From an uncultured Aminicenantes bacterium (GTDB lineage Bacteria > Acidobacteriota > Aminicenantia > UBA2199): a DNA stretch of 64,000 nucleotides. The notes beneath the pieces were generated by a model, which made no database searches, was not told the origin of the DNA, and saw nothing but the letters and a program-made list of their open reading frames with translations. Numbering within the stretch: the first letter of the stretch is position 1; each line of letters opens with the position of its first letter. Of the stretch, positions 1-64,000 are shown one piece after another. The stretch is taken from positions 1 to 64,000 of the forward strand of contig CBDAFS010000040.1 of the NCBI GenBank assembly GCA_965195285.1, written 5' to 3'. Position numbers and translations under genes: made by a program.

Positions 1-732
1 AAAAAAACTTTCACTGGCCACAGCAAAGAATTCCGCCGGATTAGTAGCGCCGTACTTGTTCATCACTGTTTTTCTCCATCTCTTTTTTTCTTTTTTCAGG
101 TTTTCAAATTCCCGGCTGAGCACCCTGGCCCAGGAGGCATAGCTGCTCCTGTTCTCCAGGATCGGTGCGCCGTCGGCAACGCCATCCTCCTGGTCCAGTT
201 GATGGGCAAATTCATGATAAACAACATTACGTGAATCATACATGTTTTTGGCGCCATGAACCGAGGCGTCCCAGGTCAGCACCAGTTCACCGCTGCCCCA
301 TGATTCACCCAGCGTAACCTGAGTTTTTTCAGTAACTATCCCGCTGTTAACAGACACCCTTTTAGCCAGATAGGAAGTGGGATAGACAAAAATTGACCTT
401 AATTTGGGATAAAAGGTCGTCCGTCTGTTAAGGATGAGCAGGCAGGCCTGAGCAGCGATCAGGGTCCTCATCTGGTCCGTAACCTCCAGCCCTTCGCAGC
501 CGAAAAAGGTTTTTTCATTTAAGAAAACCTTAATCTTGTTTTTCATATCCTGCTGAAGTTCGCCTGGCAATTTACTGTAAAGGGTATAACTCTCCTGTAA
601 ATAATTTTCCCACTCCCGGGGAAAAGGATCTTTCATTATTTTTTTCCTTTTATTTTCCCGGATCACATTTTTTGCCAAAAAGAAAATAACAATAAGCAAC
701 AACACCAGAATTAGTAACAAAATTTCCATCAT
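1..732 (-). CDS. MtfA-like zinc metallopeptidase (M90 family), 3' end runs off the window
   Basis: Absent from the ORF track; translated by hand: MMEILLLILVLLLIV... with N-terminal TM, LGESW, NVVYHEFAHQLD (HEXXH) and YGATNPAEFFAVASESFF. Confidence 0.85.
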   Translation of the reverse strand, partial: MMEILLLILVLLLIVIFFLAKNVIRENKRKKIMKDPFPREWENYLQESYTLYSKLPGELQQDMKNKIKVFLNEKTFFGCEGLEVTDQMRTLIAAQACLLILNRRTTFYPKLRSIFVYPTSYLAKRVSVNSGIVTEKTQVTLGESWGSGELVLTWDASVHGAKNMYDSRNVVYHEFAHQLDQEDGVADGAPILENRSSYASWARVLSREFENLKKEKKRWRKTVMNKYGATNPAEFFAVASESFF

Positions 733-779
733 CCACATCCTCTATATTCAGCCATATTTGTCATGATAACAACAGAGAT

Positions 780-2102
780 CTAATAAATGGAAAGGTAGCG
801 GTCCTGTTCCCAGGGATGTACCTGCTGAATATACAGCTCCCACTCCTTCAACTTGGCATCTGAAAAATATTTATAAATATGATTGCCGAGTACATCTCGC
901 ACCAGGGAGTCTTTTTCCATCAGGTTCAGGGCTTCGGCCAAGTTTCCAGGCAAGGAGCCAATTTTTAACCTCATTTTTTCCCGATTTGACATGGTATACA
1001 GGTTTTTGTTGACCGGGTCCGGAGGAATCATTCTATTCCTGATTCCATCGAGTCCCGCGCCCAGCATAACCGTCAGGGCCAGGTAAGGATTGGCTGAAGG
1101 ATCCGGCGATCTGAATTCGATTCGGGTTCCGATTTCTCTTTTGGCCGGAATTCTGATTAGGGGTGACCGGTTTTTCATGGACCAGCTGATTTGAGTGGGA
1201 GCTTCATATCCCGGAACCAGTCGTTTGAAGGAATTGACCAAGGGGTTGGTGATGGCGGTAATCCCTTTGGCATGCCTTAAGAGCCCGGCAATATAATTCA
1301 TGGCAATATCGCTCAGTTGGTGTTCGGCTTTGGGATCATAAAAAGCATTGGTCCCGTTCGAAAAAAGACTCTGGTGGGTGTGCATTCCGCTCCCGTTGAT
1401 TCCGAAAATCGGCTTGGGCATGAAAGTGGCATGAAGATTAAACTGAATGGCCACCCGTCTCACAATAAAACGGAAAGTCGCGATATTATCCGCTGTAGTC
1501 AGGGCATCGGCGTATTTGAAATCGATTTCGTGCTGTCCCGGGGCCACTTCATGATGGGCTGCCTCTACCTCAAAATTTATCTCGCATAAAGCATCAACCA
1601 TGGCCTGCCTGGCTTCTTCTCCCTTATCAATGGGTGTCAGATCAAAATAACCGGCTGTATCGTGGGTGGTGGTGGTAATGGCTCCATTGGTATCCCTTTC
1701 GAAAAGAAAAAACTCCGCCTCCAGGCCGGCATTCATTACATATCCCATTTTTTTGGCTTCCGCCACCTGTATTTTTAATGCACGCCGTGGACATCCGTCA
1801 AAAGGTGTATCATCGGGATTATAGATATCGCAAATGAGTCTGGCCACCTTATTTTCCTTGCCATTGGCGGGAAAAATCAGCAGCGTATCAAAATCAGGTC
1901 TCAGAAGCATATCCGATTCCTCGATCCGGGCAAAACCCTCTATAGAGGAACCGTCAAATAAGATTTTCCCATCCAGGGCTTTCTCAAATTGAGATTGGGG
2001 AACCCCGACATTCTTATTAATTCCCATGATGTCGGTGAATTGAAGTCGTAAATTGTTGATCTGTTCTTCTTTCAAAATCTTCAATACTTCATTTTTTTTC
2101 AT
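780..2102 (-). CDS. glnA: Glutamine synthetase type I
   Basis: FDGSSIEGF, HHEVAPGQHEI, NGSGMHTH, RIEFRSPDP motifs; start moved to MKKNEV (2102) behind GGAGG. Confidence 0.95.
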   Translation of the reverse strand: MKKNEVLKILKEEQINNLRLQFTDIMGINKNVGVPQSQFEKALDGKILFDGSSIEGFARIEESDMLLRPDFDTLLIFPANGKENKVARLICDIYNPDDTPFDGCPRRALKIQVAEAKKMGYVMNAGLEAEFFLFERDTNGAITTTTHDTAGYFDLTPIDKGEEARQAMVDALCEINFEVEAAHHEVAPGQHEIDFKYADALTTADNIATFRFIVRRVAIQFNLHATFMPKPIFGINGSGMHTHQSLFSNGTNAFYDPKAEHQLSDIAMNYIAGLLRHAKGITAITNPLVNSFKRLVPGYEAPTQISWSMKNRSPLIRIPAKREIGTRIEFRSPDPSANPYLALTVMLGAGLDGIRNRMIPPDPVNKNLYTMSNREKMRLKIGSLPGNLAEALNLMEKDSLVRDVLGNHIYKYFSDAKLKEWELYIQQVHPWEQDRYLSIY

Positions 2103-2252
2103 TAAAGCCTCCCATACCAGTTTCCCATACAATAATCAAAGCGTCAATAGATAAAAATCAATTTTGTTATTTTTTTTATGCGATTGTCCTAAAATAATGT
2201 TTTTTTTACAACAATGACATCATTATCATGTCATAATTGTCGACTTCAGTCC

Positions 2253-3743
2253 TCATTGATTTTTCCAGTCCTTAATATTGATGAGAAAATCACCGGTTGA
2301 TCCCATCAGGGTGCATACGTTGGCAGGAATACGAATTTGCTTTGAGATCCCCATATAATAATAGAGGTTGAACAGGGGAATCAGAGGCAATTCATTTTTC
2401 CAAATCCGGTTGGCCTGTAAATAAATTCCGCGCCTTTTTTCCGGATCCAATTCTTTTAATCCCTGGTCCAGTAATTCATCCATTTTTTCATTTTTAAAAC
2501 CACTGTAATTGAAATAAGAACCACCATAAAACACATCTTTCATATCATAATCAATATCCAGAAGAAAACCGGAAACGGCCAGGTCAAAATACCCTTTTTT
2601 CAAATAATCCAGGAAAACCTGGTATTCAAGGAACACCGGCTCCAGAATGACATTTTTACTCTTTAAGACCTGCTTAAAAAACAGAACAAATTCTTTTCTT
2701 ATTTTACTTTCGGAATTGGATAAAATTTTCAGTTTGATCGGGTTTTCCAATTCAACAACCGGTAAGGGGTTTTTATCCGCCTCTTCATCAAGCAGCAGAA
2801 ATGGGGTTTTTACAATATGGCCGCTATGTTTTAAAAAATGTTGTAAAAAGTCTCCCTTGATAAGACAATTATATATGACCCGCCTGAGGTTTTTCCCCAA
2901 CTTTGAATGATTTAAATTAAAAACCAGATAGGTAAAACCGAATTTCTTATACCGTAAAATGGAAAATTTTTCCCTCCACTGGGAAATTCGCCTGTAGGCC
3001 TGGGTATCTTCAGGCTGTAACTCACAGATATCAATTTCATCGTTCAACAATTTCAAGGGTTTCATAACTGTGGAGGTCACAACCGTATACTCAATGACCG
3101 GGAATAGTGATCCGGTTAAATCATATGTATTCCGAGTTAATTCAATCAATGACGGCTCCTTGATTCTTCCAAACTTATAGGGGCCGGTCCCAGATAACAA
3201 ACTGTTTTTAAATGTTGCCGGAGTTACTTTCTTTATCTGACCCGAATGTAAGATTTTAAAGGTCATCAGGTTCTTCCAGGCAGCTAATTTTTCATTCAGG
3301 ATCAAGCGAATACGGTAACGACCAATTTTTTCTATGGAATGAATGAAATCAAACGTGGATAAATATGGAAAGTGAATTTCCGGGTTTTTCAATAGCCTGA
3401 ATGTCGCCATTACATCTTCGGCATCCAGTTCCTTCCCATCTGAAAAAAACCGGTTTTCCTGCAATCGCATCACAACAATCTTCCCATTGGGATTTAGCAG
3501 GGTTTCCTCTACCAGGCCACTTCGTATCTCCCCCGCTTCATCAAAGTAATACAATGAATCAAAAACCTTGTTGATTACTGCCTGTGAAATCTCGTCGGTA
3601 ACATAAACCGGATTCAGAGACAACGGGAAATTATGTATCCCTATTCTCAAAGCATGTTTGCCCTGATTTGAAAACAAGGAAAGCGAAAAAAATAATATAA
3701 AAGACCAGATCAGTCCTTTTTTCATCATAACCCCCTGATTCAT
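2253..3743 (-). CDS. ABC transporter substrate-binding protein, family 5 (peptide/nickel)
   Basis: Signal peptide; SLNP, FSDGKELDAEDV, GTGPYK and ELPLIPLF motifs. Confidence 0.85.
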   Translation of the reverse strand: MNQGVMMKKGLIWSFILFFSLSLFSNQGKHALRIGIHNFPLSLNPVYVTDEISQAVINKVFDSLYYFDEAGEIRSGLVEETLLNPNGKIVVMRLQENRFFSDGKELDAEDVMATFRLLKNPEIHFPYLSTFDFIHSIEKIGRYRIRLILNEKLAAWKNLMTFKILHSGQIKKVTPATFKNSLLSGTGPYKFGRIKEPSLIELTRNTYDLTGSLFPVIEYTVVTSTVMKPLKLLNDEIDICELQPEDTQAYRRISQWREKFSILRYKKFGFTYLVFNLNHSKLGKNLRRVIYNCLIKGDFLQHFLKHSGHIVKTPFLLLDEEADKNPLPVVELENPIKLKILSNSESKIRKEFVLFFKQVLKSKNVILEPVFLEYQVFLDYLKKGYFDLAVSGFLLDIDYDMKDVFYGGSYFNYSGFKNEKMDELLDQGLKELDPEKRRGIYLQANRIWKNELPLIPLFNLYYYMGISKQIRIPANVCTLMGSTGDFLINIKDWKNQ

Positions 3744-3870
3744 ACACTATTGCTTGAAGCCATTTATCAAGCACAAGAAAAGTGTATTGTAATGAATCCG
3801 GGAAATGAAGTCAACAAATTCCCTTTGAATAACTGAAAAAGTGGAATTCTGAATACGGTGAGTATATTGA

Positions 3871-4104
3871 TTAATTGGCCAGTCGAACTTCCTTGATTTC
3901 CGGAATTTCTTCAATCATCATCTTTTCCACATAGCCCTTTATGGTCATGGTGCTCATGGGACAACCATGACAGGAACCGGTCAGATTGACCAGAACCACT
4001 TTTTCATCTTCCAGAACATCAACCAGTACAATACCGCCTCCGTCTGCCTCCAGAGCCGGTCTGACTTTTTCTATTACTGTATTTACTCTTTCTTTTAAAT
4101 CCAT
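3871..4104 (-). CDS. NifU/NfuA-domain Fe-S carrier protein
   Basis: VRPALEADGGGI and GSCHGCPMS (CxxC). Confidence 0.9.
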   Translation of the reverse strand: MDLKERVNTVIEKVRPALEADGGGIVLVDVLEDEKVVLVNLTGSCHGCPMSTMTIKGYVEKMMIEEIPEIKEVRLAN

Positions 4105-4191
4105 TATTTTCTCCTATCTTTTATATCAATCTATAAGCAAGTAATCATACCTTGTTGCTCACATTTTGTCAATGTCAATTCTTGTTCCTGT

Positions 4192-5097
4192 TTACACGTA
4201 CTGGAGCATTTTATCCAGTGCATTGAAGGCTTTCTTCGATATGAAATCTTCAATAATGATTTCGTACTTCTCTTCTTTCAGTGAATCATACACATCCCTC
4301 AGAGAAGTTCTTTTCATATTGGAACAGATTTTTGGCCTGAGGGCAGGTAAGAATATTTTTTCCGGATGCTCCCGTTTCATGCGCTCTAGAAGACCCTGTT
4401 CGGTGGCTACAATATACTCCAGGCTTCCCGGCTGACTGACATATTTCAACATCTGGCTGGTTGAAAGCACTTCATCGGCAATTTCAACCACTTCGGCTCT
4501 CACTTCCGGATGAACAATCACACGGGCTTTTGGATACTTGTTTTTCATCTCCTCAATTTCCGCCTTTTTGATTCGATGATGAACATAACAATACCCTTCG
4601 AATAAAATGATTCTCTTTTCAGGTATCTGCTTTTGGACATAGGCACCCAGGTTCTGGTCCGGAATGAAGATGATCTCGCTGGCATCTATATTCTTCACCA
4701 CCTTAACCGCATTGGCAGAAGTACAACAGATATCGCTTTCCGCTTTGATCTCGACACTTGAATTGACATAGGTTACCACTTTGGCTGCCGGATGCTGCTC
4801 CTTCAGGTAGCGGAGATCATCAAGGGTAATCATATCTGCCATGGGACAGCCTGCATCAAAGCGGGGCAAGAGCACTTTTTTGCCCGGCGATAATACTTTG
4901 GCAGTCTCAGCCATAAATTTTACGCCGGCAAAAACAATCACATCATGTTTTACTTCCGCTGCTTTTCGGCTTAAATCAAGAGAATCGCCCAGATAGTCGG
5001 CAATTAATTGAACTTCTTCAATCTGGTAATTGTGGGCCAGGATAACGGCGTTCTTTTCCCCTTTTAATTCTTCAATTTTTCGATTCAGGTTCCCCAT
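4192..5097 (-). CDS. nadA: Quinolinate synthase
   Basis: ILAHNYQ, GDSLDLS, AGCPMA, YVNS, CYVH and C-terminal CSNMK. Confidence 0.95.
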   Translation of the reverse strand: MGNLNRKIEELKGEKNAVILAHNYQIEEVQLIADYLGDSLDLSRKAAEVKHDVIVFAGVKFMAETAKVLSPGKKVLLPRFDAGCPMADMITLDDLRYLKEQHPAAKVVTYVNSSVEIKAESDICCTSANAVKVVKNIDASEIIFIPDQNLGAYVQKQIPEKRIILFEGYCYVHHRIKKAEIEEMKNKYPKARVIVHPEVRAEVVEIADEVLSTSQMLKYVSQPGSLEYIVATEQGLLERMKREHPEKIFLPALRPKICSNMKRTSLRDVYDSLKEEKYEIIIEDFISKKAFNALDKMLQYV

Positions 5098-5204
5098 TTT
5101 ATTAAGTTATCTTTTAACATATTTCTCCCCTCTGGTCAAACTGTTGTTTTTCCTTGACCAAATCCAATTCAAATACTATAATTTCATTGCAGCGGAGGTA
5201 TAAC

Positions 5205-6392
5205 ATGCAAATATCAAAGCGGGCAAGAGAAATTCAGGAATCTCCTATCCGAAAATTAGCAGCGATTGCCAATGATGCCAAAAAAAGGGGGATTTCCATT
5301 TATCACCTGAATATTGGTCAGCCGGATATTAAAACACCGGAAATATTCTTCGATAATATTAAAAACTTCTCTGAAAAGGTTTTGGCTTACGGTCCATCCG
5401 ATGGATTGGAATCATTGAAAAACGTCATAGTAAAGTACTTTGCCTATTATGATATCCATCTCAAAAATGAAGATATTGTGATTTCCACCGGGGGCAGCGA
5501 GGCCGTGTATTTCACTTTCAATGTGATCGGTGATCCGGGTGACCAAATCATCATCCCTGAGCCTTTTTATACCAATTATAATGGATACGCATCCCTATCC
5601 AATCTCGAAATTGTCCCCATCACCACACTCCCGGAATCGGGCTTCCATCTTCCCTCAATGTCTGAAATCGAAAAAAAAGTGACCTCCAAAACCAGGGCTA
5701 TTATGATCTGTTCTCCCAACAATCCGACCGGTACTGTTTTCAGTCGGGAAGAAATCAACCAGCTTGGGAATCTGGCCCGGAAACACGATCTTTTTCTCAT
5801 TGCCGATGAAGTGTATAAAGAGTTTATTTATGATGGCGAAAAACATTACAGCATTTTGCAACTGAACGGGCTGGAAGATCGGGTCATAGTAGTTGATTCC
5901 ATTTCCAAGAGATATTCAGCCTGCGGAGCCCGGATCGGAGCAGTTTTTTCAAAAAATAAGGAAGTCATGAAATCCATATTGAAATTTGCCCAGACCAGGT
6001 TATGTCCTCCCAGCCTGGAACAGATCGGTGCCATTGGGGCTTATCAACTTCCCATGGATTATTTCACTGGAATCAGAACGGAATATCAAAAACGAAGAGA
6101 CACATTATTCGAGATCCTGACTTCCAATAAAGATATATTGTTGCGAAAACCCGAAGGGGCTTTTTATATTATGGCCAAATTGCCGGTCGACGATTCAGAA
6201 CACTTTTCCAGATGGCTCCTGGAAGAATTCCAAAGTGACGGCGAAACGGTTATGGTTGCACCCGGAGCCGGCTTTTATTCCACACCGGGCAGGGGAAACC
6301 AGGAAGTGAGAATCGCATATGTATTGGAGACCCGGAAACTGGAACGGGCCAGCCATATACTTTTGGAAGCTCTTAATCGCTACAACCGCTAA
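5205..6392 (+). CDS. PLP-dependent aminotransferase class I/II (aspartate aminotransferase-like)
   Basis: LNIGQPD, SPNNPTG, DEVY, SISKRYSACGARIG; start at ATG 5205 behind GGAGG. Confidence 0.9.
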   Translation: MQISKRAREIQESPIRKLAAIANDAKKRGISIYHLNIGQPDIKTPEIFFDNIKNFSEKVLAYGPSDGLESLKNVIVKYFAYYDIHLKNEDIVISTGGSEAVYFTFNVIGDPGDQIIIPEPFYTNYNGYASLSNLEIVPITTLPESGFHLPSMSEIEKKVTSKTRAIMICSPNNPTGTVFSREEINQLGNLARKHDLFLIADEVYKEFIYDGEKHYSILQLNGLEDRVIVVDSISKRYSACGARIGAVFSKNKEVMKSILKFAQTRLCPPSLEQIGAIGAYQLPMDYFTGIRTEYQKRRDTLFEILTSNKDILLRKPEGAFYIMAKLPVDDSEHFSRWLLEEFQSDGETVMVAPGAGFYSTPGRGNQEVRIAYVLETRKLERASHILLEALNRYNR

Positions 6393-6446
6393 CCTGTCTG
6401 ATTCGTCATGCTGTAAACATTCAGGAATATTTGCTATAATATCCAT

Positions 6447-6836
6447 ATGAGAAAAGGATTTAATCTGATTGAAATGCTGATCGTGATGGTTATTATCGGC
6501 ATTCTCGTAACCATCATTATTCCCAGTTACAGACATTCGGCAATACGCGCCAAGGAAGCGGTATTGAAAGAAAACCTGTTTCAAATCCGGGATGCCCTCA
6601 ATAAATACTACTATGACAAAAAAAAATACCCTACTTCTTTGAAAGATCTGGTGGCCAGCCGGTATTTGAGAGATTTGCCGGTTGATCCCATAACCAATCA
6701 AGCAGATTGGAAGCTGATTCATTTAGAACCGGCAGAGGATGAAGATTTTGATCCGGAATTGATGGAGGGAATTATCGATGTCAGCAGCCGGGCAACCGGC
6801 ACGGCTCAGGACGGAACCCGGTATTTCGACTGGTAA
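6447..6836 (+). CDS. Type II secretion/type IV pilin-like pseudopilin (GspG-like)
   Basis: Class III signal KG|FNLIE with E+5; YPTSLKDLV and PVDP. Confidence 0.85.
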   Translation: MRKGFNLIEMLIVMVIIGILVTIIIPSYRHSAIRAKEAVLKENLFQIRDALNKYYYDKKKYPTSLKDLVASRYLRDLPVDPITNQADWKLIHLEPAEDEDFDPELMEGIIDVSSRATGTAQDGTRYFDW

Positions 6837-6839
6837 TCA

Positions 6840-7373
6840 TTGATCAAAAAGGTATCAATGGAAAAAAAACGCCAATCCAAAGAAAAAGGTTATTCCCTAT
6901 TGGTAGCCATTTTTGCTGTCACTATATTTTCGATTCTGATACTGACCGCCAGAGCTCACTGGGAGACAGAAATCAGACGGGATCTGGAAGCGGAATTGAT
7001 TTTCAGGGGCCGTCAGTATGTAATAGCTATCGAAAAGTATATGAAAAAAAACAACAACTTGTTTCCCCAAAATCTGGATGTGTTATATGAAAAAAAATTT
7101 ATCCGGAAACTATATCCGGATCCCATGAGCGAATCGGGAACCTGGAACATAGTCATGCAATCATCCAGGGCAGGTTCAAAAAAATTACTAATTGTGCCTG
7201 AGGAATTTGTGAGCAAAATGCTGGCTCAAGCCCGAATTATTGGAGTGAGCTCAACTTCCACTGCTGAAAGTTATCAGGAATACCGAAAAAAAAAACAATA
7301 TCATGAATGGGCATTTTATCTGGGAGAGAAGCCAGAAGATGAAATGCCCAGACTGGAGTTTGTAAATTTTTAA
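6840..7373 (+). CDS. Minor pseudopilin-like type II secretion protein
   Basis: KG|YSLLV hydrophobic helix lacking E+5; EAELIFRG and IRKLYPDPM; start may be ATG 6858. Confidence 0.7.
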   Translation: MIKKVSMEKKRQSKEKGYSLLVAIFAVTIFSILILTARAHWETEIRRDLEAELIFRGRQYVIAIEKYMKKNNNLFPQNLDVLYEKKFIRKLYPDPMSESGTWNIVMQSSRAGSKKLLIVPEEFVSKMLAQARIIGVSSTSTAESYQEYRKKKQYHEWAFYLGEKPEDEMPRLEFVNF

Positions 7374-8509
7374 TGAAAAATTTCCTTATCCTGGCAGCTG
7401 AAAACTCAGCCGAAAATTACGGAGTTCAAATAATCGATCAATTTAACAGATCCCGGGAAAATATCCATTTTTTTGGAGTGGGTGGAGACAGATTCGAAAA
7501 AAAAGGAGTTGAAATTCTTTTCCATAACCATGAGTTTGCCGTTATCGGTATCATCGAGGTTTTGTCCAGCATAATCAAGTTCAAGAGGTATATGCGCTTG
7601 ATTCTGAAAAAGGCGGTGGAGAAAAAAGCCGAAGCCGCCATTCTGATCGATTTTCCCGATTTCAACCTGAGACTGGCCAGGAAATTGAAAAAAGCAGGTA
7701 TCCCTGTATATTATTATATTAGCCCCACCGTTTGGGCCTGGAGGTATTCAAGAGTTAAATTGATCCGAAAAACAGTCAAGCATCTATTTGTCATTTTCCC
7801 ATTCGAACAGGAAATATATAAAAAAGAAAAAATACCATTTACCTATACCGGCCATCCCCTGCTTTCCATGATCCGGGTTGAGGAAAGCAAACCCGATTTC
7901 AGAAAAAGAATGGCCCTGAAGAATACCGACATGTTAATCAGTCTACTCCCCGGAAGCAGGCCATCAGAGGTGAAATTCATGCTCCCGGAAATGGTGAAAG
8001 CGGTAAACCGTTTGAAAGAAAAACAAAAATTAAAAGTATGTTTATTAAAGGCCCATACCATTGACCGAAAAATGATCTCTGATATTCTAAAACAAACAGA
8101 TACCCGGATTGAAATCATTGATCAAGACCAGGGACACAACCTGATCAACGCTTCAGATTTGATCATCACCACCTGTGGCACCGCAAACCTGGAAATCGCC
8201 ATGATTGGGGTTCCATTTGTGGCCTGTTATCGGGTACATTCCCTGTCTTACTATTTAGGTATTCATCTGGTCAAAATAAAACTCTATTCTATCATCAATA
8301 TTCTGGCCAAGGAAAAAGTAGTCCCGGAACTCATTCAGAGAGAATTCAGGTCAGAAAAAATTTTCCAGGAAGTGATGAATATCCTGGAAAACAAGGATTT
8401 GAAAGAACAAATGCTGGCCAAATTCAAAAGTATAAAAGAACTGCTCTGGCAGAACACCAATCCAGCGGAAATTATATATACTAAAATCAAGCGTGATTTG
8501 TCAATATAA
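7373..8509 (+). CDS. lpxB: Lipid-A-disaccharide synthase
   Basis: IDFPDFN, YYISPTVWAWR, GHPL, LLPGSR, PELIQ. Confidence 0.93.
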   Translation: MKNFLILAAENSAENYGVQIIDQFNRSRENIHFFGVGGDRFEKKGVEILFHNHEFAVIGIIEVLSSIIKFKRYMRLILKKAVEKKAEAAILIDFPDFNLRLARKLKKAGIPVYYYISPTVWAWRYSRVKLIRKTVKHLFVIFPFEQEIYKKEKIPFTYTGHPLLSMIRVEESKPDFRKRMALKNTDMLISLLPGSRPSEVKFMLPEMVKAVNRLKEKQKLKVCLLKAHTIDRKMISDILKQTDTRIEIIDQDQGHNLINASDLIITTCGTANLEIAMIGVPFVACYRVHSLSYYLGIHLVKIKLYSIINILAKEKVVPELIQREFRSEKIFQEVMNILENKDLKEQMLAKFKSIKELLWQNTNPAEIIYTKIKRDLSI

Positions 8510-8707
8510 GGACCATAATCCAGCCAGATATCAATGAATAACCAAACCGGATAACCCGGTCAAAACAGGCTCGGTATTTGACTTTTTACCTTCAACTATA
8601 CTATAATATCATGGTGATCATTTCATCCAATCTATAATAATTATGCGGGGAAATTGGTTTGAATCATGATATGATTTTGTTTTTTTTAAAGGGTAAGGAA
8701 GGCAATA

Positions 8708-10672
8708 ATGGGAAAAGTAATTGGCATTGACTTGGGTACTACCAATTCGGTGGTGGCGGTATATGAATCCGAAAATCCCGGAATCATTCTGACTCAGGAT
8801 GGAGATCGGACATTACCATCAGTGGTTGCGTTTACTCAGAATGAAGAAAGGCTGGTCGGGAATCCAGCCAAGAGTCAATTAATCACCAATCCGGAAAACA
8901 CCATATATTCAGTAAAAAGACTTATGGGGAAACGGTTTTCCGAACTGGAACCTTTCCTTGACCAATTCAGCTATTCTATTGTCAAAGAACCTAGAGATTC
9001 ATTAAAGATTAAAATAAAAGACAAATTGTTTTCTCCAGAAGAAATCTCGGCCATGATTCTGGAAAAATTGAAGGAAGCCTCTGAATTGTATTTGGGTTCC
9101 GGGATCGAAAGTACAATCATAACGGTCCCGGCCTATTTCAATGATTCTCAGCGAAAGGCAACCAGAGATGCCGGGGAAATTGCCGGCCTGCAGGTTACCC
9201 GGATCATCAATGAACCCACTGCTGCTGCGCTCGCCTTTTCCCTAGACCTGAAGAAGCAATCAAAAATTGTGGTGTATGATTTCGGAGGGGGAACCATTGA
9301 TGTCTCCATCCTGGAAGTGGATAAGGAAATCATCAAGGTTATTGCCACCGCAGGAAATAGTAACCTGGGCGGAAACGATATTGATATCCTGTTATCAAAT
9401 TTACTTATCTCTGAATTTAAGAATGAGTACGATATTGACCTGTCCAAGAATAAACTGGCCGTACAGAGAATCCGAGATGCGGCGGAAATTGCCAAAAAGG
9501 AACTTTCAAGCCTGGACGCCTGTGAAATCAATCTTCCTTTTACGGCAGACTCGGCCAAAGGCCCGATCCATCTTCTCAGATATATCAGCCGTACCGAATT
9601 TGAAAATTTAATCCTTGAAAAGATTGAGGAAACCATTGAAATCATGGAATTTCTCTTAAACAATGCCAATATCGAAAAAAGTGATATTCAGGAGATTTTG
9701 ATGGTGGGCGGATCAACACGGATACCACTGGTTCAAGCAAAAGTCAATAACTTTTTTAAAAAAGAGCCCAACAAGAAAATCAACCCGGATGAAATCGTGG
9801 CCCTGGGCGCAGCCATGCAGGGTGCCATCATCAAAGGAGAGACCACAGACATACTGCTGCTGGACGTAACTCCCCTCTCTTTGGGGGTTAAAACCTATGG
9901 CGGCTCTTATTCCAGAATTATTGAAGCCAACACAACCATTCCTACTGATCGAAGCCTGATTTTTTCTACGGTCGAAGACAATCAGAGTGAAGTTGAGATC
10001 AATGTCTACCAGGGCGAGCGGGAAATCGCCGAAGAAAACAAATTGCTGGGGAAATTTTCACTTAGGGGCATTAACCCGGCCCCCAAAGGGCTATCCCGGA
10101 TTGAAGTCAATTTCAATATCAATATCAACGGGATTTTAACAGCCACAGCCATAGATCTTTCCTCCAAGCAGAAAAAAGAAGTGGTGATTTCGAATTCCGG
10201 TTTGTTGTCCGAAAGTGAAATCGCTGAATTGAAAAAGGAGGGAGAAAAATACAAAAGGGCCGATCTGGAAAGAAAGGAAACAATCAGTAAAAAAGCCAGC
10301 ATATACAATCACATATATTCTATTGATCAATTCATCTCTAATATGAAACTGGATCCTGAAATTCAGGACGAGTGCAATAGTGCCCTTGATGAAGCCCATC
10401 GGGTAATTGAAAAGGAGAAGACCGAAGAAATGGATGAAACCATAATAAAACTCCAGGAAATGAACAACCGACTGACCTCATTGTACAAAACAGTGATTGA
10501 GAATATCCCCCAGAAAGAAATAAAACCCGTAGAAGATGAAAAATTACTTGACAGCAAAAAGAAAGTTGAGACCAAACCGCTTCAATATTTAAAAGAAAAA
10601 AAGAAAGAAGCGGAAGAACCAACCTTGAAGAAACCAGATACCAATCCTATCCAATCAACCAAAAATAAATGA
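8708..10672 (+). CDS. dnaK: Hsp70/DnaK family chaperone (possibly a paralog)
   Basis: GIDLGTTNS, TVPAYFND, INEPTAAA, DFGGGT, LVGGSTRIP-like motif, DILLLDVTPLSLG linker. Confidence 0.9.
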   Translation: MGKVIGIDLGTTNSVVAVYESENPGIILTQDGDRTLPSVVAFTQNEERLVGNPAKSQLITNPENTIYSVKRLMGKRFSELEPFLDQFSYSIVKEPRDSLKIKIKDKLFSPEEISAMILEKLKEASELYLGSGIESTIITVPAYFNDSQRKATRDAGEIAGLQVTRIINEPTAAALAFSLDLKKQSKIVVYDFGGGTIDVSILEVDKEIIKVIATAGNSNLGGNDIDILLSNLLISEFKNEYDIDLSKNKLAVQRIRDAAEIAKKELSSLDACEINLPFTADSAKGPIHLLRYISRTEFENLILEKIEETIEIMEFLLNNANIEKSDIQEILMVGGSTRIPLVQAKVNNFFKKEPNKKINPDEIVALGAAMQGAIIKGETTDILLLDVTPLSLGVKTYGGSYSRIIEANTTIPTDRSLIFSTVEDNQSEVEINVYQGEREIAEENKLLGKFSLRGINPAPKGLSRIEVNFNININGILTATAIDLSSKQKKEVVISNSGLLSESEIAELKKEGEKYKRADLERKETISKKASIYNHIYSIDQFISNMKLDPEIQDECNSALDEAHRVIEKEKTEEMDETIIKLQEMNNRLTSLYKTVIENIPQKEIKPVEDEKLLDSKKKVETKPLQYLKEKKKEAEEPTLKKPDTNPIQSTKNK

Positions 10673-12576
10673 AGAAATTCTTTTTAACAACTCCAATTTA
10701 TTATGTTAATGATATCCCCCATATCGGGCATGCCTATACCACAATAATGGCAGATGTCATCAAACGATATAAAAAATTACGCGGCTATGAAGTATTCTTT
10801 CTGACCGGTACGGACGAGCATGGCCAGAAGATTGAAAAGAGTGCCGCCAACCAAAGTATCACCCCAAAAAAACTGGCGGATTCTGTGGTGATTCGTTTTA
10901 AGGAACTGTGGAAAACACTGAACATTGAGTATGATGAATTTATTCGGACGACAGATGACAATCACATTGAGGGAGTGCAAAATCTGTTTAAAATCATACA
11001 ACAAAAAGGGGATATTTACCCGGGAATTTACAAAGGTCATTATTGCATATCCTGTGAAGGTTTTGTTTCGGAAACAGCAGAGAATACCGGAGATGGCAAT
11101 AAAATATGTCCGGATTGTGAGAAAAAAACCACTCCCTTAACCGAGAAATGTTACTTTTTCAGATTATCCGCCTATCAAGACCGATTGTTGAAGTTTTACC
11201 AAGAAAACCCTGATTTTATCATCCCCAAATCAAGACTGAATGAAGTTATTTCATTTGTAAAAATGGGACTCAAGGATCTGAGCATTACCCGGTCAACAGT
11301 TAAATGGGGAGTAACGGTTCCCGGCGATGAGGCCCAGACCATCTATGTCTGGTTTGATGCCCTGACCAACTATATCACAGCCATCGATTATCATAAACCA
11401 GGGAGTCAGTTTGAAAAATATTGGCCGGCTGACCTTCATATCATGGCCAAAGATATCCTTAAGTTTCACGCCGTTTACTGGCCGGCTTTCCTGATGGCTG
11501 CCGACATCAAACTGCCACGGCAAGAACTTGTTCATGGCTGGTGGCTTAAAGATGAAAAAAAGATGTCAAAATCCACTGGAAACGTACTGGACCCCCAAAT
11601 TATATTAAAACACTTTAGCTCCGATGCCATCCGTTATTTTATGATGAGAGAAGCCTCAATCGGAACCGATGGAAATTTCTCTCACCAGGGATTTATTACC
11701 CGGATAAACACGGACCTGGCCAATGATTGGGGAAACCTTATTTCCAGGACTACCGGTATGATCAGTAAATATTTTAAAAACAATCTCAAACTCGAATCAG
11801 AATATGGAGAAAAAGAGCTGGCCCTGCAGGAAAACTATCTATCCCTGGAAAAGGACGTCATGTCCCTCTTTGACAATTACCAATACAACAAGGGGATTGA
11901 AAAAATTTTTGAATATATCCGGAATTTAAACCGATACATCGTTGAATCCGAGCCCTGGAACCTGGCAAAATCCAAAGAAAAAACCCCGATTCTCTCCGGC
12001 ATCCTGAAAACCCTGCTCAGGGGAATTCTAAGTGTCAATACTCTGCTATCCCCCATCATTCCGGACTCTTCCGAAAAGGTAAAGAAAATTTGCAATTTCT
12101 CCGGAACCGGTCTGGGCTGGCAAGATCCCGGTGAAAATATTGAACTCAATGATGGCGAACAATTGTTTCCCCGTGTTGATATTGAAGATTTTTTCGCCGA
12201 TAACGATTCAAAGGAGGATAATAAAATGGATCAGGAACCAAATACAGAAGGTATGATTGAATTCGATGATTTTAAGAAAGTGGAAATGGTGGTCGCACTG
12301 GTACTGCAGGCCCAGAAAGTTCAGGACACTGAGAAATTGATTCAATTGAAAGTGGATACCGGAACTGAAGAACGAACCCTGGTGGCCGGAGTTGCGCTTT
12401 ATTACCAGCCGGAAGACCTGCTAAACAAAAAAATCATCATTGTAAAAAACTTAAAACCGGTTAAAATCAGAGGCATCCTTTCCCAGGGCATGATACTGGC
12501 AGCTTCGGATGCGGAAGGAAGGCCATATATTCCGATTATTCCGGAAGAAACCCCGGTGGGCGCCATATTAACCTGA
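10669..12576 (+). CDS. metG: Methionyl-tRNA synthetase with C-terminal tRNA-binding domain
   Basis: TTPIYYVN, HIGH, Zn-knuckle CxxC...CxxC, KMSKS and C-terminal OB domain (NLKP...SQGMILAA). Confidence 0.96.
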   Translation: MKKFFLTTPIYYVNDIPHIGHAYTTIMADVIKRYKKLRGYEVFFLTGTDEHGQKIEKSAANQSITPKKLADSVVIRFKELWKTLNIEYDEFIRTTDDNHIEGVQNLFKIIQQKGDIYPGIYKGHYCISCEGFVSETAENTGDGNKICPDCEKKTTPLTEKCYFFRLSAYQDRLLKFYQENPDFIIPKSRLNEVISFVKMGLKDLSITRSTVKWGVTVPGDEAQTIYVWFDALTNYITAIDYHKPGSQFEKYWPADLHIMAKDILKFHAVYWPAFLMAADIKLPRQELVHGWWLKDEKKMSKSTGNVLDPQIILKHFSSDAIRYFMMREASIGTDGNFSHQGFITRINTDLANDWGNLISRTTGMISKYFKNNLKLESEYGEKELALQENYLSLEKDVMSLFDNYQYNKGIEKIFEYIRNLNRYIVESEPWNLAKSKEKTPILSGILKTLLRGILSVNTLLSPIIPDSSEKVKKICNFSGTGLGWQDPGENIELNDGEQLFPRVDIEDFFADNDSKEDNKMDQEPNTEGMIEFDDFKKVEMVVALVLQAQKVQDTEKLIQLKVDTGTEERTLVAGVALYYQPEDLLNKKIIIVKNLKPVKIRGILSQGMILAASDAEGRPYIPIIPEETPVGAILT

Positions 12577-12620
12577 AGAATCACCCGAAACCAGATTCAA
12601 GCCAAGGAATAATACCCGGA

Positions 12621-13688
12621 GTGTCCAGAATGAAAATTTCCATATTCATTATTTGTATTTTCATTTTTATTTCCATTTTCAGCCAGGATACCCGCCCGAT
12701 CAGAGATGATATCGGGTATTGCTGGCAACCGGATCAGTTCAATCGACTGATCAAATTCTTGGAACCCAATGAACATAGCCAATTCAATCATTTAAAACTG
12801 ATAGCAGGTATTTCTCCCCACGATGATTATTTATACGCTGCCCAGGTCTATTATCCCCTGTTCAAAAATATAAATACCAAAGAGGTTATCATTTTTGGTG
12901 TGACCCACAGTACGGTCAGGAAGAAAATCGGAAATCCTCAAAACATACTGATATTTGATGATTTTCGCTTTTGGTCAGGCCTGGAGCACAAGGTTCAAAT
13001 TTCGCCTTTGAGGGAGTTCCTGAAAAAGAAGATGGCCGGAAAATATTTCCTCACCAGTAACCTGGCCCATCTACTGGAACATTCCATAGAGGCCACCATT
13101 CCATTTTTACAGCATTTTAATCCGGGGATCAGAATCACACCCATCATGGTTACCGGAATGCCTTTTGAGAAAATGGAAAAAATATCTGATGAGATTTCCC
13201 AATTCATATCCATTTATATACAGAAAAATCATTTGCACCTTGGAAGGGATATATTTTTTCTCATTTCCTCGGATGCCAATCACTATGGCCAGGATTTCAA
13301 CAATACCTGTTTTGGCCAGGATGCCCGAGCTCATCAGTTGGCAACCGCCCAGGATATAAAAATCGCCCGGACCTATCTCTCTGGTCATATCTCAAAAGCA
13401 AAAATAAAAGGCTTGACCCGATCACTGTGGGGTAAAAATTATCGGGATTACAACAACACCCTTTGGTGCGGGAAATATTCCTTACCCTTCGGAATGATGA
13501 CTATTCTGAAAGTTGTAGAAAATATATATGGCGAAGGGATTCTAAGGGGAAATATTTTTTGTTATTCTGATACTTACAGCAATGGAGTTTTGCCGATAAA
13601 AAAAACCGGTTGCGGCATTACAGCGCCGTTTTCATTAAAACACTGGGTAGGATATTTTTCTGCTGGCTTCTTCCTGGATAAGAATTGA
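12621..13688 (+). CDS. MEMO1/AmmeMemoRadiSam protein B family, with N-terminal signal peptide
   Basis: ISPHDDYLY, EHSIE, ISSDANHYG, WCG and WVGY motifs. Confidence 0.75.
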   Translation: MSRMKISIFIICIFIFISIFSQDTRPIRDDIGYCWQPDQFNRLIKFLEPNEHSQFNHLKLIAGISPHDDYLYAAQVYYPLFKNINTKEVIIFGVTHSTVRKKIGNPQNILIFDDFRFWSGLEHKVQISPLREFLKKKMAGKYFLTSNLAHLLEHSIEATIPFLQHFNPGIRITPIMVTGMPFEKMEKISDEISQFISIYIQKNHLHLGRDIFFLISSDANHYGQDFNNTCFGQDARAHQLATAQDIKIARTYLSGHISKAKIKGLTRSLWGKNYRDYNNTLWCGKYSLPFGMMTILKVVENIYGEGILRGNIFCYSDTYSNGVLPIKKTGCGITAPFSLKHWVGYFSAGFFLDKN

Positions 13689-13790
13689 ATCATGATCACG
13701 ATGTCAGTAATCAATTAACTGGCTGAGATTTCCCCGATTGATTCAGCAATACCTTTACAGAAAAAAGGATAAATGGGATAATATACCAAA

Positions 13791-14555
13791 ATGAGAGACG
13801 ATATCTGCAACATAGTTGAGAACATTCAAATTCAAGGAGAATATTATTTATTAAAGATCCATTCGGAATATATTTCTACCCGGGCCATACCGGGAAATTT
13901 TATTATGATCAGTACATCCTCTGCCATGGAACCTTTATTGAAGCGACCATTTGGAATATTTGAGACCGTTCCTCCCAACATTTGGATCTATTATCAGGTG
14001 GTTGGCAAAGGAACCCGATTGGTTTCAGAGCTCAAACCCGGTGATAAAATTTCAGTCCTGGGACCTCTGGGAAATTCTTTTCCCCCGGTAACCAATCAAT
14101 CAATTCTCATGATTGCCGGTGGAAGGGGGATCGCACCGATTCATTTTGCCATCAAAAAATACCAAAAAGAGAACAAAATCAGCTTAATTTACGGTGCCAG
14201 ATCCAAACATGATCTTAATCTCCTGGATCTGCTGAAACCCTTAACCCTGCAAGCATTATTATTGTATTCGGATGACGGAAGTATCGGTAAGAGGGGAAAT
14301 GTAACCACCGACCTCAGAAAAACCATTCAAAAAAATAGTATAAGCATCACCTTTTCCTGCGGACCAGACAATATGTTTAAAAGTATTTACCAGGTCACCC
14401 GCGAACTGAAAACCCGAGACTATGCCTCCCTGGAGGCATTGATGGGCTGTGGTTTTGGTATATGCTACAGCTGTGTAATTCAAACCAGAAAAAGTGGTTA
14501 CCAGAAGGTTTGCACCGATGGCCCCATTTTTGATATGGATGAGATAGCGTGGTAG
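13791..14555 (+). CDS. pyrK: Dihydroorotate dehydrogenase electron transfer subunit
   Basis: RPF, GPLGN, AGGRGIAP, CGP and MGCGFGICYSC...VCTDGP 2Fe-2S motif. Confidence 0.92.
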   Translation: MRDDICNIVENIQIQGEYYLLKIHSEYISTRAIPGNFIMISTSSAMEPLLKRPFGIFETVPPNIWIYYQVVGKGTRLVSELKPGDKISVLGPLGNSFPPVTNQSILMIAGGRGIAPIHFAIKKYQKENKISLIYGARSKHDLNLLDLLKPLTLQALLLYSDDGSIGKRGNVTTDLRKTIQKNSISITFSCGPDNMFKSIYQVTRELKTRDYASLEALMGCGFGICYSCVIQTRKSGYQKVCTDGPIFDMDEIAW

Positions 14556-15460
14556 ATTTAACGGTTGACCTGGGATTTATTTGTCTGAAAAACCCGGTGA
14601 TACCTGCATCCGGGACTTTCGGTTATGGAGAGGAATTTTTTCCGTTTTTTAATCTGGACCAGCTGGGAGCCCTGGTTCTGAAGGGCATTTATAAAAACAA
14701 GCGCCAGGGTAATCCCCCGCCCCGGATCTGGGAAACGCCTTGCGGATTATTGAATTCAATTGGCCTGCCAGGACCCGGAGCAGATGAATTACGCCAGATC
14801 ATAAAACAATTGCACCAAAGAACCTCAACACCTATCATTGTTAATGTATGCGGCCAAACCGATGATGAGTATCTGGAAGTAGCCGAATGTTTTGACCGAA
14901 TGAAGCAAGTCGCTATTCTCGAACTCAACATATCCTGTCCCAATATCAAAACCGGAGGACGCTGCCCGGCCCAGGATGACGAGCATACTTACCGCTTGGT
15001 CAACCGGATTAAACAGCATACCTCCACACCCTTGATGGTGAAACTTTCTCCCAATGTACCTGATATCTCTACCATTGCCATCTCTGCTCAAGAAGCCGGT
15101 GCCGATTGTATATCCCTGGTCAACACCTTCCTGGGATTGGCAGTCGATCTGAAATCCAGGAAACCCATCTTCAAAAATATTTACGCAGGCCTTTCCGGAC
15201 CAGCTATAAAACCAATGGCTCTAAGACTGGTATGGGAAGTCGCCAACAACGTTCATATTCCGGTTATTGGAATGGGCGGGATCACGACCGGGCAGGATGT
15301 TCTGGAATTTATGTTGGCCGGAGCCACCGCTGTTCAGATTGGTACCATCAACCTGGTCGAACCGGCAGCTTCAATCAGAATTATTAAGGAGATCAAGGAA
15401 ACAATGGAACAACTGGATATTGCAAATTTAAAAGAGTTGACCGGGAAATTGCAAACATGA
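14549..15460 (+). CDS. pyrD: Dihydroorotate dehydrogenase family 1B catalytic subunit
   Basis: ASGTFGYG, ELNISCPN, VKLSPN, GLSGPAIKP. Confidence 0.95.
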   Translation: MVDLTVDLGFICLKNPVIPASGTFGYGEEFFPFFNLDQLGALVLKGIYKNKRQGNPPPRIWETPCGLLNSIGLPGPGADELRQIIKQLHQRTSTPIIVNVCGQTDDEYLEVAECFDRMKQVAILELNISCPNIKTGGRCPAQDDEHTYRLVNRIKQHTSTPLMVKLSPNVPDISTIAISAQEAGADCISLVNTFLGLAVDLKSRKPIFKNIYAGLSGPAIKPMALRLVWEVANNVHIPVIGMGGITTGQDVLEFMLAGATAVQIGTINLVEPAASIRIIKEIKETMEQLDIANLKELTGKLQT

Positions 15461-16143
15461 AAGACAGGATAATTATTGCCCTGGATACCGATAGTTACCG
15501 AGAAGCCACAATGCTGGTAGACCGGCTTCCGGATGCAGTAATATTCAAAGTTGGCCTGCAGGCGTTTTTGAAGTTCGGAACCCCGATCATTGACTACTTA
15601 AAAAGTAAAAATAAAAAAGTATTTCTGGATTTGAAATTCAAGGATATCCCCAACTCCATATATGGAGCTATAAAGTCCTGTTTGAAATTTTCTCCTGACT
15701 TTCTCACCATTCATCTAAGCGGCGGAGCTGATATGATCAAAAAAGCGTTAGAAGCTGCAAGCTCTGAGCCTGGCTTAACTATATTAGGCGTCACCATATT
15801 AACCTCATTAACAAACAACGATCTAATTGAAACCGGCATTAATCTACCTACAGATCTAGCAGTTCTTCAATTATGTGAACTGGGAATAAAAAACGGATTA
15901 AATGCCTTTGTGTGTTCCCCATTGGAAATTGAACCTATAAAAGATAGATTTGGGAAGGATATCATTTTAGTAACTCCGGGGATTCGACCTCTATGGTCAG
16001 CTAAAGGCGACCAAAAAAGAGTATTTACCCCAAAGATGGCTATGGAAAAAGGTAGCAATTACCTGGTCATCGGCAGGCCGATTACCCAAAATGAAAATCC
16101 CCAGGCCGCCTTCAAAAAAATCTTAGAGGAAATTGAGAAATAA
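15457..16143 (+). CDS. pyrF: Orotidine-5'-phosphate decarboxylase
   Basis: IIALD, FLDLKFKDIPN, VTPGIR, DQKR, VIGRPIT. Confidence 0.95.
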   Translation: MKDRIIIALDTDSYREATMLVDRLPDAVIFKVGLQAFLKFGTPIIDYLKSKNKKVFLDLKFKDIPNSIYGAIKSCLKFSPDFLTIHLSGGADMIKKALEAASSEPGLTILGVTILTSLTNNDLIETGINLPTDLAVLQLCELGIKNGLNAFVCSPLEIEPIKDRFGKDIILVTPGIRPLWSAKGDQKRVFTPKMAMEKGSNYLVIGRPITQNENPQAAFKKILEEIEK

Positions 16144-16254
16144 TATCTCCAACCAAATTTTAAACTCAAACATAATTCGAATACTTTAACATTCTTTACT
16201 AATGTCTTTAATGACATTAATAATATCATTTTTTGTTATATAAAAAGTAGCATG

Positions 16255-16440
16255 TGGGGGGTCAGTTCTTTCATTATAGCATGAGAAACTATCAAGCACC
16301 GGCAACTTTAAGTTTGTTACAATGTTTCACATCGTCCCCCATTTTCCCAGATATAGAAAAAAAATCCTGTTAAATAAATGGGATGTGTCCCTATTTAAAT
16401 TATAGAAAAAAAATCAAAATTCCAAAAGACCGTCCCTTTT
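16255..16440. repeat. Cluster of degenerate short palindromic/REP-like motifs between convergent pyrF and asnS
   Basis: AAATGGGATGTGTCCCTATTT imperfect palindrome (~16376-16396), related GTCCCC/GTCCCT half-sites, and TATAGAAAAAAAATC present twice. Confidence 0.35.
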
Positions 16441-16479
16441 ATACGGATTGATTTAGAGAACACCCTGCGAAACTTTCTC

Positions 16480-17778
16480 TTAAGGATAGAGGTTGTAGAG
16501 CATCCGTGGAAAGGGAATTGATTCCCGTATGTGAGTCAGGTGGCAGATCCAGGCCACGGTCCTCTCAAGTCCCAGGCCAAACCCGGAGTGGGGAACAGAT
16601 CCAAACCTTCTCAGGTCCAGATACCATTTGAATACTTCGGGAGATAGTTTGTGAGTTTCAATTCGTCTCATTAACAGTTCATAGTCATGAACTCGCTGAC
16701 TTCCCCCGACCAGCTCACCATAACCTTCCGGAGCAATGATATCCATACACAATGCTTTTTCCGGATCCTCTTTGTCAGGTTGCATATAAAAAGATTTGAT
16801 ACTGGCCGGATAATGGGTAATCACAACCGGTTTTTCAAATTGCTCGGAAATGATGGTTTCATCAGTTGCCCCCAGATCTTCTCCATAGGGCGTCTGGGAT
16901 TTTTCCGATTTTTTCAATATATTAAAAGCCTCATCATAGGTAATCCGGGGAAAAGGAGCCTTGATTTTATTCAGAGGTTTGATATCCCTCTTCAGAATTT
17001 CCAGTTCGGGCATTCTTGTTTCCAGGGTTTTTTCAACCACATATACCAGTAAATCCTGGGCCAGCTGGATGGCATCATCCAGTTCCGCATAGGCCCATTC
17101 GGGTTCCATCATCCAGAACTCGATCAGATGCCGCCGGGTTTTTGATTTTTCTGCCCTGAATGTTGGGCCAAAAGTATAGACCTTACCCAGGGCCAATGCC
17201 GTGGCTTCCGCATAAAGCTGCCCACTCTGAGAAAGGTATGCTTTCTCGTCAAAATAGGAGGTTTCAAAAAGAGTGGTGGTCCCCTCCGCAGCATTGGCGG
17301 TCAAAATGGGCGGATCGGTCAGTATGAAGCCCTGTCCATCCATGAAATCCCGTATGGCCTTTATGATGGCGGCTCTTATTCTTAGAATAGCCACCTGCTT
17401 TGTGGATCTAAGCCAGAGATGTCGGTTTTCCATTAAAAAAGCAACTCCATGATCCTTTTTTGATATGGGATATTCTTCCGCTATTTGAACCGTATTGATA
17501 TCGCTAATCTCCAATTCAAAACCTCCGGGAGCACGATCATCTTTTTTTACCTTTCCCTTTACTACCAGGCTCGATTCCTGGGTTAACTCATTGAATATCT
17601 TAAACAAATGAAAATCCGGATCCTTGGACCATATCATGGCCTGGAGAATTCCAGTTCCATCACGCAGAATGATAAATTTGACCCGTCCGCTGTCCCGTTT
17701 ATTGTAAACCCATCCCTTAATGATGACTTCCTGTTCAACATATTGTGAAATATTCTCGATGTATATCCAATTTTTCAT
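16480..17778 (-). CDS. asnS: Asparaginyl-tRNA synthetase
   Basis: LRDGTG, YLSQSGQLY, FRAEKSKTRRHL, HSGFGLGLER; start moved to ATG 17778 (MKNWIY). Confidence 0.94.
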   Translation of the reverse strand: MKNWIYIENISQYVEQEVIIKGWVYNKRDSGRVKFIILRDGTGILQAMIWSKDPDFHLFKIFNELTQESSLVVKGKVKKDDRAPGGFELEISDINTVQIAEEYPISKKDHGVAFLMENRHLWLRSTKQVAILRIRAAIIKAIRDFMDGQGFILTDPPILTANAAEGTTTLFETSYFDEKAYLSQSGQLYAEATALALGKVYTFGPTFRAEKSKTRRHLIEFWMMEPEWAYAELDDAIQLAQDLLVYVVEKTLETRMPELEILKRDIKPLNKIKAPFPRITYDEAFNILKKSEKSQTPYGEDLGATDETIISEQFEKPVVITHYPASIKSFYMQPDKEDPEKALCMDIIAPEGYGELVGGSQRVHDYELLMRRIETHKLSPEVFKWYLDLRRFGSVPHSGFGLGLERTVAWICHLTHIRESIPFPRMLYNLYP

Positions 17779-17784
17779 TTTGAA

Positions 17785-17813
17785 ATTATAATTTTTTTTC
17801 ATGACCAAGTCAA
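17785..17813 (-). promoter_or_regulatory. Sigma70 promoter of asnS, predicted leaderless
   Basis: TTGACT-17 nt-TATAAT, then 6 nt to ATG; no SD. Confidence 0.75.
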
Positions 17814-17862
17814 ACTTAATAAATCAGAAAAATCTCCATCAGGAAATGAAATAAAAAAAGTT

Positions 17863-19260
17863 TTAATAGGCTGAATAAATAAAATCCGGCTTTAATATAT
17901 TCAAATATCCTTTGATCAATCTGGCATTGCCGGTAATGACAATTATTTCAGGTCTTCTTATATGGTTGCCATTCCGGGCCATGAATTTAAAATTTCCAAT
18001 AAATCGGTTCAAATTGTCCAGAGTGACTTTCTGAAATATATTCGGAGAAATGGCAATATTCTTTTCTTCCAAATTTAATATACTTTTCTTGATTTCCATC
18101 TGAACATCATGGTTGAAGTTGGAGGAGTCCACTTTTGCCCGGCCCAGAAAAAAATTCAAAGAGTCGAGGTATTCCTTTCTATCGATTTTTCTCTTGGTCA
18201 ATTTCCTGGTTTCGCTGTCTACCAGCATAATAAATCTCTCAATATCACTGTAGTTGATCTTTATGGTATTGCAGAGAACCGACACCTGATAATGATTGAT
18301 CACTTCCGTCTCAATTTTTCGGATATTTCTGATTCCATACACGGCTGCCCTTTTGTACACCACCCCGATGGGATAGTTAAACAGAATATTATTCATCACT
18401 GTCCAAAGCATGTGATTGTTGCCACCTAAAGAGGGAATGGCCTGGAACCAGAAAATAATCGGGGATTCATTGCTGGCAACATCCAATACAATGATTTTGC
18501 GATTATCAATCACCTTTAATTCTTCTGCCAATGTTTCTTGTTTTTCTGCTTTTTTAAAAGATTTCAAATCCTTTTCAATCATCCCGAAAGTAATATGTGG
18601 ATTCAGATCACCTTTTAATAAAAGTAATGAATTGCCAAGCCGGAAGGTGCTCCGATAAAAAGACCGTACCTGGGCCAGATTTATCTTCAACAGGGAATCC
18701 GCATCAATCACCGTATTACCCAGAGCGTGGTCAGGGAAAAGATGGGAATAGGCATATTGACGGGCCATGATCTTCTCCCATTCGCTTTTCCTCATGAAAT
18801 GTCTGCGGTAGTTGGATATGCTGTCATTGTAACGTTTAAGTCCGAATGACTTGTAACGAAAGAGTTCATCGAGAAATTGAGTGAAAAGTGATATCCGGCC
18901 AGGTAAGAAATTTAAACTTATTTTCAGGTAGTCAACCCGATGTTCAATCTGGAAATCATTTCCCATCCGCTTCAAAACGCTCAACAGATTTGGAGTTGTA
19001 TTGTGAATATCCGGATTAAACATATTCTCAACGGTCAGATATGAAATGGCTGGATTAATTTTATCAGGGTAAAAAATCAAAATCTCAGCATGGATAAAAC
19101 CAATGGCATTGCTCTTCAGAATTTTGATGGACAATCCCTTGGCACTGACGAACGTGGTCACCTCAGAGAAAAGGGTAAATGACATCAACTGGGTCAATAA
19201 AACAAATAGGAAAAGGGCGTTGATTAAGTTTCTATTTCTTGTACACATTGAGAATAACAA
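17863..19260 (-). CDS. M16 (insulinase) family non-catalytic subunit
   Basis: Signal-like N-terminus, HALGN/INLAQVRSFY-type M16 segments, no HXXEH; paired with the neighbouring M16 gene; start uncertain. Confidence 0.6.
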   Translation of the reverse strand: MLFSMCTRNRNLINALFLFVLLTQLMSFTLFSEVTTFVSAKGLSIKILKSNAIGFIHAEILIFYPDKINPAISYLTVENMFNPDIHNTTPNLLSVLKRMGNDFQIEHRVDYLKISLNFLPGRISLFTQFLDELFRYKSFGLKRYNDSISNYRRHFMRKSEWEKIMARQYAYSHLFPDHALGNTVIDADSLLKINLAQVRSFYRSTFRLGNSLLLLKGDLNPHITFGMIEKDLKSFKKAEKQETLAEELKVIDNRKIIVLDVASNESPIIFWFQAIPSLGGNNHMLWTVMNNILFNYPIGVVYKRAAVYGIRNIRKIETEVINHYQVSVLCNTIKINYSDIERFIMLVDSETRKLTKRKIDRKEYLDSLNFFLGRAKVDSSNFNHDVQMEIKKSILNLEEKNIAISPNIFQKVTLDNLNRFIGNFKFMARNGNHIRRPEIIVITGNARLIKGYLNILKPDFIYSAY

Positions 19261-20539
19261 GATTTTCTTTTACCAAGTATTTCTTGCTCATTTCTATTAT
19301 ATCATATTGAGAGATTTTTCTGATTCTTTTCAGGACATTTTTTTCAAAATTCAGATTTCCAAATAGATGATAATGTTCGGCCAAAATATAGCTTCTCCTG
19401 TCAAGCTTGCTCATGTTTTTTTGAAAATCGATTTCCATCAATGATTTTACCATTTTAAGATTGGCGCTGGACAGGGGAAATTTTTGTAGTGCTTCTAACT
19501 CTTTTTCCAAAATATATTTTGCCTTAGCAATTTCCAACCTGATGGGAGAATCCATTTTCATGATCAGGGCATTTGATTCAATATGATTGGAGTACTCATA
19601 GGTGATCTTAACATCAAGGTTGTTAACCTGGTTGATCATTTTTTCCAATTTGGAAATGCGGGTATCCAATAAATAATAGCGAATAAATTCAAAATACAGA
19701 TGATCATAACTCAATTTACCAGGAGCTCGAATGCCCAAGCACACAAAATTCTTGGCCAAATCTTTAATTAACCAATTCTTGTTTATATATTTTTTATGGG
19801 GTTCATTGATCACATAATTCCGCTGACGGGGAAACTTCATGAAAACATTGTGGGAAAAATGTTTCTCGACCCATTGAATGATTTGCGAAGTATTGAAGCG
19901 TCCTGAGATAACCATGATGATATCAGACGGATTTCGATAAAACTCATAGGTGTTTTTAACTTTTTGGTTGCTGAAGGTTCTGATTTTTTCAACACTTCCG
20001 TATACCGGTATTTCATAAACCGTGTTCTCAAAAACCTTGCTCCTGACCCAATCCTTAGCCCTGAAACCGATATTGGAATTTATCAATCTGTAAACTCTCT
20101 TATAAATATTACCCTTTTGAATATTGATATCCCTGTCCGTTATTTTCAGTGATTTAATGCGTTCACTTTCCAGCCATAACGCATTATTCATTTTATCATC
20201 CGGGATTACCTGATAAAAAATCGAATTGTCATAATTGACTCTCCCGATGCTGATACCACCATTTTTCTTAATAAACATGATCCGGTCATAGGGATCGAGA
20301 TTCTCGGTTCCCAAAAACATCAAGTATTGATATAGATAGGAAGCGCCTCTAATATCAATGGGATTATCCCTCACCCCCGTTTTATGATAGAAAAAAACAC
20401 AGGCTGCCTCAATATTTTCTACCGGTGATAATATGAGTGTAAAACCGTTTGGCAATTTGCTCACACTGGATTTTGTCTGAGCAATTAAAAAAAGACCGAT
20501 GCCAATAAATATCAAATAAAAAAGAAGAAATTTCTTCAC
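19232..20539 (-). CDS. M16 family peptidase-like protein with degenerate metal site
   Basis: LPNGF, GVRD, ALWLESERI and PVYG are typical of M16, but the HXXEH position reads YLYQY; GTG 20539 proposed as start. Confidence 0.75.
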   Translation of the reverse strand: MKKFLLFYLIFIGIGLFLIAQTKSSVSKLPNGFTLILSPVENIEAACVFFYHKTGVRDNPIDIRGASYLYQYLMFLGTENLDPYDRIMFIKKNGGISIGRVNYDNSIFYQVIPDDKMNNALWLESERIKSLKITDRDINIQKGNIYKRVYRLINSNIGFRAKDWVRSKVFENTVYEIPVYGSVEKIRTFSNQKVKNTYEFYRNPSDIIMVISGRFNTSQIIQWVEKHFSHNVFMKFPRQRNYVINEPHKKYINKNWLIKDLAKNFVCLGIRAPGKLSYDHLYFEFIRYYLLDTRISKLEKMINQVNNLDVKITYEYSNHIESNALIMKMDSPIRLEIAKAKYILEKELEALQKFPLSSANLKMVKSLMEIDFQKNMSKLDRRSYILAEHYHLFGNLNFEKNVLKRIRKISQYDIIEMSKKYLVKENLVILNVYKK

Positions 20540-20545
20540 AGTCAT

Positions 20546-20574
20546 ATTTTAACGGGACAATAAAATATAGTCAA
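20546..20574 (-). promoter_or_regulatory. Sigma70 promoter of the M16 pair, predicted leaderless
   Basis: TTGACT-17 nt-TAAAAT, then 6 nt to GTG. Confidence 0.65.
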
Positions 20575-20597
20575 TTGTATTCAATTTGAAAAACCGA

Positions 20598-21146
20598 TTA
20601 CTTCTTTATCCGGATTTTAACTTTACCCTGTTTGAGGAAGAGATTGATTTTGGCGTCAACCAGACTGGCAGTAATCATTTTAGACTTGAGTGAATTTATA
20701 ATACTCTCTTTATCAGAGGATTTGAATGATTTTTTCTTTGAAAATGAACAATAATCTTCAAAAAATTGTTCAAATGAGTTTTCACTGTTCAAACTAACTG
20801 TAATATCCTTTTGTTTTGCTTTATTATCCTGATGCTCCTGGACAGTACCAATGGGTTTTTTCTTGACCTCAACCAGTCCGACTTCGATTTCATGGAGTTT
20901 CTTAAGCCACATATTGTTATAGAGAGCAAATTTTGAGGCGATATTTTGTATTAAAATATTGATTGTTGCAGATTTCTGATCTGAGGATAAAATGTTCCGG
21001 ATCTTTTTTTCAATATAACTCCTCTCCTTCTCGGGAGGGATATTAACTTCTCCGGAAAAAAAGAGATTGAATTGAATCTTTAATTCCTCAATTCTTTTGT
21101 CTATTCCACGTATTAATTGTTCTAAATCTGGGGTTCTAGGTTGCAA
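20598..21146 (-). CDS. Hypothetical protein resembling the MXAN_5187 C-terminal domain family
   Basis: LKIQFNLFFSG...PP...YNNMW pattern and C-terminal KQGKVKIRIK; family recalled, not searched. Confidence 0.5.
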   Translation of the reverse strand: MQPRTPDLEQLIRGIDKRIEELKIQFNLFFSGEVNIPPEKERSYIEKKIRNILSSDQKSATINILIQNIASKFALYNNMWLKKLHEIEVGLVEVKKKPIGTVQEHQDNKAKQKDITVSLNSENSFEQFFEDYCSFSKKKSFKSSDKESIINSLKSKMITASLVDAKINLFLKQGKVKIRIKK

Positions 21147-21155
21147 ATTTTCACC

Positions 21156-22040
21156 CTAATCCAGAGAAATATACTTGCTAATGATAGGAGCCAGTTTTTC
21201 TTTTGTTTTCCTGGGCATCAACCCGGGATCGGTAATAAAGGCATTTTCCAATGAGGATTGGCATTCGCATCTATCTTCCCTTGAGTTGAGCTTTTCCACC
21301 AGAAGAGAAATCAAATGATTGGCATTTTCGGTATTTTTTTCCAGGTTATCAATGATCAGCTCCACGGATACTGATTCGAAATCCTTGTGCCAGCAATCAT
21401 AATCGGCAACAAAAGAAAGTGACACAAAGCACATTTCCATCTCTCGGGCCAATTTTGATTCAATAGCCTGAGTCATACCGATCACCGAGAATTGAAACTT
21501 GCGATACAACTCAGATTCCGCTCGGGTCGAAAACTGAGGGCCCTCTATATTCAAATACGTTCCGCCTGAATGAACATCAATCCCGACATGCCTGGCTGTC
21601 TTATAGGCGATTTTGGAAAGACATGGACAGGTTGGTTCCGCCATGGACACATGGGCCACGATTCCATCTTCAAAAAAAGTGCTCTCCCTTTTATGGGTAT
21701 GATCAACAAATTGATCCGGAATGACCAGGCTGGTCGGGGCAATTCCTTCTGTCAATGAACCAACCGCATTTACAGAAATCAATTTTTTTACACCCAGTAA
21801 CTTCAGGGCATACAGATTGGCCCGATAGTTCACCTCGGAGGGACTGAATCGATGTCCGATTCCGTGCCTGGATAAAAAAGCAACGGATCGATCTTTCATG
21901 TTACCGACAAAAAATTTCTCGGATGGCTGCCCGAAAGGAGTCTCGATATCAATATACTCAGCATTATTCAGGGAAATCAGGTTATAAAATCCACTGCCGC
22001 CAATAATACCTATTTCCGCATTTTGCAATAACTTCTCCAT
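21156..22040 (-). CDS. mtnP: S-methyl-5'-thioadenosine phosphorylase
   Basis: IGIIGGSG, FLSRHG, NYRAN, EGPQFSTRAES, DYDCW. Confidence 0.92.
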   Translation of the reverse strand: MEKLLQNAEIGIIGGSGFYNLISLNNAEYIDIETPFGQPSEKFFVGNMKDRSVAFLSRHGIGHRFSPSEVNYRANLYALKLLGVKKLISVNAVGSLTEGIAPTSLVIPDQFVDHTHKRESTFFEDGIVAHVSMAEPTCPCLSKIAYKTARHVGIDVHSGGTYLNIEGPQFSTRAESELYRKFQFSVIGMTQAIESKLAREMEMCFVSLSFVADYDCWHKDFESVSVELIIDNLEKNTENANHLISLLVEKLNSREDRCECQSSLENAFITDPGLMPRKTKEKLAPIISKYISLD

Positions 22041-22167
22041 ATCAATTTTATAAATCTATATTATTAATGAATTCTATCGCTAAAGTCAAGCCAGGTCAAC
22101 ATTACTTCTGGAGACAGAAAATCATTATGTGAGTTCACCGCAAGTGGAAATACCGGAAAAAAGGCAT

Positions 22168-23331
22168 TTATTCTGTTGGGTTAATTTCGCTATTTCTTAA
22201 TTTAACATCACCATATTTATTATTGATAATGATTTCAGGCTTCCCCTCCTGGCTAGTAAACAAGTGTTTATACTTACTGCTTACTACATTCAATTGCAGG
22301 GGAGTGTCATTTATTATTTTTCCATATATCAGGCTGATATTAAAGCGGGGTTTCTGGGTTTTTGAATAATCCAGCAGGATTCTGGAATGTTTGTTCCGGA
22401 TATTGATCCGATCCTCAACTTCAAAAAACCTCAGATTCAGATTGCCGTGGGACACCGAAATATCCACTTCCCGAGCCCATAGATTTTCTATACTAACCTG
22501 GTTATAAGTATTGTTCACAACCAGAGTTTCGGCATCGATGTTCAATAACTTGATCCGACAGTGTCTGGCATTCAACCTCACATTTCCCTTGACATCACGC
22601 AATTCAATGGAATCATGAGAGTTTTTCAGGTTAATATCCTGTTTGATTCCAATCAGCTGCATCCGGGTATGACGACCCTCGATTTCCATAGACTGGGCAT
22701 CGGATATTTTAACCGTCGAGTACCTGGACTCCATATCCACCGGTCCCATCATGTTTTGGAGGGTTACCCGGCCATAACCATGGCGTATATACATTCCAGC
22801 CTTGATATCTTTGGCCAGAATATCTCCATATTTATTATCAATATCTACTTTTTCATCCAAACTCTCAACCTCGATATCCCCATAACGATTGATCAGTTTT
22901 ACTTGAACTCCTCCGGGAATCAAAACATCAAAAAAGATTCTGGCCCGCCTATAAGGGAATTTGTCCTGGGAAACCACCTCAAACTTCAAATGGCCATCAA
23001 TCACATTGGACCGGATTTCAATTTTCTCTTGAAACCCAACTGCCCGTTCTCTACTCTTGTGATAAATTATTTTGATCCACTTTATCACCACTTTTGATTC
23101 CAAAGTCGGGTGAATTTTTATACTTCCTGCCAGGTTTTCAATGTTAAGGGTATGAATGTTTTCAAAAGTGGATTTTATCCCTGTAAATTCATGGGGATGA
23201 TTTTTATCCAGCAGGTATTTCGAATCGGTCGAACAACCTTCGAAAATCTCCTCCTCTCCTGTTTTATAAAGCTGATATAGGAGTCCGAATATGATTAAAA
23301 CAACAATCAAAAAAATTTCTTTTCGCTTCAT
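22168..23331 (-). CDS. Membrane-anchored DUF4097/adhesin-like beta-strand repeat protein
   Basis: N-terminal TM and repeated N-x-YGDI beta motifs; start MKRKEIF. Confidence 0.7.
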   Translation of the reverse strand: MKRKEIFLIVVLIIFGLLYQLYKTGEEEIFEGCSTDSKYLLDKNHPHEFTGIKSTFENIHTLNIENLAGSIKIHPTLESKVVIKWIKIIYHKSRERAVGFQEKIEIRSNVIDGHLKFEVVSQDKFPYRRARIFFDVLIPGGVQVKLINRYGDIEVESLDEKVDIDNKYGDILAKDIKAGMYIRHGYGRVTLQNMMGPVDMESRYSTVKISDAQSMEIEGRHTRMQLIGIKQDINLKNSHDSIELRDVKGNVRLNARHCRIKLLNIDAETLVVNNTYNQVSIENLWAREVDISVSHGNLNLRFFEVEDRINIRNKHSRILLDYSKTQKPRFNISLIYGKIINDTPLQLNVVSSKYKHLFTSQEGKPEIIINNKYGDVKLRNSEINPTE

Positions 23332-23516
23332 TTTCTCTTCATGATATAAACAACAATGTTTTTTACCCCAATATAAATTAAGATGACCGGCCAGAATTTG
23401 GCGATGAATTCCCAAATATCAATATCTGCCCAGCCCAGATTTTTTATCATAAACAACATCCCGATCAATAGAATCAGAAACCCCCAGAACAGGGATTCGC
23501 TCTTTTGTTTACTCAT
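23328..23516 (-). CDS. Small LiaF/LiaI-like membrane protein (DUF5668-like)
   Basis: LFWGFLILLIG...KFWPVILIYIG. Confidence 0.7.
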   Translation of the reverse strand: MSKQKSESLFWGFLILLIGMLFMIKNLGWADIDIWEFIAKFWPVILIYIGVKNIVVYIMKRK

Positions 23517-24000
23517 TGCTTTCCTCCTTCTTTTTGAGTTCATAATAGTTCAGAATAAATTTCAGCCCCAAACCGATCAAGACCAACGGCCATAAACGGA
23601 TAACCTGTCCATAGGAGAGAACATCAAAGTTGATTAACAGAAAAACAATACCCAAAATCAACACCACCACCGAACCGGCTAATGACATTTCTTCTTTATT
23701 GTTTCCATTTTCCCGTCCGGCTTTAAACCTGACAATTCTGGCATTATTATAACTGTCGATTATCTGAAAGATGTAGAATCCGGCGATAAGAAGCCCAAAC
23801 ACAACTGTCTCTAACTCTTGGGATCCATATTCACTGGAATAAACTTCCAGGACAATCAGCATGGCAAAAATAATCATATAGGCAATCCCTTTGAGAAAAT
23901 TCCCAATATAAAAAAAGCCGGCGCCGGGAAAAATAGCAGAGATGATGGCTGCCAGTGCCGGGCTTTTCCTGTTTACAGTCTCAACATTTTTTTCACCCAT
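23509..24000 (-). CDS. Membrane protein, TM2-like N-terminus plus LiaF-like C-terminal helices
   Basis: KSPALAAIISAIFPGAGFFY...RLWPLVLIGLG; SD GGAGG. Confidence 0.7.
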   Translation of the reverse strand: MGEKNVETVNRKSPALAAIISAIFPGAGFFYIGNFLKGIAYMIIFAMLIVLEVYSSEYGSQELETVVFGLLIAGFYIFQIIDSYNNARIVRFKAGRENGNNKEEMSLAGSVVVLILGIVFLLINFDVLSYGQVIRLWPLVLIGLGLKFILNYYELKKKEESNE

Positions 24001-24505
24001 TTTTTCCTCCTTTGTTATTTGAGCTCTTCTTTTCATCTATCTGTCTGAATTCCGATTCCTTTTTAAAAAAACCAAAATCCAAAGAAACACCTTTCCTCGA
24101 TTCTTTAATGGTTTCGATAAATGCCCCCGCTTCAACCACAAATTTTTCAACCCTGGCCACAGCCAGATGAAGGGTTTTGTTGGCCGTGGGATAGATATTG
24201 GTGAAATAGAAAAGGTTTAAAAATAAAACCACAGTGCCAATGGCAGCAGCGATCCACTTTAAATATATGCCACGGCTCTCTTCTTCCTGGTCCGCATCAA
24301 AAATATTGTAAAGCCTGTTTTTCAGGAAAAACGGAATCTCCTCTTCCAGTTCCGGATAAACATATCTCATATGTTCGATTTTCTCTTTCAACTCCCGGCA
24401 TTTCGGGCATTGCTTCAAATGAATGGAAATCTCTTTTCTCTGGCTATTTTCCAGTTCATTTTCAATAAAACCCGATATGAGACTCTCTACCTTTTTGCAG
24501 TCCAT
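23993..24505 (-). CDS. Zinc-finger (zf-HC2) anti-sigma factor
   Basis: MDCKK...HLKQCPKC (HxxxCxxC) and one TM; follows an ECF sigma. Confidence 0.85.
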   Translation of the reverse strand: MDCKKVESLISGFIENELENSQRKEISIHLKQCPKCRELKEKIEHMRYVYPELEEEIPFFLKNRLYNIFDADQEEESRGIYLKWIAAAIGTVVLFLNLFYFTNIYPTANKTLHLAVARVEKFVVEAGAFIETIKESRKGVSLDFGFFKKESEFRQIDEKKSSNNKGGKNG

Positions 24506-24506
24506 A

Positions 24507-25043
24507 TCAATTCCCCTCATCCATGAATGTCTTGGCCAGTTTTACCCGGGCCCGGTTGATTCTGGATTTAATGGTCCCCAGAGGAAGATTGAGCGTATCG
24601 GCAATTTCCTGATAGGAATATTCCTGGATGTCCCTCATGATCAAAAGCAATTTCAAGTCCGGATCCAGAATGGATATTTTATTCCTAAGATTGGTCACAT
24701 CACAATCTTTGACAGCCTTATCTTCCGGTGTATGGTCTGTTCTTATCAGATCGTCGCTCAGCTCGATTCGTCTGGCGCTTCGTTTTGTCTTTCGCCAGTG
24801 GTCGATACAGTGATTGGTGGAGATCTTAACCAGCCAGGATTTAAAACTTTTCTCCTCCCTGAATTTGTCAATATTGTTATAAACCTTGAGGAAAACATCC
24901 TGGGTAATATCCTCGGCATCCTCCCGGTTGGCAAAAAAATTCAGGGCCAGATTATAAATGGTTTTGGCATACCGATCAACAATCATGTTCCAAGCCTCAT
25001 AATCTCCATTTTTACACCGTTGAACAATCTCACCAATGTTCAT
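24507..25043 (-). CDS. ECF RNA polymerase sigma factor
   Basis: DAEDITQD, FKSWLVKISTNHCID, YQEIA...GTIKSRINRAR. Confidence 0.93.
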   Translation of the reverse strand: MNIGEIVQRCKNGDYEAWNMIVDRYAKTIYNLALNFFANREDAEDITQDVFLKVYNNIDKFREEKSFKSWLVKISTNHCIDHWRKTKRSARRIELSDDLIRTDHTPEDKAVKDCDVTNLRNKISILDPDLKLLLIMRDIQEYSYQEIADTLNLPLGTIKSRINRARVKLAKTFMDEGN

Positions 25044-25048
25044 ATCTC

Positions 25049-25075
25049 TTAACGATCCCCTTCAGCAAAAGTTCC
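25049..25075 (-). promoter_or_regulatory. Putative autoregulatory ECF promoter
   Basis: GGAAC-16 nt-CGTTAA ending 5 nt before the sigma ATG. Confidence 0.6.
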
Positions 25076-25179
25076 CGGTTCCCATTTTTGTTCAATTTTG
25101 GCTTCATTTATTTCTTCATTTACACTATTCATTGGCAATACCTTCAGATTTTTCCACTCATATTTTATACTCTTTTTTT

Positions 25180-27597
25180 TTACAAATCCCCATATTTCTC
25201 CAACCGTTCTTCATAAATCTCCTTTGCATTCGCCACGATTTTTTGAAACCGGGGATCATCCCGCAAATTGTCATAGTGAGGATTATTAATCAAGTATAGA
25301 TAATTATATGCATCTTTACTTTTCTTCAGGGACTTTTGCATCATTGCAATGGCCTTGTCCTGCATTCCCAGCAATGAATAGACACGGGATGATTGCGTTT
25401 TTTGGGCAAGCGCTTTCTTCTTCTCCCCTCTGGCGGCAAACAAAATGGCCTTTTGTGCTTTAGTAGATCTAAAACGCATCTTTCCTTTCTCCAATTTGTC
25501 TATATACTCTTCGGCTTTATCATAATTTTTCACCCTCAGGTAATGTATGCAGTACAGCCTGATCAAATTGGTTTGACCAGGGAAAAATTCGGATGCTTTT
25601 TTGAGATACCGGACAGATTGGCTATAATTTCTCAAATAAATGAAGCTTCTGGCTATGGTGGTATAAGGGAGCAGGAGAAGCGGGTCAAGCTCGATTGCTC
25701 TGGTGCAGTATTTTAGGGCCTGGTGATATAAACCCATCCGATGATAATAAAAGCCTGTTGTAAAATTCAATATTGCACTATTGGGAGCTTTTTGCAGGGC
25801 TTTTTTAAATTCAATATATGCCAGGTCATATTTTTTCATCATGGCATAACTGTGGCCAATACCCCCCCAATAACCTTCAGATGAATCCGGAGCCAATTCT
25901 CTTGCTTTTCTGGCGAATTTTAAGGCCAGATTAAAATAATTAATATCTCGTGTCACAATATAATGGTTTCCATAGGCCCAGGATAATCCGCTGTAGGCCC
26001 TGGCATAATCGGGATCAATCTCCAGAGCTTTTTTAAACATCTTCACAACAGCATCTAAGACCTTATCGTTCATATCCAGGTAAAACCGGTTGTTGAATAT
26101 ATGCATGGCCTTGAGGTAATATTCATAGGCCCGGGTGTTTTTTGTTTGCCCCTCCATCATTGATTTTAAAGCTTCCGGTGTAAATGTCACCTTCAGGGAC
26201 TGGGCAATGGCTTTGGCCACTTCGTCCTGAACAGTAAAAATATCTTCCAGCTTGCGGTCATAATTTTTGGCCCACAGGTGGGCATCATCCGCCACCCTTA
26301 TCAACTGGGCGGTAATCCGGATCCGGTTTTTATCCTTTCTCACGCTGCCCTCCAGCACATTTTCCACTGCCAGCTGCCGGCCGATTTCCATAATGCTTTT
26401 TTCACTGTTTTTAAATCTCATCACCGAAGTGCGGGAAATCACCTTCAGATCATTGATAGTAGTAAGCTTGGTGATGATCTCCTCGGTCATTCCGTCGCAG
26501 AAATATTCCTGCTCTTTGTCGGCACTTATATTGGTGAAAGGGAGAACCGCAATGGAGTTTTTCCATTTTGAGTCAAAGATTTTTCCTTCGATAGATTTTT
26601 CCTGAACAACTGTTTTCTCAGGTTTTGGTTTTTCCTTTAAAAACAAATAACCGGCCACAACAAGAACAGCCAGTAATATGAAACCCATCCATATGAATGG
26701 GTTTTGGGGGAGTCCTCTTTTTTTCACCACAACACCTGTTTTTGGATCTTTGGTTGCTTTTTCCGATTTTTTTATTAAATTCTTCAAATCAACTATCATA
26801 TCGGCAACATTCTGATATCTGGCAGAAATATCTTTGTTCAATGTTTTATTGACGATTCTCTCCAGTTCCCGGGGAACGCCTGTGCGCAATCCGGTGATCG
26901 GCTCGGGTTCTTCATTCATGATGGCGTACATCACAGCCTGTTCATATTCACCTTTAAAAGGTAACTGCCCGGTAATCATTTCGTAAAGTAATACCCCCAG
27001 GGACCAGATGTCGGAACGGTGATCGACTTTGTCTCCAGAGGCCTGCTCGGGTGACATGTAGGCAACGGTTCCCAGGGTGGTTCCCTCTTTGGTAAGCTTG
27101 GTAATCCCTCTCAGTTTGGCCAGGCCGAAATCGAGGATTTTAACCACCCCTTCTTCGGTTATAATAATATTGGCTGATTTGATGTCACGGTGGACGATCT
27201 CTTTTTGATGGGCTTTGTTGAGGCCTTCTGCTATCTGGATGGTGATATCAATGGCATCATTTAGAGGCAAGGGCGAACCGCCATTCGCCCCTACACCTGA
27301 TATTTTCTCATTTAATGTTTGCCCTTCATAGTATGCCATGGCAATGAACATCCGGCCCTCTTCGGTTTCATCGATTTCAAAAATATTACAGATATTGGGA
27401 TGGTCCAGGGCAGCAGCTGCCTTGGCCTCATGGATGAAGCGTTTTTTTTCTTCTTTATTGATGTTGATATGAGTGGGAAGAAATTTTAAGGCCACAGTTC
27501 TATCCAGCTTCGTATCCAGCGCCTTGTAAACCACTCCCATACCCCCGGCACCAATCTCCTGAAGTATTTTGTAGTGTGATATCGTTTTTCCAATCAT
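25180..27597 (-). CDS. Hanks-type Ser/Thr protein kinase with TM, TolB-N/CsgG-like domain and TPRs
   Basis: GAGGMGVVY, ALK, HRDIKSAN, DFGLA, YMSPE; SIAVLPF...LEGSVR; TPR helices. Confidence 0.92.
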   Translation of the reverse strand: MIGKTISHYKILQEIGAGGMGVVYKALDTKLDRTVALKFLPTHININKEEKKRFIHEAKAAAALDHPNICNIFEIDETEEGRMFIAMAYYEGQTLNEKISGVGANGGSPLPLNDAIDITIQIAEGLNKAHQKEIVHRDIKSANIIITEEGVVKILDFGLAKLRGITKLTKEGTTLGTVAYMSPEQASGDKVDHRSDIWSLGVLLYEMITGQLPFKGEYEQAVMYAIMNEEPEPITGLRTGVPRELERIVNKTLNKDISARYQNVADMIVDLKNLIKKSEKATKDPKTGVVVKKRGLPQNPFIWMGFILLAVLVVAGYLFLKEKPKPEKTVVQEKSIEGKIFDSKWKNSIAVLPFTNISADKEQEYFCDGMTEEIITKLTTINDLKVISRTSVMRFKNSEKSIMEIGRQLAVENVLEGSVRKDKNRIRITAQLIRVADDAHLWAKNYDRKLEDIFTVQDEVAKAIAQSLKVTFTPEALKSMMEGQTKNTRAYEYYLKAMHIFNNRFYLDMNDKVLDAVVKMFKKALEIDPDYARAYSGLSWAYGNHYIVTRDINYFNLALKFARKARELAPDSSEGYWGGIGHSYAMMKKYDLAYIEFKKALQKAPNSAILNFTTGFYYHRMGLYHQALKYCTRAIELDPLLLLPYTTIARSFIYLRNYSQSVRYLKKASEFFPGQTNLIRLYCIHYLRVKNYDKAEEYIDKLEKGKMRFRSTKAQKAILFAARGEKKKALAQKTQSSRVYSLLGMQDKAIAMMQKSLKKSKDAYNYLYLINNPHYDNLRDDPRFQKIVANAKEIYEERLEKYGDL
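27271..27294 (-). repeat. GTAG-type REP-like palindrome embedded in frame in the kinase gene
   Basis: Minus strand GTAG-GGGCGAA-TGGCGG-TTCGCCC, encoding VGANGGSP. Confidence 0.7.
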
Positions 27598-27611
27598 TTA
27601 ATTTCTTTTCT

Positions 27612-27753
27612 GCTGTGGGCCGGGAGCTGTGAGCCGGGGGCTGATTTGTGAGATTGTTTGTCCGATCATTTTTTAACTTTTTTTGATCTAAGGTTGAGGT
27701 TAAGGTTAAGTAAAAAGATCATCTTGCTTTCTATCTCCTGTCTTCTGACTCCT
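27612..27753. repeat. Three short degenerate tandem-repeat tracts upstream of the kinase
   Basis: GCTGTGG/GCCGGGA heptamers 27612-27646; TAAGGT hexamers 27689-27711; TTCTATC/TCCTGTC/TTCTGAC heptamers 27729-27753. Confidence 0.6.
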
Positions 27754-27954
27754 TAATTCTAAGATTATATTTAAACCTTTTCACCAGCAACCAGTTACTA
27801 TTCACTAGATTATATAACAAAAATCAACTTTTTTTTCAATTCATAATTTCAGGTTGATCAGGTTGTTTTAAATTTTCAACCTTTTAATAGAATTCACTTG
27901 AATTATTTTTTTAAATATAATATAAATTGAACAACCTTAAAAAGGAGATGTTTT

Positions 27955-28293
27955 ATGAAAATTGAGAGAAGAAAAAAAAGTGGGGTAGTGATTTTGGATC
28001 TACAGGGGAAAATACTGACCGGAGACGCCATTACCGAAATACGTGTCGCCATCAACAACCTGGTTAAAGAGAATGAAACCAAAGTGGTATTGAACTTTTC
28101 CGATGTGCCCTATTTGGATTCTACCGGATTGGGTGAAATCGTCAGATCTTTCACCTCCATCAAAAAAATCGACGGCACGGTGAAAATACTCAATTTAACC
28201 AGCCGGGTAAAGGATTTGATGACCATCACCAAACTCATTACCGTATTTGAATGCTTTGAAGATGAGGAGAAAGCAATCAACAGTTTTGGTTAG
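27955..28293 (+). CDS. STAS-domain anti-sigma factor antagonist (RsbV/SpoIIAA-like)
   Basis: VVLNFSDVPYLDSTGLG with phosphoacceptor Ser; SD AAGGAG. Confidence 0.9.
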   Translation: MKIERRKKSGVVILDLQGKILTGDAITEIRVAINNLVKENETKVVLNFSDVPYLDSTGLGEIVRSFTSIKKIDGTVKILNLTSRVKDLMTITKLITVFECFEDEEKAINSFG

Positions 28294-28398
28294 AATTTTA
28301 AAATTACCTTAATTTATTTTCAATCTGCTCAAATAGAAATTTATACCAAAATTTAACACATTTCCTTTAACTATTAATCCCTCAATAATTAACAGCGA

Positions 28399-29703
28399 TT
28401 ATATATTTCTTTTGATGACAATCAGGGTTATATCGTCAGCCTGGGGCAAATCACCGGTATGTAGCCGAACCGAATGTAAAATTTTTTCTAAAATATTCTG
28501 GGCCGAATTTTCGCGAGTTTTTTCAACCACTTCAATCAACTTTTCCTCACCGAATTCCTCTTCACGGCTATTAAATGCTTCGGTGATTCCATCCGAATAC
28601 AGGATGAAAAGATCATCCTGGGATAATGATATTTGCTCCTCATGAAAGCAAAATGACTCCAGGCATCCCAGCACAATACCATCTGACTCCAGGCGGAATG
28701 GACTTTTCTCCCTGGAAAATAAAATCGGGTAATTATGACCCGCATTTGAATACTTCAATTGATGGGACAGCACATCCAAAATCCCATAGAAAAGGGTGGC
28801 AAATTTTTCCGGCCCGGAATTCTGGAACATATGAAGATTGGAATGTTCAAGACAGGCACTGGAGGAGGCATTCAATAAGGTCTGACTCCGGATGGTTGCC
28901 TGAAGATTGGCCATCAACAATGCTGCCGGCATTCCCTTGCCCGACACATCACCAAGACAAAAAGCCAGCTGATGGTTGTTCATGGGAATAAAGTCAAAGT
29001 AATCGCCGCCTACATCTTTAGCTGGAATACTCTTGCCGGCAATGTCATACCCATCAATCGCCGGAGCCTGAGTGGGAAGTAGATTCATCTGAATCTCATA
29101 AGCCAGTCTTAATTCCTCCTGCATGCGAATCAGAGATTGTTCCTCTTCCAGCAAACGGGCATTCTCAATGACCTGGGCCGACTGGGTGGCAATAATTTCC
29201 AGCAAACGGCTGCCCTTCTGAGTAAAGCCCAGATCAGATTGGGAATTGAACAGGGCAATCAAACCGATCATTCGCCCTTTTTGCTTTAAAGGAACCGCCA
29301 GCAACGATTGGATGGAAAAAGTCTCCTTTCCCCGTTTTAAAAACCGGTTATCCTCCTGAAAGTCATTGATAACCAATGCTTTTCTGTTTTTCAACATCCA
29401 GCCCGATAGCTGGGAATCCAAACGGTAGGGCAACCGGAGTGATATGGTATCCCCCCTCCGGGCCACGGTTTGAAAGGGTTTTTCTTCTGTTTTTTCATCC
29501 AGCAGCATAATGGCTCCCTGCTCCACCTCCATATGCTTCAGGCATTTTTGAATGATCAGGTCCAGAATACGGTCCAGTGATAAGGTTGAACTGATGGCTA
29601 CGGCAATCTCATTCAGCATCGACAATTCTTCAACTGCCCGGCGTAATTGATTGATTTCCCCTTGCAATTTCTGAATCTGGATGATATCTTTTCCGGGATT
29701 CAT
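28399..29703 (-). CDS. GAF plus SpoIIE/PP2C phosphatase (RsbU-like)
   Basis: GAF (SLLAVPL); VGGDYFD, GDVSGKG, NAGH, YSDG, DDIT. Confidence 0.92.
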   Translation of the reverse strand: MNPGKDIIQIQKLQGEINQLRRAVEELSMLNEIAVAISSTLSLDRILDLIIQKCLKHMEVEQGAIMLLDEKTEEKPFQTVARRGDTISLRLPYRLDSQLSGWMLKNRKALVINDFQEDNRFLKRGKETFSIQSLLAVPLKQKGRMIGLIALFNSQSDLGFTQKGSRLLEIIATQSAQVIENARLLEEEQSLIRMQEELRLAYEIQMNLLPTQAPAIDGYDIAGKSIPAKDVGGDYFDFIPMNNHQLAFCLGDVSGKGMPAALLMANLQATIRSQTLLNASSSACLEHSNLHMFQNSGPEKFATLFYGILDVLSHQLKYSNAGHNYPILFSREKSPFRLESDGIVLGCLESFCFHEEQISLSQDDLFILYSDGITEAFNSREEEFGEEKLIEVVEKTRENSAQNILEKILHSVRLHTGDLPQADDITLIVIKRNI

Positions 29704-29742
29704 TTTTTTCCTTTAAATAAAAAACCCTTTTGCCCTCTTATA

Positions 29743-29771
29743 TTTATATCACCGGTCTTTTTACATGTCAA
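29743..29771 (-). promoter_or_regulatory. Sigma70 promoter of the GAF-PP2C gene
   Basis: TTGACA-17 nt-TATAAA. Confidence 0.55.
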
Positions 29772-29818
29772 ATCCATAACCGGCAATCCTGTCACCTGCC
29801 CAACTCTTACCAAACCAT

Positions 29819-30877
29819 TTACCTGCGCCTTTTCAAAATATTGTATCCGGAATGGGAATGAACATGCCCACCCAACATATGGATTTGCCATAAATCCTGA
29901 CTCTTCACGTGCAGAAACGGGGCCAGTATCCGTTTTCCGGTTTTACCGATATTCAGTTCAAGTTGCTTCAATTCCATGAGTTTATTTTTTACTGCATCAT
30001 CCTGAGCCACTTTGAAACCGGCCTCATGCATCAACAGCGTACCTTTTGCCTTCAGGGCCAGTTCCACTGAAATCTGCAGATAACACAGCATATCTGCCAG
30101 AACCTCTCCGGGCACCCGGTTTTTCAGGGAAACCAGATATTGACCGATCCTGGATTCCAGTACTGCCCCGGACCGGATCATCTGAAGTAATTCCACATCA
30201 GATACGAAACCCACATCCAGCCACTTCTGGAGCAACTTTTCGCTGCGTTCAAAGACAATAATGAGGGCCAGCGGCAGAATGATTAAAATCACTACGGTCG
30301 AGAGCAATGGGTTAAGCAAAAAATGGTTGAAAACAGAATGGATGGCCATGGCCATTCCCAGCCCGGGTAAGTAGTGATAGAGTTTTTCCACCTGTCGACG
30401 TTCTATAAAATTTTTAGAAAAAATCCCCACGATTGCAGTCGTTCCACCATGCATAATGGCTGTGCCGAATCCCCGTATGATCCAGAGCAAAAGATTGGGA
30501 TCTCCCAGGGTATAGAGATAATGAATGTTTTCAACTGCTGCAAATCCGGCACCAATGGAAAACCCAAAGATCGCTGCATCGACCATAAATCCAATTCGCT
30601 TGGTCTTGAGCAAATAAATTAGGTAAAGTGCTTTAAAAAATTCTTCCAGAACGGGCGCCAGATAACGACTGAATTGAAGCAGGCTGATTTGAAATGTCCT
30701 CAACAGGAATCCGTTCAAAATCAGGCAAAAAACCGCAACCAGGCCGCCCACTCCAATGGCCACCAATACGGAACGTAATTTCAACAGTTTGTAACTGTCC
30801 AGAAAAATCAGGGTAATCAAAAAGGCAAAAACCGGTAATAAACTGACAATAACCTTCACCACTACCAGCATGGTCAC
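29819..30877 (-). CDS. PrsW-family intramembrane glutamic/metalloprotease with a C-terminal soluble extension
   Basis: About 7 TMs; LEEFFK (EExxK), GFAAVEN, AIMHG and AIHSVFN motifs. Confidence 0.85.
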   Translation of the reverse strand: MTMLVVVKVIVSLLPVFAFLITLIFLDSYKLLKLRSVLVAIGVGGLVAVFCLILNGFLLRTFQISLLQFSRYLAPVLEEFFKALYLIYLLKTKRIGFMVDAAIFGFSIGAGFAAVENIHYLYTLGDPNLLLWIIRGFGTAIMHGGTTAIVGIFSKNFIERRQVEKLYHYLPGLGMAMAIHSVFNHFLLNPLLSTVVILIILPLALIIVFERSEKLLQKWLDVGFVSDVELLQMIRSGAVLESRIGQYLVSLKNRVPGEVLADMLCYLQISVELALKAKGTLLMHEAGFKVAQDDAVKNKLMELKQLELNIGKTGKRILAPFLHVKSQDLWQIHMLGGHVHSHSGYNILKRRR

Positions 30878-30884
30878 TGGCTTG

Positions 30885-33857
30885 TTAAAGAATTTTCAAC
30901 GATATCATCCACTCATCCGTATCATCCTGATCCGCTTCAAAAGCCCGGGCATAACCCAGGGAAAGGGTGATCTGATGATTTGATAGAATCATGAAACGAA
31001 TATCAATTTGAAGACCGATATCCAGCAATTCCCTCCGATAAGCTTCATCATCCATGTTGGTCACTAAAGCGGTTGAAAAGACTGAAATAGAAGCCCAGTT
31101 GGTATAAAAGGATGAAAAACCCAGCCGCCTGAACAAGATGGGTGGAAGCGTCCATTCCAACATCAATTTGCCATAGTTGGTTCCCCCGACTCCATTCAGG
31201 TCAATACCCGGGAAACTGTAATATTTTCGGTACCGGCTGAAATCCTGGTGGTCAATCCAGTTGTTGCCAAAACCTCCGAAATAAAAATTGGCAAACGATT
31301 CTTCCCGATCCCCCCAGGCATAACCCAGGGAACCCCGAAGCCAGATAGCCGAATGGTGAAGGGGCAGGGGAAAACCCAGATCGAGATTGGTATATACCCG
31401 GGGGAAAAATTGACTATCGGCATAAAAAGCGGTCAGGTAGGTTTCCCATAAAAAACCCTTTTCATAATCCACTGCTCCCAGGGATGCTCTTAAATTTTTG
31501 TAATTGAGATTTAAGCTCAAGTAATAGAAATCAGTGAAAGTGGTTTCAACATTCTGAAATTGGGGCATCTCTTCCAGCCCGAAATAACCGGCCAGTTTAA
31601 CCCCCAGGTCCAAAATTCTGGGTTCATCAAATATCAGACTTTTTTGATACAGCAATTCTATTGAATCTCCCTTACGGCTGGTTTTGGTAGGGCCGAACAG
31701 ATCATAGAAATCAGCTTTGTTATGGGAGGCACTTAATTTCCAGTTGGAAATCCCCAGATTGAGACCGAGATGCCATCGTTCATACTGAGTAAGATCAGCA
31801 TCCGGAGTGTAAGAGACGGTAAAATCCAGGGTATTCAGGGGAATAGAGTCAGAGAGATTGAAACGGACACCATAGGCCAGGTAATTCTTGTACCCTTCAA
31901 CAACCGGGTATACAGATCTGAATTTAAAGTCCTTCAGAATATGGTATTTGCCTCTATAGGTAGTGCAGGACTCCAGGTCTACAATTGAAGGTGCTGGCGC
32001 CTGCCAATCCTTGAGCTGAGGATGGTTGTCCAAAACGGTTTGGCCCAGAAATTGAATGGATTTTACGGTTTCAAGGGGTTTGTTTTCAATGATAACCGGG
32101 ATAAAGCCGCTCGATGTGTAGCGAAAAGCCAGCACCGATTCATCTGAAATCGGGACCGGCCTGAACAAACCGGTTTCACAATTACTGATAATGTGAATAT
32201 CATCTTTATCCAGATCATAACGGTAAATATTGGACACTCCAGAATAGTAAGAGGAACCCCAAAGATGTTTTCCGTCCGGGGAAAAAACAAAATTGGCCGG
32301 GGAAAAATTTCCAAAATCGTAAAGCGTTTCATATTCAGGTTCTCCGTCCATCATGGTTTGGGTATCCATTTTAATCAATAACTGTTTTCCGGTCACACTG
32401 GTAAGCGCTCCGATGATCTTTTTTCCGTCCGGCGAGATATCAATATCATAAAGATCAACCCCATAAGGCCAGGAAAACATCTGATTCCACTCCCGATAGG
32501 GATAGGGAATTCGCACCAGGGTTGAGATGCCCAGATAATGCCGAACCCCCCAGAGGGATCGATCGGCCCGATTAAAGGCCAGATCGCCCACCCGGCAATC
32601 TTTCATCAGTATGGTTGACCGCTTGCTTTTCAGATCTACTTTTTTCAAATCACGCCAGTAGCTATTATCAGTGGTATAGAAAAGAGTGGCTGAATCAGGA
32701 TCATAGGCCAGTGAGGTCACAAAGAAGAGGTCCGGCCCCTTGAGGTTACAAATCGTCTTCATTTTCCCTGAACGAATATTCATGGCAGCTATATGGGCCA
32801 CCTGGCCCGGGTAGTTCACCCCAACATAGATTTTCTCCTCCCGGGTATCATAAAATGCCCTGGATACATACCCCAAGCGCTTTTCGGTAATCACCTTCTG
32901 AGAAGAGTAGGGGACCTGTCCAAGCCGTTGCAGGTTTTCTAACTGATATTGCTTTTCCCACTGGATCCATTCCGACCAGGCTTCATTCAGGGATAAACCA
33001 TAGGTTTTTTTAAACTGTTTGGAAAAGTAGGCCTTGCTATCCCTTGATCGTGAAACCCATTTGATGACACTTTCGGGACCATAGCGGTTGGCCAGGTAAC
33101 TGAAAAACCGGGTGCCGTACAGATAGGCATTCACACCCACCTGAAAATTCTTCTTGGTGGCTTCGGACTGTAATCCCACCTGGTCATGCAAATCCACCTG
33201 CTCATGAATCAAGCTTCTAAAGGCCATTTCATCGTAGGCTCCCAGCGCCCTCCCCAATCCGCCGGTCATCCAGGTCTCCATGAATACCGCAATCCCTTCG
33301 TGAAACCATCTGGGGGCAAAATCCCGTGGTGAAGTTAAATAACCGTACAATAATGACAAAGGATTATCGGCTGTGGGTGCCACTTTTCCAAAAAATATTT
33401 TTCGATAAAATTTGTCCGATTTGGTGGCCTGATCGCTGGCCAGCACATGAACCAGTTCATGATTCATCATCCAATTCATCCGTTCGTTTCCCAGTATGAT
33501 CTCAAAAACATAATTAAAAGGGGCAATGGACACAAACATCCGGTTGTTGGGTACAGCTGAGGTTCCGGCATTACCAAAATCAGAAAAATCATGAAGAACA
33601 ACCGTAATTTTTTCCGTGGGTTTGTAATCAAAGATTTTCATATGCTGGGCCAGTGAATTCTCAAAACATCGGGCCACATGGGATACCAAATAGGCATGGG
33701 CTTCCCCGAAATAGATCAAGCGAAGGTTTTTTGTTTCAATGGATTGAAAACGGGAGTAAACAGGATGGCTAATAAAAAAAATCGAAAGAAAAATAAATAT
33801 AATCAAAACGCTGATTTTTTTAATTTTCTCCTCCTCTTTAGAAAAGCACAATACCAT
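30885..33857 (-). CDS. Secreted/outer-membrane protein: gluzincin-type Zn peptidase, TolB-like beta-propeller and probable C-terminal beta-barrel
   Basis: Signal peptide; NHELVH plus PRWFHEGIA; two SPDGK propeller motifs; alternating beta-strands at the C-terminus. Real start may be ATT 33824. Confidence 0.7.
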   Translation of the reverse strand: MVLCFSKEEEKIKKISVLIIFIFLSIFFISHPVYSRFQSIETKNLRLIYFGEAHAYLVSHVARCFENSLAQHMKIFDYKPTEKITVVLHDFSDFGNAGTSAVPNNRMFVSIAPFNYVFEIILGNERMNWMMNHELVHVLASDQATKSDKFYRKIFFGKVAPTADNPLSLLYGYLTSPRDFAPRWFHEGIAVFMETWMTGGLGRALGAYDEMAFRSLIHEQVDLHDQVGLQSEATKKNFQVGVNAYLYGTRFFSYLANRYGPESVIKWVSRSRDSKAYFSKQFKKTYGLSLNEAWSEWIQWEKQYQLENLQRLGQVPYSSQKVITEKRLGYVSRAFYDTREEKIYVGVNYPGQVAHIAAMNIRSGKMKTICNLKGPDLFFVTSLAYDPDSATLFYTTDNSYWRDLKKVDLKSKRSTILMKDCRVGDLAFNRADRSLWGVRHYLGISTLVRIPYPYREWNQMFSWPYGVDLYDIDISPDGKKIIGALTSVTGKQLLIKMDTQTMMDGEPEYETLYDFGNFSPANFVFSPDGKHLWGSSYYSGVSNIYRYDLDKDDIHIISNCETGLFRPVPISDESVLAFRYTSSGFIPVIIENKPLETVKSIQFLGQTVLDNHPQLKDWQAPAPSIVDLESCTTYRGKYHILKDFKFRSVYPVVEGYKNYLAYGVRFNLSDSIPLNTLDFTVSYTPDADLTQYERWHLGLNLGISNWKLSASHNKADFYDLFGPTKTSRKGDSIELLYQKSLIFDEPRILDLGVKLAGYFGLEEMPQFQNVETTFTDFYYLSLNLNYKNLRASLGAVDYEKGFLWETYLTAFYADSQFFPRVYTNLDLGFPLPLHHSAIWLRGSLGYAWGDREESFANFYFGGFGNNWIDHQDFSRYRKYYSFPGIDLNGVGGTNYGKLMLEWTLPPILFRRLGFSSFYTNWASISVFSTALVTNMDDEAYRRELLDIGLQIDIRFMILSNHQITLSLGYARAFEADQDDTDEWMISLKIL

Positions 33858-33889
33858 TTCCTCCCCAGTTGGGGAGAAAATGGTATTGT
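33848..33889 (-). terminator. 19-bp stem-loop between the repeat gene and the OM-protein gene (terminator, attenuator or mRNA stabiliser)
   Basis: mRNA ACAAUACCAUUUUCUCCCC-AACU-GGGGAGGAAAUGGUAUUGU (one G-U pair), followed by GCUUUUCU. Confidence 0.75.
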
Positions 33890-33903
33890 ATCGATTGATC
33901 GTT

Positions 33904-36243
33904 TTATTTGATCAGTGCTTCTCTGGACAGTGCTTTTCTGAAACTGTCGTGACTGATGGCCCTTCTGAATGAATCCTGGGAGATGGCCTTGAGAAAAGGC
34001 TCGCTGAACAGGGCCCGTCTCAAAACCTCATGTGACATGGCCTTTCGCATGGATTCACTGAAAAATGCCCTTCTGAGCGGCTCCCTGGACAGGGCACTCC
34101 GCATGGTATCACTGAAAAATGCCTCTCTCAAAACTCCACTGGACAAAGCATTTCTCATGGTTTCACTGAAGAAAGCCTGACGTAAAATCCCATTGCCAAT
34201 GGCTTTCCTGAAAGTCTCACTGGACAAAGCTCTGAGCAGTGTTTTATTCTCAAATGCTTTCCTTAAACCGGCATCCCGGGAGATGGCCTTCAAGAATTGA
34301 CCGTCTCCGGCTATGGCCTTTCGGAACACTTCATGATCGGCAACCGCTTTCACAAAAGCTTGATTCGAGAATGCTTTTCTCAGCGGTTCACTGAAGAGTG
34401 CTCTTTTCAGGGGTTGGTCCATCAGGGCTTTGCGAAAAGCCTCCTGGTTCAGCGCTCTCATAAAGGGCCCCGAAAACATGGCTTTTCTCATTGCCTGGTC
34501 GCCGATAGCCTTTCTAAATGATTCTCCAAACAGGATATTCCGCATGGATTCCATTTCAATTGCCCGGCGGAAAGACTTACAGGCCAGTGCCCGGAGTAAG
34601 GTTTTATTGCCCAGAGCCCGGCGTAAGGTTTCATCGCTTCCCATGGCCCGGATCAATCCGTCATGTTTGGATATGGCTTTTCTCAGGGCAACCTCACTGG
34701 TCAGGGCCCGGCGGAAAACATCACTGTTAAAGGCTTTGGCCAAGGTCTCGCTGAAAAAGGCTTTATGTAAAGCCTCATCCGCAAATGCCTTTCGACAGGC
34801 TTCACCAAACAGAGCTTTTCTTAAGGGTTGATCAGCCATTGCCCTTCTCATGGGTTGGCTGCACAGGGCTTTCAGCATGACCTCATTATTCAGGGCTTTG
34901 CGCAAGGCCGGATCATTGGCCATGGCTTTTTGCAACCCGTCATGTCCGGAAACAAAATTCCGCAATGCATTCTGATTACCCAGTGCTTTGCGGAAAGATG
35001 CATCCATCATGGCCTTTTTCAAGGGCTCTCCGAATAGGGCTTTTCTTAAATTTTCTCTGGCCAGTGCTTCCTTGAAAGGTCCGTGAAAAAGGGCTTTTCT
35101 GAATTCATCCGCTTCCAGAGCCCTACGCAGGCTTTCATGGGAAAATGCCTTGAGAAAGATTTCGCTATTGACAGCCTTCGTGAGATTATCATCCCTGACC
35201 ATGGCCTTTTTCAAGACCTCATTTAAAGCAATGGCCTTACGAAATGCCTCACGACCGGACATGGCCTTACGAAATGCCTCTCCTGATAAGGCCTCTCTGA
35301 CCGGCTTACTGAAAATGGCTTTACGTAACACATCATCAGCCATGGCCCGATAAAAGGGTTCGCTGAATAAGGCCTCCCTCAATATATCATGAGACAGAGC
35401 CTTCATCAGGGTTTCATTGGAAAGGGCTTTGCGAAGGGATTCGTCATGCAAGGCCTTTCGCACGGAATGGCTGGACAACGCTTTCAATAAAACATCCTGG
35501 TCAAATGCCCGGCGCAATTCCGGGTCTTTGGAGAAAGCTTTTTGTAAGCTTTCATCACCGGAGATGGCTTTGCGCAGCGCTTCATGATTTCCCAACGCCT
35601 GGCGAAACACATCTCTTGCCAATGCTGCCTTAAGGGGTTCGCAAAAAAGGGCTTTTCTCAACACCTCATCGGACAAAGCCTGGCGGAAAGGTTCATTAAA
35701 AATGGCCTTGCGCAATTCATCATTAAAAATTGCCATGCGAAAAGACTCACTGTTCATGGCTTTGCGAAATCCCTCATCAGACATGGCCTTTCTGAAGCTG
35801 TTACTCATCATGGCCCGGCGCATACTCTTATGAGAAACGGCTCTCCGCAACGCTTCTCCAAACAGAGCCTTCCTCACCGTTTCATTTTCCATGGCCGCAA
35901 TAAAATCCTTACTGTTGATCAACGCCTGGATTTGATCATTCTGCAACAGGGTTTGAGTTTGGGAATCACTGAGAACCACATCTGCTGGACTCAGCTGATC
36001 AGCTTGATACCGTTGGGCTTGCTCCACACCACCGATTGTCGCACTGGTTTCTTGTCCATCAGGCCAGGGGAAAAAAAGTCCAAAATAGCCAATTAAAATG
36101 ATGGCTGCTACAGCGCCTCCCAATAACCACTTCCTGGTACTTGATTTACTCATTTCGTCCTCCTTAATACTGATTTTTAATTTATATTGAATCTCATCCA
36201 CCTTGCTTCGATAATACTTTTTGAGGCTTTTCTCAGGTCTCAT
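33904..36243 (-). CDS. Single-TM protein with ~72 tandem 9/10-aa amphipathic helical repeats; possible anti-sigma or exported structural subunit
   Basis: TM WLLGGAVAAIILIGYFGLFF, then a ~55-aa non-repeat segment, then (F/L/M)-R-K-A-(L/I/F/M) repeats; SD-led ATGs at both 36243 and 36153. Confidence 0.85.
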   Translation of the reverse strand: MRPEKSLKKYYRSKVDEIQYKLKISIKEDEMSKSSTRKWLLGGAVAAIILIGYFGLFFPWPDGQETSATIGGVEQAQRYQADQLSPADVVLSDSQTQTLLQNDQIQALINSKDFIAAMENETVRKALFGEALRRAVSHKSMRRAMMSNSFRKAMSDEGFRKAMNSESFRMAIFNDELRKAIFNEPFRQALSDEVLRKALFCEPLKAALARDVFRQALGNHEALRKAISGDESLQKAFSKDPELRRAFDQDVLLKALSSHSVRKALHDESLRKALSNETLMKALSHDILREALFSEPFYRAMADDVLRKAIFSKPVREALSGEAFRKAMSGREAFRKAIALNEVLKKAMVRDDNLTKAVNSEIFLKAFSHESLRRALEADEFRKALFHGPFKEALARENLRKALFGEPLKKAMMDASFRKALGNQNALRNFVSGHDGLQKAMANDPALRKALNNEVMLKALCSQPMRRAMADQPLRKALFGEACRKAFADEALHKAFFSETLAKAFNSDVFRRALTSEVALRKAISKHDGLIRAMGSDETLRRALGNKTLLRALACKSFRRAIEMESMRNILFGESFRKAIGDQAMRKAMFSGPFMRALNQEAFRKALMDQPLKRALFSEPLRKAFSNQAFVKAVADHEVFRKAIAGDGQFLKAISRDAGLRKAFENKTLLRALSSETFRKAIGNGILRQAFFSETMRNALSSGVLREAFFSDTMRSALSREPLRRAFFSESMRKAMSHEVLRRALFSEPFLKAISQDSFRRAISHDSFRKALSREALIK
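33907..35904 (-). repeat. Coding tandem repeat array, 27/30-nt period, diverged at DNA level
   Basis: Hand parse gives 57 nonamers plus 15 decamers; one exact 20-nt duplicate ATGGCCTTACGAAATGCCTC at 35231 and 35261. Confidence 0.9.
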
Positions 36244-36265
36244 GTTGAAGCTCCTTTCGATTATA

Positions 36266-36292
36266 TAGACGAGTGAATAAAAAAAATGGTGA
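36266..36292 (-). promoter_or_regulatory. Putative ECF-type promoter for the repeat-protein operon
   Basis: TCACC-16 nt-CGTCTA between the sigma stop and the SD of ATG 36243. Confidence 0.5.
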
Positions 36293-36300
36293 AAAAAAGA

Positions 36301-36864
36301 TTAAAAACTCAAATCTTTACTCAGGTTTTTTCTGATCAGGCGGACCTTGGATTTGACCGTATTGACATTGAGGTTCAAAATCCGGCTGATGTCTTTATAT
36401 CTCATGTTCTCAAAGAACCGTAAATAGGAAATCTCTCTTTCCGTCTCATCCAGCTTACTCAGACAATGATCAATTTTCTCCAGCAGATCCTGTTCGATGA
36501 CAATCTTTTCCGGTGTTCGCAAATCCAGAACTTTTTCAATTTCGATTCCACCGGTATTAATAGAATTTTCTTTTCTGCTTTTCAAAAAATCAATACAGTG
36601 ATTTCTGGCAATTCGATAAATCCAGGCTTTAAATGAATGCAAAGGATTGAAGGTGTTCAGGTTTTTATAAATTTTAATCATGACTTCCTGAAAGATATCA
36701 TCAAAGGAAGGATGATTAAAGGGGATCAGATTGGAAATATAAAAACCAATTTTCTGATGGTAATGATACCAAATGAACTGAAATAATTTAGATTTTTCCT
36801 TTTCTCCGAAAGAAGAGCCGATGAAGACATAAAATCGTTCATAAAACTCTTGAACTTTATCCAT
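36301..36864 (-). CDS. ECF RNA polymerase sigma factor
   Basis: DDIFQEVMIK, FKAWIYRIARNHCID, YKDISRIL...NTVKSKV. Confidence 0.9.
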   Translation of the reverse strand: MDKVQEFYERFYVFIGSSFGEKEKSKLFQFIWYHYHQKIGFYISNLIPFNHPSFDDIFQEVMIKIYKNLNTFNPLHSFKAWIYRIARNHCIDFLKSRKENSINTGGIEIEKVLDLRTPEKIVIEQDLLEKIDHCLSKLDETEREISYLRFFENMRYKDISRILNLNVNTVKSKVRLIRKNLSKDLSF

Positions 36865-37027
36865 GAAGGTTTAGGTTAGAATTGAGTGAAAGGAATCCTG
36901 GTTTCCCACCTTTTTCATCCTCTCAGACATCTTGCCTGTTAGAAACTATAATCATTGGCAAAAAAAAAGTCAAGCTTTTCATATTAATTATTTATTCGAC
37001 TTTTGCTATAATGACATTGTCATTTAT

Positions 37028-37444
37028 ATGCAGGTAAAAAAAAGTATAAAACTGAAAAACAGTTTTTCAGAAATAAAAAAACTGAATGAATTTCTCAGGA
37101 AATTTCTTCAGCATCATTCCCTTAACATTCTCAACCATCAGGACATTCAGCTTTCTCTGGAAGAGATATTTAACAATATTTTATTATATGCCTATCAAGA
37201 CAGGCAGATCCATGAAATCAGCTTTCAATTCAATTTGGAAAACAAGGTCTTGTGGATTTGCATTGAAGATGATGGCATTCCTTTCAATCTGCTCAAGGTA
37301 AAGGAACCCGAATTAACCACACCTCTTCAGGAACGACAGGTGGGAGGTTTGGGTATTCATTTGATTCGGTCTTTAATGGATGAGATCTCTTATCAAAGAA
37401 AAAACAATAAAAATATATTAATCATAAAAAAAGATATAAATTGA
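37028..37444 (+). CDS. Anti-sigma factor/serine kinase (RsbW-like HATPase)
   Basis: LEEIFNNILLYAY, EDDGIPF, GGLGIHLI; start moved to MQVKK. Confidence 0.88.
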   Translation: MQVKKSIKLKNSFSEIKKLNEFLRKFLQHHSLNILNHQDIQLSLEEIFNNILLYAYQDRQIHEISFQFNLENKVLWICIEDDGIPFNLLKVKEPELTTPLQERQVGGLGIHLIRSLMDEISYQRKNNKNILIIKKDIN

Positions 37445-37459
37445 TAAAATGGGGGTAAT

Positions 37460-37798
37460 ATGCAAATAAAAGAAGAAAAAATCGGGTCAGTACTTGTATT
37501 ATCTGTTTCCGGCAGAGTGGAAATGCTCACCTCACCCCAGCTGAAAGAAAATATTGTCAACCACATCAATATCGGAGAACATCAGCTGCTATTCGATCTC
37601 TCCGAGCTTGATTACATCAGCAGCCCGGGCCTGGGTATACTGCTGTATGCAGCCAAATTACTACAGGAAAAAAAGGGAAAAATGGACTTATGCGCTTTGA
37701 AACCCCATATTTTTGAAGTTTTTAAAATCTGCGGTTTTGACAAGGTTCTCCCCATTTTTCAGACCCGGGAGGAAGCCCTCAAGGCATTTGACCGGTAA
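37460..37798 (+). CDS. STAS-domain anti-sigma factor antagonist
   Basis: FDLSELDYISSPGLG; follows the RsbW-like gene. Confidence 0.9.
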   Translation: MQIKEEKIGSVLVLSVSGRVEMLTSPQLKENIVNHINIGEHQLLFDLSELDYISSPGLGILLYAAKLLQEKKGKMDLCALKPHIFEVFKICGFDKVLPIFQTREEALKAFDR

Positions 37799-37809
37799 CA
37801 GGGTGGCGG

Positions 37810-40086
37810 TCAGGTTTTTATGTTGATGAAAAAGTAGAATGAAACAGCCCCAAATAGAAACAAAGGTGCGAAGGCGGATAAAAAGGGCGGCAGGATTCCG
37901 CTGGAACCCAGGGCACTGAATATCCCGATGGCACCCCAGAAAATCATGGAAACCCCCACCGCGATTCCGATGCCGTACAGGGTTCCCTTGTTACCCATCA
38001 AAAATGAGAAGGGAATGGCAATGAACACCATGATCAAACTGGCAAAGGGAAAGGCAACTTTGTAGTAGAGTTTGGCCCTGAATTTGGTGGGATCCGATTT
38101 GTTCTTTTCCAAATATTGAATATAATTATTCAATTTGGCAATATTCATAAATTCAGAATACGATATTTTTTTGGTGAATATAGACCGTCCCTCTTTAACA
38201 ACTATTTGCTTTTGATCAAATTCCTTGAAATCATGCGGAGTATTTTGTTTAAATGTTCGCTCAAAACCGTCTCTGAGAATCAGCTGGTTTGGCCCTGACC
38301 AGGCTGCAGTTTTGGCCACGATTCTTCTGGAAATTTCAAATTGCTCATTAAAACTGATGGCAGTAAATTTCACAAACCGATTGGTTCTCCGGTTATAAAA
38401 TTGATAGTGGAACAATTCATTTTGACCGGCTATGATCCAGTTTTTTCTCAATTCAATATCGGTTTTCCGGGTTATATTCCGAATGATATTCAAGGTTTCC
38501 ATGGCATTTTTATTGTACTGGGGGGTCAGGTTTTCCTGAATAAAAAAGGCCAGCAGCGAAACCACCAGTCCGAAAAAAAATGCCGGCAAGGTCAATCGAT
38601 GCAGGCCGATTCCACTGACTTGAACCGCAATGATTTCATTATTCTTGCTCATCAATGAAAAGGTTAACAAAACCGCTGTTAAAATAGAGACCGGGAAGGT
38701 AAAGCTGATAAATTCAGGGATATTGTAAAACACATAGTTGAGTAAAAAATAAAATTCCACCTTGTTTTTGATGATCTCATCAATAAGATCGACAATGGTC
38801 AAAATAGAAAAAATGAACATTAGAGAGAGAAGAATCAGTGTAAAAACCAGAGTCAACCGTTTGAGGACATAAATATCCAGAATCTTAAACAGTCTGGATT
38901 TTGCCTTTTTTACTTTTAAAACAAAGAGAACTTTCCTCCTTTTTAAAAACGCTTTTTCTTTAAACCGATTAAAAAAGGAAAGCATGTCCTCCCAGTCGAT
39001 GGATTTTTCTTTTGAAGTAAAAAAGTACAGACCAATCCCTATCAAAATCAGGAACATGTTGGGGAACCATATGCCCGCAAACGGCGAAATGATCTTCTTC
39101 AGAATCATGTTTCTAGCCGTGGTAATAATGGTGTAATAGAGGAAAATGATACCCAGTGAAATAATGAAACCGCTGACTTTCCCCCCTTTTTTGGTTGAAA
39201 TGCCCAGAGACAAAGCCAGGAACCCAAAGGCCAGGCACGTAAATGGCAGGGCAAATTTGTTATGAAATTCAATTTGAATACTCAAATCATCGGGTTCATA
39301 TTTCAGGGTTTCCAGGAGATGGGGAAGGGTTTGCTGGGTGCTCCTGCGGGTTTGCTTGATATTAATCAACTCAGGAATATATTCTCTGAGGAATTTAAAA
39401 CTCTGGGAATAGCTCTGTTTGGGTTCTTTTTTTTTAAATCCCTGAATCACTGCATCGCTGAGGGCGATATGGCTTTCTCTTGTTCCATATTTTTGAATGA
39501 ATTTTCCCCTCTTGGCTATGATCATCTTGTCATCATTGGCCTGCTTCATTGAATAGAGGAATATGTCTTTCCATTCTCCGCTTGGATTGTCAATTTCATT
39601 GAAATAAAGCACATAAAACGGAAACCCCGTATAAAACGTTTTTGGTTTTATATTGGAAACCGCCTTGGACAGAATCACCTGGGTGTATAGCCGGGAAAAC
39701 CTGTAGTTACTCTCCGGGGCCACATACATGATCAACCAGGAAGAGAACAACCAGGTCAGTACGGTAAAAATCAAAACCGGTTTATAAACCCGCAGATTGT
39801 TTACTCCCATGGTCCGGTAAGCCACAATCTCATAGTCAGTGCTCATCCGACTTAAACCGGCCAATACCCCCATTAGAGTTGCCATGGGTATGGTAAAAGA
39901 CAGAAAATCTGGCAGAAGATACAGCAATATCTTCAAAATGGTCCAAGTGGAAGCACTTCTGGAAATCAGCACATTGGACAAAACCAGAATCTGATTAATG
40001 AGCAGGGTGAAGGTATACACCAGAAGCCCGATACTGAAGGGCGAAATGATTTCCTTCAACACATACCGATCAAAGGACTTGAGCAT
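37810..40086 (-). CDS. Fused LptF-LptG LPS export permease
   Basis: Two YjgP/YjgQ modules (FDRYVLKE...EIVA; LDIYVLKR...NNEIIA) in one 758-aa ORF. Confidence 0.88.
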   Translation of the reverse strand: MLKSFDRYVLKEIISPFSIGLLVYTFTLLINQILVLSNVLISRSASTWTILKILLYLLPDFLSFTIPMATLMGVLAGLSRMSTDYEIVAYRTMGVNNLRVYKPVLIFTVLTWLFSSWLIMYVAPESNYRFSRLYTQVILSKAVSNIKPKTFYTGFPFYVLYFNEIDNPSGEWKDIFLYSMKQANDDKMIIAKRGKFIQKYGTRESHIALSDAVIQGFKKKEPKQSYSQSFKFLREYIPELINIKQTRRSTQQTLPHLLETLKYEPDDLSIQIEFHNKFALPFTCLAFGFLALSLGISTKKGGKVSGFIISLGIIFLYYTIITTARNMILKKIISPFAGIWFPNMFLILIGIGLYFFTSKEKSIDWEDMLSFFNRFKEKAFLKRRKVLFVLKVKKAKSRLFKILDIYVLKRLTLVFTLILLSLMFIFSILTIVDLIDEIIKNKVEFYFLLNYVFYNIPEFISFTFPVSILTAVLLTFSLMSKNNEIIAVQVSGIGLHRLTLPAFFFGLVVSLLAFFIQENLTPQYNKNAMETLNIIRNITRKTDIELRKNWIIAGQNELFHYQFYNRRTNRFVKFTAISFNEQFEISRRIVAKTAAWSGPNQLILRDGFERTFKQNTPHDFKEFDQKQIVVKEGRSIFTKKISYSEFMNIAKLNNYIQYLEKNKSDPTKFRAKLYYKVAFPFASLIMVFIAIPFSFLMGNKGTLYGIGIAVGVSMIFWGAIGIFSALGSSGILPPFLSAFAPLFLFGAVSFYFFINIKT

Positions 40087-40189
40087 TTTCCAATCATATC
40101 ATATTCACAATAACAAACCAATATTTGATGTTTTTGAGATATTGTTGTGTTCGGCTGTTCTAAAAGTTATAATAAAAAGCGGAGAAAAA

Positions 40190-41326
40190 ATGAAACCACT
40201 GAAATCTATCATGTTTTGGTTATGGTTAAGCCTAATTTTAAATTTCCAACCATCAATGGCCGTGAAAAGCGAAGCGGCGATCGTCATGTGTGGACCCAGC
40301 GTCAAGCAGATAGAAAACATCAACCAGTTGTATGAGAGGGATTTGCTCCATCTCAACAATATCAAACTGATTTGTGTTTATCACCAGAATGAATTGATTT
40401 TCCACAAGCCCTCATTCGAAGAAGAGATCATCTCCAATTACCAGCCAGCAATTGACTACGTAAGGGAAAAGGATCTGGACTGGGTCAGTTTTGAAGTGAT
40501 AAAAGGTGTGGTTGAGATAAATAACCTCTTCAAAAATAATATCTGGACCCCTCAATTCAAAAGAATTTACGATCAGAGTCAGGGCATTATTTTTACCGGT
40601 GGTTACGATTTACCGCCATCCATATACGGTGAGGAAAACAATCTTCTCACCTCGGCTGCCACCCCCATCCGATCACTCTATGAGTGTTCTTTTCTATTCC
40701 ATCTTTTGGGCGGCAACCAGAATTCTGATTTCACGGCTTGGCTCGAATCCAGAAAAAGTTACGTTGTACTGGGTATATGTCTGGGTGCCCAAACCTTGAA
40801 TGTATCCACAGGAGGGACCCTGTTCCAGGATATTCCATCCCAGATTTATCATTTGAATACCATCGAACAAGTATTAAAACTCTCTCCGGATAAAATCCAC
40901 AGTTCCATTTATATTAAAAAGCTTCATCCCTTTGAAAAGGATCTGGCCCCGGCATTTCATCAAATAAAATTCAAGAACCACAGTCTGTGGACCCAAAAAA
41001 TGGGCATGCACAAGTCAGATCGCCCTTTTGTCTTATCCTCTCATCATCAGTCCGTCAAAACTCTGGGGAAAGATCTTGTGGTGGCCGCCACTTCATTGGA
41101 TGGAAAAGTGATAGAAGCCATCGCCCATTCCAGATACAAAAATGTCCTGGGAGTTCAGTTTCATCCGGAATATTTCCTCCTTTACCAAAAAGGATCACGC
41201 TTCAAAACATCTCCCCGGCAGAAATCCAATTTGAATTTACGTTCATTCTTATTTAACCACCCACCCTCAATGAAATTTCATCAAAACTTATGGAAATGGT
41301 TTTCTGAAGCCCTTTTGGGTATATAA
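40190..41326 (+). CDS. Peptidase C26/gamma-glutamyl hydrolase family, with signal peptide
   Basis: FTGGYD, LGICLGAQ (catalytic Cys), HHQ, GVQFHPE; start moved to MKPLKS behind GGAG. Confidence 0.8.
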   Translation: MKPLKSIMFWLWLSLILNFQPSMAVKSEAAIVMCGPSVKQIENINQLYERDLLHLNNIKLICVYHQNELIFHKPSFEEEIISNYQPAIDYVREKDLDWVSFEVIKGVVEINNLFKNNIWTPQFKRIYDQSQGIIFTGGYDLPPSIYGEENNLLTSAATPIRSLYECSFLFHLLGGNQNSDFTAWLESRKSYVVLGICLGAQTLNVSTGGTLFQDIPSQIYHLNTIEQVLKLSPDKIHSSIYIKKLHPFEKDLAPAFHQIKFKNHSLWTQKMGMHKSDRPFVLSSHHQSVKTLGKDLVVAATSLDGKVIEAIAHSRYKNVLGVQFHPEYFLLYQKGSRFKTSPRQKSNLNLRSFLFNHPPSMKFHQNLWKWFSEALLGI

Positions 41327-41387
41327 TATATTTGCTTTTTGGTACAAAATTTTTTATAATGGCATGTTAAACAAATGAGGACTATAA

Positions 41388-42449
41388 ATGGCAGAAGATT
41401 TGTTGAAGAGCATCAAACAAATGAGCAAGGAACGCGGGATTTCCCCAGATATTTTCTATACTGCCATTGAAGAAGCCCTCCTCACCGTTTCCCAAAAATA
41501 CTTTGAAGAAGGTACCGATATACAGGTGGAAATTGACAAGGAAAAAGGGCAGATTCAGGTCTTCACCACCAAACTAATCGTAAGAAATGCAAAAGACCCT
41601 ATCTCTGAAATAGACTGGAAGGAAGCGTTGAAACTCAATCCAAAAGTCAGAGAGGGTGATGAAATCAAAATATTCCTTCCCGGTGAAACCCTGGGAAGAA
41701 TAGCCGCACAGTCAGCAAAACATATCATCATGAACAAGGTACTACAGGCAGAACAACAGAGAATCTATGAAAAGTACTTTCCCCTCACCGGAACCCTGCT
41801 TTCCGGTGAGATTCGGCGAAAGGAGAAAGACAACCTGATTGTGGGCCTGGATATCGGCGAAGCCATTTTGCCCCCCAAGGAATTATCTCCCAAAGATGCT
41901 TTTAAAAGAGGCGAGATCGTCAAATTTTTAATCAAAAGGGTTTTTTCTGAGGGTAACGGGCCATTAATACTGGGATCAAGATATATGAATGATTTTGTTA
42001 TAGAACTCATCAAAAAGGAAGTACCGGAGGTTTCTGAAGGCATTGTGAAGATATTTTCAATTTCTCGGGAACCCGGAACCAAAACCAAGGTAGCGGTTTA
42101 TTCCATTGATAAAAGTGTTGACCCGGTCGGTGCCATTGTGGGAATGAGTGGCAACCGGGTTCTGTCTATTAGCAAAGAACTCCATGGAGAACGGATAGAT
42201 GTAATTGCCTGGAGTAATTCCCCCGATCGATTCATTGCCTCAGCCTTAACACCTGCAGAAGTGTTGAAGGTAATTATCATTGATCAAGATAACTGCAAGG
42301 CCGAAGTGACCGTATCCGCGGAATCACTGTCCTCGGCTATCGGGAAAAAGGGCATCAATATCAAACTGGCCTCCAAATTGACCCAGTGGAATATTCAACT
42401 TACCAACGAAATGGAAAACAGAACTGAAACGAATCAAAAAAAATTGTAG
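41388..42449 (+). CDS. nusA: Transcription termination factor NusA
   Basis: GRIAAQSAK, EVPE, REPG, DPVGA, AIGKKGINIKLAS. Confidence 0.95.
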   Translation: MAEDLLKSIKQMSKERGISPDIFYTAIEEALLTVSQKYFEEGTDIQVEIDKEKGQIQVFTTKLIVRNAKDPISEIDWKEALKLNPKVREGDEIKIFLPGETLGRIAAQSAKHIIMNKVLQAEQQRIYEKYFPLTGTLLSGEIRRKEKDNLIVGLDIGEAILPPKELSPKDAFKRGEIVKFLIKRVFSEGNGPLILGSRYMNDFVIELIKKEVPEVSEGIVKIFSISREPGTKTKVAVYSIDKSVDPVGAIVGMSGNRVLSISKELHGERIDVIAWSNSPDRFIASALTPAEVLKVIIIDQDNCKAEVTVSAESLSSAIGKKGINIKLASKLTQWNIQLTNEMENRTETNQKKL

Positions 42450-42460
42450 GAGAAAGCTCT

Positions 42461-44773
42461 ATGCAAACCATAAAATTACACGAAGCGACCAAGCAGTTTG
42501 AAATTTCAAATAAATTGGCCATGTTTTATCTGAAAAAGAAAAAAGTACCGGTTAAATCCCATTCCTCGGTTATATCCATGGAACAACTGGAACTGTTACG
42601 GGAATTTTCATCCAATCAGGATAAATACACCAAGCTCATTAATGAATTTAAGGATTCCCAAACCAAATCAAAATCAACCAAGACAGTAAAAACCGATACC
42701 GCCCCGAAAAAAGAACCGGAGAAAAAAGTGGAAATACCAAAGCAGAAAAAATCCCCGGCCAAAAAAACCCCGAAAGTAAAAATTGAGGAAAAGGATATTC
42801 CAAAAGAAAAAAAGCCAATAATCGAAAAAATAGAAAAAAAAGAGGAAAAAAAGGTAACCCCAAAACCTCCCGAACCTCTGAAAATTATTCCCAAAAGGGA
42901 GCCGGAGAAGAAGAAACCTGCCAAACCGGAACAGCCAAAAAAACCGGAAGCGCCTCCAAAGGAAATGAAGGAAAAAACACCCCCTGTTGTCAAACCCAGA
43001 CCTGAGAAGAAATTCCCCAATTTACCGGAAACGATTCAAATATCCGATTTTATTACCTATAAAGAACTTTGCGAAAAATTGAATCTAAAATTAAAAGATG
43101 TTGGTAAAAAATTGAAACACCTCAGCCAACAACATCAAACCAACCAGCTGCTTAACCTGGAAGACATCAAGAACATCTGCGGTGAATTTAAAGTTGAATT
43201 TGATCTGAAAGGTTACGAGGATTATATTTTTAATGAAGGTATCGAAAAAAGCGGCGCAAAATTAATTCCCCGGGTACCAGTGGTTGCCGTAATGGGACAT
43301 GTGGATCATGGAAAAACCACTCTATTGGATCATTTAAGAAAGACCCAGGTGGCCGCTAAAGAAGCTGGCGGAATCACCCAGAAAATTGGGGCTTATTTGC
43401 TTCGAATTAATAAAAATGCAATTGTGTTCATCGATACACCGGGTCATGAAGCCTTTACCAACCTGCGAGCCCGGGGTGCGCAAGTAACCGATCTGGTTAT
43501 TCTGGTTGTGGCTGCCAACGAAGGGGTTAAACCCCAGACCATCGAAGCCATTAATCACGCCCTGGCAGCCAAGGTTCCCATTATCGTGGCCATCAATAAA
43601 ATAGATATGAAAGGTGCGGAACCGGATAAGGTCAAACAGGAACTGAGCCAACACAACATCCTGGTGGAGGATTGGGGCGGAGATATCGTTTCAGTGGAAA
43701 TCTCTGCCAAAACCGGCCAAAACCTGGATGCCTTACTGGAAATGATCAGCCTGGTTACCGAAATGCAGGAACTTAAGGCCTATAAAGATATCCCGGCCCG
43801 GGGCACCATTATCGAGTCCCGCCTGGATCCCAAGCTGGGTTCGATGGGCACGATTTTAATTCAACACGGCCAGCTACACAGAGGAGATCACTTCATCTGC
43901 GGCAACTCCATCGGTAAAGTCAAATCAATATTCAATGACAAAGGAGAGACCATTGATACTGCAGAAGCACCCATGCCGATTGAGATAATGGGTTTTGATG
44001 AAATTCCCAATTCCGGAGATAAATTCCAGGTCATAGATGATATCGAAAAAGCCAGAAAAATCATTGAAATGAGAAAACTCAGAGAAAAGGAAAGTAAAAA
44101 GGAAGAAATCGACGCTGAAAAAAAACTGAGTCTGCAAAATCTTTTTAAAAAAATGGAAGCGAGCAAAACCAAGATATTCCCCATCATTACAAAAACCGAT
44201 AATTTCGGTTCGGGTGAGGTTATTGAAAAACTGTTACTGGAAAAAAATGCTGACAACCTGACCATTGATATCATCCACAAGGGTATCGGCAATATCACTG
44301 AGGGGGATATACTGCTGGCATCAACAGCCGGAGCCATTATCATTGGGTTTAACATCAAGGTTCCCCAAAAAGTATTGATCCTTGCCAAAAGGGAACAAAT
44401 CGAAATCAAACTGTTTGATGTTATTTATCATCTCATTGAGGAAATTGAAAAATCCATCAAGGGTGAAATCGTACCGGAATATATTAGCAATCTCATTGGA
44501 AAAATCGAAGTGCTTCAGAAATTCAAGATTTCAAAGCTCGGACTCGTAGCCGGTTGCATTGTCAAAGAAGGCAAGGTAACCAATAAATCAAAACTCAAGG
44601 TAGTCAGGGGAAACGATCTCGTTTTCGAAGGTGATATCGAAACCCTGAAGAGGGTCAAGGATGAAGTTTCTGAAGTCAGGGCAGGGACCGAATGCGGGAT
44701 CAAAATAAAGAACTTCAATTCCATTGAGGTCGGCGATATAATTGAAGCATACGAATTAACTCTGAAAGAATGA
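42461..44773 (+). CDS. infB: Translation initiation factor IF-2
   Basis: [25 protein letters not shown]. Confidence 0.97.
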
Positions 44774-45051
44774 TAATCGGTATAATGACCTTGGATCTAA
44801 TCGCTGAAAATTCACATAGCTTGAAAGAAAAAAGACATATCGTCTCCAGTATAAAAGACAAATTAAAGTATAAATTCAATGTTTCCCTGATTGAAAGTGA
44901 CTATCAGGATTTATGGCAAAAAATCCAGATTACCATTGTCATGGCTGCCAATAAGAAAGTTCTGGCAGAAAAAGTGTTTCACCAGATTGAAGAAATTATC
45001 TTTTCAAATTATGGCGTTCAAATTATTCACGTCAATAAAGAGTATATTTAA
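44770..45051 (+). CDS. DUF503 (YlxP) family protein
   Basis: SLKEKR...FNVS...QDLWQ, located between infB and rbfA. Confidence 0.85.
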   Translation: MIIGIMTLDLIAENSHSLKEKRHIVSSIKDKLKYKFNVSLIESDYQDLWQKIQITIVMAANKKVLAEKVFHQIEEIIFSNYGVQIIHVNKEYI

Positions 45052-45057
45052 CCCATC

Positions 45058-45381
45058 ATGCCCTACCGAAAACAAAGATTCATCAGCACCTTAAAACAAA
45101 GCCTTGGAGATATATTGCTGAACGAGATCCATAATCCCGAACTTCAATTTATTTCAATCTCAGAGGTGAGTGTCAGCAATGATCTGAAAAAGGCCAGTAT
45201 CTATGTGTCTTCTCCCACCCAGAATATTGAAAATATTATCGAACAACTGAATAAGGCCAAGGGATTTATAAAGAAAAGACTGCCGGAAAAAATGAGCCTG
45301 AGATATGTTCCGGAACTGGATTTTTATGAAGATGCGGGTTTTGAAATGGATCAGAAAATCTCCGATATGAACCAAACCTGA
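45058..45381 (+). CDS. rbfA: Ribosome-binding factor A
   Basis: VSNDLKKASIYVS, LRYVPELDF; operon context. Confidence 0.9.
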   Translation: MPYRKQRFISTLKQSLGDILLNEIHNPELQFISISEVSVSNDLKKASIYVSSPTQNIENIIEQLNKAKGFIKKRLPEKMSLRYVPELDFYEDAGFEMDQKISDMNQT

Positions 45382-45382
45382 A

Positions 45383-46348
45383 ATGAAAAAACAAATTTCA
45401 AAAATAATCAATGATTCAAAAAAAATTGCCATCAGTTCACATGTGCGCCCAGATGCTGACTCTATCGGAAGTGGCCTTGCCCTCTGTTTGATGCTCAAAC
45501 AATTGGGCAAACAAGTTCAATTCATGAACACCGACCTTGCACCCTACCCCCTGACCAAATTGCCCGGTTATGAACTCATCCAGTATGAACAGATTTATCC
45601 TCAGCCTTTTGACATCCTCATACTTGTGGAAGGTGGTACCGAATCCAGAACCGGCCAGAAACACATTGATCAATACTTCACCATCAATATTGATCACCAT
45701 GCCACCAGCAGCCAGGATGCCAACATAAACTGGGTGGTTCCTGAAGCGGCTGCGGTTGGCGAATTAATATATGAACTGGGATTTCAACTTAATGTTCGAT
45801 TCACCCGGGACATTGGTTTTAACCTTTATGCAGCCATTATTTCCGATACCGGTTCATTCAAATATTCCAATACTACCCACAAGTCATTGAGAATTGCATC
45901 GGAGTTGGTTGAAAAGTGCCAGTTCTTACCTCATGAAGTAAGCAATCTGCTGTTTAATTCAAATCAATACGACAAAGTGAAGATGATACCCAAGATTCTA
46001 TCCACATTGGAATTGAAATTAAATAACCGGGTATCCATCATTGAATTCCGACAACATTTCCTGGAAAATCTGAACCTAAAAGAAATTGAAACCGAAGATA
46101 TTATTGCAGTTGCCAGGTCAATAGACGGTGTACAGGTAACCCTGTTTTTCAAGGAGATCGACACGGATTTATTCCGGGTATCCATCCGATCCAAGGGAAA
46201 TTTTAATTCACAACTGGTGGCCAGTGAATTTGATGGCGGGGGACATGCCCATGCTGCCGGCTTCTTTTTCAACGGCAATATCAACCAGGCCAAAGAAAAA
46301 ATTCTCCCGGTAATACAGGATCATTTTGACAATTGCTCTCAGAAATGA
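45383..46348 (+). CDS. nrnA: DHH/DHHA1 oligoribonuclease/PAP phosphatase
   Basis: HVRPDADSIGS, IDHH, SDTG, GGGHAHAAG. Confidence 0.88.
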   Translation: MKKQISKIINDSKKIAISSHVRPDADSIGSGLALCLMLKQLGKQVQFMNTDLAPYPLTKLPGYELIQYEQIYPQPFDILILVEGGTESRTGQKHIDQYFTINIDHHATSSQDANINWVVPEAAAVGELIYELGFQLNVRFTRDIGFNLYAAIISDTGSFKYSNTTHKSLRIASELVEKCQFLPHEVSNLLFNSNQYDKVKMIPKILSTLELKLNNRVSIIEFRQHFLENLNLKEIETEDIIAVARSIDGVQVTLFFKEIDTDLFRVSIRSKGNFNSQLVASEFDGGGHAHAAGFFFNGNINQAKEKILPVIQDHFDNCSQK

Positions 46349-47247
46349 TATCGGGCCTTCTCGTCGTAAACAAAGCCAGTAATATGACTTCACACTCGGT
46401 TGTGGAAAAGATCAGAACTTTATACCATATACCAAAGGTTGGACATTTCGGAACATTGGATCCCATGGCTGAAGGTATTTTACTGGTGGGGATTGGTAAA
46501 GCCACCAAATTTTTTGACTTTTATATTCAAAAAAAGAAACTGTATTCCGGAACCATAAAATTCGGTTGCCCCACTTCAACCTATGATAGGGAAGGCACAC
46601 CCCTGTCTGAAATAAATGACATCGACTTGAATGGAATTGATCTCGATTCCTTACTCAGTGAATTTACTGGGGAAATTCATCAAATTCCTCCTGCCTATTC
46701 AGCCAAAAAGTACAAAGGCAAACCGCTTTATAAATATGCCCGGGAAAAAAAGCCAATTGATATAAAACCGGTTATGGTAACCGTCTACTCCCTGAAAGGA
46801 AAAATTCTCAATCCGGACACCCTCTGGTTTGAAGCCCAGACATCGGCCGGCACCTATATCCGTTCCCTGGCCCATGATATGGGCCAGAAACTGGGTGTGG
46901 GAGCTTATCTGGATACGTTGAAGAGATTGAGCATCGGTGAGTTTGACCTGACCGCAGCAGTTTCAAGTGAGCAATTATCCAACCGGATCCATATAACAGA
47001 CTTTTCAAAATTGGTCATCCCTATCGAAAGTTTGCTGCCGGAATTCCCGAAAGTTATTGTGACCGAGACAGGGAAAAGGGGGGTGATAAACGGAGTTCCC
47101 CTGGTAACGAAAGAGATTATTAAAATTCTCCCCTCAATCAACAAAACCTATTTTCGAATATTTGATGAAGAGGGAAAACTCCTGGCCATTGCCCGCAAGG
47201 ATGACAAGATCAGGCAGTTCAATCCCTTTATCGTCTTCCCGGACTGA
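46345..47247 (+). CDS. truB: tRNA pseudouridine(55) synthase
   Basis: KVGHFGTLDPMAEG, PPAYSA, GTYIRSLA; ATGA overlap with nrnA. Confidence 0.94.
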   Translation: MISGLLVVNKASNMTSHSVVEKIRTLYHIPKVGHFGTLDPMAEGILLVGIGKATKFFDFYIQKKKLYSGTIKFGCPTSTYDREGTPLSEINDIDLNGIDLDSLLSEFTGEIHQIPPAYSAKKYKGKPLYKYAREKKPIDIKPVMVTVYSLKGKILNPDTLWFEAQTSAGTYIRSLAHDMGQKLGVGAYLDTLKRLSIGEFDLTAAVSSEQLSNRIHITDFSKLVIPIESLLPEFPKVIVTETGKRGVINGVPLVTKEIIKILPSINKTYFRIFDEEGKLLAIARKDDKIRQFNPFIVFPD

Positions 47248-47315
47248 TAAAATAATAATCTTTACAATAAATTCGGAAATAGCATAACCGGAATTGGATC
47301 TGCCGGTAACAGAAA

Positions 47316-47918
47316 TTAATAAAAGAAGACTGGGCTAACCACTCGATTGGACAGGTCAAAACGAAGGCCTTCTATTTGCAATAAGGCCCTTTTCATATCC
47401 ATCCCTCCCTGAAATCCGCCCAAAGACCGGTCTGATCGAATAGCCCGATGACAGGGAATAATAATCGGAAAAGGATTGTTGGCCAGGGCATTGCCTACTG
47501 CCCGCGCCGCATTCGATTTTCCCAGAAAGCGGGCAATTCGCCGGTAGGTACTAACAGCCCCCCGGGGGATTTCGTATTCGACACGCAAAACTTCTTTCTG
47601 AAAATCAGAACAGATATCCATTTGCACATGATCAAGCGAAAACTTGACCGGTTTTCCTCCCAGAAAGAGTTCAATCTCATCAGCCATTGCCTCCATTTCC
47701 GGACAGGTTGCCCGAATCGAATGGGGAAATAGGGCCTTAAGCCTCAATTCAGCTGATTGATCCGGTCCTGAAAGCAATATCCGATAGAGGGCTGGCTTTT
47801 CATTTCGGGATGACCAGAGCACCACCAGCTGACCAAAAGAGGTCAGTCGGGTCATGTTCTTAATTTTTGCATCCATTCGTGAAATTTGCCCAGCTGACCC
47901 GAACCGGTTTTTCCTCAA
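47316..47918 (-). CDS. ogt: Methylated-DNA-protein-cysteine methyltransferase
   Basis: ARAVGNA, IIPCHRAI active site; start may be 47876 or 47855. Confidence 0.88.
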   Translation of the reverse strand: MRKNRFGSAGQISRMDAKIKNMTRLTSFGQLVVLWSSRNEKPALYRILLSGPDQSAELRLKALFPHSIRATCPEMEAMADEIELFLGGKPVKFSLDHVQMDICSDFQKEVLRVEYEIPRGAVSTYRRIARFLGKSNAARAVGNALANNPFPIIIPCHRAIRSDRSLGGFQGGMDMKRALLQIEGLRFDLSNRVVSPVFFY

Positions 47919-48559
47919 TAATATATGGTAATCTTAAAAGAGCCTGAATTATTCTCAAAATTAAAATCATTGATGCCGACATACAGTCTGTTTTTTCGGT
48001 CCATATGAAATGGGGCCTTATCATTCCCCACATAGAATGGTTTTCCCCTTTCTCCGATTTTTGAAATAACCGCACCGGTTGGATGATGGGGAAGCGGCTT
48101 GTTTTTATTCAAGGTAAGATTCAATTCACCATTTTGGAAAACCCGGGTATTTTCATCAATATTTATGAAACCGGTGACTGAGAAGAGAACTTCCTGACCG
48201 ATATTCACATTGATACCCGTATCCAGCCAGTTCTGGTTTCCCTTAATCACAATGGTTTTTTTTCTTTTGTTCTGTCTGAACTTTTGATAACTGGATTCGA
48301 TATCAAAGGATGATAAAAGGCCTTCTTTCTCCCGTTTATTGAATTCAATTTTCCAAACCTGTGATAACGGGAATCTCATGAGTCGGTAAAATTTTCCAAA
48401 CCTATATGCGTTAAGAAAAATCACATTGTATTTGAAAGCAACCATTTGACCCTCAAATACCTTTCCATCAACCGTATAGAGGAAATCTGCTGACAGATCA
48501 ACCTGCAAGAGAATGAGGAAACACAAAACAACCATCAAGTATTTGCTATTTTTATTCAT
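47915..48559 (-). CDS. Secreted hypothetical protein with a C-terminal beta-sandwich (LecA/PA-IL-like)
   Basis: Signal peptide; WLDTGI...LYVGINDFNFENNSGSF pattern. Confidence 0.5.
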   Translation of the reverse strand: MNKNSKYLMVVLCFLILLQVDLSADFLYTVDGKVFEGQMVAFKYNVIFLNAYRFGKFYRLMRFPLSQVWKIEFNKREKEGLLSSFDIESSYQKFRQNKRKKTIVIKGNQNWLDTGINVNIGQEVLFSVTGFINIDENTRVFQNGELNLTLNKNKPLPHHPTGAVISKIGERGKPFYVGNDKAPFHMDRKNRLYVGINDFNFENNSGSFKITIYY

Positions 48560-49371
48560 TTCCAATAAATACCTTTATAGACTATTTTACAAAAATTTTC
48601 AAGATATATCTTCCGGATTCCACTTATTTTTATGTTTTCCGATGGTGTCGGGAACGAAAGACTGTCATGGATTTTTTTTAAACGCTGCATGACCGCAAAA
48701 ACAGCCGCACTGCCGGTTGAGGAAAACAGGGTCCTCCCGACCCCCCTTTCGTAATAAAAAATTTGAAGCGGTCTTTCCGCATCCTGACAGAACAGTTCCA
48801 CATTGGTCCCCTGAGGAAAAATCGGGGCAGAAGCCAGCTCTTTTGCCATGGCCTGAAGTTTGTGGTCTGAAGAAAATTCAGATAACAACACCACTGCATG
48901 CGGGTTCCCAACTGAAACCGGAACAAAAGCAATATTCTGATACCGGTACTCGAGACGGTTGGATTCCAGAAAGGGAAAAAATTCAGCTTGCTGAAAGTTG
49001 GGTTCGCCGATTTCAATTCGAAGTTTGAATTTGTTTCCCGTTCTTTCGATCAATTCCACCGCTTTTTTGCCAACCCCGGTATTCAACATGACACCATCCC
49101 GGAAATGATTCAACTGAAAAAGAACCGAAGCCAGGCCTGCCATTCCATTCCCCGACAGTTCGGCCCGGGTACCATCCTGATTGTATATTTGAAAATCAGC
49201 AGATTTTTTCTGAATCCGGTAATATACAACTCCATCCGCACCAGCGCCGGAATTTCTATTGCAGACAACTCTGGCCAGTTCGCTTTTTTGCTGGTCCCTG
49301 CTTAAATCAGCTTCTTCCAGATCAATATGAATAAAATCATTTCCGGAGCAAACCGTTTTATAAAAAATCAT
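48556..49371 (-). CDS. dapF: Diaminopimelate epimerase homolog with Ser at both catalytic Cys positions
   Basis: GNDF, GADG, NQDG, ELSGNG, GNPH, NVE, ERGVGRTLFSSTG. Confidence 0.8.
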   Translation of the reverse strand: MIFYKTVCSGNDFIHIDLEEADLSRDQQKSELARVVCNRNSGAGADGVVYYRIQKKSADFQIYNQDGTRAELSGNGMAGLASVLFQLNHFRDGVMLNTGVGKKAVELIERTGNKFKLRIEIGEPNFQQAEFFPFLESNRLEYRYQNIAFVPVSVGNPHAVVLLSEFSSDHKLQAMAKELASAPIFPQGTNVELFCQDAERPLQIFYYERGVGRTLFSSTGSAAVFAVMQRLKKIHDSLSFPTPSENIKISGIRKIYLENFCKIVYKGIYWK

Positions 49372-50795
49372 ACGGGAAGTTTAAACTTTATGAAAAATTC
49401 ATCTCCATTCCGATTCATATAGAAAAAGACAGAAGATCCGGGCTTTTTTTGAGCAATAATACGTCTGAATTCTTCAACACTCTCAATCTCGGTGCGGTTA
49501 ATTGCCAGGATGACATCTCCCTCTTTGATTCTGTTTTCCTGGGCCACGCCTCCACGTTTAACACTTTGCACCACCAATCCTTTGGAAGTCCTAAGCCCAT
49601 ATTTCCTGGCCAGAGACGGTGTGTTCCTGACCAGAACCATTCCCAGGTCCATGCTGCTGCCATCATCTTGAGTCCGGAATTTAACCGAATCCGGCGCTTC
49701 GCCAACTTTTACCGTTACTTTCTGACGTTTTGATCCCCGGTATATGGTAAGCCGGATTTCATCTCCGGGACTCAAGTTGGCAATCTTGATTTTTAATTTT
49801 TCAGCGGTTTTAATTTTGTTATTGTTGACCTCAACCACCAGGTCATATTTTTTCAAACCTGCTTTCTGAGCAGGCGAATCGTCTTCAACCCTTACAATTA
49901 AAACCCCGCCCATCTCCAGATCCAGTTCCTTGGCATCTGCGTCATTGATACTCTGTATATTAACACCCAAAAAACCGCGGACAACCCTTCCTTTGGATTT
50001 CAAATCCTCCACGACCTTTTTAGCAAGATTTGAAGGAATGGCAAAACCAACACCCACATTTCCACCGGTCGGGGCAATAATGACCGAATTAATTCCAATC
50101 ACTTTACCGTCCATATTAATGAGAGGGCCCCCGGAATTTCCCCTATTGATAGCCGCATCGGTTTGAAGAAAATCTTCGATATCAGCAGCGCCCAACTGCC
50201 TTCCTTTGGCAGAAATAATTCCAGCCGTCACACTTAAGTCCTGATAAAAAGGATTACCGATAGCCAAAACCCATTCGCCGACTTCAACTCCATTGGAATC
50301 ACCGAGTTCAATGTAAGGCAGCTTATTGTCCTTGATTTTCAACAGAGCCAGATCGGTTCTGGGATCAACTCCGATTTTCTTTGACTTGTATTCTTTCCCA
50401 TGGATATCGAATATTGATATTTTCACGGCATTTTTCACCACATGATAGTTGGTTAAAATATAACCATCCGGGGAAATGAGAAAACCGGATCCCACACCGG
50501 AAACCTTTTCCCTTCTTTTGGGAACGCTAAAAAATCGATCAAAAAAATCATCACCAAAAGTGGTACCACCCCTCTCAACGATTGATTCCGATATCACTTT
50601 GACCACCGCAGGCCTCACTCGCTTCACCAAGGGAGCAAAATTCAGTCCATTGACCTTGATGGTTTCAGCCCGGGCAATGGTCGGACTCAAGACGGATCTA
50701 TTGGATTCAGATTTCTGTAAGTACCCAAATGTTAAAGCAAAGAACAATGCCCCGGCAAGGAAACTTATTCCAACAACCAAACCAATTTTCTTCAT
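49368..50795 (-). CDS. HtrA/DegP serine endoprotease with two PDZ domains
   Basis: GSGFLI, TNYHV, DLALLK, QTDAAINRGNSGGPL. Confidence 0.93.
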   Translation of the reverse strand: MKKIGLVVGISFLAGALFFALTFGYLQKSESNRSVLSPTIARAETIKVNGLNFAPLVKRVRPAVVKVISESIVERGGTTFGDDFFDRFFSVPKRREKVSGVGSGFLISPDGYILTNYHVVKNAVKISIFDIHGKEYKSKKIGVDPRTDLALLKIKDNKLPYIELGDSNGVEVGEWVLAIGNPFYQDLSVTAGIISAKGRQLGAADIEDFLQTDAAINRGNSGGPLINMDGKVIGINSVIIAPTGGNVGVGFAIPSNLAKKVVEDLKSKGRVVRGFLGVNIQSINDADAKELDLEMGGVLIVRVEDDSPAQKAGLKKYDLVVEVNNNKIKTAEKLKIKIANLSPGDEIRLTIYRGSKRQKVTVKVGEAPDSVKFRTQDDGSSMDLGMVLVRNTPSLARKYGLRTSKGLVVQSVKRGGVAQENRIKEGDVILAINRTEIESVEEFRRIIAQKKPGSSVFFYMNRNGDEFFIKFKLPV

Positions 50796-50888
50796 GGCAA
50801 CCTCCTCAACTTAATTAATCAACCAATATTCAATTTTGACCATTATTCAAGATATTTTGAATTTGACGCTTATATTGATTAAAAAGTT

Positions 50889-52076
50889 TCAATTTTTTCC
50901 CAAACTTTTAATATACGATATTATACCATAATACAGGCCATTTGCAATCAGATAGCGGTAGTAAGAAGTCTTTAACCGTTTTGCTTCATGTATATTGCTT
51001 AAGAATGAAGTTTCCACCAAAGATGCCGGCATTCTGGCCCCTATCAATACATAAAATGGCGCTTTTTTCACACCCAGATTGGTGATTTTACTATATTTAC
51101 TTTTTAATTGCTTGACCACATGCTTTTGAATAAATTGGGAAAGAATTCTTGATTCGGATTTTTTGGCATTTTTTACAATCTGTTTCACAATGGTTTCCAT
51201 CTCTCCAATTGATTTTTTACTGATTGCATTTTCCTGAGCAGCCACACTCATTGACCAGGGATCTGTGGTCAGATTCAGATAATAGGTCTCAATTCCCCGG
51301 GTAGTTTTCCGGGGAGCAGAATTGACATGAATGGAAACAAACAAATCGCTTTTCTTGGAATTGGCAATGGCGGTTCTCTCTTCCAGGGAAATATAACGGT
51401 CGCGCTCCCGGGTCAGAATAATCTCATATTTTGAATTTTTTTTAAAAATGCTTTTCAGTCTTCTGGCCAGATCCAGAGTTATGGTTTTTTCATAGAGCTT
51501 CAGTGAGCGGTTAAAAGTACCCGGATCCTTTCCCCCGTGCCCCGGGTCAATGACAATCCGGTGAACCCCTAGCCCCAGTTGCCTGACCATGGAATACTGA
51601 CCTTCGATCTGCTCAGGTGTTGAATCCACCCGGTCCGAACGGCTTGAAACCGATTTATCAATATGATTGATATCATCCTGGAAAATATCAAAGACCACTC
51701 TGAAAGGCGAGCTCAAATAAAACTTGTCATATTTTCCGATCTTATCAAAATCAAACACAATTCTCAAATTATGTTTTTGCCGCTGCCCCAATCTAATTCT
51801 TTTCAAGTTTCCGGATTTTATCAGTATTTCCTTTTTGTTGGCTTCCGGGTAAGCTTTGGAAAAATCGCAGTCCGGTAAATCAAAATAAAGCCGGGTCAGA
51901 TTCTGTCCGGGTAAAAGTTTTTCCTGAACTTTCAGTGAAGCGGAAAGATCGAGTACAACCCGGGTATAGTCGGGATATGCATAATAACGGATATTTAATA
52001 ATTGATTGTTTTTTTTTGTAGACAGATTGGCGATGAGAAGGATAAAAAGAAAAAGGAAAAAAAAGGCTTTTTTCAT
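50889..52076 (-). CDS. N-acetylmuramoyl-L-alanine amidase with AMIN domain (AmiC-like)
   Basis: TRVVLDL, IDPGHGGKDPG, SIHVN, LVETSF. Confidence 0.92.
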   Translation of the reverse strand: MKKAFFFLFLFILLIANLSTKKNNQLLNIRYYAYPDYTRVVLDLSASLKVQEKLLPGQNLTRLYFDLPDCDFSKAYPEANKKEILIKSGNLKRIRLGQRQKHNLRIVFDFDKIGKYDKFYLSSPFRVVFDIFQDDINHIDKSVSSRSDRVDSTPEQIEGQYSMVRQLGLGVHRIVIDPGHGGKDPGTFNRSLKLYEKTITLDLARRLKSIFKKNSKYEIILTRERDRYISLEERTAIANSKKSDLFVSIHVNSAPRKTTRGIETYYLNLTTDPWSMSVAAQENAISKKSIGEMETIVKQIVKNAKKSESRILSQFIQKHVVKQLKSKYSKITNLGVKKAPFYVLIGARMPASLVETSFLSNIHEAKRLKTSYYRYLIANGLYYGIISYIKSLGKN

Positions 52077-52146
52077 AACCTATAAATGTACTAAAAAAAG
52101 CCCTGAAAATCAAATTTGACCGGTCTACCGGCCAAAAATTCTCGGC

Positions 52147-52743
52147 TTACATCCAGTACCTGGCACTTCCAAAGGCGATCAGGGTAACCAGCATTCCAAT
52201 GATTACTGAAATGACGATAGCAATAACAATGGTACCCACAAAATAACCGACCGCCTTATCCTGAAGCGGTTCTTTCAGGTCCTTAATCCCGGTATACAAA
52301 AGATACAGGGAATAAAGCCCGCCAATGAAAGCCAGAAAACTGATATTGGGAATCAAATAAAATATACCGGCCACCCACATGGCGGTGTAGGCATAGACGG
52401 CAACTTTCATCGAAGCCACCATATCTTTTTTTGAACCAAATGATGGGGCCAGTGCATCGATTACAAAACCAAGCAAAAATACACCCACCAGTGAAAAGAT
52501 ATAACTGAAAACTGCCCATAATATACTATTCCCAAACGGAGCTCTGACCGTAATACCCAGAAATGATCTCCCGATCACGATCCAGCCCAGGAAACCGGCA
52601 ACGGCGGGAATGGCAGCCAGAATAATGGCATATTTAACAAACAGATCCTGAATGGTGGCGGATTCGCCTTTAATGACTTTCCATTCATCATTGGGTTTGG
52701 TTAAAATCGCTATCGCTCTTTTAATAATTGCATTGAAATCCAT
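52147..52743 (-). CDS. Yip1-family membrane protein
   Basis: ILTKPNDEW, DALAPSFG, LYSLYLLYTG; five TMs. Confidence 0.8.
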   Translation of the reverse strand: MDFNAIIKRAIAILTKPNDEWKVIKGESATIQDLFVKYAIILAAIPAVAGFLGWIVIGRSFLGITVRAPFGNSILWAVFSYIFSLVGVFLLGFVIDALAPSFGSKKDMVASMKVAVYAYTAMWVAGIFYLIPNISFLAFIGGLYSLYLLYTGIKDLKEPLQDKAVGYFVGTIVIAIVISVIIGMLVTLIAFGSARYWM

Positions 52744-52849
52744 TCAAACCTCCTACGCTTTGATATTTACTATAACAGAACGAAAATCCATTGTCAATTT
52801 TACCGAATTCTTTCATACCCGGTCGATATTGCCAGGATAAAACCGGGAA

Positions 52850-53617
52850 TCAGGCCAAATAGACATTCACCATTGCTTGCAGTTTTGTGAAATGGCTGCC
52901 CTCCCAGTATATTTTCCCGCATAATCGGCATATTGAATAGTTCCGGCACCAGGCTTGAACCTTGGGAGGAATTTTTTCCCGGTTTGATTGAAACAAATCA
53001 GTATTTTCATCCAAAGATATCAAAAGTCCGTTGCAGATCAGACAACGGGTAAAAGGTTTGCAGATATCCCTCAATCGGAGGCGACTCAATACTTCAGGTA
53101 CCTGCATTTCCGGATCCGTACTCCGGATATACAACCCTTTCTTAATGATTTTCCGCATCAGCAGATGGCGGTCCCGGGTCAGCAACATCCGGTCTTCTTT
53201 GGCTGAAATCGAGGCCAGATCAAGATCCGTCCATTTATTGCTATAAACAGTATCCAATCCCAGCAATCTCAATTTTCGAACCAGGGATCCCAGATGAACA
53301 TCTCCGAGAAATTTGACTTCATTCGGATTCAGATGGTCAGCTGACCGGAGATCTTTAATAGAAAAAGGATAAACTTCAATCCGGACTGGCTTTGAAACCA
53401 TCTGAAAAGAATCAACAGGCATCCCATCCAATTTGATATTGCCCACCTCGGTGTGGGGGATTCCCATTGATTCGATCAAATCTTTTATTGACCTGGCCAT
53501 TTTCTGGCTTAGTTTTATGGACTTTTCCCGTTCGGATTGGGGTAAAAAATCATTCAATTCATGAAAAAAAATGACCTCAATTTCAAATTCCATCATGTCT
53601 TCGGACTGGTTTGGCAT
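52850..53617 (-). CDS. Mut7-C RNase domain protein with N-terminal ubiquitin-like domain
   Basis: IKDLIESMGIPHTEV, DVHLG, LLTRD, RCLICN...CRLCGKIYWEGSH. Confidence 0.88.
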   Translation of the reverse strand: MPNQSEDMMEFEIEVIFFHELNDFLPQSEREKSIKLSQKMARSIKDLIESMGIPHTEVGNIKLDGMPVDSFQMVSKPVRIEVYPFSIKDLRSADHLNPNEVKFLGDVHLGSLVRKLRLLGLDTVYSNKWTDLDLASISAKEDRMLLTRDRHLLMRKIIKKGLYIRSTDPEMQVPEVLSRLRLRDICKPFTRCLICNGLLISLDENTDLFQSNREKIPPKVQAWCRNYSICRLCGKIYWEGSHFTKLQAMVNVYLA

Positions 53618-54979
53618 TCAGGGCCGACATGCCCAAAACAACCGTTTTGGATTTCGGTGGGGAAATGAAGGCTTCCTGCCGTAGAGCAAATCATCAAAGA
53701 ACAATGCAATTCTCTGATTGATGGGATTTCTGGAAATATAGAATCGAATCAGCCGGTGAAACAATGTGTTCGGTTTGGTATAAGGGCAGACCCGAATGCA
53801 AAAACCGCAGTCCGAACCGATTTTTTTCCAGAAAGAAAAGCAGCGCTCCTGGTTAACAGACCAGTGCTGAAATCCCCGGCTGGAAGGCTGATCACCGGTA
53901 GCAATGGATTTGGTCGGACAATTCTCAGCGCATTTCTTACATATCCTGCAGAAATCATCAATATGAAGGGCTTCTTTCGCGGTTGGCAGCAGCTCCAATT
54001 CAGTGGTCACCACCGAAAGCCTTACACAGGGACCGTAAGTCTTATGCACCAGAATGCCCATGCGACCGAGTTCACCCAGGCCAGATGAGACGGCCAGGGG
54101 AACACAAAGCGTTTCATAATTCCCATCACTGTGGGCCCGGGCATCATATCCCAAATGCCGTAGATACTCGGCAATTATATAGGCAATCTTTGCTGCCTCC
54201 ACATATTGACGGGAAGATTCGAGTATGGCCGGTAAGGCCGGGGCATGAGTCATCATGTTCACATCCATGGCCACCACAATGACAATGGCCATCTTATGAT
54301 GATTATCAATGGGTTTCCCCCAATCTGAACCATGTCGGCCGGCATGACTGTATAAATGATAAGTCTCCAATGGCGAGATTCCCACATCCACAGCCCCATA
54401 ATAAAGGGCTATTTTCTTTAAAATCCCGGTTACGGTTGCCGGATCGATATCCTGCAGACGGGGTTTTACCTCGCCCCTGGCAAAAGGCCTTATTCTATCC
54501 AGAAACGAAAAGGCGGCATCAAAAATCGGAGAATGCTCAGGATCAAAATAGGTATGGGACGTATCTCCCAGTTCAGGCTGGCGATGAATCTTTTCATCCA
54601 CCGCCTTCTTTTCAGGATGACGTGAATAATACTTTTGGTGCAATTCAGCATGGAATTTCAGATTATTCCGTGAGAACATGTGATCCCGTTCATCAAACTG
54701 CTCTCTTTGGCTTGGCGGGATATCAGGCTTCCGGGGAAAATATCGGATACATGCAATCAGGAGAAAAAAAGCCAGGAAAAACACCATTCCGAGGTTCAAA
54801 TAAAATACCCAGTCCAGGCGGGAAAATAATAGAAATGTAATCCAGGCCATCATATTAACCAGAAATCCCATTGTCAAAATGAAAGTCGCTCTCATTTCCT
54901 TCTCATGCCAGGATGAAACCGTCATCAGTAAAAAAAGGCATGTCGTCACTGTCATCAAAAAAAGATTAATCATTGTCAT
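53618..54979 (-). CDS. Membrane-anchored reductive dehalogenase/QueG-like corrinoid 2x[4Fe-4S] protein
   Basis: N-terminal TMs, FDERD, YGAVDVG, GLGELGRMG, GPCVRL, CRICKKCAENCP and C...CGFCIRVCP. Confidence 0.75.
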   Translation of the reverse strand: MTMINLFLMTVTTCLFLLMTVSSWHEKEMRATFILTMGFLVNMMAWITFLLFSRLDWVFYLNLGMVFFLAFFLLIACIRYFPRKPDIPPSQREQFDERDHMFSRNNLKFHAELHQKYYSRHPEKKAVDEKIHRQPELGDTSHTYFDPEHSPIFDAAFSFLDRIRPFARGEVKPRLQDIDPATVTGILKKIALYYGAVDVGISPLETYHLYSHAGRHGSDWGKPIDNHHKMAIVIVVAMDVNMMTHAPALPAILESSRQYVEAAKIAYIIAEYLRHLGYDARAHSDGNYETLCVPLAVSSGLGELGRMGILVHKTYGPCVRLSVVTTELELLPTAKEALHIDDFCRICKKCAENCPTKSIATGDQPSSRGFQHWSVNQERCFSFWKKIGSDCGFCIRVCPYTKPNTLFHRLIRFYISRNPINQRIALFFDDLLYGRKPSFPHRNPKRLFWACRP

Positions 54980-55503
54980 GATATTTTCCAGAATTCCTTT
55001 TTCTTAACCTGCAGGACCACATCGCTTCCACACAGATAGAAAATGGGAAGCACAAAAAAAACCACTTCCATGGTAATAGTCCTTACATTATGCCAGGAAA
55101 AAATGTCGCTCAAATTGCCCCTTAAAAAATTAGGAAAAATTCCAAAATTAAATAATTCATTCCAGAGAGGGAAAAACACCCTGAAACCAACCGGCGCTAC
55201 CGGATCAATGATTATCAGATCCAGAACCAGGTGTGAGACGGCAACTAAAAAAAGAGACAACCTTTCCCTTCCCGTTTTAAACACTCCGAACAGAAATAGA
55301 GTGACAAGGCCGATGAAAAAAATATTATGGGTATATGATTGGTGAAGCTGTGAATCCCTTGAACCCATCAAAAGGAGAAAAAAAAAATCAATATCCGGCA
55401 AATTGGAAACAAGGATAAATAAAAACAGGGTTTTTATATTCTTTTCGGATCCTGATTTTTGCCAACCCAGAAGACCAATAGCTGAATGTACGATGGGCGT
55501 CAC
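54976..55503 (-). CDS. YdjM-like membrane metal-dependent hydrolase
   Basis: TPIVH, NLPDID, HQSYTHN, SHLVLD; GTG 55503 behind GAGGG. Confidence 0.8.
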   Translation of the reverse strand: MTPIVHSAIGLLGWQKSGSEKNIKTLFLFILVSNLPDIDFFFLLLMGSRDSQLHQSYTHNIFFIGLVTLFLFGVFKTGRERLSLFLVAVSHLVLDLIIIDPVAPVGFRVFFPLWNELFNFGIFPNFLRGNLSDIFSWHNVRTITMEVVFFVLPIFYLCGSDVVLQVKKKEFWKIS

Positions 55504-55585
55504 GTTTCCCTCATTAACGGTTATTATACCATAATTGTTATCCGGATGATTGCCCGGCATTGGCATATTTGATATTATCATGGAG

Positions 55586-58324
55586 ATGACCGAACTCCCC
55601 ATAGATGGCTATCGCGATCACATCCGGGATGCCCTGAAAGAAAATCCGGTACTCCTCATTACCGCTGAGACCGGTGCCGGTAAATCAACCCGGGTGCCTT
55701 ACTGGTTCTGGAGCCAGGGCAAAAAAGTAGCCGTTACCCAGCCCAGACGAATTGCTGCCAGATCCCTCTCATATTATCAGTCTCAGGTTACCGCAACCAG
55801 ATGGGGAGCCGATATTGGTTATCAAACCGGGTTTGACCGGAAATATTCCAAACAGACCCGATTGCTTTATTTAACCGACGGGGTTCAGATGGTCAGGGAA
55901 ATCAAAGGTCAGAGGAATTACGATGTGTTAATCCTGGATGAGGTTCATGAATGGAACCTTAATCAGGAAGTATTGATTGGATTGGTTAAAAAGGCCTTGG
56001 ACAGTCAATACTTCAATAAAACCGGTCAGCGGGTCATTATCATGAGCGCCACACTTCATACCCAGAAACTATCGGGTTTTTTAAACCAGGCTCCGGTTAT
56101 TTCGGTTCCGGGCCGTAGTTTTCCGGTGACCATGCACAACAATCATCCGGACTTCCTGCTCTCGGATACGGTGCAGATGGTTGAAATGGAAAAAAACCTG
56201 CTGGTGTTTCAACCGGGGAAAAATGAAATCAAGGCCTTTATTGCCCTTCTCAACCAAACCCTGGAACAGGACGGGCTGAAAGCCAAGATCCTCCCCCTTC
56301 ATTCCGAATTGTCTATAAAAGACCAGGCCAGAGTTTTCCAACATTTTACAGTCCCCAAAGTCATTGTAGCCACGGATATTGCCCAGACCAGCCTGACCAT
56401 AGATGATATTGATGCGGTTATCGACACGGGAATAAAAAAGGAACTCCGGGTGATCAAAGGTATTGAAGGCCTTTACCCCACAGACATCTCTTATTCCGAG
56501 TGCCTGCAGAGAGCCGGGCGAGCCGGGAGGGTCAAAAACGGTCAATATATCCTTTGTGCTGACCTGGGTCTCAAAGACCGACTGCCCTATTCGGAACCGG
56601 AAATCAGACGGTTAAATCTTGAATCGGTAGTGCTCAGACTGATTAAATGGGGCCTGCCCCCCCTGGAATTTCCCTACTTTCATTCTCCCAAAAAAAACTT
56701 GATCTATAAAGCCATTAAACAATTGAAAATATTCGGCGCCATTTCCAAACAGGAGAAAATAACCCGGGATGGAGAAAAAATGGCAGAGATTCCGGTTTCG
56801 ATTCGCAGTTCAAGACTGTTAATGGAAGCACAAAAAACCTCTCCCGAAGTCATGGATAACGCTCTGAAATTGATCGCCATCCTTGAAACCAAGGGGATTG
56901 TCAACAAGGAATATCTGGGAGAAAAATATTATTCCGGCCCCGTCAACTCGGATTTAATCAATCAATTGTTTATATGGAATAACCCGGGAACAAACCGCAA
57001 ATCCATTAATCATAAAAAATTTTTCCTGGCAAAGGATATTTACCGGGAATTAAAAAACAGACTGGGAATCAGAAAAAGTTACCGGGGCATCTCAGACCAA
57101 AACCTGAAGGCCCTGACCGGAGTCATGCTTTCCGCTTTTTTAGATCATGTTTATGTAAAGACGGGCAAGATGTATATCCGGGATAATGAAGAGCGAGAAC
57201 TGGACAAAACCTCAGTATTGTTTCCGTCGCTACCGGACATCATAGTGGGGATGCCCTTCGATTTGATTATCGACTGGGAGAATCAGGATACCGGGGAAAA
57301 AGAAAAAAAATGCCTGTCTCTGATTACCTTCGCTACTGAATTATCCGCTCAACAGCTTCATGAGCTTCAGCCTTACAGTTATTCCAAACAACAGGAAGTA
57401 ATCATAGAAAACAATCATTGCCGGGTAAAAAACACCCTGTTTTTCGGGGGGAGAAACATACTTGAATATGAAAGCAAACCTGACTGGAATGACCCGGAAC
57501 AAAAATCACTGCTGCTGCCATCCATTACCACCTGGCACGAGACCAACCGCCAACAGCTTAAATTTTACCTCAAACTGGATGAAGCCAGAAAATATTATCA
57601 ACAAATCGAGAGACTGGTAACCCAGGCAAAAATCAGGATCTCCTCTTTATCATCTTTTGATAAACTCTGGAATCAATACCTGTTCCGAGAATTACAAAAT
57701 CATTTCAAGACCGATGATCTCAAACTTTTTTTCAATCTTCACCCCGGTTTTTTAAACCTGAATCTGAGTCAACTGCTTTCCCGGGAGATCATTCGGGAAC
57801 TGATAAAAATCAAATGGCCGCCCAAACTGGTAATCAATGAAACCGATTATATCCTGCACCGAATCAGAGATAAAGCCTATGTCAAATTGGATATGGGTCA
57901 ATTCGAAAAGATAAAAAAAGACAACCTGATGTTGCCAACCGGTGAGCAGACCGGATTAATACTGAATGACCGGAAATTCATGGACTGGGATGTTGCCGTA
58001 TACCATTTCAACCGATGGAAAAAAAGAAAAATCTTTGATACCAAATGGAGAAACCGGAAAAAGGATGTCCGGGTTGAAGACCTGGCCGACATTTCATTTC
58101 CGGTGAAATTCAAGTCCGGTCAAAGCAAGGCCAATATCCCATTTGAATTTTATTCAGCTCCCCATATTGAAGGAAGTGAGGTTTTTCTCATTCATTTTTT
58201 CGAGGAAAAAACGGCCCAATCTTATTTTGAATCCATAAAGGATGAATGGACCCGGTTCCTTCAAAAATATGAAAAAGAAAAAATTGAAAATGTTTTCAAA
58301 AAGAAAGGCTGGAAGGTCAAATAG
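55586..58324 (+). CDS. DEAH/RHA-family ATP-dependent RNA helicase (HrpA/HrpB-like) with an unrecognised C-terminal region
   Basis: ETGAGKST, TQPRRIAA, DEVH, MSAT, ATDIAQTSLTI, QRAGRAGR. Confidence 0.88.
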   Translation: MTELPIDGYRDHIRDALKENPVLLITAETGAGKSTRVPYWFWSQGKKVAVTQPRRIAARSLSYYQSQVTATRWGADIGYQTGFDRKYSKQTRLLYLTDGVQMVREIKGQRNYDVLILDEVHEWNLNQEVLIGLVKKALDSQYFNKTGQRVIIMSATLHTQKLSGFLNQAPVISVPGRSFPVTMHNNHPDFLLSDTVQMVEMEKNLLVFQPGKNEIKAFIALLNQTLEQDGLKAKILPLHSELSIKDQARVFQHFTVPKVIVATDIAQTSLTIDDIDAVIDTGIKKELRVIKGIEGLYPTDISYSECLQRAGRAGRVKNGQYILCADLGLKDRLPYSEPEIRRLNLESVVLRLIKWGLPPLEFPYFHSPKKNLIYKAIKQLKIFGAISKQEKITRDGEKMAEIPVSIRSSRLLMEAQKTSPEVMDNALKLIAILETKGIVNKEYLGEKYYSGPVNSDLINQLFIWNNPGTNRKSINHKKFFLAKDIYRELKNRLGIRKSYRGISDQNLKALTGVMLSAFLDHVYVKTGKMYIRDNEERELDKTSVLFPSLPDIIVGMPFDLIIDWENQDTGEKEKKCLSLITFATELSAQQLHELQPYSYSKQQEVIIENNHCRVKNTLFFGGRNILEYESKPDWNDPEQKSLLLPSITTWHETNRQQLKFYLKLDEARKYYQQIERLVTQAKIRISSLSSFDKLWNQYLFRELQNHFKTDDLKLFFNLHPGFLNLNLSQLLSREIIRELIKIKWPPKLVINETDYILHRIRDKAYVKLDMGQFEKIKKDNLMLPTGEQTGLILNDRKFMDWDVAVYHFNRWKKRKIFDTKWRNRKKDVRVEDLADISFPVKFKSGQSKANIPFEFYSAPHIEGSEVFLIHFFEEKTAQSYFESIKDEWTRFLQKYEKEKIENVFKKKGWKVK

Positions 58325-58472
58325 AATATTCCCCAAAAACATTTCCAAATATTCCTTTAAATATTACTGTGTGTCTGATCATATATCCGACTAACATTTG
58401 AAATAACTGGTTTTGAAAACACACTTTTTTTCAAGATCCGGTTTATTGATTTGTTATGTTTTTATTCATGCT

Positions 58473-58790
58473 TCAAACCATCTGCGAGATATCTCCATTT
58501 TTTATGCTTAATCTTTTTATCTTTCTGAGTTCTTTTTTCAGTATATTTTTCTTTTCTTCCAGATCATAATGTATCTGTATGTTTATCCAGAATTCAGGAG
58601 AATTGCCAAAATATTTCGAAAATCTAAGAGCGGTATCAACGGAAACACTTCTCTTTCCTTTAATAATTTCACTAACTCTTGTTTGATCTATATTCGTTTC
58701 TTTGGCTAATCGATAGGCTGTTATGCCCATTGGTTTCAAAAACTCCTCCAATAGTATTTCTCCAGGATGAATGTTAGGCATTTTATTCAT
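58473..58790 (-). CDS. higA: HigA-family antitoxin (XRE HTH)
   Basis: IHPGEILLEEFL, DTALR, EFWINIQ. Confidence 0.92.
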   Translation of the reverse strand: MNKMPNIHPGEILLEEFLKPMGITAYRLAKETNIDQTRVSEIIKGKRSVSVDTALRFSKYFGNSPEFWINIQIHYDLEEKKNILKKELRKIKRLSIKNGDISQMV

Positions 58791-58813
58791 GATCACCCTC
58801 CCATGATATTAGT

Positions 58814-59095
58814 TTAGTGATAATCAGTAACCTCGATTTCATACACATTTCCATTTTTCCATTTAAAACAAATTCTCCACTGATCATTAATTCGTATACT
58901 GTGTTGTCCCGTACGATCACCATCCAAAGCATGCAGTCGATTCCCTGGTGGAACTCGCAAATCATTTAAGTCAATCGCACTGTGAATCATTATTAATTTC
59001 CTCCTGGCTGTTCGTTGAATATCGAATGGAATTTTTTTCGAAAATTTACCATTCCAGATCTTTTCAGTTTCCTTATCTTTAAACGAAATTATCAC
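58814..59095 (-). CDS. higB: HigB/RelE-family toxin
   Basis: IISFKDKETE, DLRVPPGNRLH, HSIRINDQWRICF, VTDYH; toxin-first order. Confidence 0.92.
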   Translation of the reverse strand: MIISFKDKETEKIWNGKFSKKIPFDIQRTARRKLIMIHSAIDLNDLRVPPGNRLHALDGDRTGQHSIRINDQWRICFKWKNGNVYEIEVTDYH

Positions 59096-59101
59096 ATTAA
59101 T

Positions 59102-59141
59102 ATAATAGTATTATTAAATAGTATTGTCAAGTAATAGTATT
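59102..59141 (-). promoter_or_regulatory. higBA promoter overlapped by three AATAGTATT operator-like motifs
   Basis: TTGACA-17 nt-TATTAT-6 nt-GTG; AATAGTATT at 59104, 59117 and 59133. Confidence 0.7.
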
Positions 59142-59312
59142 TAAAATTTATTTTTAGAATTAAACATAACTATTACTCTACCCACGTAATATTTTTTTTA
59201 TTATAAAGCTATTTTTTGGGGAAATCAATTAAAACATGATTTGTCTTTTCCCGTATTTCTTTGTATAATAAATACTTCTGTAAATCTTTAACAATTAGGA
59301 GGAATTCCGAAC

Positions 59313-60383
59313 ATGTCAACCAAACATAATTTTTATGCCGGCCCCGCCATACTGCCCCATGATGTTTTGAAAAAGGCACAGGAAGAATTGCTGGATTTCA
59401 ATGGGAGCGGATTATCCATCATGGAAATCAGTCATCGATCCAAAGATTTCGACCAGGTGGTGACCACAGCCGAGTCCAAAATCAGGAATCTTTTAGGTGT
59501 TCCGGAAAACTATTCGGTTCTGTTCTTACAGGGAGGAGCCAGCCTTCAATTCGGGATGATCCCCATGAATCTGCTGAAAGGTGGAATTGCCGATTATATC
59601 AATACCGGATCCTGGGCCAAGAAAGCCATCAAAGAGGCCAAACTTTTCGGTACGGTCAACATTGCTGCCAGTTCAGAAGATAAAAACTTTTCTTATATAC
59701 CCAAAAACATTCACTTTTCACCCGATGCGGTTTACGCCCATATCACCTCCAATGAAACCATCGGGGGCATTCAATGGAAAACATTTCCGGATACAGGTAA
59801 TACACCGTTATTTGTGGATATGTCTTCGGATATTTTCAGCCGGAAACTGACCGTATCCGATTTCGGGATCATCTATGCGGGAGCTCAAAAGAACATAGGA
59901 CCTGCCGGCGTTACACTGGTCATTATTCGAAATGATCTGGTTGATTCCGGCGCGGATAACCTGACCTCAATGTTAAGTTTCAAGACCCACGTGGACAAAC
60001 AATCCCTCTACAACACCCCCCCCTGTTTCGGCATTTACATCATCAAGCTGGTGATGGATTGGATCGAACAACAGGGTGGCATTCAGGCCATAGAGTCCAC
60101 CAATGAAAAAAAAGCAGGATTGTTGTACGAAAGCATAGATAATAGCAATTTATATCAGGGAACAGCAGAAGTTCAGGATCGATCTACCATGAATGTCACC
60201 TTCCGGTTGACCTCGGAGGATCTGGAAAGCCGGTTTATTAAAGAGGCAACCGAAGCCGGATTTATGGGACTCAAAGGCCACCGCAGTGTGGGCGGCTGCC
60301 GGGCCTCAATTTACAATGCCATGCCCCTCGAAGGAGTTGAAAAACTGGTAGAGTTTATGGCCCGGTTTGAGAAAAAACTCTAA
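59313..60383 (+). CDS. serC: Phosphoserine aminotransferase
   Basis: NFYAGPA, EISHRS, LQGGAS, DMSS, AGAQKN, GHRSVGG, RASIYNA. Confidence 0.96.
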   Translation: MSTKHNFYAGPAILPHDVLKKAQEELLDFNGSGLSIMEISHRSKDFDQVVTTAESKIRNLLGVPENYSVLFLQGGASLQFGMIPMNLLKGGIADYINTGSWAKKAIKEAKLFGTVNIAASSEDKNFSYIPKNIHFSPDAVYAHITSNETIGGIQWKTFPDTGNTPLFVDMSSDIFSRKLTVSDFGIIYAGAQKNIGPAGVTLVIIRNDLVDSGADNLTSMLSFKTHVDKQSLYNTPPCFGIYIIKLVMDWIEQQGGIQAIESTNEKKAGLLYESIDNSNLYQGTAEVQDRSTMNVTFRLTSEDLESRFIKEATEAGFMGLKGHRSVGGCRASIYNAMPLEGVEKLVEFMARFEKKL

Positions 60384-61885
60384 CTATCAGCAGGAATAAT
60401 TTTTTCAAACATTCTTTTTTCTTGTTTTATTGAGTACATATCCACACCTTTTTGCAGATATGAAATCAGAAGATCCACCACTTTGCTATAGGATGAATGC
60501 CCGGGATCTTGGTGATCAAAGCGATAGGCACTGGCCATATAGTTGTTCATCCCGACCGTATAGGTTTTGTCTTCATCCAGTTCATTATTGCCGGTGGTTT
60601 TTAACTCCACCGCCAGCAGCTTTTTTTTCCTGCTGACAATCACCGTGTATTCAAGCCCGGAAACCTGCAAATCCAGGGGCTTAATATGTTCATAATCAAA
60701 ACGGATCAAGGACCTGATTTCTTCCAATGTCATTTCAAACAGCACGACCTCATTGTCAAAAGGATCAATCGCATAGACATCCTTCATCCTGACGGTTTTG
60801 AACAACCGATTCAACCGGATTCCGCCGGAATTATAGAAAACCACATCCAGATTAAGCGTGTGCCGGATAGCGTCGGTGATCAGATTGCCCATTTCCTTCT
60901 TTCCCTGCAACGGTTCCGGAAGCCTGGCAATAATCCGATTCAATTCAGGGTTATCCATAAATTCTTCAATCATTTGTTTAACTTCGGGTGCTTCGGATTC
61001 AATCTGTTTCAAATCGATCAATTCAGCCATTTTTCCGGTCAATTGGCCGTTAACAAAAAGCAATTCGATTCGACCCAGATACTTATTCCTTGATCCGGCC
61101 TGGACAATGAGGACTCCGTTGATTTCACCCGGTTCTTCAATAACCGAATGGGAATGTCCCCCGATAATCAGATCAAGTTCGCCCAAATTCCGGGCCAATT
61201 TCTCATCTTTATAGTAACCCAGATGGGTCAGGGCCACAAACATATCATTATCCTGCCCTATATATCTGTATTTCAGAGCCGTCTCTATTTCATCAGTGAA
61301 AACAATGCCCTCAAAGTGTTTTGGATTGCTGTCCGGAATTTTGGTAGTCCTGGAAATCTGGAGCAATCCCAAAAATGCAATACTCAAGCCTTCGGCCGTT
61401 TTCAGGACCGCAAAGGGTTCTGGCTGGGGGATAATGCCATTTTTAACCTGTATATTGGCACAAATAATTTTAAATTCGGCCCGGGACATGTAATCTGCCA
61501 GAACCTGCTGCCCGTAATCAAATTCATGATTACCCAGTACCTGGAGATCACATCCGACTTTGTTCAGCAGTTTCAGTATGGGTTCTCCTTTGGGAATATA
61601 CCGGTCCACATAGGGATTACCGCTGAAATTATCACCGGCGCTGACAAAAAACACATTGGGACATTTTTCCCTCTCCTGATTGATCACACTGGCAATTTTG
61701 GCAAAATTGGCGATTTCACCATGAACATCATTCACATGAAAAATAACCACCCGAACTTCGTTTTTACCGGTCCGGAATAATGGAAATCCGTCCCGGGAAA
61801 AAATCCCGTAAAACAACACCGTCAATACGATCCCGATGGAACCATAAACACCGATTTTTACGTATTTTTTTCGCGTATTTCTCAT
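60380..61885 (-). CDS. Bifunctional metallophosphatase/5'-nucleotidase
   Basis: NDVHG, AGDNF, GNHEFD, LTHLG, GGHSH, NSGGIR, DPF. Confidence 0.9.
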   Translation of the reverse strand: MRNTRKKYVKIGVYGSIGIVLTVLFYGIFSRDGFPLFRTGKNEVRVVIFHVNDVHGEIANFAKIASVINQEREKCPNVFFVSAGDNFSGNPYVDRYIPKGEPILKLLNKVGCDLQVLGNHEFDYGQQVLADYMSRAEFKIICANIQVKNGIIPQPEPFAVLKTAEGLSIAFLGLLQISRTTKIPDSNPKHFEGIVFTDEIETALKYRYIGQDNDMFVALTHLGYYKDEKLARNLGELDLIIGGHSHSVIEEPGEINGVLIVQAGSRNKYLGRIELLFVNGQLTGKMAELIDLKQIESEAPEVKQMIEEFMDNPELNRIIARLPEPLQGKKEMGNLITDAIRHTLNLDVVFYNSGGIRLNRLFKTVRMKDVYAIDPFDNEVVLFEMTLEEIRSLIRFDYEHIKPLDLQVSGLEYTVIVSRKKKLLAVELKTTGNNELDEDKTYTVGMNNYMASAYRFDHQDPGHSSYSKVVDLLISYLQKGVDMYSIKQEKRMFEKIIPADS

Positions 61886-61971
61886 TTGATAAAACCCCGG
61901 GTTTCACCCTGCAATCGCCGGAGAACCGCCCTGGCGATCTGGTTCAAATAATATATGTTGGTGCTCATTGA

Positions 61972-62949
61972 CTAGGCCTCACATAATATTTCTTTAAGCC
62001 GGGATATACTTATTTTTCGACCGCTTAAAATCAAAACAACATTCTTTTTTTCAAACCTGGCCGGGTCCTTTAAAAAGACCGCAACCGTCAGCGCACCGGC
62101 CCCTTCAACCAGCATATGGTGCCTTTCCAGAATGAGCCGGAGGGCCTCTTTTATTTCATTTTCTGAAACCAGAACCATATCGTCGATCAATCGCTGACAG
62201 AGATTAAAGGTAATGGCACCGGGTTCGATTCCCCCGGCCGTACCATCGGAAATGGTCGGTTTCGAATCCATGCTGATGATTTTTCCTGCCTTGATTGATT
62301 CAAACATGACCGCTGAGTTTTCAGGCTGGCAACCGATGGTCTCAATATGCTTATCGATCGATTTCAGATAACCGGCTATCCCTGAAATCAATCCGCCGCC
62401 GCCCACCGGCACCAGAACCGTATCAATTTTCCTGCCCGGGTATAGGACATCCATCTGGTACTTGATCTCGACCCCTACGGTTCCCTGACCGTCAATGATA
62501 TGGAGATCATTATAAGGGGATATGAAAACTTCACCTCGCTTGGCTGCGCTATCTCTGGCAAAACACTCTGCCTGCACACAATCGTTGCCGTAAAATTCAA
62601 CCTCGGTTCCCCAGTAACACAATGCGTCCACTTTGGCCGGGGAGGCATTCTCAGGAAGGATGATTCGGCCCCGGGCGCCAAAAATTTTGGTTAAATAGGC
62701 AAAGGCATTCCCATGATTTCCCGAGGATGCGGTGACCAGGCCGCGCCTCAATTCAGAGGCCTTCAATGAGAGCAATTTGTTTGCAGCTCCCCGCAGCTTG
62801 AAAGATCCGGTTGTTTGAAAATTTTCACATTTGAGACAAACGTTGCAATGGCCTAATTCTCCCAGATAGGGCGAGGGTTCCAGGGGAGTTTCTCTGACAT
62901 ATCGACTGATTTTTTTTTGGGCGTTCAAAACTGCTTTTTTTTGGTCCAT
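61972..62949 (-). CDS. PLP-dependent threonine/serine dehydratase family protein
   Basis: TGSFKLRGA, ASSGNHG, PVGGGGL; no ACT domain. Confidence 0.88.
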   Translation of the reverse strand: MDQKKAVLNAQKKISRYVRETPLEPSPYLGELGHCNVCLKCENFQTTGSFKLRGAANKLLSLKASELRRGLVTASSGNHGNAFAYLTKIFGARGRIILPENASPAKVDALCYWGTEVEFYGNDCVQAECFARDSAAKRGEVFISPYNDLHIIDGQGTVGVEIKYQMDVLYPGRKIDTVLVPVGGGGLISGIAGYLKSIDKHIETIGCQPENSAVMFESIKAGKIISMDSKPTISDGTAGGIEPGAITFNLCQRLIDDMVLVSENEIKEALRLILERHHMLVEGAGALTVAVFLKDPARFEKKNVVLILSGRKISISRLKEILCEA

Positions 62950-62984
62950 TATTTCAAACCTGTAAATTTTCTAATTCAAAGACC

Positions 62985-64000
62985 TCATTCCGGATCACAA
63001 ATCTCCACAATGGCCGGACGGCTTTCCTCTCCGGTACTTTTGATTGCAACCACCGCATAAACATACTTATTCCCTTTATCCACACCCCGGTGAAAAAATT
63101 CATGATCATTCAGGTCAAGATCATGAAGCCAGGTAAAGCCCTCCTGTCGGAGCAGATAGATACGGTAGCCATAGACTTCTTTTCCCTCATTCAGGGGATT
63201 GATATCCCAGTTTAAAACATTAATATATTCGGTCATCAATAACGATTGATTCTCCTGCATACTTCCATTCAAATGCAACGGGGGATATATATCCCTTTCT
63301 CCGGATAACATGACCATCAGGGGATCTCCCAAAACCGTCATGCCATAATGCCAGAACACATCATAAATATCATAAGGGGCTATTCTTTCAAACCACTCTT
63401 TCAATGCGGTTCCCACCGGATTCCGGGCGCCTAATGATTGATAAAAAAACCGGAATTCCAGCATTGAACCTGTTTTCGTACTTCCTACCACCGAAAGGGC
63501 TTTCCGCCCCTGGTTGAAGATATAACTGGTGCCCAGACAATTGTAATCGGTATAACGCAGGGCACTGCAACAAAAAAGATTATAACTCAAACCCAGCGGG
63601 GGGGCATTTCTGATCTGATTGCTGGTGAGCAGCCCGTTTCGAACAAAATGATGAGCACTCGAACTCGAATGGCAGGCCAGCTGAATATATTCATATTTTA
63701 CATTTTTCAATCGGTTGTCCAGATAATCATTTCGATCCGTAGCCGGGGCAGAAATAGCCTCATAATTATTGGCATAGAGATATGAAATATCATTCAGCAT
63801 ATCACCGTATATACTCCAATCATCTTCCGTATAGGTCAACCCATACTGATGCACATAGATATTTCCGCTCCAATATTCATGGTTCTTATCAAAATAGCGG
63901 TTCAGGATCTCAATTTCATCCCCCTCCATCCGGGACCCGTCAATCCGGCCGATAAAAATCTCCGGCATCCGATCCCCGCCTCCATCCTGGTGAAGATCAA
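62985..64000 (-). CDS. Peptidase C25 (gingipain)-like protein with C-terminal Fn3-like domain, 5' end outside the window
   Basis: Frame open to the window edge; PEIFIGRI, candidate His/Cys dyad (ACHS, LFCCS), VLGDP, then W...GYRIY...YVYAVVA...ES. Confidence 0.6.
   Translation of the reverse strand, partial: DLHQDGGGDRMPEIFIGRIDGSRMEGDEIEILNRYFDKNHEYWSGNIYVHQYGLTYTEDDWSIYGDMLNDISYLYANNYEAISAPATDRNDYLDNRLKNVKYEYIQLACHSSSSAHHFVRNGLLTSNQIRNAPPLGLSYNLFCCSALRYTDYNCLGTSYIFNQGRKALSVVGSTKTGSMLEFRFFYQSLGARNPVGTALKEWFERIAPYDIYDVFWHYGMTVLGDPLMVMLSGERDIYPPLHLNGSMQENQSLLMTEYINVLNWDINPLNEGKEVYGYRIYLLRQEGFTWLHDLDLNDHEFFHRGVDKGNKYVYAVVAIKSTGEESRPAIVEICDPE

Follow-up and report, generated by a model that had tools for sequence, protein, structure and literature searches.

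Among the described systems close to the gene set analysed here is the SigW-RsiW-PrsW-RasP pathway of B. subtilis, which shares with it an ECF sigma factor, a single-pass membrane protein holding the sigma factor (in the window by prediction), a PrsW protease with EE and His motifs and a site-2 protease. Several other systems resemble parts of the set. In FecA-FecR-FecI and other sets built around a TonB-dependent transducer, an outer membrane (OM) barrel protein is combined with an inner-membrane anti-sigma factor reaching into the periplasm and an ECF sigma factor, and release is proteolytic. Class II (CnrY-type) anti-sigma domains are minimal, consisting of a short cytoplasmic peptide ahead of one transmembrane (TM) helix, and at the btr locus of Bordetella partner switching of the RsbU/RsbW/RsbV type is linked to an ECF sigma factor. 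For PrsW, we know of no description of such an outer-membrane-partnered signalling route. RseP takes part in the proteolysis of cell-surface signalling, according to the part of PMC8144685 drawn on here. The WD40-Omp85 subfamily of the Omp85/TpsB superfamily (Heinz and Lithgow 2014, PMC4104836) combines an Omp85-type barrel with a TolB-like propeller that replaces the POTRA domains; the portion of this article used here mentions no HExxH peptidase, PrsW, repeat-protein or sigma link for the subfamily. A description of the gene set as such was not found in the literature searched, and the main text of PMC7826278, whose ECF group tables are in the supplements, contains the term 'PrsW' 0 times.

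The window, a 64,000-nt stretch of contig CBDAFS010000040.1 from an uncultured Aminicenantes bacterium (GCA_965195285.1), carries on its minus strand four co-oriented ORFs of 187, 779, 990 and 352 aa (36301-36864, 33904-36243, 30885-33857 and 29819-30877), encoding the ECF-type sigma factor, a repeat protein, an OM barrel protein and PrsW, respectively. The close packing of these genes described in the original prediction was reproduced, with gaps of 57 nt (sigma/repeat gene), 46 nt (repeat/barrel gene) and 7 nt (barrel/PrsW gene). The strong hairpin reported after the repeat gene is likewise present: it comprises 20 base pairs (33890 to 33847, minus strand), has a T-rich tail, and lies between the repeat and barrel genes, overlapping the annotated ATG of the latter. 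The true start of the 990-aa ORF is uncertain, because this ATG is located within the 3' arm of the hairpin and a Shine-Dalgarno-like GAGGAGGAG follows downstream of it. One related genome (G002) retains the hairpin with a compensatory change and another (G008) has a different long hairpin at this place; across phyla, the hairpin recurs by position, with z < -2 in 43 of 57 loci as compared to 4 of 74 and 3 of 75 loci at two control positions. Contigs from RNA libraries (two libraries of one study) cover pieces of the sigma, repeat and barrel genes and the 3' end of the PrsW gene and indicate presence only; since none of them reaches across the hairpin and the barrel and PrsW genes are covered only in part, they can neither rank expression nor show termination.

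The ECF-like promoter that had been proposed for the genes finds no support in comparison: an alignment of three upstream regions from relatives contains no conserved -35/-10 pair of the GGAAC/CGT type. The best site upstream of the sigma gene is instead a sigma-70-like candidate, TTGACT-17-TATAGT (36945-36973, minus strand), which matches the consensus in 10 of 12 positions and is kept in G002; the assignment is by consensus match only. Neither promoter-like sites (21 versus 14.7 +/- 3.4) nor terminator-like sites (7 versus 9.3 +/- 2.6) are clearly enriched across the region.

Comparison with other genomes reveals that an envelope gene set of this kind is widespread, though unstudied, and that the four genes represent its version in one lineage. 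When the barrel protein was used as anchor, PrsW was found within 6 kb in all of the 73 loci that had 1200 nt or more downstream (at least 14 phylum-level labels) and directly adjacent in 63, and the repeat protein was detected in 50 of the 64 loci with at least 1500 nt upstream. The non-repeat, juxtamembrane segment of the repeat protein served as an independent second anchor, as suggested in the original prediction, and 17 of the 20 loci fetched for its matches contain both the barrel and the PrsW gene. The genes are thus syntenic in many phyla, and the lack of synteny that had been named as refuting the prediction was not observed. Within the phylum of the window, the module is patchy (20 of 201 genomes by the juxtamembrane-domain profile). 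Its invariant core is the trio of repeat protein, barrel protein and PrsW; in the 52 loci with at least 3.5 kb upstream, an ECF sigma gene accompanies it in 43 and an anti-sigma N-domain in 41, the latter being fused to the repeat protein in 17 of these 41. Versions of the trio that lack the sigma factor also occur, namely in two loci (L103 and L109) that have neither sigma nor anti-sigma and in seven more with long upstream flanks, so that sigma control alone cannot be the core function.

Within this family of loci, the window is a derived, atypical variant: its sigma factor is not a member of the canonical clade, and its operon has no anti-sigma domain of the usual kind. The sigma factor itself (36301-36864, minus strand; 187 aa with an N-terminal extension) is a group 4 (ECF) member of the sigma-70 family in that it comprises regions 2 and 4 only (Pfam Sigma70_r2 4.1e-13, r4_2 9.6e-13; NCBIfam sigma70-ECF, TIGR02937, 94.2 bits at a cut-off of 42.9). 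In the phylogenetic tree, the sigma factors of 33 module loci form the canonical clade (support 100/99), which contains no sigma factor of the window's genome. That of the window sits on a long branch in a lineage-specific clade, grouping only with the copies from G002 and G008 (100/100). In four genomes from three genera (the window, G002, G008 and G214), a sigma gene of this type immediately precedes the repeat gene. Orthology was settled by the tree rather than by HMM score: scores alone were rejected as a guide, the top match in the genome being a second, ordinary pair of ECF sigma and zinc-anti-sigma genes (24507-25043 and 23993-24520). The atypical status of the window, with no usual anti-sigma domain, had escaped the original prediction.

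In the module, the class I anti-sigma domain is used either in separate proteins of ~260 aa or fused to the repeat protein. A profile derived from 17 of these domains finds none in the operon of the window and matches only C14 and C7 in its genome (E 6.4e-7 and 1.4e-6). The place of this domain is taken by a tail of ~37 residues: the 779-aa repeat protein begins with a cytoplasmic segment (residues 1-37; 36133-36243, minus strand), which contains an LKKYY motif common to the window, G002, G008 and G214, the three genera sharing the divergent sigma factor, and which is a candidate minimal anti-sigma helix. Structure prediction places the LKKYY tail between sigma regions 2 and 4, with tail residues 3-24 contacting sigma residues 36-58 and 127-185. 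The median score of 0.65 (runs 0.00, 0.75 and 0.65) contrasts with 0.00 for the best of three controls and passes the mark for the tool, which is attained by 58 of the 80 complexes of known structure and by 2 of the 110 mismatched pairs; one of the three runs scored 0.00, the partner's own fold is uncertain (pLDDT 42-62) and the runs agree in at least 0% of contacts. The result may also partly mirror known complexes, because sigma/anti-sigma complexes have been solved. The predicted arrangement is reminiscent of CnrY-type anti-sigma factors, although the likeness is one of layout rather than of demonstrated sequence relation and the window has a single predicted helix of ~20 residues on an ectodomain of ~700 aa. 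With the canonical sigma factor and anti-sigma domain both missing and a divergent sigma factor paired with a tail of ~20 residues, the window suggests that the sigma-binding part of the module is exchangeable.

The tail is followed by the only hydrophobic segment of the repeat protein, a single TM segment by hydropathy scan (residues 38-61; 36061-36132, minus strand), and by a juxtamembrane non-repeat domain (35890-36060, minus strand; alignment of 46 sequences) that spans SATIGG...RYQ...DVVL...LLQND, includes SATIGGVEQAQRYQADQ and is a candidate PrsW cleavage site or recognition domain. In 44 of 45 repeat proteins, a G[TS][IVLMA] motif follows the TM segment at a distance of 9-14 residues, and 15 of 17 separate anti-sigma factors share this motif after their TM segment. 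The remainder consists of ~70 tandem nonapeptides with a net basic consensus, [S/F/N][S/D/N][E/D]x[L/F]RKA[L/F/I/M] (33907-35889, minus strand; anchor spacings of exactly 9 in 38 of 62), whose units, rich in F, L, M and A, have diverged at the DNA level. The secondary structure of the AlphaFold2 (AF2) model is a succession of short amphipathic helices of 7 residues with breaks of 2 residues; the tertiary model is unreliable (pLDDT 56.8) and for this reason permits neither a fold search nor a statement about a rod. Across the module, repeat proteins range from 194 to 944 aa at a fixed period of 9 residues, and their conserved N-terminal domain is joined to fast-changing units that differ strongly between taxa. 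Similarity searches with residues 31-130 yielded 341 candidates, none at E <= 1e-3, and the comparison with PDB sequences gave nothing meaningful. The Pfam matches of the repeat proteins (CT0912-like_C, UBQLN1, GerD, STI1-HOP_DP, NblA, Med31 and others) were rejected as compositional because no stretch is individually significant. Of the proposal that the repeat protein is a rod-shaped anti-sigma ectodomain, the anti-sigma part has thus gained ground from the canonical domain fused in 17 of 52 loci and from the predicted fit of tail and sigma factor, whereas the rod shape finds no footing in the model.

The 990-aa protein has the architecture of peptidase, propeller and barrel that had been predicted, as seen in a confident AF2 model (pLDDT 92.1, pTM 0.89). 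Its HExxH metallopeptidase-like domain (residues 37-312; 32922-33749, minus strand) adopts a confidently modelled alpha/beta fold; the HELVH motif corresponds to residues 133-137, and an alignment of 60 sequences shows no variation at H133, E134, H137 and E187. The last of these is a candidate third ligand, corresponding to the downstream Glu that accompanies HExxH in MA-clan (gluzincin-like) zinc metallopeptidases. At the level of sequence families, this domain has no Pfam match in the window protein, Peptidase_MA_2 appears in one of five orthologs (E 1e-3, 19.4 bits, below the cut-off of 32.4), its profile finds 0 matches among PDB sequences, and the nearest Atlas clusters carry Peptidase_MA_2 (35-36% of members) or BSP (score 0.95). 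The following domain is a TolB-like beta-propeller (residues 320-591; 32085-32900, minus strand) according to both Foldseek (TolB, E 6e-9) and VIA (TolB 1c5k_A, Z 22.5, rmsd 3.0, 241 residues aligned); propellers also dominate the matches when the whole model is searched, and the sequence of the protein yields weak TolB matches only in the PDB.

The C-terminal domain is a 16-strand Omp85-like OM barrel (residues 645-990; 30888-31925, minus strand). The AF2 model, as assigned by DSSP, has 16 long strands between residues 645 and 989 and a long conserved loop (848-893) between strands 11 and 12, which is the structural hallmark of Omp85 proteins, and it matches the structure of BamA (8xnb_B, Z 19.4, rmsd 4.5, 294 residues aligned). 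In terms of sequence, the window barrel differs from the WD40-Omp85 subfamily in that it matches neither Omp85 nor Omp85_2 of Pfam, even at E up to 10; among 53 barrel relatives, 29 match Omp85_2 weakly (best E 1e-4) and two match Omp85 (best E 1.7e-5), and a barrel profile retrieves nothing significant from the PDB (BamA at E 9.4). POTRA domains are not found by Pfam in the 990-aa protein; in the model, the peptidase-like domain and the propeller occupy their place. The Omp85-like nature of the barrel had not been recognised in the original prediction. More distant paralogs of the barrel protein (~26% identity) reside in housekeeping contexts without PrsW. In FecA-type sets the barrel is a TonB-dependent receptor; here it is Omp85-like, PrsW would act as the first protease, and neither a TonB box nor a FecR domain is detected by Pfam.

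The intramembrane protease domain of PrsW (30269-30775, minus strand) matches PF13367 with 75.6 bits at a gathering cut-off of 23.5 and retains the EE motif, and E78, E79, K82, E116, N117, H143, H180 and N184 do not vary among the 23 sequences aligned. It is the only PrsW of the genome above the Pfam cut-off. Unlike the Bacillus protein, it carries an additional cytoplasmic C-terminal domain of ~130 aa (29864-30262, minus strand) that is specific to this subfamily and conserved in the 23 sequences, and it is not the equivalog of B. subtilis PrsW (33.5 bits versus 225 for NF033739). An RseP-type site-2 protease is encoded in the genome (at C39; PF02163, 6.1e-66); together with PrsW, the parts of a SigW/RsiW-type pathway of regulated intramembrane proteolysis are present as genes.

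Around the four genes, the window contains a partner-switching set that the original prediction had passed over as part of the module. Divergent from the sigma gene lie an RsbW-like serine kinase/anti-sigma gene (HATPase_c_2, Pfam 1.7e-22; 36932-37444, plus strand) and a STAS anti-sigma-antagonist gene (Pfam 5.8e-20; 37460-37798, plus strand), directly downstream of PrsW a phosphatase with GAF and SpoIIE/PP2C domains (28399-29703, minus strand; SpoIIE 7.6e-48, GAF_2 2.1e-17), and beyond it a second STAS-domain protein (27955-28293, plus strand; Pfam STAS 2.5e-17). As in RsbU/RsbW/RsbV switching, kinase, STAS and PP2C genes thus stand together beside a sigma gene. In module loci with at least 5 kb upstream, the kinase is found in 38 of 41 and the STAS protein in 41 of 41; among the 24 loci whose flanks reach 9 kb or more on both sides, 10 have a GAF-PP2C homolog. 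In contrast to the RsbU/RsbW/RsbV system, the kinase/STAS pair also stays with sigma-less loci of the core trio. The phospho-switch may therefore not act on the sigma factor, and its target may rather be the C-terminal domain of PrsW.

Taken together, the reading we prefer, to which we assign about an even chance, is that the locus encodes a system of regulated proteolysis that is driven by PrsW and in which the repeat protein is the anti-sigma factor, in a lineage-specific version of a conserved envelope module. These elements could work together in the following manner: The repeat protein is presumably anchored in the inner membrane and holds the sigma factor by its LKKYY helix, predicted to be wedged between regions 2 and 4, while its periplasmic part would consist of the juxtamembrane domain followed by the ~70 short amphipathic helices. 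The 990-aa protein would be a POTRA-less Omp85-type barrel with peptidase and propeller most likely in the periplasm, and we infer that it binds or trims the repeat ectodomain, which would decide when PrsW can cut. PrsW would cut first, immediately outside the membrane and within or close to the conserved juxtamembrane motif, and the RseP-type protease would clear the stub and release the sigma factor. The RsbW-like kinase, STAS protein and GAF-PP2C phosphatase may add a cytoplasmic phospho-switch input, the target of which could be the sigma factor or the C-terminal domain of PrsW, and the hairpin may set the output of sigma factor and repeat protein above that of the two proteases. Compared to SigW-RsiW, the organism of the window has an outer membrane, the module adds the Omp85-type peptidase-propeller protein, the anti-sigma ectodomain would be a long nonapeptide repeat, and a partner-switching set is linked. 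Counting against this reading are the position of the sigma factor outside the canonical clade, the PrsW that is not the B. subtilis equivalog and the unreliable three-dimensional model of the repeat protein. The barrel protein may serve trimming, sensing or export.

The strong differences of the repeats between taxa are more easily reconciled with a structural or exported product than with a specific sensor, and the sigma-less core trios lend some weight to a dedicated export and maturation system. In such a system, PrsW would free the repeat protein as cargo, the propeller would recognise the juxtamembrane domain and the Omp85-type barrel would move the cargo to the surface, where the built-in peptidase could mature it as a fibre, coat or peptides. 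By analogy, the juxtamembrane domain would play the part of the TPS domain in two-partner secretion, and where an anti-sigma domain or tail is fused, release of the cargo would free the sigma factor, coupling secretion to transcription similar to FlgM export. The persistence of the trio without sigma factor, the conserved N-terminal domain joined to fast-changing 9-residue units in proteins of such variable length and the conserved position of the hairpin, as would suit a product required in larger amounts than its machinery, all agree with this scenario. The Omp85 superfamily includes the protein translocators TpsB and PlpD (PMC4104836, in part), and PrsW domains have been proposed earlier as releasing peptidases in export (PMC3482391, in part). 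The likeness to TpsA/TpsB is by analogy only, as Pfam finds no TPS-like or POTRA domain, and that the repeat protein leaves the periplasm is a supposition. The tight linkage with an ECF sigma factor (43 of 52), with an anti-sigma domain (41 of 52) and with a partner switch is more what one would expect of a signalling system, and the N-terminal domains of Omp85 proteins are usually periplasmic, which also argues against export. We consider export rather unlikely. Somewhat less probable still is that signalling and export are combined: the trio would be a new envelope-spanning pathway that releases, processes and perhaps exports the repeat protein, with RsbW/STAS/PP2C gating PrsW via its C-terminal domain and the anti-sigma element, a complete domain in many phyla and a helix of 20 residues in the window, riding on the cargo anchor, such that sigma activity would report every release, comparable to the role of FlgM export in flagella.

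Two further explanations appear improbable to different degrees. The resemblance of the barrel to BamA (Z 19.4) and of the propeller to TolB, together with the weak Omp85_2 matches of 29 of 53 relatives, could reflect a role in OM biogenesis or quality control, in which the 990-aa protein would combine in one chain a barrel like BamA, a propeller like BamB/TolB and a zinc protease like BepA, the protease arm handling misassembled envelope proteins. The repeat protein, whose units are short amphipathic helices with many F, L, M and A residues, would then be a periplasmic holdase or tether, and PrsW and the sigma factor would report failure as envelope stress; the housekeeping contexts of the barrel paralogs (~26% identity) are in line with this notion, and Heinz and Lithgow liken WD40-Omp85 to a BamA-BamB fusion (PMC4104836, in part). 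A patchy module (20 of 201 genomes) is ill-suited to a core biogenesis factor, however, the client is putative and the chaperone-like STI1/DP matches of the repeat proteins are compositional, which leaves this role quite improbable. Slightly less credence is due to the idea that the sigma gene of the window is a later, functionally unrelated insertion beside a sigma-less trio, controlled only by transcription or by the RsbW-like kinase. Sigma-less trios exist, the sigma factor lies outside the canonical clade, which holds no sigma factor of this genome, the operon has no anti-sigma domain, and the kinase and STAS genes are situated divergently upstream; yet four genomes from three genera share this sigma type, directly upstream of the repeat gene, along with the conserved N-tail, the predicted complex of tail and sigma factor passed its controls, and the sigma gene is separated from the repeat gene by 57 nt only.

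If the preferred reading, PrsW-driven release of the sigma factor from the repeat protein, holds true, sigma-W-like proteolytic signalling with an OM partner would operate in didermic bacteria of many little-studied phyla, including Acidobacteriota, Gemmatimonadota, Bacteroidota and relatives, KSB1, Zixibacteria, Eisenbacteria and others. POTRA-less propeller-Omp85 proteins gain their first testable functional context, and the ~20-residue tail would be a very small candidate anti-sigma element. The additional domain of PrsW points to possible cytoplasmic control of an intramembrane protease. Atlas is uninformative on this domain (best score 0.81), and its profile matches 671 representative clusters; in the best 150 of these, it is located at the C-terminal end of proteins of PrsW length (~330-345 aa) or in shorter proteins.

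The window carries four open reading frames of the module, all on the minus strand: the ECF sigma factor gene (36301-36864, 187 aa), the repeat protein gene (33904-36243, 779 aa), the barrel protein gene (30885-33857, 990 aa) and the PrsW gene (29819-30877, 352 aa), co-oriented and spaced by 57, 46 and 7 nt as originally noted. The 187-aa protein is an ECF sigma factor according to its Pfam regions 2 and 4 and the NCBIfam sigma70-ECF model (94.2 bits, cut-off 42.9). The ECF-like promoter that had also been proposed did not hold up: three aligned upstream regions share no conserved ECF-type pair, and the best promoter-like site 5' of the sigma gene, which is also kept in the sister genome G002, is sigma-70-like (TTGACT-17-TATAGT, 10/12 match).

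A scan of one genome per species with the barrel protein as anchor yielded 80 loci at 44-55% identity, distributed over KSB1, Ignavibacteria, Zixibacteria, Eisenbacteria, Latescibacterota, Krumholzibacteriia, Balneolaceae, Rhodothermia, other Bacteroidota, Chlorobiaceae, Calditrichota, Fibrobacteraceae, Marinimicrobia, Gemmatimonadota, many Acidobacteriota and three Gammaproteobacteria. The expected synteny is indeed found in many phyla: at all 73 loci with at least 1200 nt downstream, a PrsW homolog lies within 6 kb of the barrel gene, immediately adjoining it in 63. The repeat protein was detected with the window's protein as query at 50 of the 64 loci with at least 1500 nt upstream, and some of the 14 negative loci, for example L029, carry repeat proteins of other unit sequence. 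Further upstream, where at least 3.5 kb were available (52 loci), a canonical sigma is present at 43 and an anti-sigma N-domain at 41; where at least 5 kb were available, a STAS protein is found at 41/41 and an RsbW-like kinase at 38/41 loci. A SpoIIE/PP2C phosphatase (10) and a Ser/Thr kinase (7) occur among the 24 loci with both flanks of at least 9 kb. When neighbours were tested against Pfam, the kinase was confirmed in 8/8 and STAS in 12/13 cases, and the ~260-aa genes between sigma and repeat gene matched a Pfam family in none of 12. The proposed check with an HMM of the non-repeat segment was run as a second anchor, a profile of the repeat protein's TM and juxtamembrane domain (46 sequences). 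It matches 20 of 201 genomes sampled from the phylum, and in 17 of the 20 regions fetched outside the window's genome the neighbours include both barrel protein and PrsW; one of the other three is interrupted by a contig end, and the two weakest matches lack both proteins.

The usual gene order is RsbW-like kinase, STAS, sigma, a ~260-aa single-pass anti-sigma, repeat protein, barrel protein and PrsW. In 17 of the 41 loci having the anti-sigma domain, it is fused to the repeat protein, and a separate anti-sigma gene is absent there. At four acidobacterial loci (L104-L106 and L112, in genomes G113, G158, G056 and G163), the sigma and anti-sigma genes lie 3' of PrsW, not 5' of the repeat gene; the parts of the module are retained and their order is shuffled. 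Locus L117 (G082:C52, 3341-6310) carries two tandem repeat-type genes, each with a juxtamembrane domain, before one barrel gene; the first encodes a Cys-containing anti-sigma-like N-domain, and the ectodomains are Q/A/V-rich, with the 9-residue unit not clearly visible.

No Pfam family was found for the window's 990-aa protein. Its AlphaFold2 model, based on an alignment of 60 relatives, is confident (pLDDT 92.1, pTM 0.89) and consists of a signal-like helix (residues 5-36), an alpha/beta domain with HExxH (37-312), a beta-propeller (320-591), a short helical linker (604-643) and 16 long strands (645-989). The HELVH motif occupies residues 133-137, and H133, E134, H137 and E187 are invariant in 60/60 sequences, paralogs at 16-22% identity included. 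The propeller is nearest to TolB (Foldseek E 6e-9; VIA Z 22.5, rmsd 3.0, 241 aligned), and Deinococcus BamA is the sole barrel among the 50 matches listed in a wide fold search (VIA; Z 19.4, rmsd 4.5, 294 aligned). Of 53 barrel sequences scanned singly, 29 weakly match Omp85_2 (best E 1e-4) and two match Omp85; the window's own barrel matches neither in the same scan. Strands 11 and 12 are joined by a long conserved loop, at the position of loop 6 in Omp85 proteins. Atlas neighbours of residues 36-318 are clusters with Peptidase_MA_2 or BSP (0.95), and one of five orthologs matches Peptidase_MA_2 below the cut-off (E 1e-3). The protein is read as an Omp85-type barrel lacking POTRA domains, combined with a TolB-like propeller and a candidate MA-type zinc peptidase; the predicted peptidase-propeller-barrel composition is borne out by the confident model, with the peptidase fold a candidate. 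The family has many members (5572 of 8000 scored proteins at E <= 1e-5), those with a name being mostly "hypothetical". Distant paralogs (~26% identity) reside in unrelated neighbourhoods, such as panC/panD; one of 1017 aa occurs in the window's own genome (L018, G000:C6:669-3722), with ~25% identity over the N-domain and neither PrsW nor a repeat gene nearby.

The 352-aa protein belongs to the PrsW family (PF13367, 75.6 bits, cut-off 23.5) and, at 33.5 bits versus 225, does not qualify as an equivalog of the Bacillus enzyme; the window's genome has no second PrsW above the Pfam cut-off. Residues E78, E79, K82, E116, N117, H143, H180 and N184 are invariant. Its conserved C-terminal domain of ~130 aa has a profile matching 671 representative clusters, in the best 150 of which it is located at the end of ~330-345-aa proteins or in shorter proteins. 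The repeat protein has one hydrophobic segment (38-61), followed by a non-repeat stretch and 9-residue units of consensus [S/F/N][S/D/N][E/D]x[L/F]RKA[L/F/I/M], with 38 of 62 anchor spacings exactly 9 and the units diverged at the DNA level. Its AF2 model is unreliable in 3D (pLDDT 56.8), with secondary structure of regular 7-residue helices and 2-residue breaks. Repeat proteins have in common the TM, a (Y)PP turn and GTIG...A.RYR..Q....DV.L.....Q..LQ.D, beyond which come units of 9 residues, or of a multiple of 9, whose sequence varies from taxon to taxon. G[TS][IVLMA] occurs 9-14 residues past the TM in 44/45 repeat proteins and 12-20 residues past it in 15/17 separate anti-sigmas; judging from these sequences, it may be a shared PrsW site or recognition motif.

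The strong hairpin anticipated after the repeat gene is present as a 20-pair stem (33890..33847) directly 3' of that gene. G002 has a compensatory change in the stem, and the related genome G008 has a different long hairpin at the equivalent place. The 130 nt that begin at the stop codon of the gene preceding the barrel gene fold far more stably than shuffles, with a median z of -3.24 across loci and z < -2 in 43/57; since the same signal appears at only 4/74 barrel-gene stop junctions and 3/75 mid-gene positions, a structured element after the repeat gene belongs to the module. The hairpin may act in termination or attenuation. The annotated ATG of the 990-aa ORF lies within the stem, and a strong Shine-Dalgarno-like GAGGAGGAG is found 3' of it (33840-33857, minus strand); translation may in fact begin a few residues downstream, at a non-canonical codon.

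The window differs from the canonical module in its sigma and in lacking the anti-sigma domain. A maximum-likelihood tree unites 33 module sigmas in one clade (100/99), into which no sigma of the window's genome falls; the window's sigma sits outside on a long branch, clustering with its counterparts from G002 and G008 alone (100/100). The window's operon has no match to a profile of the module's anti-sigma domain, and the genome has only two weak matches elsewhere. Four genomes from three genera of the family (the window's, G002, G008 and G214) share this arrangement: divergently oriented kinase and STAS genes, then this sigma type and the repeat protein, with the anti-sigma domain missing. 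That the sigma is an unrelated insertion appears improbable. In all four, the repeat protein opens with a short cytoplasmic tail bearing E..LKKYY..K. The G008 tail and TM are in different frames, and the assembly also splits the barrel gene; these apparent frameshifts (L013, G008:C3, 7724-10718 and 12300-12590), which break up both the barrel gene and the beginning of the repeat gene, may be assembly indels and not real pseudogenes, the genome being in 4 contigs at 73% completeness. Complex prediction of the sigma (3-sequence alignment) with tail residues 1-40 gave a median of 0.65 (three runs: 0.00, 0.75, 0.65) versus 0.00 for the best of three controls, with partner pLDDT 42-62 and a contact agreement between runs of at least 0%; the mark, reached by 58/80 solved complexes and 2/110 mismatched pairs, is roughly applicable here. 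In the predicted interface, tail residues 3-24 contact residues 36-58 and 127-185 of the sigma, i.e. regions 2 and 4. Solved anti-sigma complexes hold the sigma likewise, between regions 2 and 4, and because of this the pass may partly reflect likeness; the model supports binding of the tail to the sigma, which is support and not proof.

The module may, with about even chances, represent a sigma-W-like regulated proteolysis pathway fitted to a two-membrane envelope. The repeat protein would be the anti-sigma; PrsW would cleave first and RseP second (an RseP-type site-2 protease is present in the genome); the Omp85-peptidase could gate or trim the ectodomain in the periplasm; and the phospho-switch might provide a second input. 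The main rival, a pathway that exports or matures the repeat protein, is rather unlikely and has in its favour the hypervariable repeats, the hairpin and the sigma-less trios, namely L103, L109 and seven loci of the barrel-anchored set; kinase and STAS are retained in these seven and in L103. That the module instead performs BamA/BamB/BepA-like quality control seems improbable.

A description of the module's gene set was not found in the literature searched. The accessible part of Heinz and Lithgow 2014 (PMC4104836) defines WD40-Omp85 proteins without peptidase or module context, and that of Zhang et al. 2012 (PMC3482391) discusses PrsW fused to toxins; PrsW is absent from the main text of Casas-Pastor et al. 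2021 (PMC7826278). Contigs of two RNA libraries from one study cover parts of the genes for the sigma, the repeat protein and the barrel protein, and the 3' end of PrsW, indicating presence only.

Outside the module, the window is ordinary chromosome, with glnA, nadA, lpxB, dnaK, metG, nusA, infB, truB, dapF and a gene for an HtrA-like protease. It also encodes a second, ordinary ECF sigma (24507-25043, within 23993-25043, minus strand), which the module sigma profile scores above the operon's own. After this sigma come a zinc-type anti-sigma bearing an H..C..C motif (23993-24520), a small membrane protein and, at 22168-23415, a DUF4097 'toastrack' protein. The gene for a Ser/Thr kinase that has one TM as well as TPR repeats (25180-27597, minus strand) is located 3' of the PP2C gene; several related Ser/Thr kinases per locus occur near the module at L024, L026 and L047. 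Adjoining the module, LptF and LptG are apparently fused in one 758-aa ORF (37810-40086, minus strand), which matches LptF_LptG in full twice (TIGR04407, 5-355; TIGR04408, 402-754).

Follow-up and report, generated by a model that had tools for sequence, protein, structure and literature searches.

Why a bacterium would maintain 72 short tandem units in a single membrane protein is the question raised by one gene in the window, the 64,000-nucleotide stretch of DNA analysed here, which comes from an uncultured Aminicenantes bacterium, a diderm from marine sediment. An AAGGAG Shine-Dalgarno sequence lies about 8 nt 5' of the gene's ATG, and RNA-library contigs cover 33932-34681 and 35302-36230. 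The gene and the parts of its product are as follows.

33904..36243, minus strand: repeat-protein gene (P0001), 779 aa, whole ORF
36130..36243, minus strand: short, predicted cytoplasmic N-terminus, residues 1-38, with the motif M-x-x-E/K-K-x-L-K-K-Y-Y-x-x-K
36070..36129, minus strand: single transmembrane helix, residues 39-58, WLLGGAVAAIILIGYFGLFF, one hydrophobic stretch
35905..36069, minus strand: juxtamembrane family module, residues 59-113, TIGGVEQAQRYQADQ...DVVLSD...LLQNDQIQ, defined in a 22-sequence alignment
33916..35904, minus strand: 72-unit array, residues 114-776, 57 nonamers and 15 decamers
35518..35607, minus strand: decamer triplet T1, residues 213-242
35185..35274, minus strand: decamer triplet T2, residues 324-353
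34906..34995, minus strand: decamer triplet T3, residues 417-446, centre of the near-symmetric layout
34627..34716, minus strand: decamer triplet T4, residues 510-539
34267..34356, minus strand: decamer triplet T5, residues 630-659

The membrane helix is preceded by basic and followed by acidic residues, which by the positive-inside rule suggests an N-in/C-out topology. The array is strongly basic (net charge +48, pI 10.4) and ends with a three-residue tail, LIK, after the last nonamer.

A three-level repeat code

Parsing by dynamic programming from residue 114 reproduced the 72 units that an earlier note on this DNA had counted by hand. In the raw parse the third triplet appeared as 9+11+10; with 10+10+10 in its place, the array has 57 nonamers and 15 decamers, and all decamers fall in five separate triplets, as that note had claimed (chance of such a placement, 4e-9). 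Its nonamer runs of 11, 9, 7, 7, 10 and 13 were likewise recovered, the full layout being 11x9, 3x10, 9x9, 3x10, 7x9, 3x10, 7x9, 3x10, 10x9, 3x10, 13x9. Ala occupies position 4 in 70/72 units, the exceptions being LRNFVSGHDG and MRNILFGES. The second nonamer after each triplet (units 16, 28, 38, 48 and 61) does carry Leu at position 2, a residue found there in 6/57 nonamers overall (hypergeometric P = 1.4e-6 for the post-triplet placement). The reported composition also holds, with no Trp, one Tyr and four Cys, and the array contains 41 dibasic pairs.

The 18-residue alternation that the note had glimpsed is present and in register with the triplets, as judged by unit identity at even and odd offsets: even-offset units follow Phi-R-K-A-Phi-F-x-E-P/T with mean pairwise identities of 0.47-0.63, and odd-offset units reach 0.23-0.40. 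Residue autocorrelation at lags 9 and 18 was 0.272 and 0.293, respectively, whereas 2000 shuffles gave 0.081 +/- 0.011 (z = 18). The lag-7 value, 0.018 against 0.272 at lag 9, rules out a heptad coiled coil. We also rejected an RTX nonapeptide beta-roll, whose motif is the Gly/Asp-rich GGxGxDxUx; here Gly makes up only 24/666 residues, and the unit consensus is Phi-R-K-A-Phi-x-x-E-x. Position 7 is S, N, D or H in 41/57 nonamers, and Pro stands at position 9 in 13/57; type-A units often end in Pro, which gives Pro an 18-residue spacing in several stretches. The most explanatory reading is that units couple into 18-residue A/B pairs. Blocks of such couples alternate with a 48-residue punctuating module (in this clade three decamers, one nonamer and one nonamer with Leu at position 2), and together they form super-repeats of 93-120 residues.

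Authenticity and evolution of the array

Assembly errors are common in repeats, and the exact protein is absent from a 15-billion-protein collection, but the reading of the array as a misassembly or a non-coding low-complexity stretch, the former named by the earlier note as what could overturn its repeat code, is already refuted. In data from another study, an independent contig runs gap-free across 33800-36400 and carries 15 substitutions. A second DNA run provides two contigs across the array, with about 10 nt uncovered and no indels, a third covers it partially without indels, and the stretch is present in sequencing runs from 10 studies. Units average a DNA identity of only 0.50 to one another, which makes it unlikely that an assembler collapsed or expanded the array. 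Orthologs encoded in two congeneric genomes, with identities of 94% and 71%, are colinear with the window locus and share the identical 72-unit layout; the count is thus constant in three congeneric species. Compared with the 71% ortholog, dN/dS is 0.10 for the array and gene, with purifying selection on every unit. Conservation is 95% at position 4 and 54-63% at positions 6-9.

Beyond these three species, array length varies. The nearest other homolog, L007, has the layout 11-T-9-T-10-T-13 (T, triplet) in place of 11-T-9-T-7-T-7-T-10-T-13, and its alignment gap of 57+129 = 186 aa corresponds to exactly two missing 93-residue super-repeats; both layouts are near-symmetric around a central triplet. 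The family as a whole covers array sizes of about 22 to about 73 units. The earlier suggestion of a length-tunable ruler therefore stands as far as length varies among relatives, in the L007 case by whole super-repeats, and fails within the genus, where 72 units are fixed in three species.

An unnamed family linked to ECF sigma factors

An exhaustive search recovered 494 representative relatives at E<=1e-3 and 137 at E<=1e-10. The family architecture comprises a single-pass membrane helix, the juxtamembrane module and a 9-residue array running up to the C-terminus, which the array reached in 10/10 homologs measured; at least 45 residues of period 9 were found in 108/151 family proteins. In the module alignment Q, Q and D are invariant and T, G, A, D, V and Q nearly so, and the module profile matches 29/301 genomes of the phylum. 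Neither Pfam nor NCBIfam has a model over the module or the repeat. Judged by these alignments, the protein is a member of a large, widespread and unnamed family of putative ECF-sigma-linked regulators.

The repeat consensus from 104 proteins reads, from position 1 to 9, F (48%), R (50%), x, A (66%), L (62%), A (41%), S/N/D (82%), D/P/E (63%) and A (45%). The dibasic pair is lineage-specific, as K occupies position 3 in only 9%; units of relatives include NPNFQSVLA, NKDVLAALS and FAALLGDxx. With +0.64 charge per nonamer, the window array is the most cationic of 90 members, the family median being about 0. Proline content differs widely, from 0-0.6% in the arrays of L008, L010, L032 and L037 to 10% in that of L009; several relatives are almost without Pro and Gly, and some have Pro in every unit.

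A search with the family profile recovers RsiW through its anti-sigma domain (5wuq_C, E 9.5e-7) and also RskA (E 0.033). By other models the signal is sparser: zf-HC2 was found in 8/103 members, and the anti-sigma models of NCBIfam gave weak matches only. At least 60 aa precede the membrane helix in 71/90 members. The window protein has 38, scoring below 0 on the profile of long-type N-termini, and we rejected residues 1-38 as an anti-sigma domain; only an M-S/T-K-K segment before the membrane helix aligns to that profile. The motif of the short N-terminus is kept in 5/5 short-type homologs aligned. The window protein has lost the anti-sigma domain that most relatives carry. Because residues 1-38 have no anti-sigma match, direct sigma binding is unsupported for this protein, and its link to sigma may be indirect, for example via the RsbW, STAS and SpoIIE genes described below.

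A conserved gene neighbourhood

The repeat gene lies in a cluster of signalling and putative protease genes.

36301..36864, minus strand: ECF sigma gene, 57 nt upstream of the repeat gene (Sigma70_r2 4e-13, Sigma70_r4_2 1e-12)
30885..33857, minus strand: P990 gene, 46 nt downstream, encoding a secreted protein of 990 aa with HExxH (H133, E134, H137)
29819..30877, minus strand: gene for a PrsW-family intramembrane metalloprotease, 7 nt after P990 (PF13367 4.9e-21)
28399..29703, minus strand: GAF-SpoIIE (PP2C) phosphatase gene, in 8/11 loci
36932..37798, plus strand: divergent pair of an RsbW-like kinase (HATPase_c_2) and a STAS anti-anti-sigma gene, both in 10/11 loci

In the window the order is ECF sigma, repeat protein, P990, PrsW, with gaps of 57, 46 and 7 nt. 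This gene order recurs in 11 loci, which come from Aminicenantes, other Acidobacteriota, Calditrichaceae and Gemmatimonadota. The sigma gene, whose product also matches TIGR02937 (6e-27), adjoins the repeat gene co-directionally in 10/11 homologous loci with room for it. The PrsW gene is present in 11/11 and is, in the window's genome, the sole copy above the Pfam cut-off; the same genome also encodes an S2P protease. The conserved promoter 5' of the sigma gene is housekeeping-like (TTGACx-N17-TATAxT), not of ECF type. Transporter or immunity genes were not found in the conserved cluster, and PADLOC returned no match for seven cluster proteins.

P990 is the obligate partner gene of the repeat family. 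It lies directly 3' of the repeat gene in 11/11 loci and occurs in 29/29 genomes with the family among 301 searched, 267 of which have neither; in 25 of the 28 genomes besides the window's own, both genes lie on one contig within about 5 kb. HExxH is invariant in 10/10 P990 sequences and, together with a weak BSP-peptidase match (1/10 sequences), points to a possible protease activity. Two further signals in P990 are weak, one of a TolB/PD40 propeller and one, at the C-terminus, of Omp85-like type; matches to Omp85_2 and to porin are weak and were each obtained for 1/10 sequences.

Resemblance to known repeats and signalling systems

No characterised repeat family gave a confident match to the window protein's own sequence. 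PF17830 matches 35/103 family members at E<=0.01 (best E 5.8e-17), and among ten tabulated members three exceed 29.1 bits, but only once their matches to profile positions 1-30 of 55 are added together. These STI1 matches are sums of weak partial matches of which no single stretch passes alone, and the window protein has none to PF17830 at E<=0.1. It scores 32.0 bits on UBQLN1 (cut-off 27) and stays below the cut-offs for GerD, with 24.1 bits on PF17898 (cut-off 29.5) and 20.9 bits on NF040801 of NCBIfam (cut-off 100). The family profile searched against the PDB gave marginal matches to GerD (4o8w, 0.0031), HOP (7kw7_E, 0.0051) and Sti1 DP2 (2llw, 0.011).

STI1 domains are described as flexible hands made of five helices, with prolines that break helices and with hydrophobic helices as their ligands (PMC8010706), and GerD as an alpha-helical, trimeric "superhelical rope" (PMC11841064). 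The STI1/HOP DP domains (also ubiquilin STI1 and Sgt2-C) share with our family amphipathic helices, D/N-P or S/N/D caps and a spacing of about 9 residues, with hydrophobic residues on one helix face, as predicted for the family units. Helix-starting D/N/S at regular spacing is a feature of the family (position 7, 82%; D/P/E at position 8, 63%). In contrast, an STI1/HOP DP domain is a single closed hand, five helices in about 55 residues, and belongs to eukaryotic co-chaperones of the cytosol, whereas the family strings together 22-73 units in bacterial proteins, predicted to be periplasmic. GerD resembles the arrangement predicted for the family, being helical and anchored at the outer face of the inner membrane, but it is a small lipoprotein without a sigma-factor link. 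The earlier note's description of a novel short-helix repeat with super-repeats is hence upheld in part: the hierarchy is real and no repeat family matches with confidence, but the protein belongs to a large family with likeness to STI1/HOP DP and GerD. The unit fold is most likely a short N-capped amphipathic helix, kin to the motifs of these proteins.

The closest signalling parallel considered is RsiW/sigma-W/PrsW of Bacillus subtilis, where PrsW is described as the site-1 protease of RsiW (PMC3498285). In the window, too, the gene of a single-pass membrane protein follows an ECF sigma gene, with a PrsW-family protease gene in the operon. The window protein differs from RsiW in lacking the anti-sigma domain and in having a pure nonamer array as its predicted extracytoplasmic part, its cluster adds P990 as obligate partner and the RsbW/STAS/SpoIIE genes, and its host is a diderm.

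A protease-gated sensor as the preferred reading

With a probability of about 0.5, we read the array as a periplasmic, protease-gated sensor or tether of an RsiW/PrsW-like pathway. Each unit would fold as an N-capped amphipathic helix of about two turns, with F1, A4 and L5 on the hydrophobic face and the S/N/D cap at position 7, and the protein would cross the inner membrane once, the array making up its entire periplasmic portion. The sigma, repeat, P990 and PrsW genes are probably co-transcribed. At rest the array would be uncut, and P990 may hold it or it may lie on the envelope; a signal from the envelope would expose it to PrsW and/or P990, and its cutting would start the sigma response, much as PrsW acts on RsiW in B. 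subtilis.

The fold may be drawn otherwise. The acid at position 8 is conserved and a base stands at positions 2/3 of the next unit, which could form i+3/i+4 salt bridges across unit borders; such bridges and the Pro/Gly-poor relatives would suit long continuous helices instead. Apolipoproteins, in which tandem amphipathic helices are punctuated by proline with period 11/22, offer a comparison, as Pro recurs in the window array every 18 residues. Its period, however, is 18 (2x9), a continuous helix would place hydrophobics on two opposite faces, and we know of no lipid link for the array. The ESM Atlas model of a homolog, P0019, is poor (pLDDT 0.58, pTM 0.41), with no structural neighbour above TM 0.3.

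Alternative roles for the array

A stiff rod is the first alternative, one we regard as unlikely. The array would form an alpha-solenoid, or a long antiparallel helical hairpin turning at the central triplet, and bridge the periplasm between the inner membrane and P990, which would sit in or at the outer membrane; array length would be set in whole super-repeats. This reading overlaps partly with the preferred one, the difference being a stiff spacer versus a flexible protease-gated sensor. Signalling would resemble FecA/FecR/FecI, in which an ECF sigma is combined with a large partner protein and with a single-pass regulator that has a periplasmic domain. The window cluster similarly combines an ECF sigma, a single-pass protein and a large partner that may be in the outer membrane; it has neither a TonB-dependent receptor nor a FecR domain, and P990 has an HExxH and a propeller signal, with no more than a hint of a barrel. 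The identical layouts down to 71% identity, the absence of two super-repeats from L007, the near-symmetry of both layouts, the selection on every unit of an array that is always C-terminal and the obligate co-occurrence with P990, with its weak Omp85_2 and porin matches, all favour a rod, as does the 18-residue period, which equals five turns of an undistorted alpha-helix. On the other hand, a more than threefold spread in array length within the same operon context is hard to square with one periplasmic width, proline ends 13/57 nonamers in the window array and recurs in every unit of some relatives, the homolog model has low confidence, and both the outer-membrane site of P990 and the FecA/FecR analogy are putative.

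Somewhat less probable still is that the array acts as an effector under sigma control, namely a membrane-anchored periplasmic holdase or "sponge" whose STI1-like cationic amphipathic helices bind exposed hydrophobic or anionic envelope molecules, with P990 and PrsW as clearance proteases. Such a role would fit the missing anti-sigma domain, the separate RsbW/STAS/SpoIIE partner switch beside the sigma gene in 10/11 loci, the exceptional positive charge of the window array and the binding of hydrophobic helices described for STI1 domains (PMC8010706). It is opposed by the housekeeping-like promoter of the sigma gene, and the RsiW-like N-terminal domain of 71/90 members argues that the ancestral role was regulatory.

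The earlier note had also offered a polyprotein precursor, cut at RK/RR into short cationic amphipathic peptides, and this we consider very improbable: the many dibasic pairs, the basic array and the two putative proteases encoded downstream are compatible with it, but the pair is not family-wide, a membrane anchor replaces a leader peptide, its products, at nine residues, would be very short, positions 1, 4 and 5 are conserved across species together with the exact order of the units, as would not be expected of interchangeable peptides, each unit is under selection, no transporter or immunity gene accompanies it, and beside the empty PADLOC result the lone RiPP-type match, NHLP-leader, reached 20.8 bits against a cut-off of 50.9.

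Implications

Our literature search found no paper linking the repeat family, P990, PrsW and the partner switch; the main text of an ECF re-classification paper leaves PrsW, STAS and RsbW unmentioned, and its supplements may list such a group. One far-reaching possibility, to which we give low odds, is that the array represents a novel class of alpha-solenoid or rod, whose unit of 9 residues (18 when paired) would be the shortest helical repeat known, and serves as the periplasm-spanning arm of an undescribed trans-envelope signalling machine. If so, that machine would comprise the ECF sigma, the array protein, P990 as an outer-membrane HExxH/propeller protease, PrsW and the partner switch, and would exist in Acidobacteriota, Gemmatimonadota, Calditrichota and other phyla; its super-repeats would be quantised at 93 residues, and array length together with decamer "phase-shift" modules would set the signalling geometry.

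Independently of its fold, the family is an unannotated one that is common in environmental phyla and surrounded by a conserved six-to-eight-gene envelope-signalling cluster, which would place three layers of control on one ECF sigma: an RsiW-like protein, PrsW with a putative protease of about 1000 residues, and an RsbW/STAS/SpoIIE switch. The likeness to STI1/DP motifs, known from eukaryotic cytosolic co-chaperones, would extend them to long bacterial arrays that are predicted to be periplasmic. Finally, a strict three-level repeat that is conserved unit for unit and altered by whole super-repeats provides a test case for the architecture of short repeats.

Architecture of the repeat protein

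The repeat protein consists of the following parts.

33904-36243 (-), open reading frame of the repeat protein, 779 residues
residues 1-38, basic and hydrophilic N-terminal stretch
residues 39-58, single hydrophobic helix
residues 59-113, non-repetitive module
residues 114-776, continuous repeat array

A dynamic-programming parse recovered the 72 units counted in the earlier note, in the layout 11x9, 3x10, 9x9, 3x10, 7x9, 3x10, 7x9, 3x10, 10x9, 3x10, 13x9; the third decamer triplet was parsed as 9+11+10, and reading it as 10+10+10 yields this layout. The compositional claims of that note also held: position 4 is Ala in 70 of 72 units, the array lacks Trp and contains one Tyr and four Cys, the second nonamer behind every one of the five triplets has Leu at position 2 (chance 1.4e-6), and an 18-residue alternation of A and B units is present and keeps its register with the triplets. 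The triplet layout itself has a chance probability of 4e-9. Autocorrelation at lag 9 lies 18 standard deviations over shuffles, and the lag-7 signal of a heptad coiled coil, which had been named as one of the findings that would overturn a novel repeat, is absent. As an idea only, the layout might be viewed as a hairpin, 11-T-9-T-7 / T / 7-T-10-T-13, symmetric about the central triplet (T). Two ORFs of 133 and 170 aa run antisense to the array (34430-34831 (+) and 35584-36096 (+)); they are by-products of the repeat codon pattern, not genes.

Integrity and conservation of the repeat gene

In another study, an independent contig covers 33800-36400 with 15 substitutions and no gaps, contradicting the misassembly considered at the outset. 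A second DNA run provides two contigs over the stretch that together lack ~10 nt (34833-34842), and a third run spans parts of it; neither shows an indel. The stretch or close variants occur in metagenomes of 10 studies, taken from marine sediment, sediment and cold seeps (sequencing runs X1-X17), with at least 99% identity in X4, X7 and X10. Contigs from an RNA library (X11) match 33932-34681 and 35302-36230 at no less than 99% identity, which fits transcription but is not proof of it; the uncovered 34682-35301 carries no evidential weight. A good Shine-Dalgarno site lies ahead of the ATG.

Comparing unit counts among homologs, as had been proposed, showed the 72-unit layout to be identical and colinear in two congeneric orthologs (94% and 71% identity). 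Relative to the 71% ortholog, dN/dS is 0.10 both for the array and for the N-terminal part, and conservation by unit position is 95% at position 4, 82% at positions 1, 2 and 5, and 54-63% at positions 6-9. Mean DNA identity between units is only 50%, and the array is therefore old and individually constrained rather than a recent expansion.

A family of membrane-anchored nonamer arrays

A word-indexed search for proteins of near length scored 8000 candidates and gave no match at E<=1e-3, and an exhaustive HMMER search returned 494 representatives at E<=1e-3. Long eukaryote-like 9-/10-mer proteins (P0005, P0008, P0018, P0025 and others) were rejected as periodicity look-alikes because they lack the membrane helix and the module. 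These four, which carry perfect 9-/10-residue repeats, score to E 1e-33 against the query through periodicity alone, a caution for repeat-driven homology searches.

A typical family member has 270-450 residues, with ~100 N-terminal residues, one membrane helix, a module (GTIGGVEKAxKYxAxQIxxxDVxLxDxExQxLLQND) and then nonamers to the C-terminus. Period 9 extends over at least 45 residues in 108 of 151 proteins. The repeat consensus, built from 104 of 152 candidates after 10 proteins including the query had been excluded, is F-R-x-A-L-A-[S/N/D]-[D/P/E]-A. No model in Pfam or NCBIfam covers the module or the repeat. Databases name the family 'hypothetical protein', as they do the nearest ESM Atlas clusters, and the window protein itself is absent from that atlas. 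The window comes from a Candidatus Aminicenantes bacterium (Acidobacteriota). Relatives are present in other Acidobacteriota, Calditrichaceae and Gemmatimonadota, and of 301 genomes sampled from the phylum, 29 are detected with the module profile. Among the homologous loci, L033 was left out of later homolog counts and L035 contained no family member; alignment of diverged arrays was uninformative and left unused.

Array size ranges from ~22 to ~73 units across the family, with array extent and C-terminal position measured in 10 homologs (the module of L038 was unmatched by the search pattern). The homolog at L007 (43% identity) reads 11-T-9-T-10-T-13, and there too decamer triplets lead into a nonamer and, after it, an 'LL/FL' nonamer. 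Globally aligned, this homolog and the window protein differ by 57+129 = 186 residues, exactly two 93-residue super-repeats. The A/B couple, with Pro often closing the A unit, is also found in L036, from another genus of the same bacterial family. A few remote members (P0058, P0114, P0135) contain isolated runs of 3-4 decamers, and the other homologs examined have arrays of nonamers only, often of near-identical units. Together with the identical congeneric layouts, these observations show a unit number that is constant within the genus, differs between genera by whole super-repeats and varies across the family.

Helical character of the repeat unit

Of the family units, 82% carry S, N or D at position 7 and 63% carry D, P or E at position 8, and F1, A4 and L5 of the consensus form a hydrophobic face spaced i, i+3, i+4. 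Such capping residues and face are the signature of predicted short, capped amphipathic helices, and judged by sequence the units probably adopt a helix-turn fold. Alternatively, the array may be one continuous helix, in line with the near absence of Pro and Gly from the arrays of some relatives and with 18 residues being exactly five helical turns. The ESM Atlas model of the homolog P0019 is poor, with no structural neighbours above TM 0.3.

Matches to known models were found for STI1/HOP DP (35), UBQLN1 (7) and GerD (4) among 103 family members, and the family profile matched GerD 4o8w (E 0.0031), human HOP DP2 (0.0051) and yeast Sti1 DP2 (0.011) in the PDB. The STI1/HOP DP matches are partial, covering profile positions 1-30 of 55 and passing solely as sums. 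The window protein's own whole-protein Pfam scores over cut-off, CT0912-like_C (34.8) and UBQLN1 (32.0 bits), contain no passing stretch and were set aside as sums of weak repeat matches, and its GerD score is under threshold; the Plasmodium_HRP, RPN13_C, DUF826 and pb9 matches in relatives are of the same nature. With phmmer against the PDB, the window protein (Imp4, E 0.32) and an NPNF-type homolog gave nothing above noise, and the family protein P0033 had its best match to HOP at E 0.073. On these partial, summed matches and weak scores, the array would be of an STI1/DP-like kind but outside the STI1/DP family. STI1 domains are flexible hands of five helices, with prolines that break the helices, and they grip ~11 residues of a hydrophobic helix (PMC8010706). 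GerD is a helical trimer 'rope' anchored in the membrane (PMC11841064).

An RsiW-like anti-sigma link

The profile built from 103 members hits the RsiW anti-sigma domain (5wuq_C) at E 9.5e-7, with a weak RskA match, and zf-HC2 was found in 8 of the 103. Among the 90 members with a locatable helix and module, at least 60 residues precede the helix in 71 and at most 45 in 14, the window protein included. Given the profile match, the zf-HC2 matches and the long N-termini, this is an RsiW-like anti-sigma family whose ectodomain is of a new type. The window protein has the short form: the 38 residues at its N-terminus bear a conserved M-x-x-E/K-K-x-L-K-K-Y-Y-x-x-K motif and do not match the anti-sigma profile, with only M-S/T-K-K before the helix aligning.

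The first ~25-50 residues (FYxFIxSSFGExEK...) of the neighbouring ECF sigma factor (36301-36864 (-)) align only in L003, L007, L032, L036 and L038, loci whose repeat protein is without the anti-sigma domain; at long-type loci, the tblastn match begins only at residues 24-56. This pattern may reflect co-variation or merely divergence.

A conserved operon

The ECF sigma gene, the repeat gene, the gene for a 990-aa HExxH protein (P990) and that for a PrsW protease follow one another on the same strand, with gaps of 57, 46 and 7 nt. Downstream of PrsW lie a GAF-SpoIIE phosphatase gene and then a Ser/Thr kinase-TPR gene; genes for an RsbW-like kinase and a STAS protein are upstream and divergent.

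36945-36973 (-), sigma-70-like promoter TTGACT-N17-TATAGT upstream of the ECF sigma gene
30885-33857 (-), P990, a conserved protein of ~1000 aa with 44-67% identity across phyla
36932-37798 (+), partner-switch set, RsbW-like kinase and STAS
28399-29703 (-), partner-switch set, GAF-SpoIIE

Cluster conservation was assessed by tblastn against 15 loci, counting 11 independent loci with enough flank. P990 directly follows the repeat gene in all 11; PrsW is also in all 11, directly after P990 in 9, and the ECF sigma gene and the RsbW-like/STAS pair are each in 10. Across the 301 genomes, whose relatedness means that the counts overstate independence, P990 was found in 29/29 carrying the repeat family and 267 have neither; of the 5 genomes with P990 only, one has a fragment at a contig end and four have weak, partial paralogs. 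With the window's own genome set aside, both genes share a contig within ~5 kb in 25/28.

P990 has an invariant HExxH and conserved downstream glutamates in 10/10 sequences. Its putative peptidase, propeller and barrel assignments are weak: the propeller signals (PD40/TolB) are faint, and BSP-peptidase and Omp85_2 each gave a single weak match. No Pfam family covers it, and databases call it 'hypothetical' or, wrongly, 'AraC-like'.

PrsW is the site-1 protease clipping the extracytoplasmic part of RsiW (PMC3498285). The operon copy is the only one in the genome over the Pfam cut-off, and the genome also encodes an S2P protease. Six other loci (L003, L006, L007, L036, L032, L038) share the arrangement TTGACx-N17-TATAxT ahead of the sigma gene; on inspection, no ECF-type (autoregulatory) promoter was noticed, the sigma-70-like one being the only promoter seen.

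Partner-switch sets usually control group-3 sigma factors. The presence of the RsbW-like/STAS/SpoIIE set next to an ECF sigma gene in 10/11 loci suggests that the sigma factor is under a further layer of control. A Ser/Thr protein kinase with TPR repeats (25180-27597 (-)) lies close by, and similar kinases recur at the cluster edge in L010, L032, L036 and L038. A single 758-aa ORF (37810-40086 (-)) with two LptF/LptG matches is a fused LptF-LptG permease.

Proposed role and alternatives

We regard the family assignment and gene context as nearly certain. Among alternative roles, a stiff periplasm-spanning rod is unlikely, and a holdase-like effector slightly less likely still. The peptide polyprotein raised in the earlier note from RK/RR pairs is highly improbable; the window array is the most cationic among 90 family members (net charge +48, pI 10.4), and its 'RK' character is therefore lineage-specific. 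An artefact, with the gene recovered gap-free elsewhere, has a negligible chance.

In literature searches, we found no paper linking the array family, ECF sigma, P990, PrsW and partner switch, and the main text of an ECF re-classification paper (PMC7826278) does not mention PrsW, STAS or RsbW. The best supported account, at a probability of about 0.5 for the whole chain, is that the array would serve an RsiW/PrsW-like sigma pathway as its periplasmic sensor or tether domain, gated by proteases. Its proteolytic gating is tentative, at slightly under even odds. P990 would be an obligate partner in this pathway and merits study as a family of its own.
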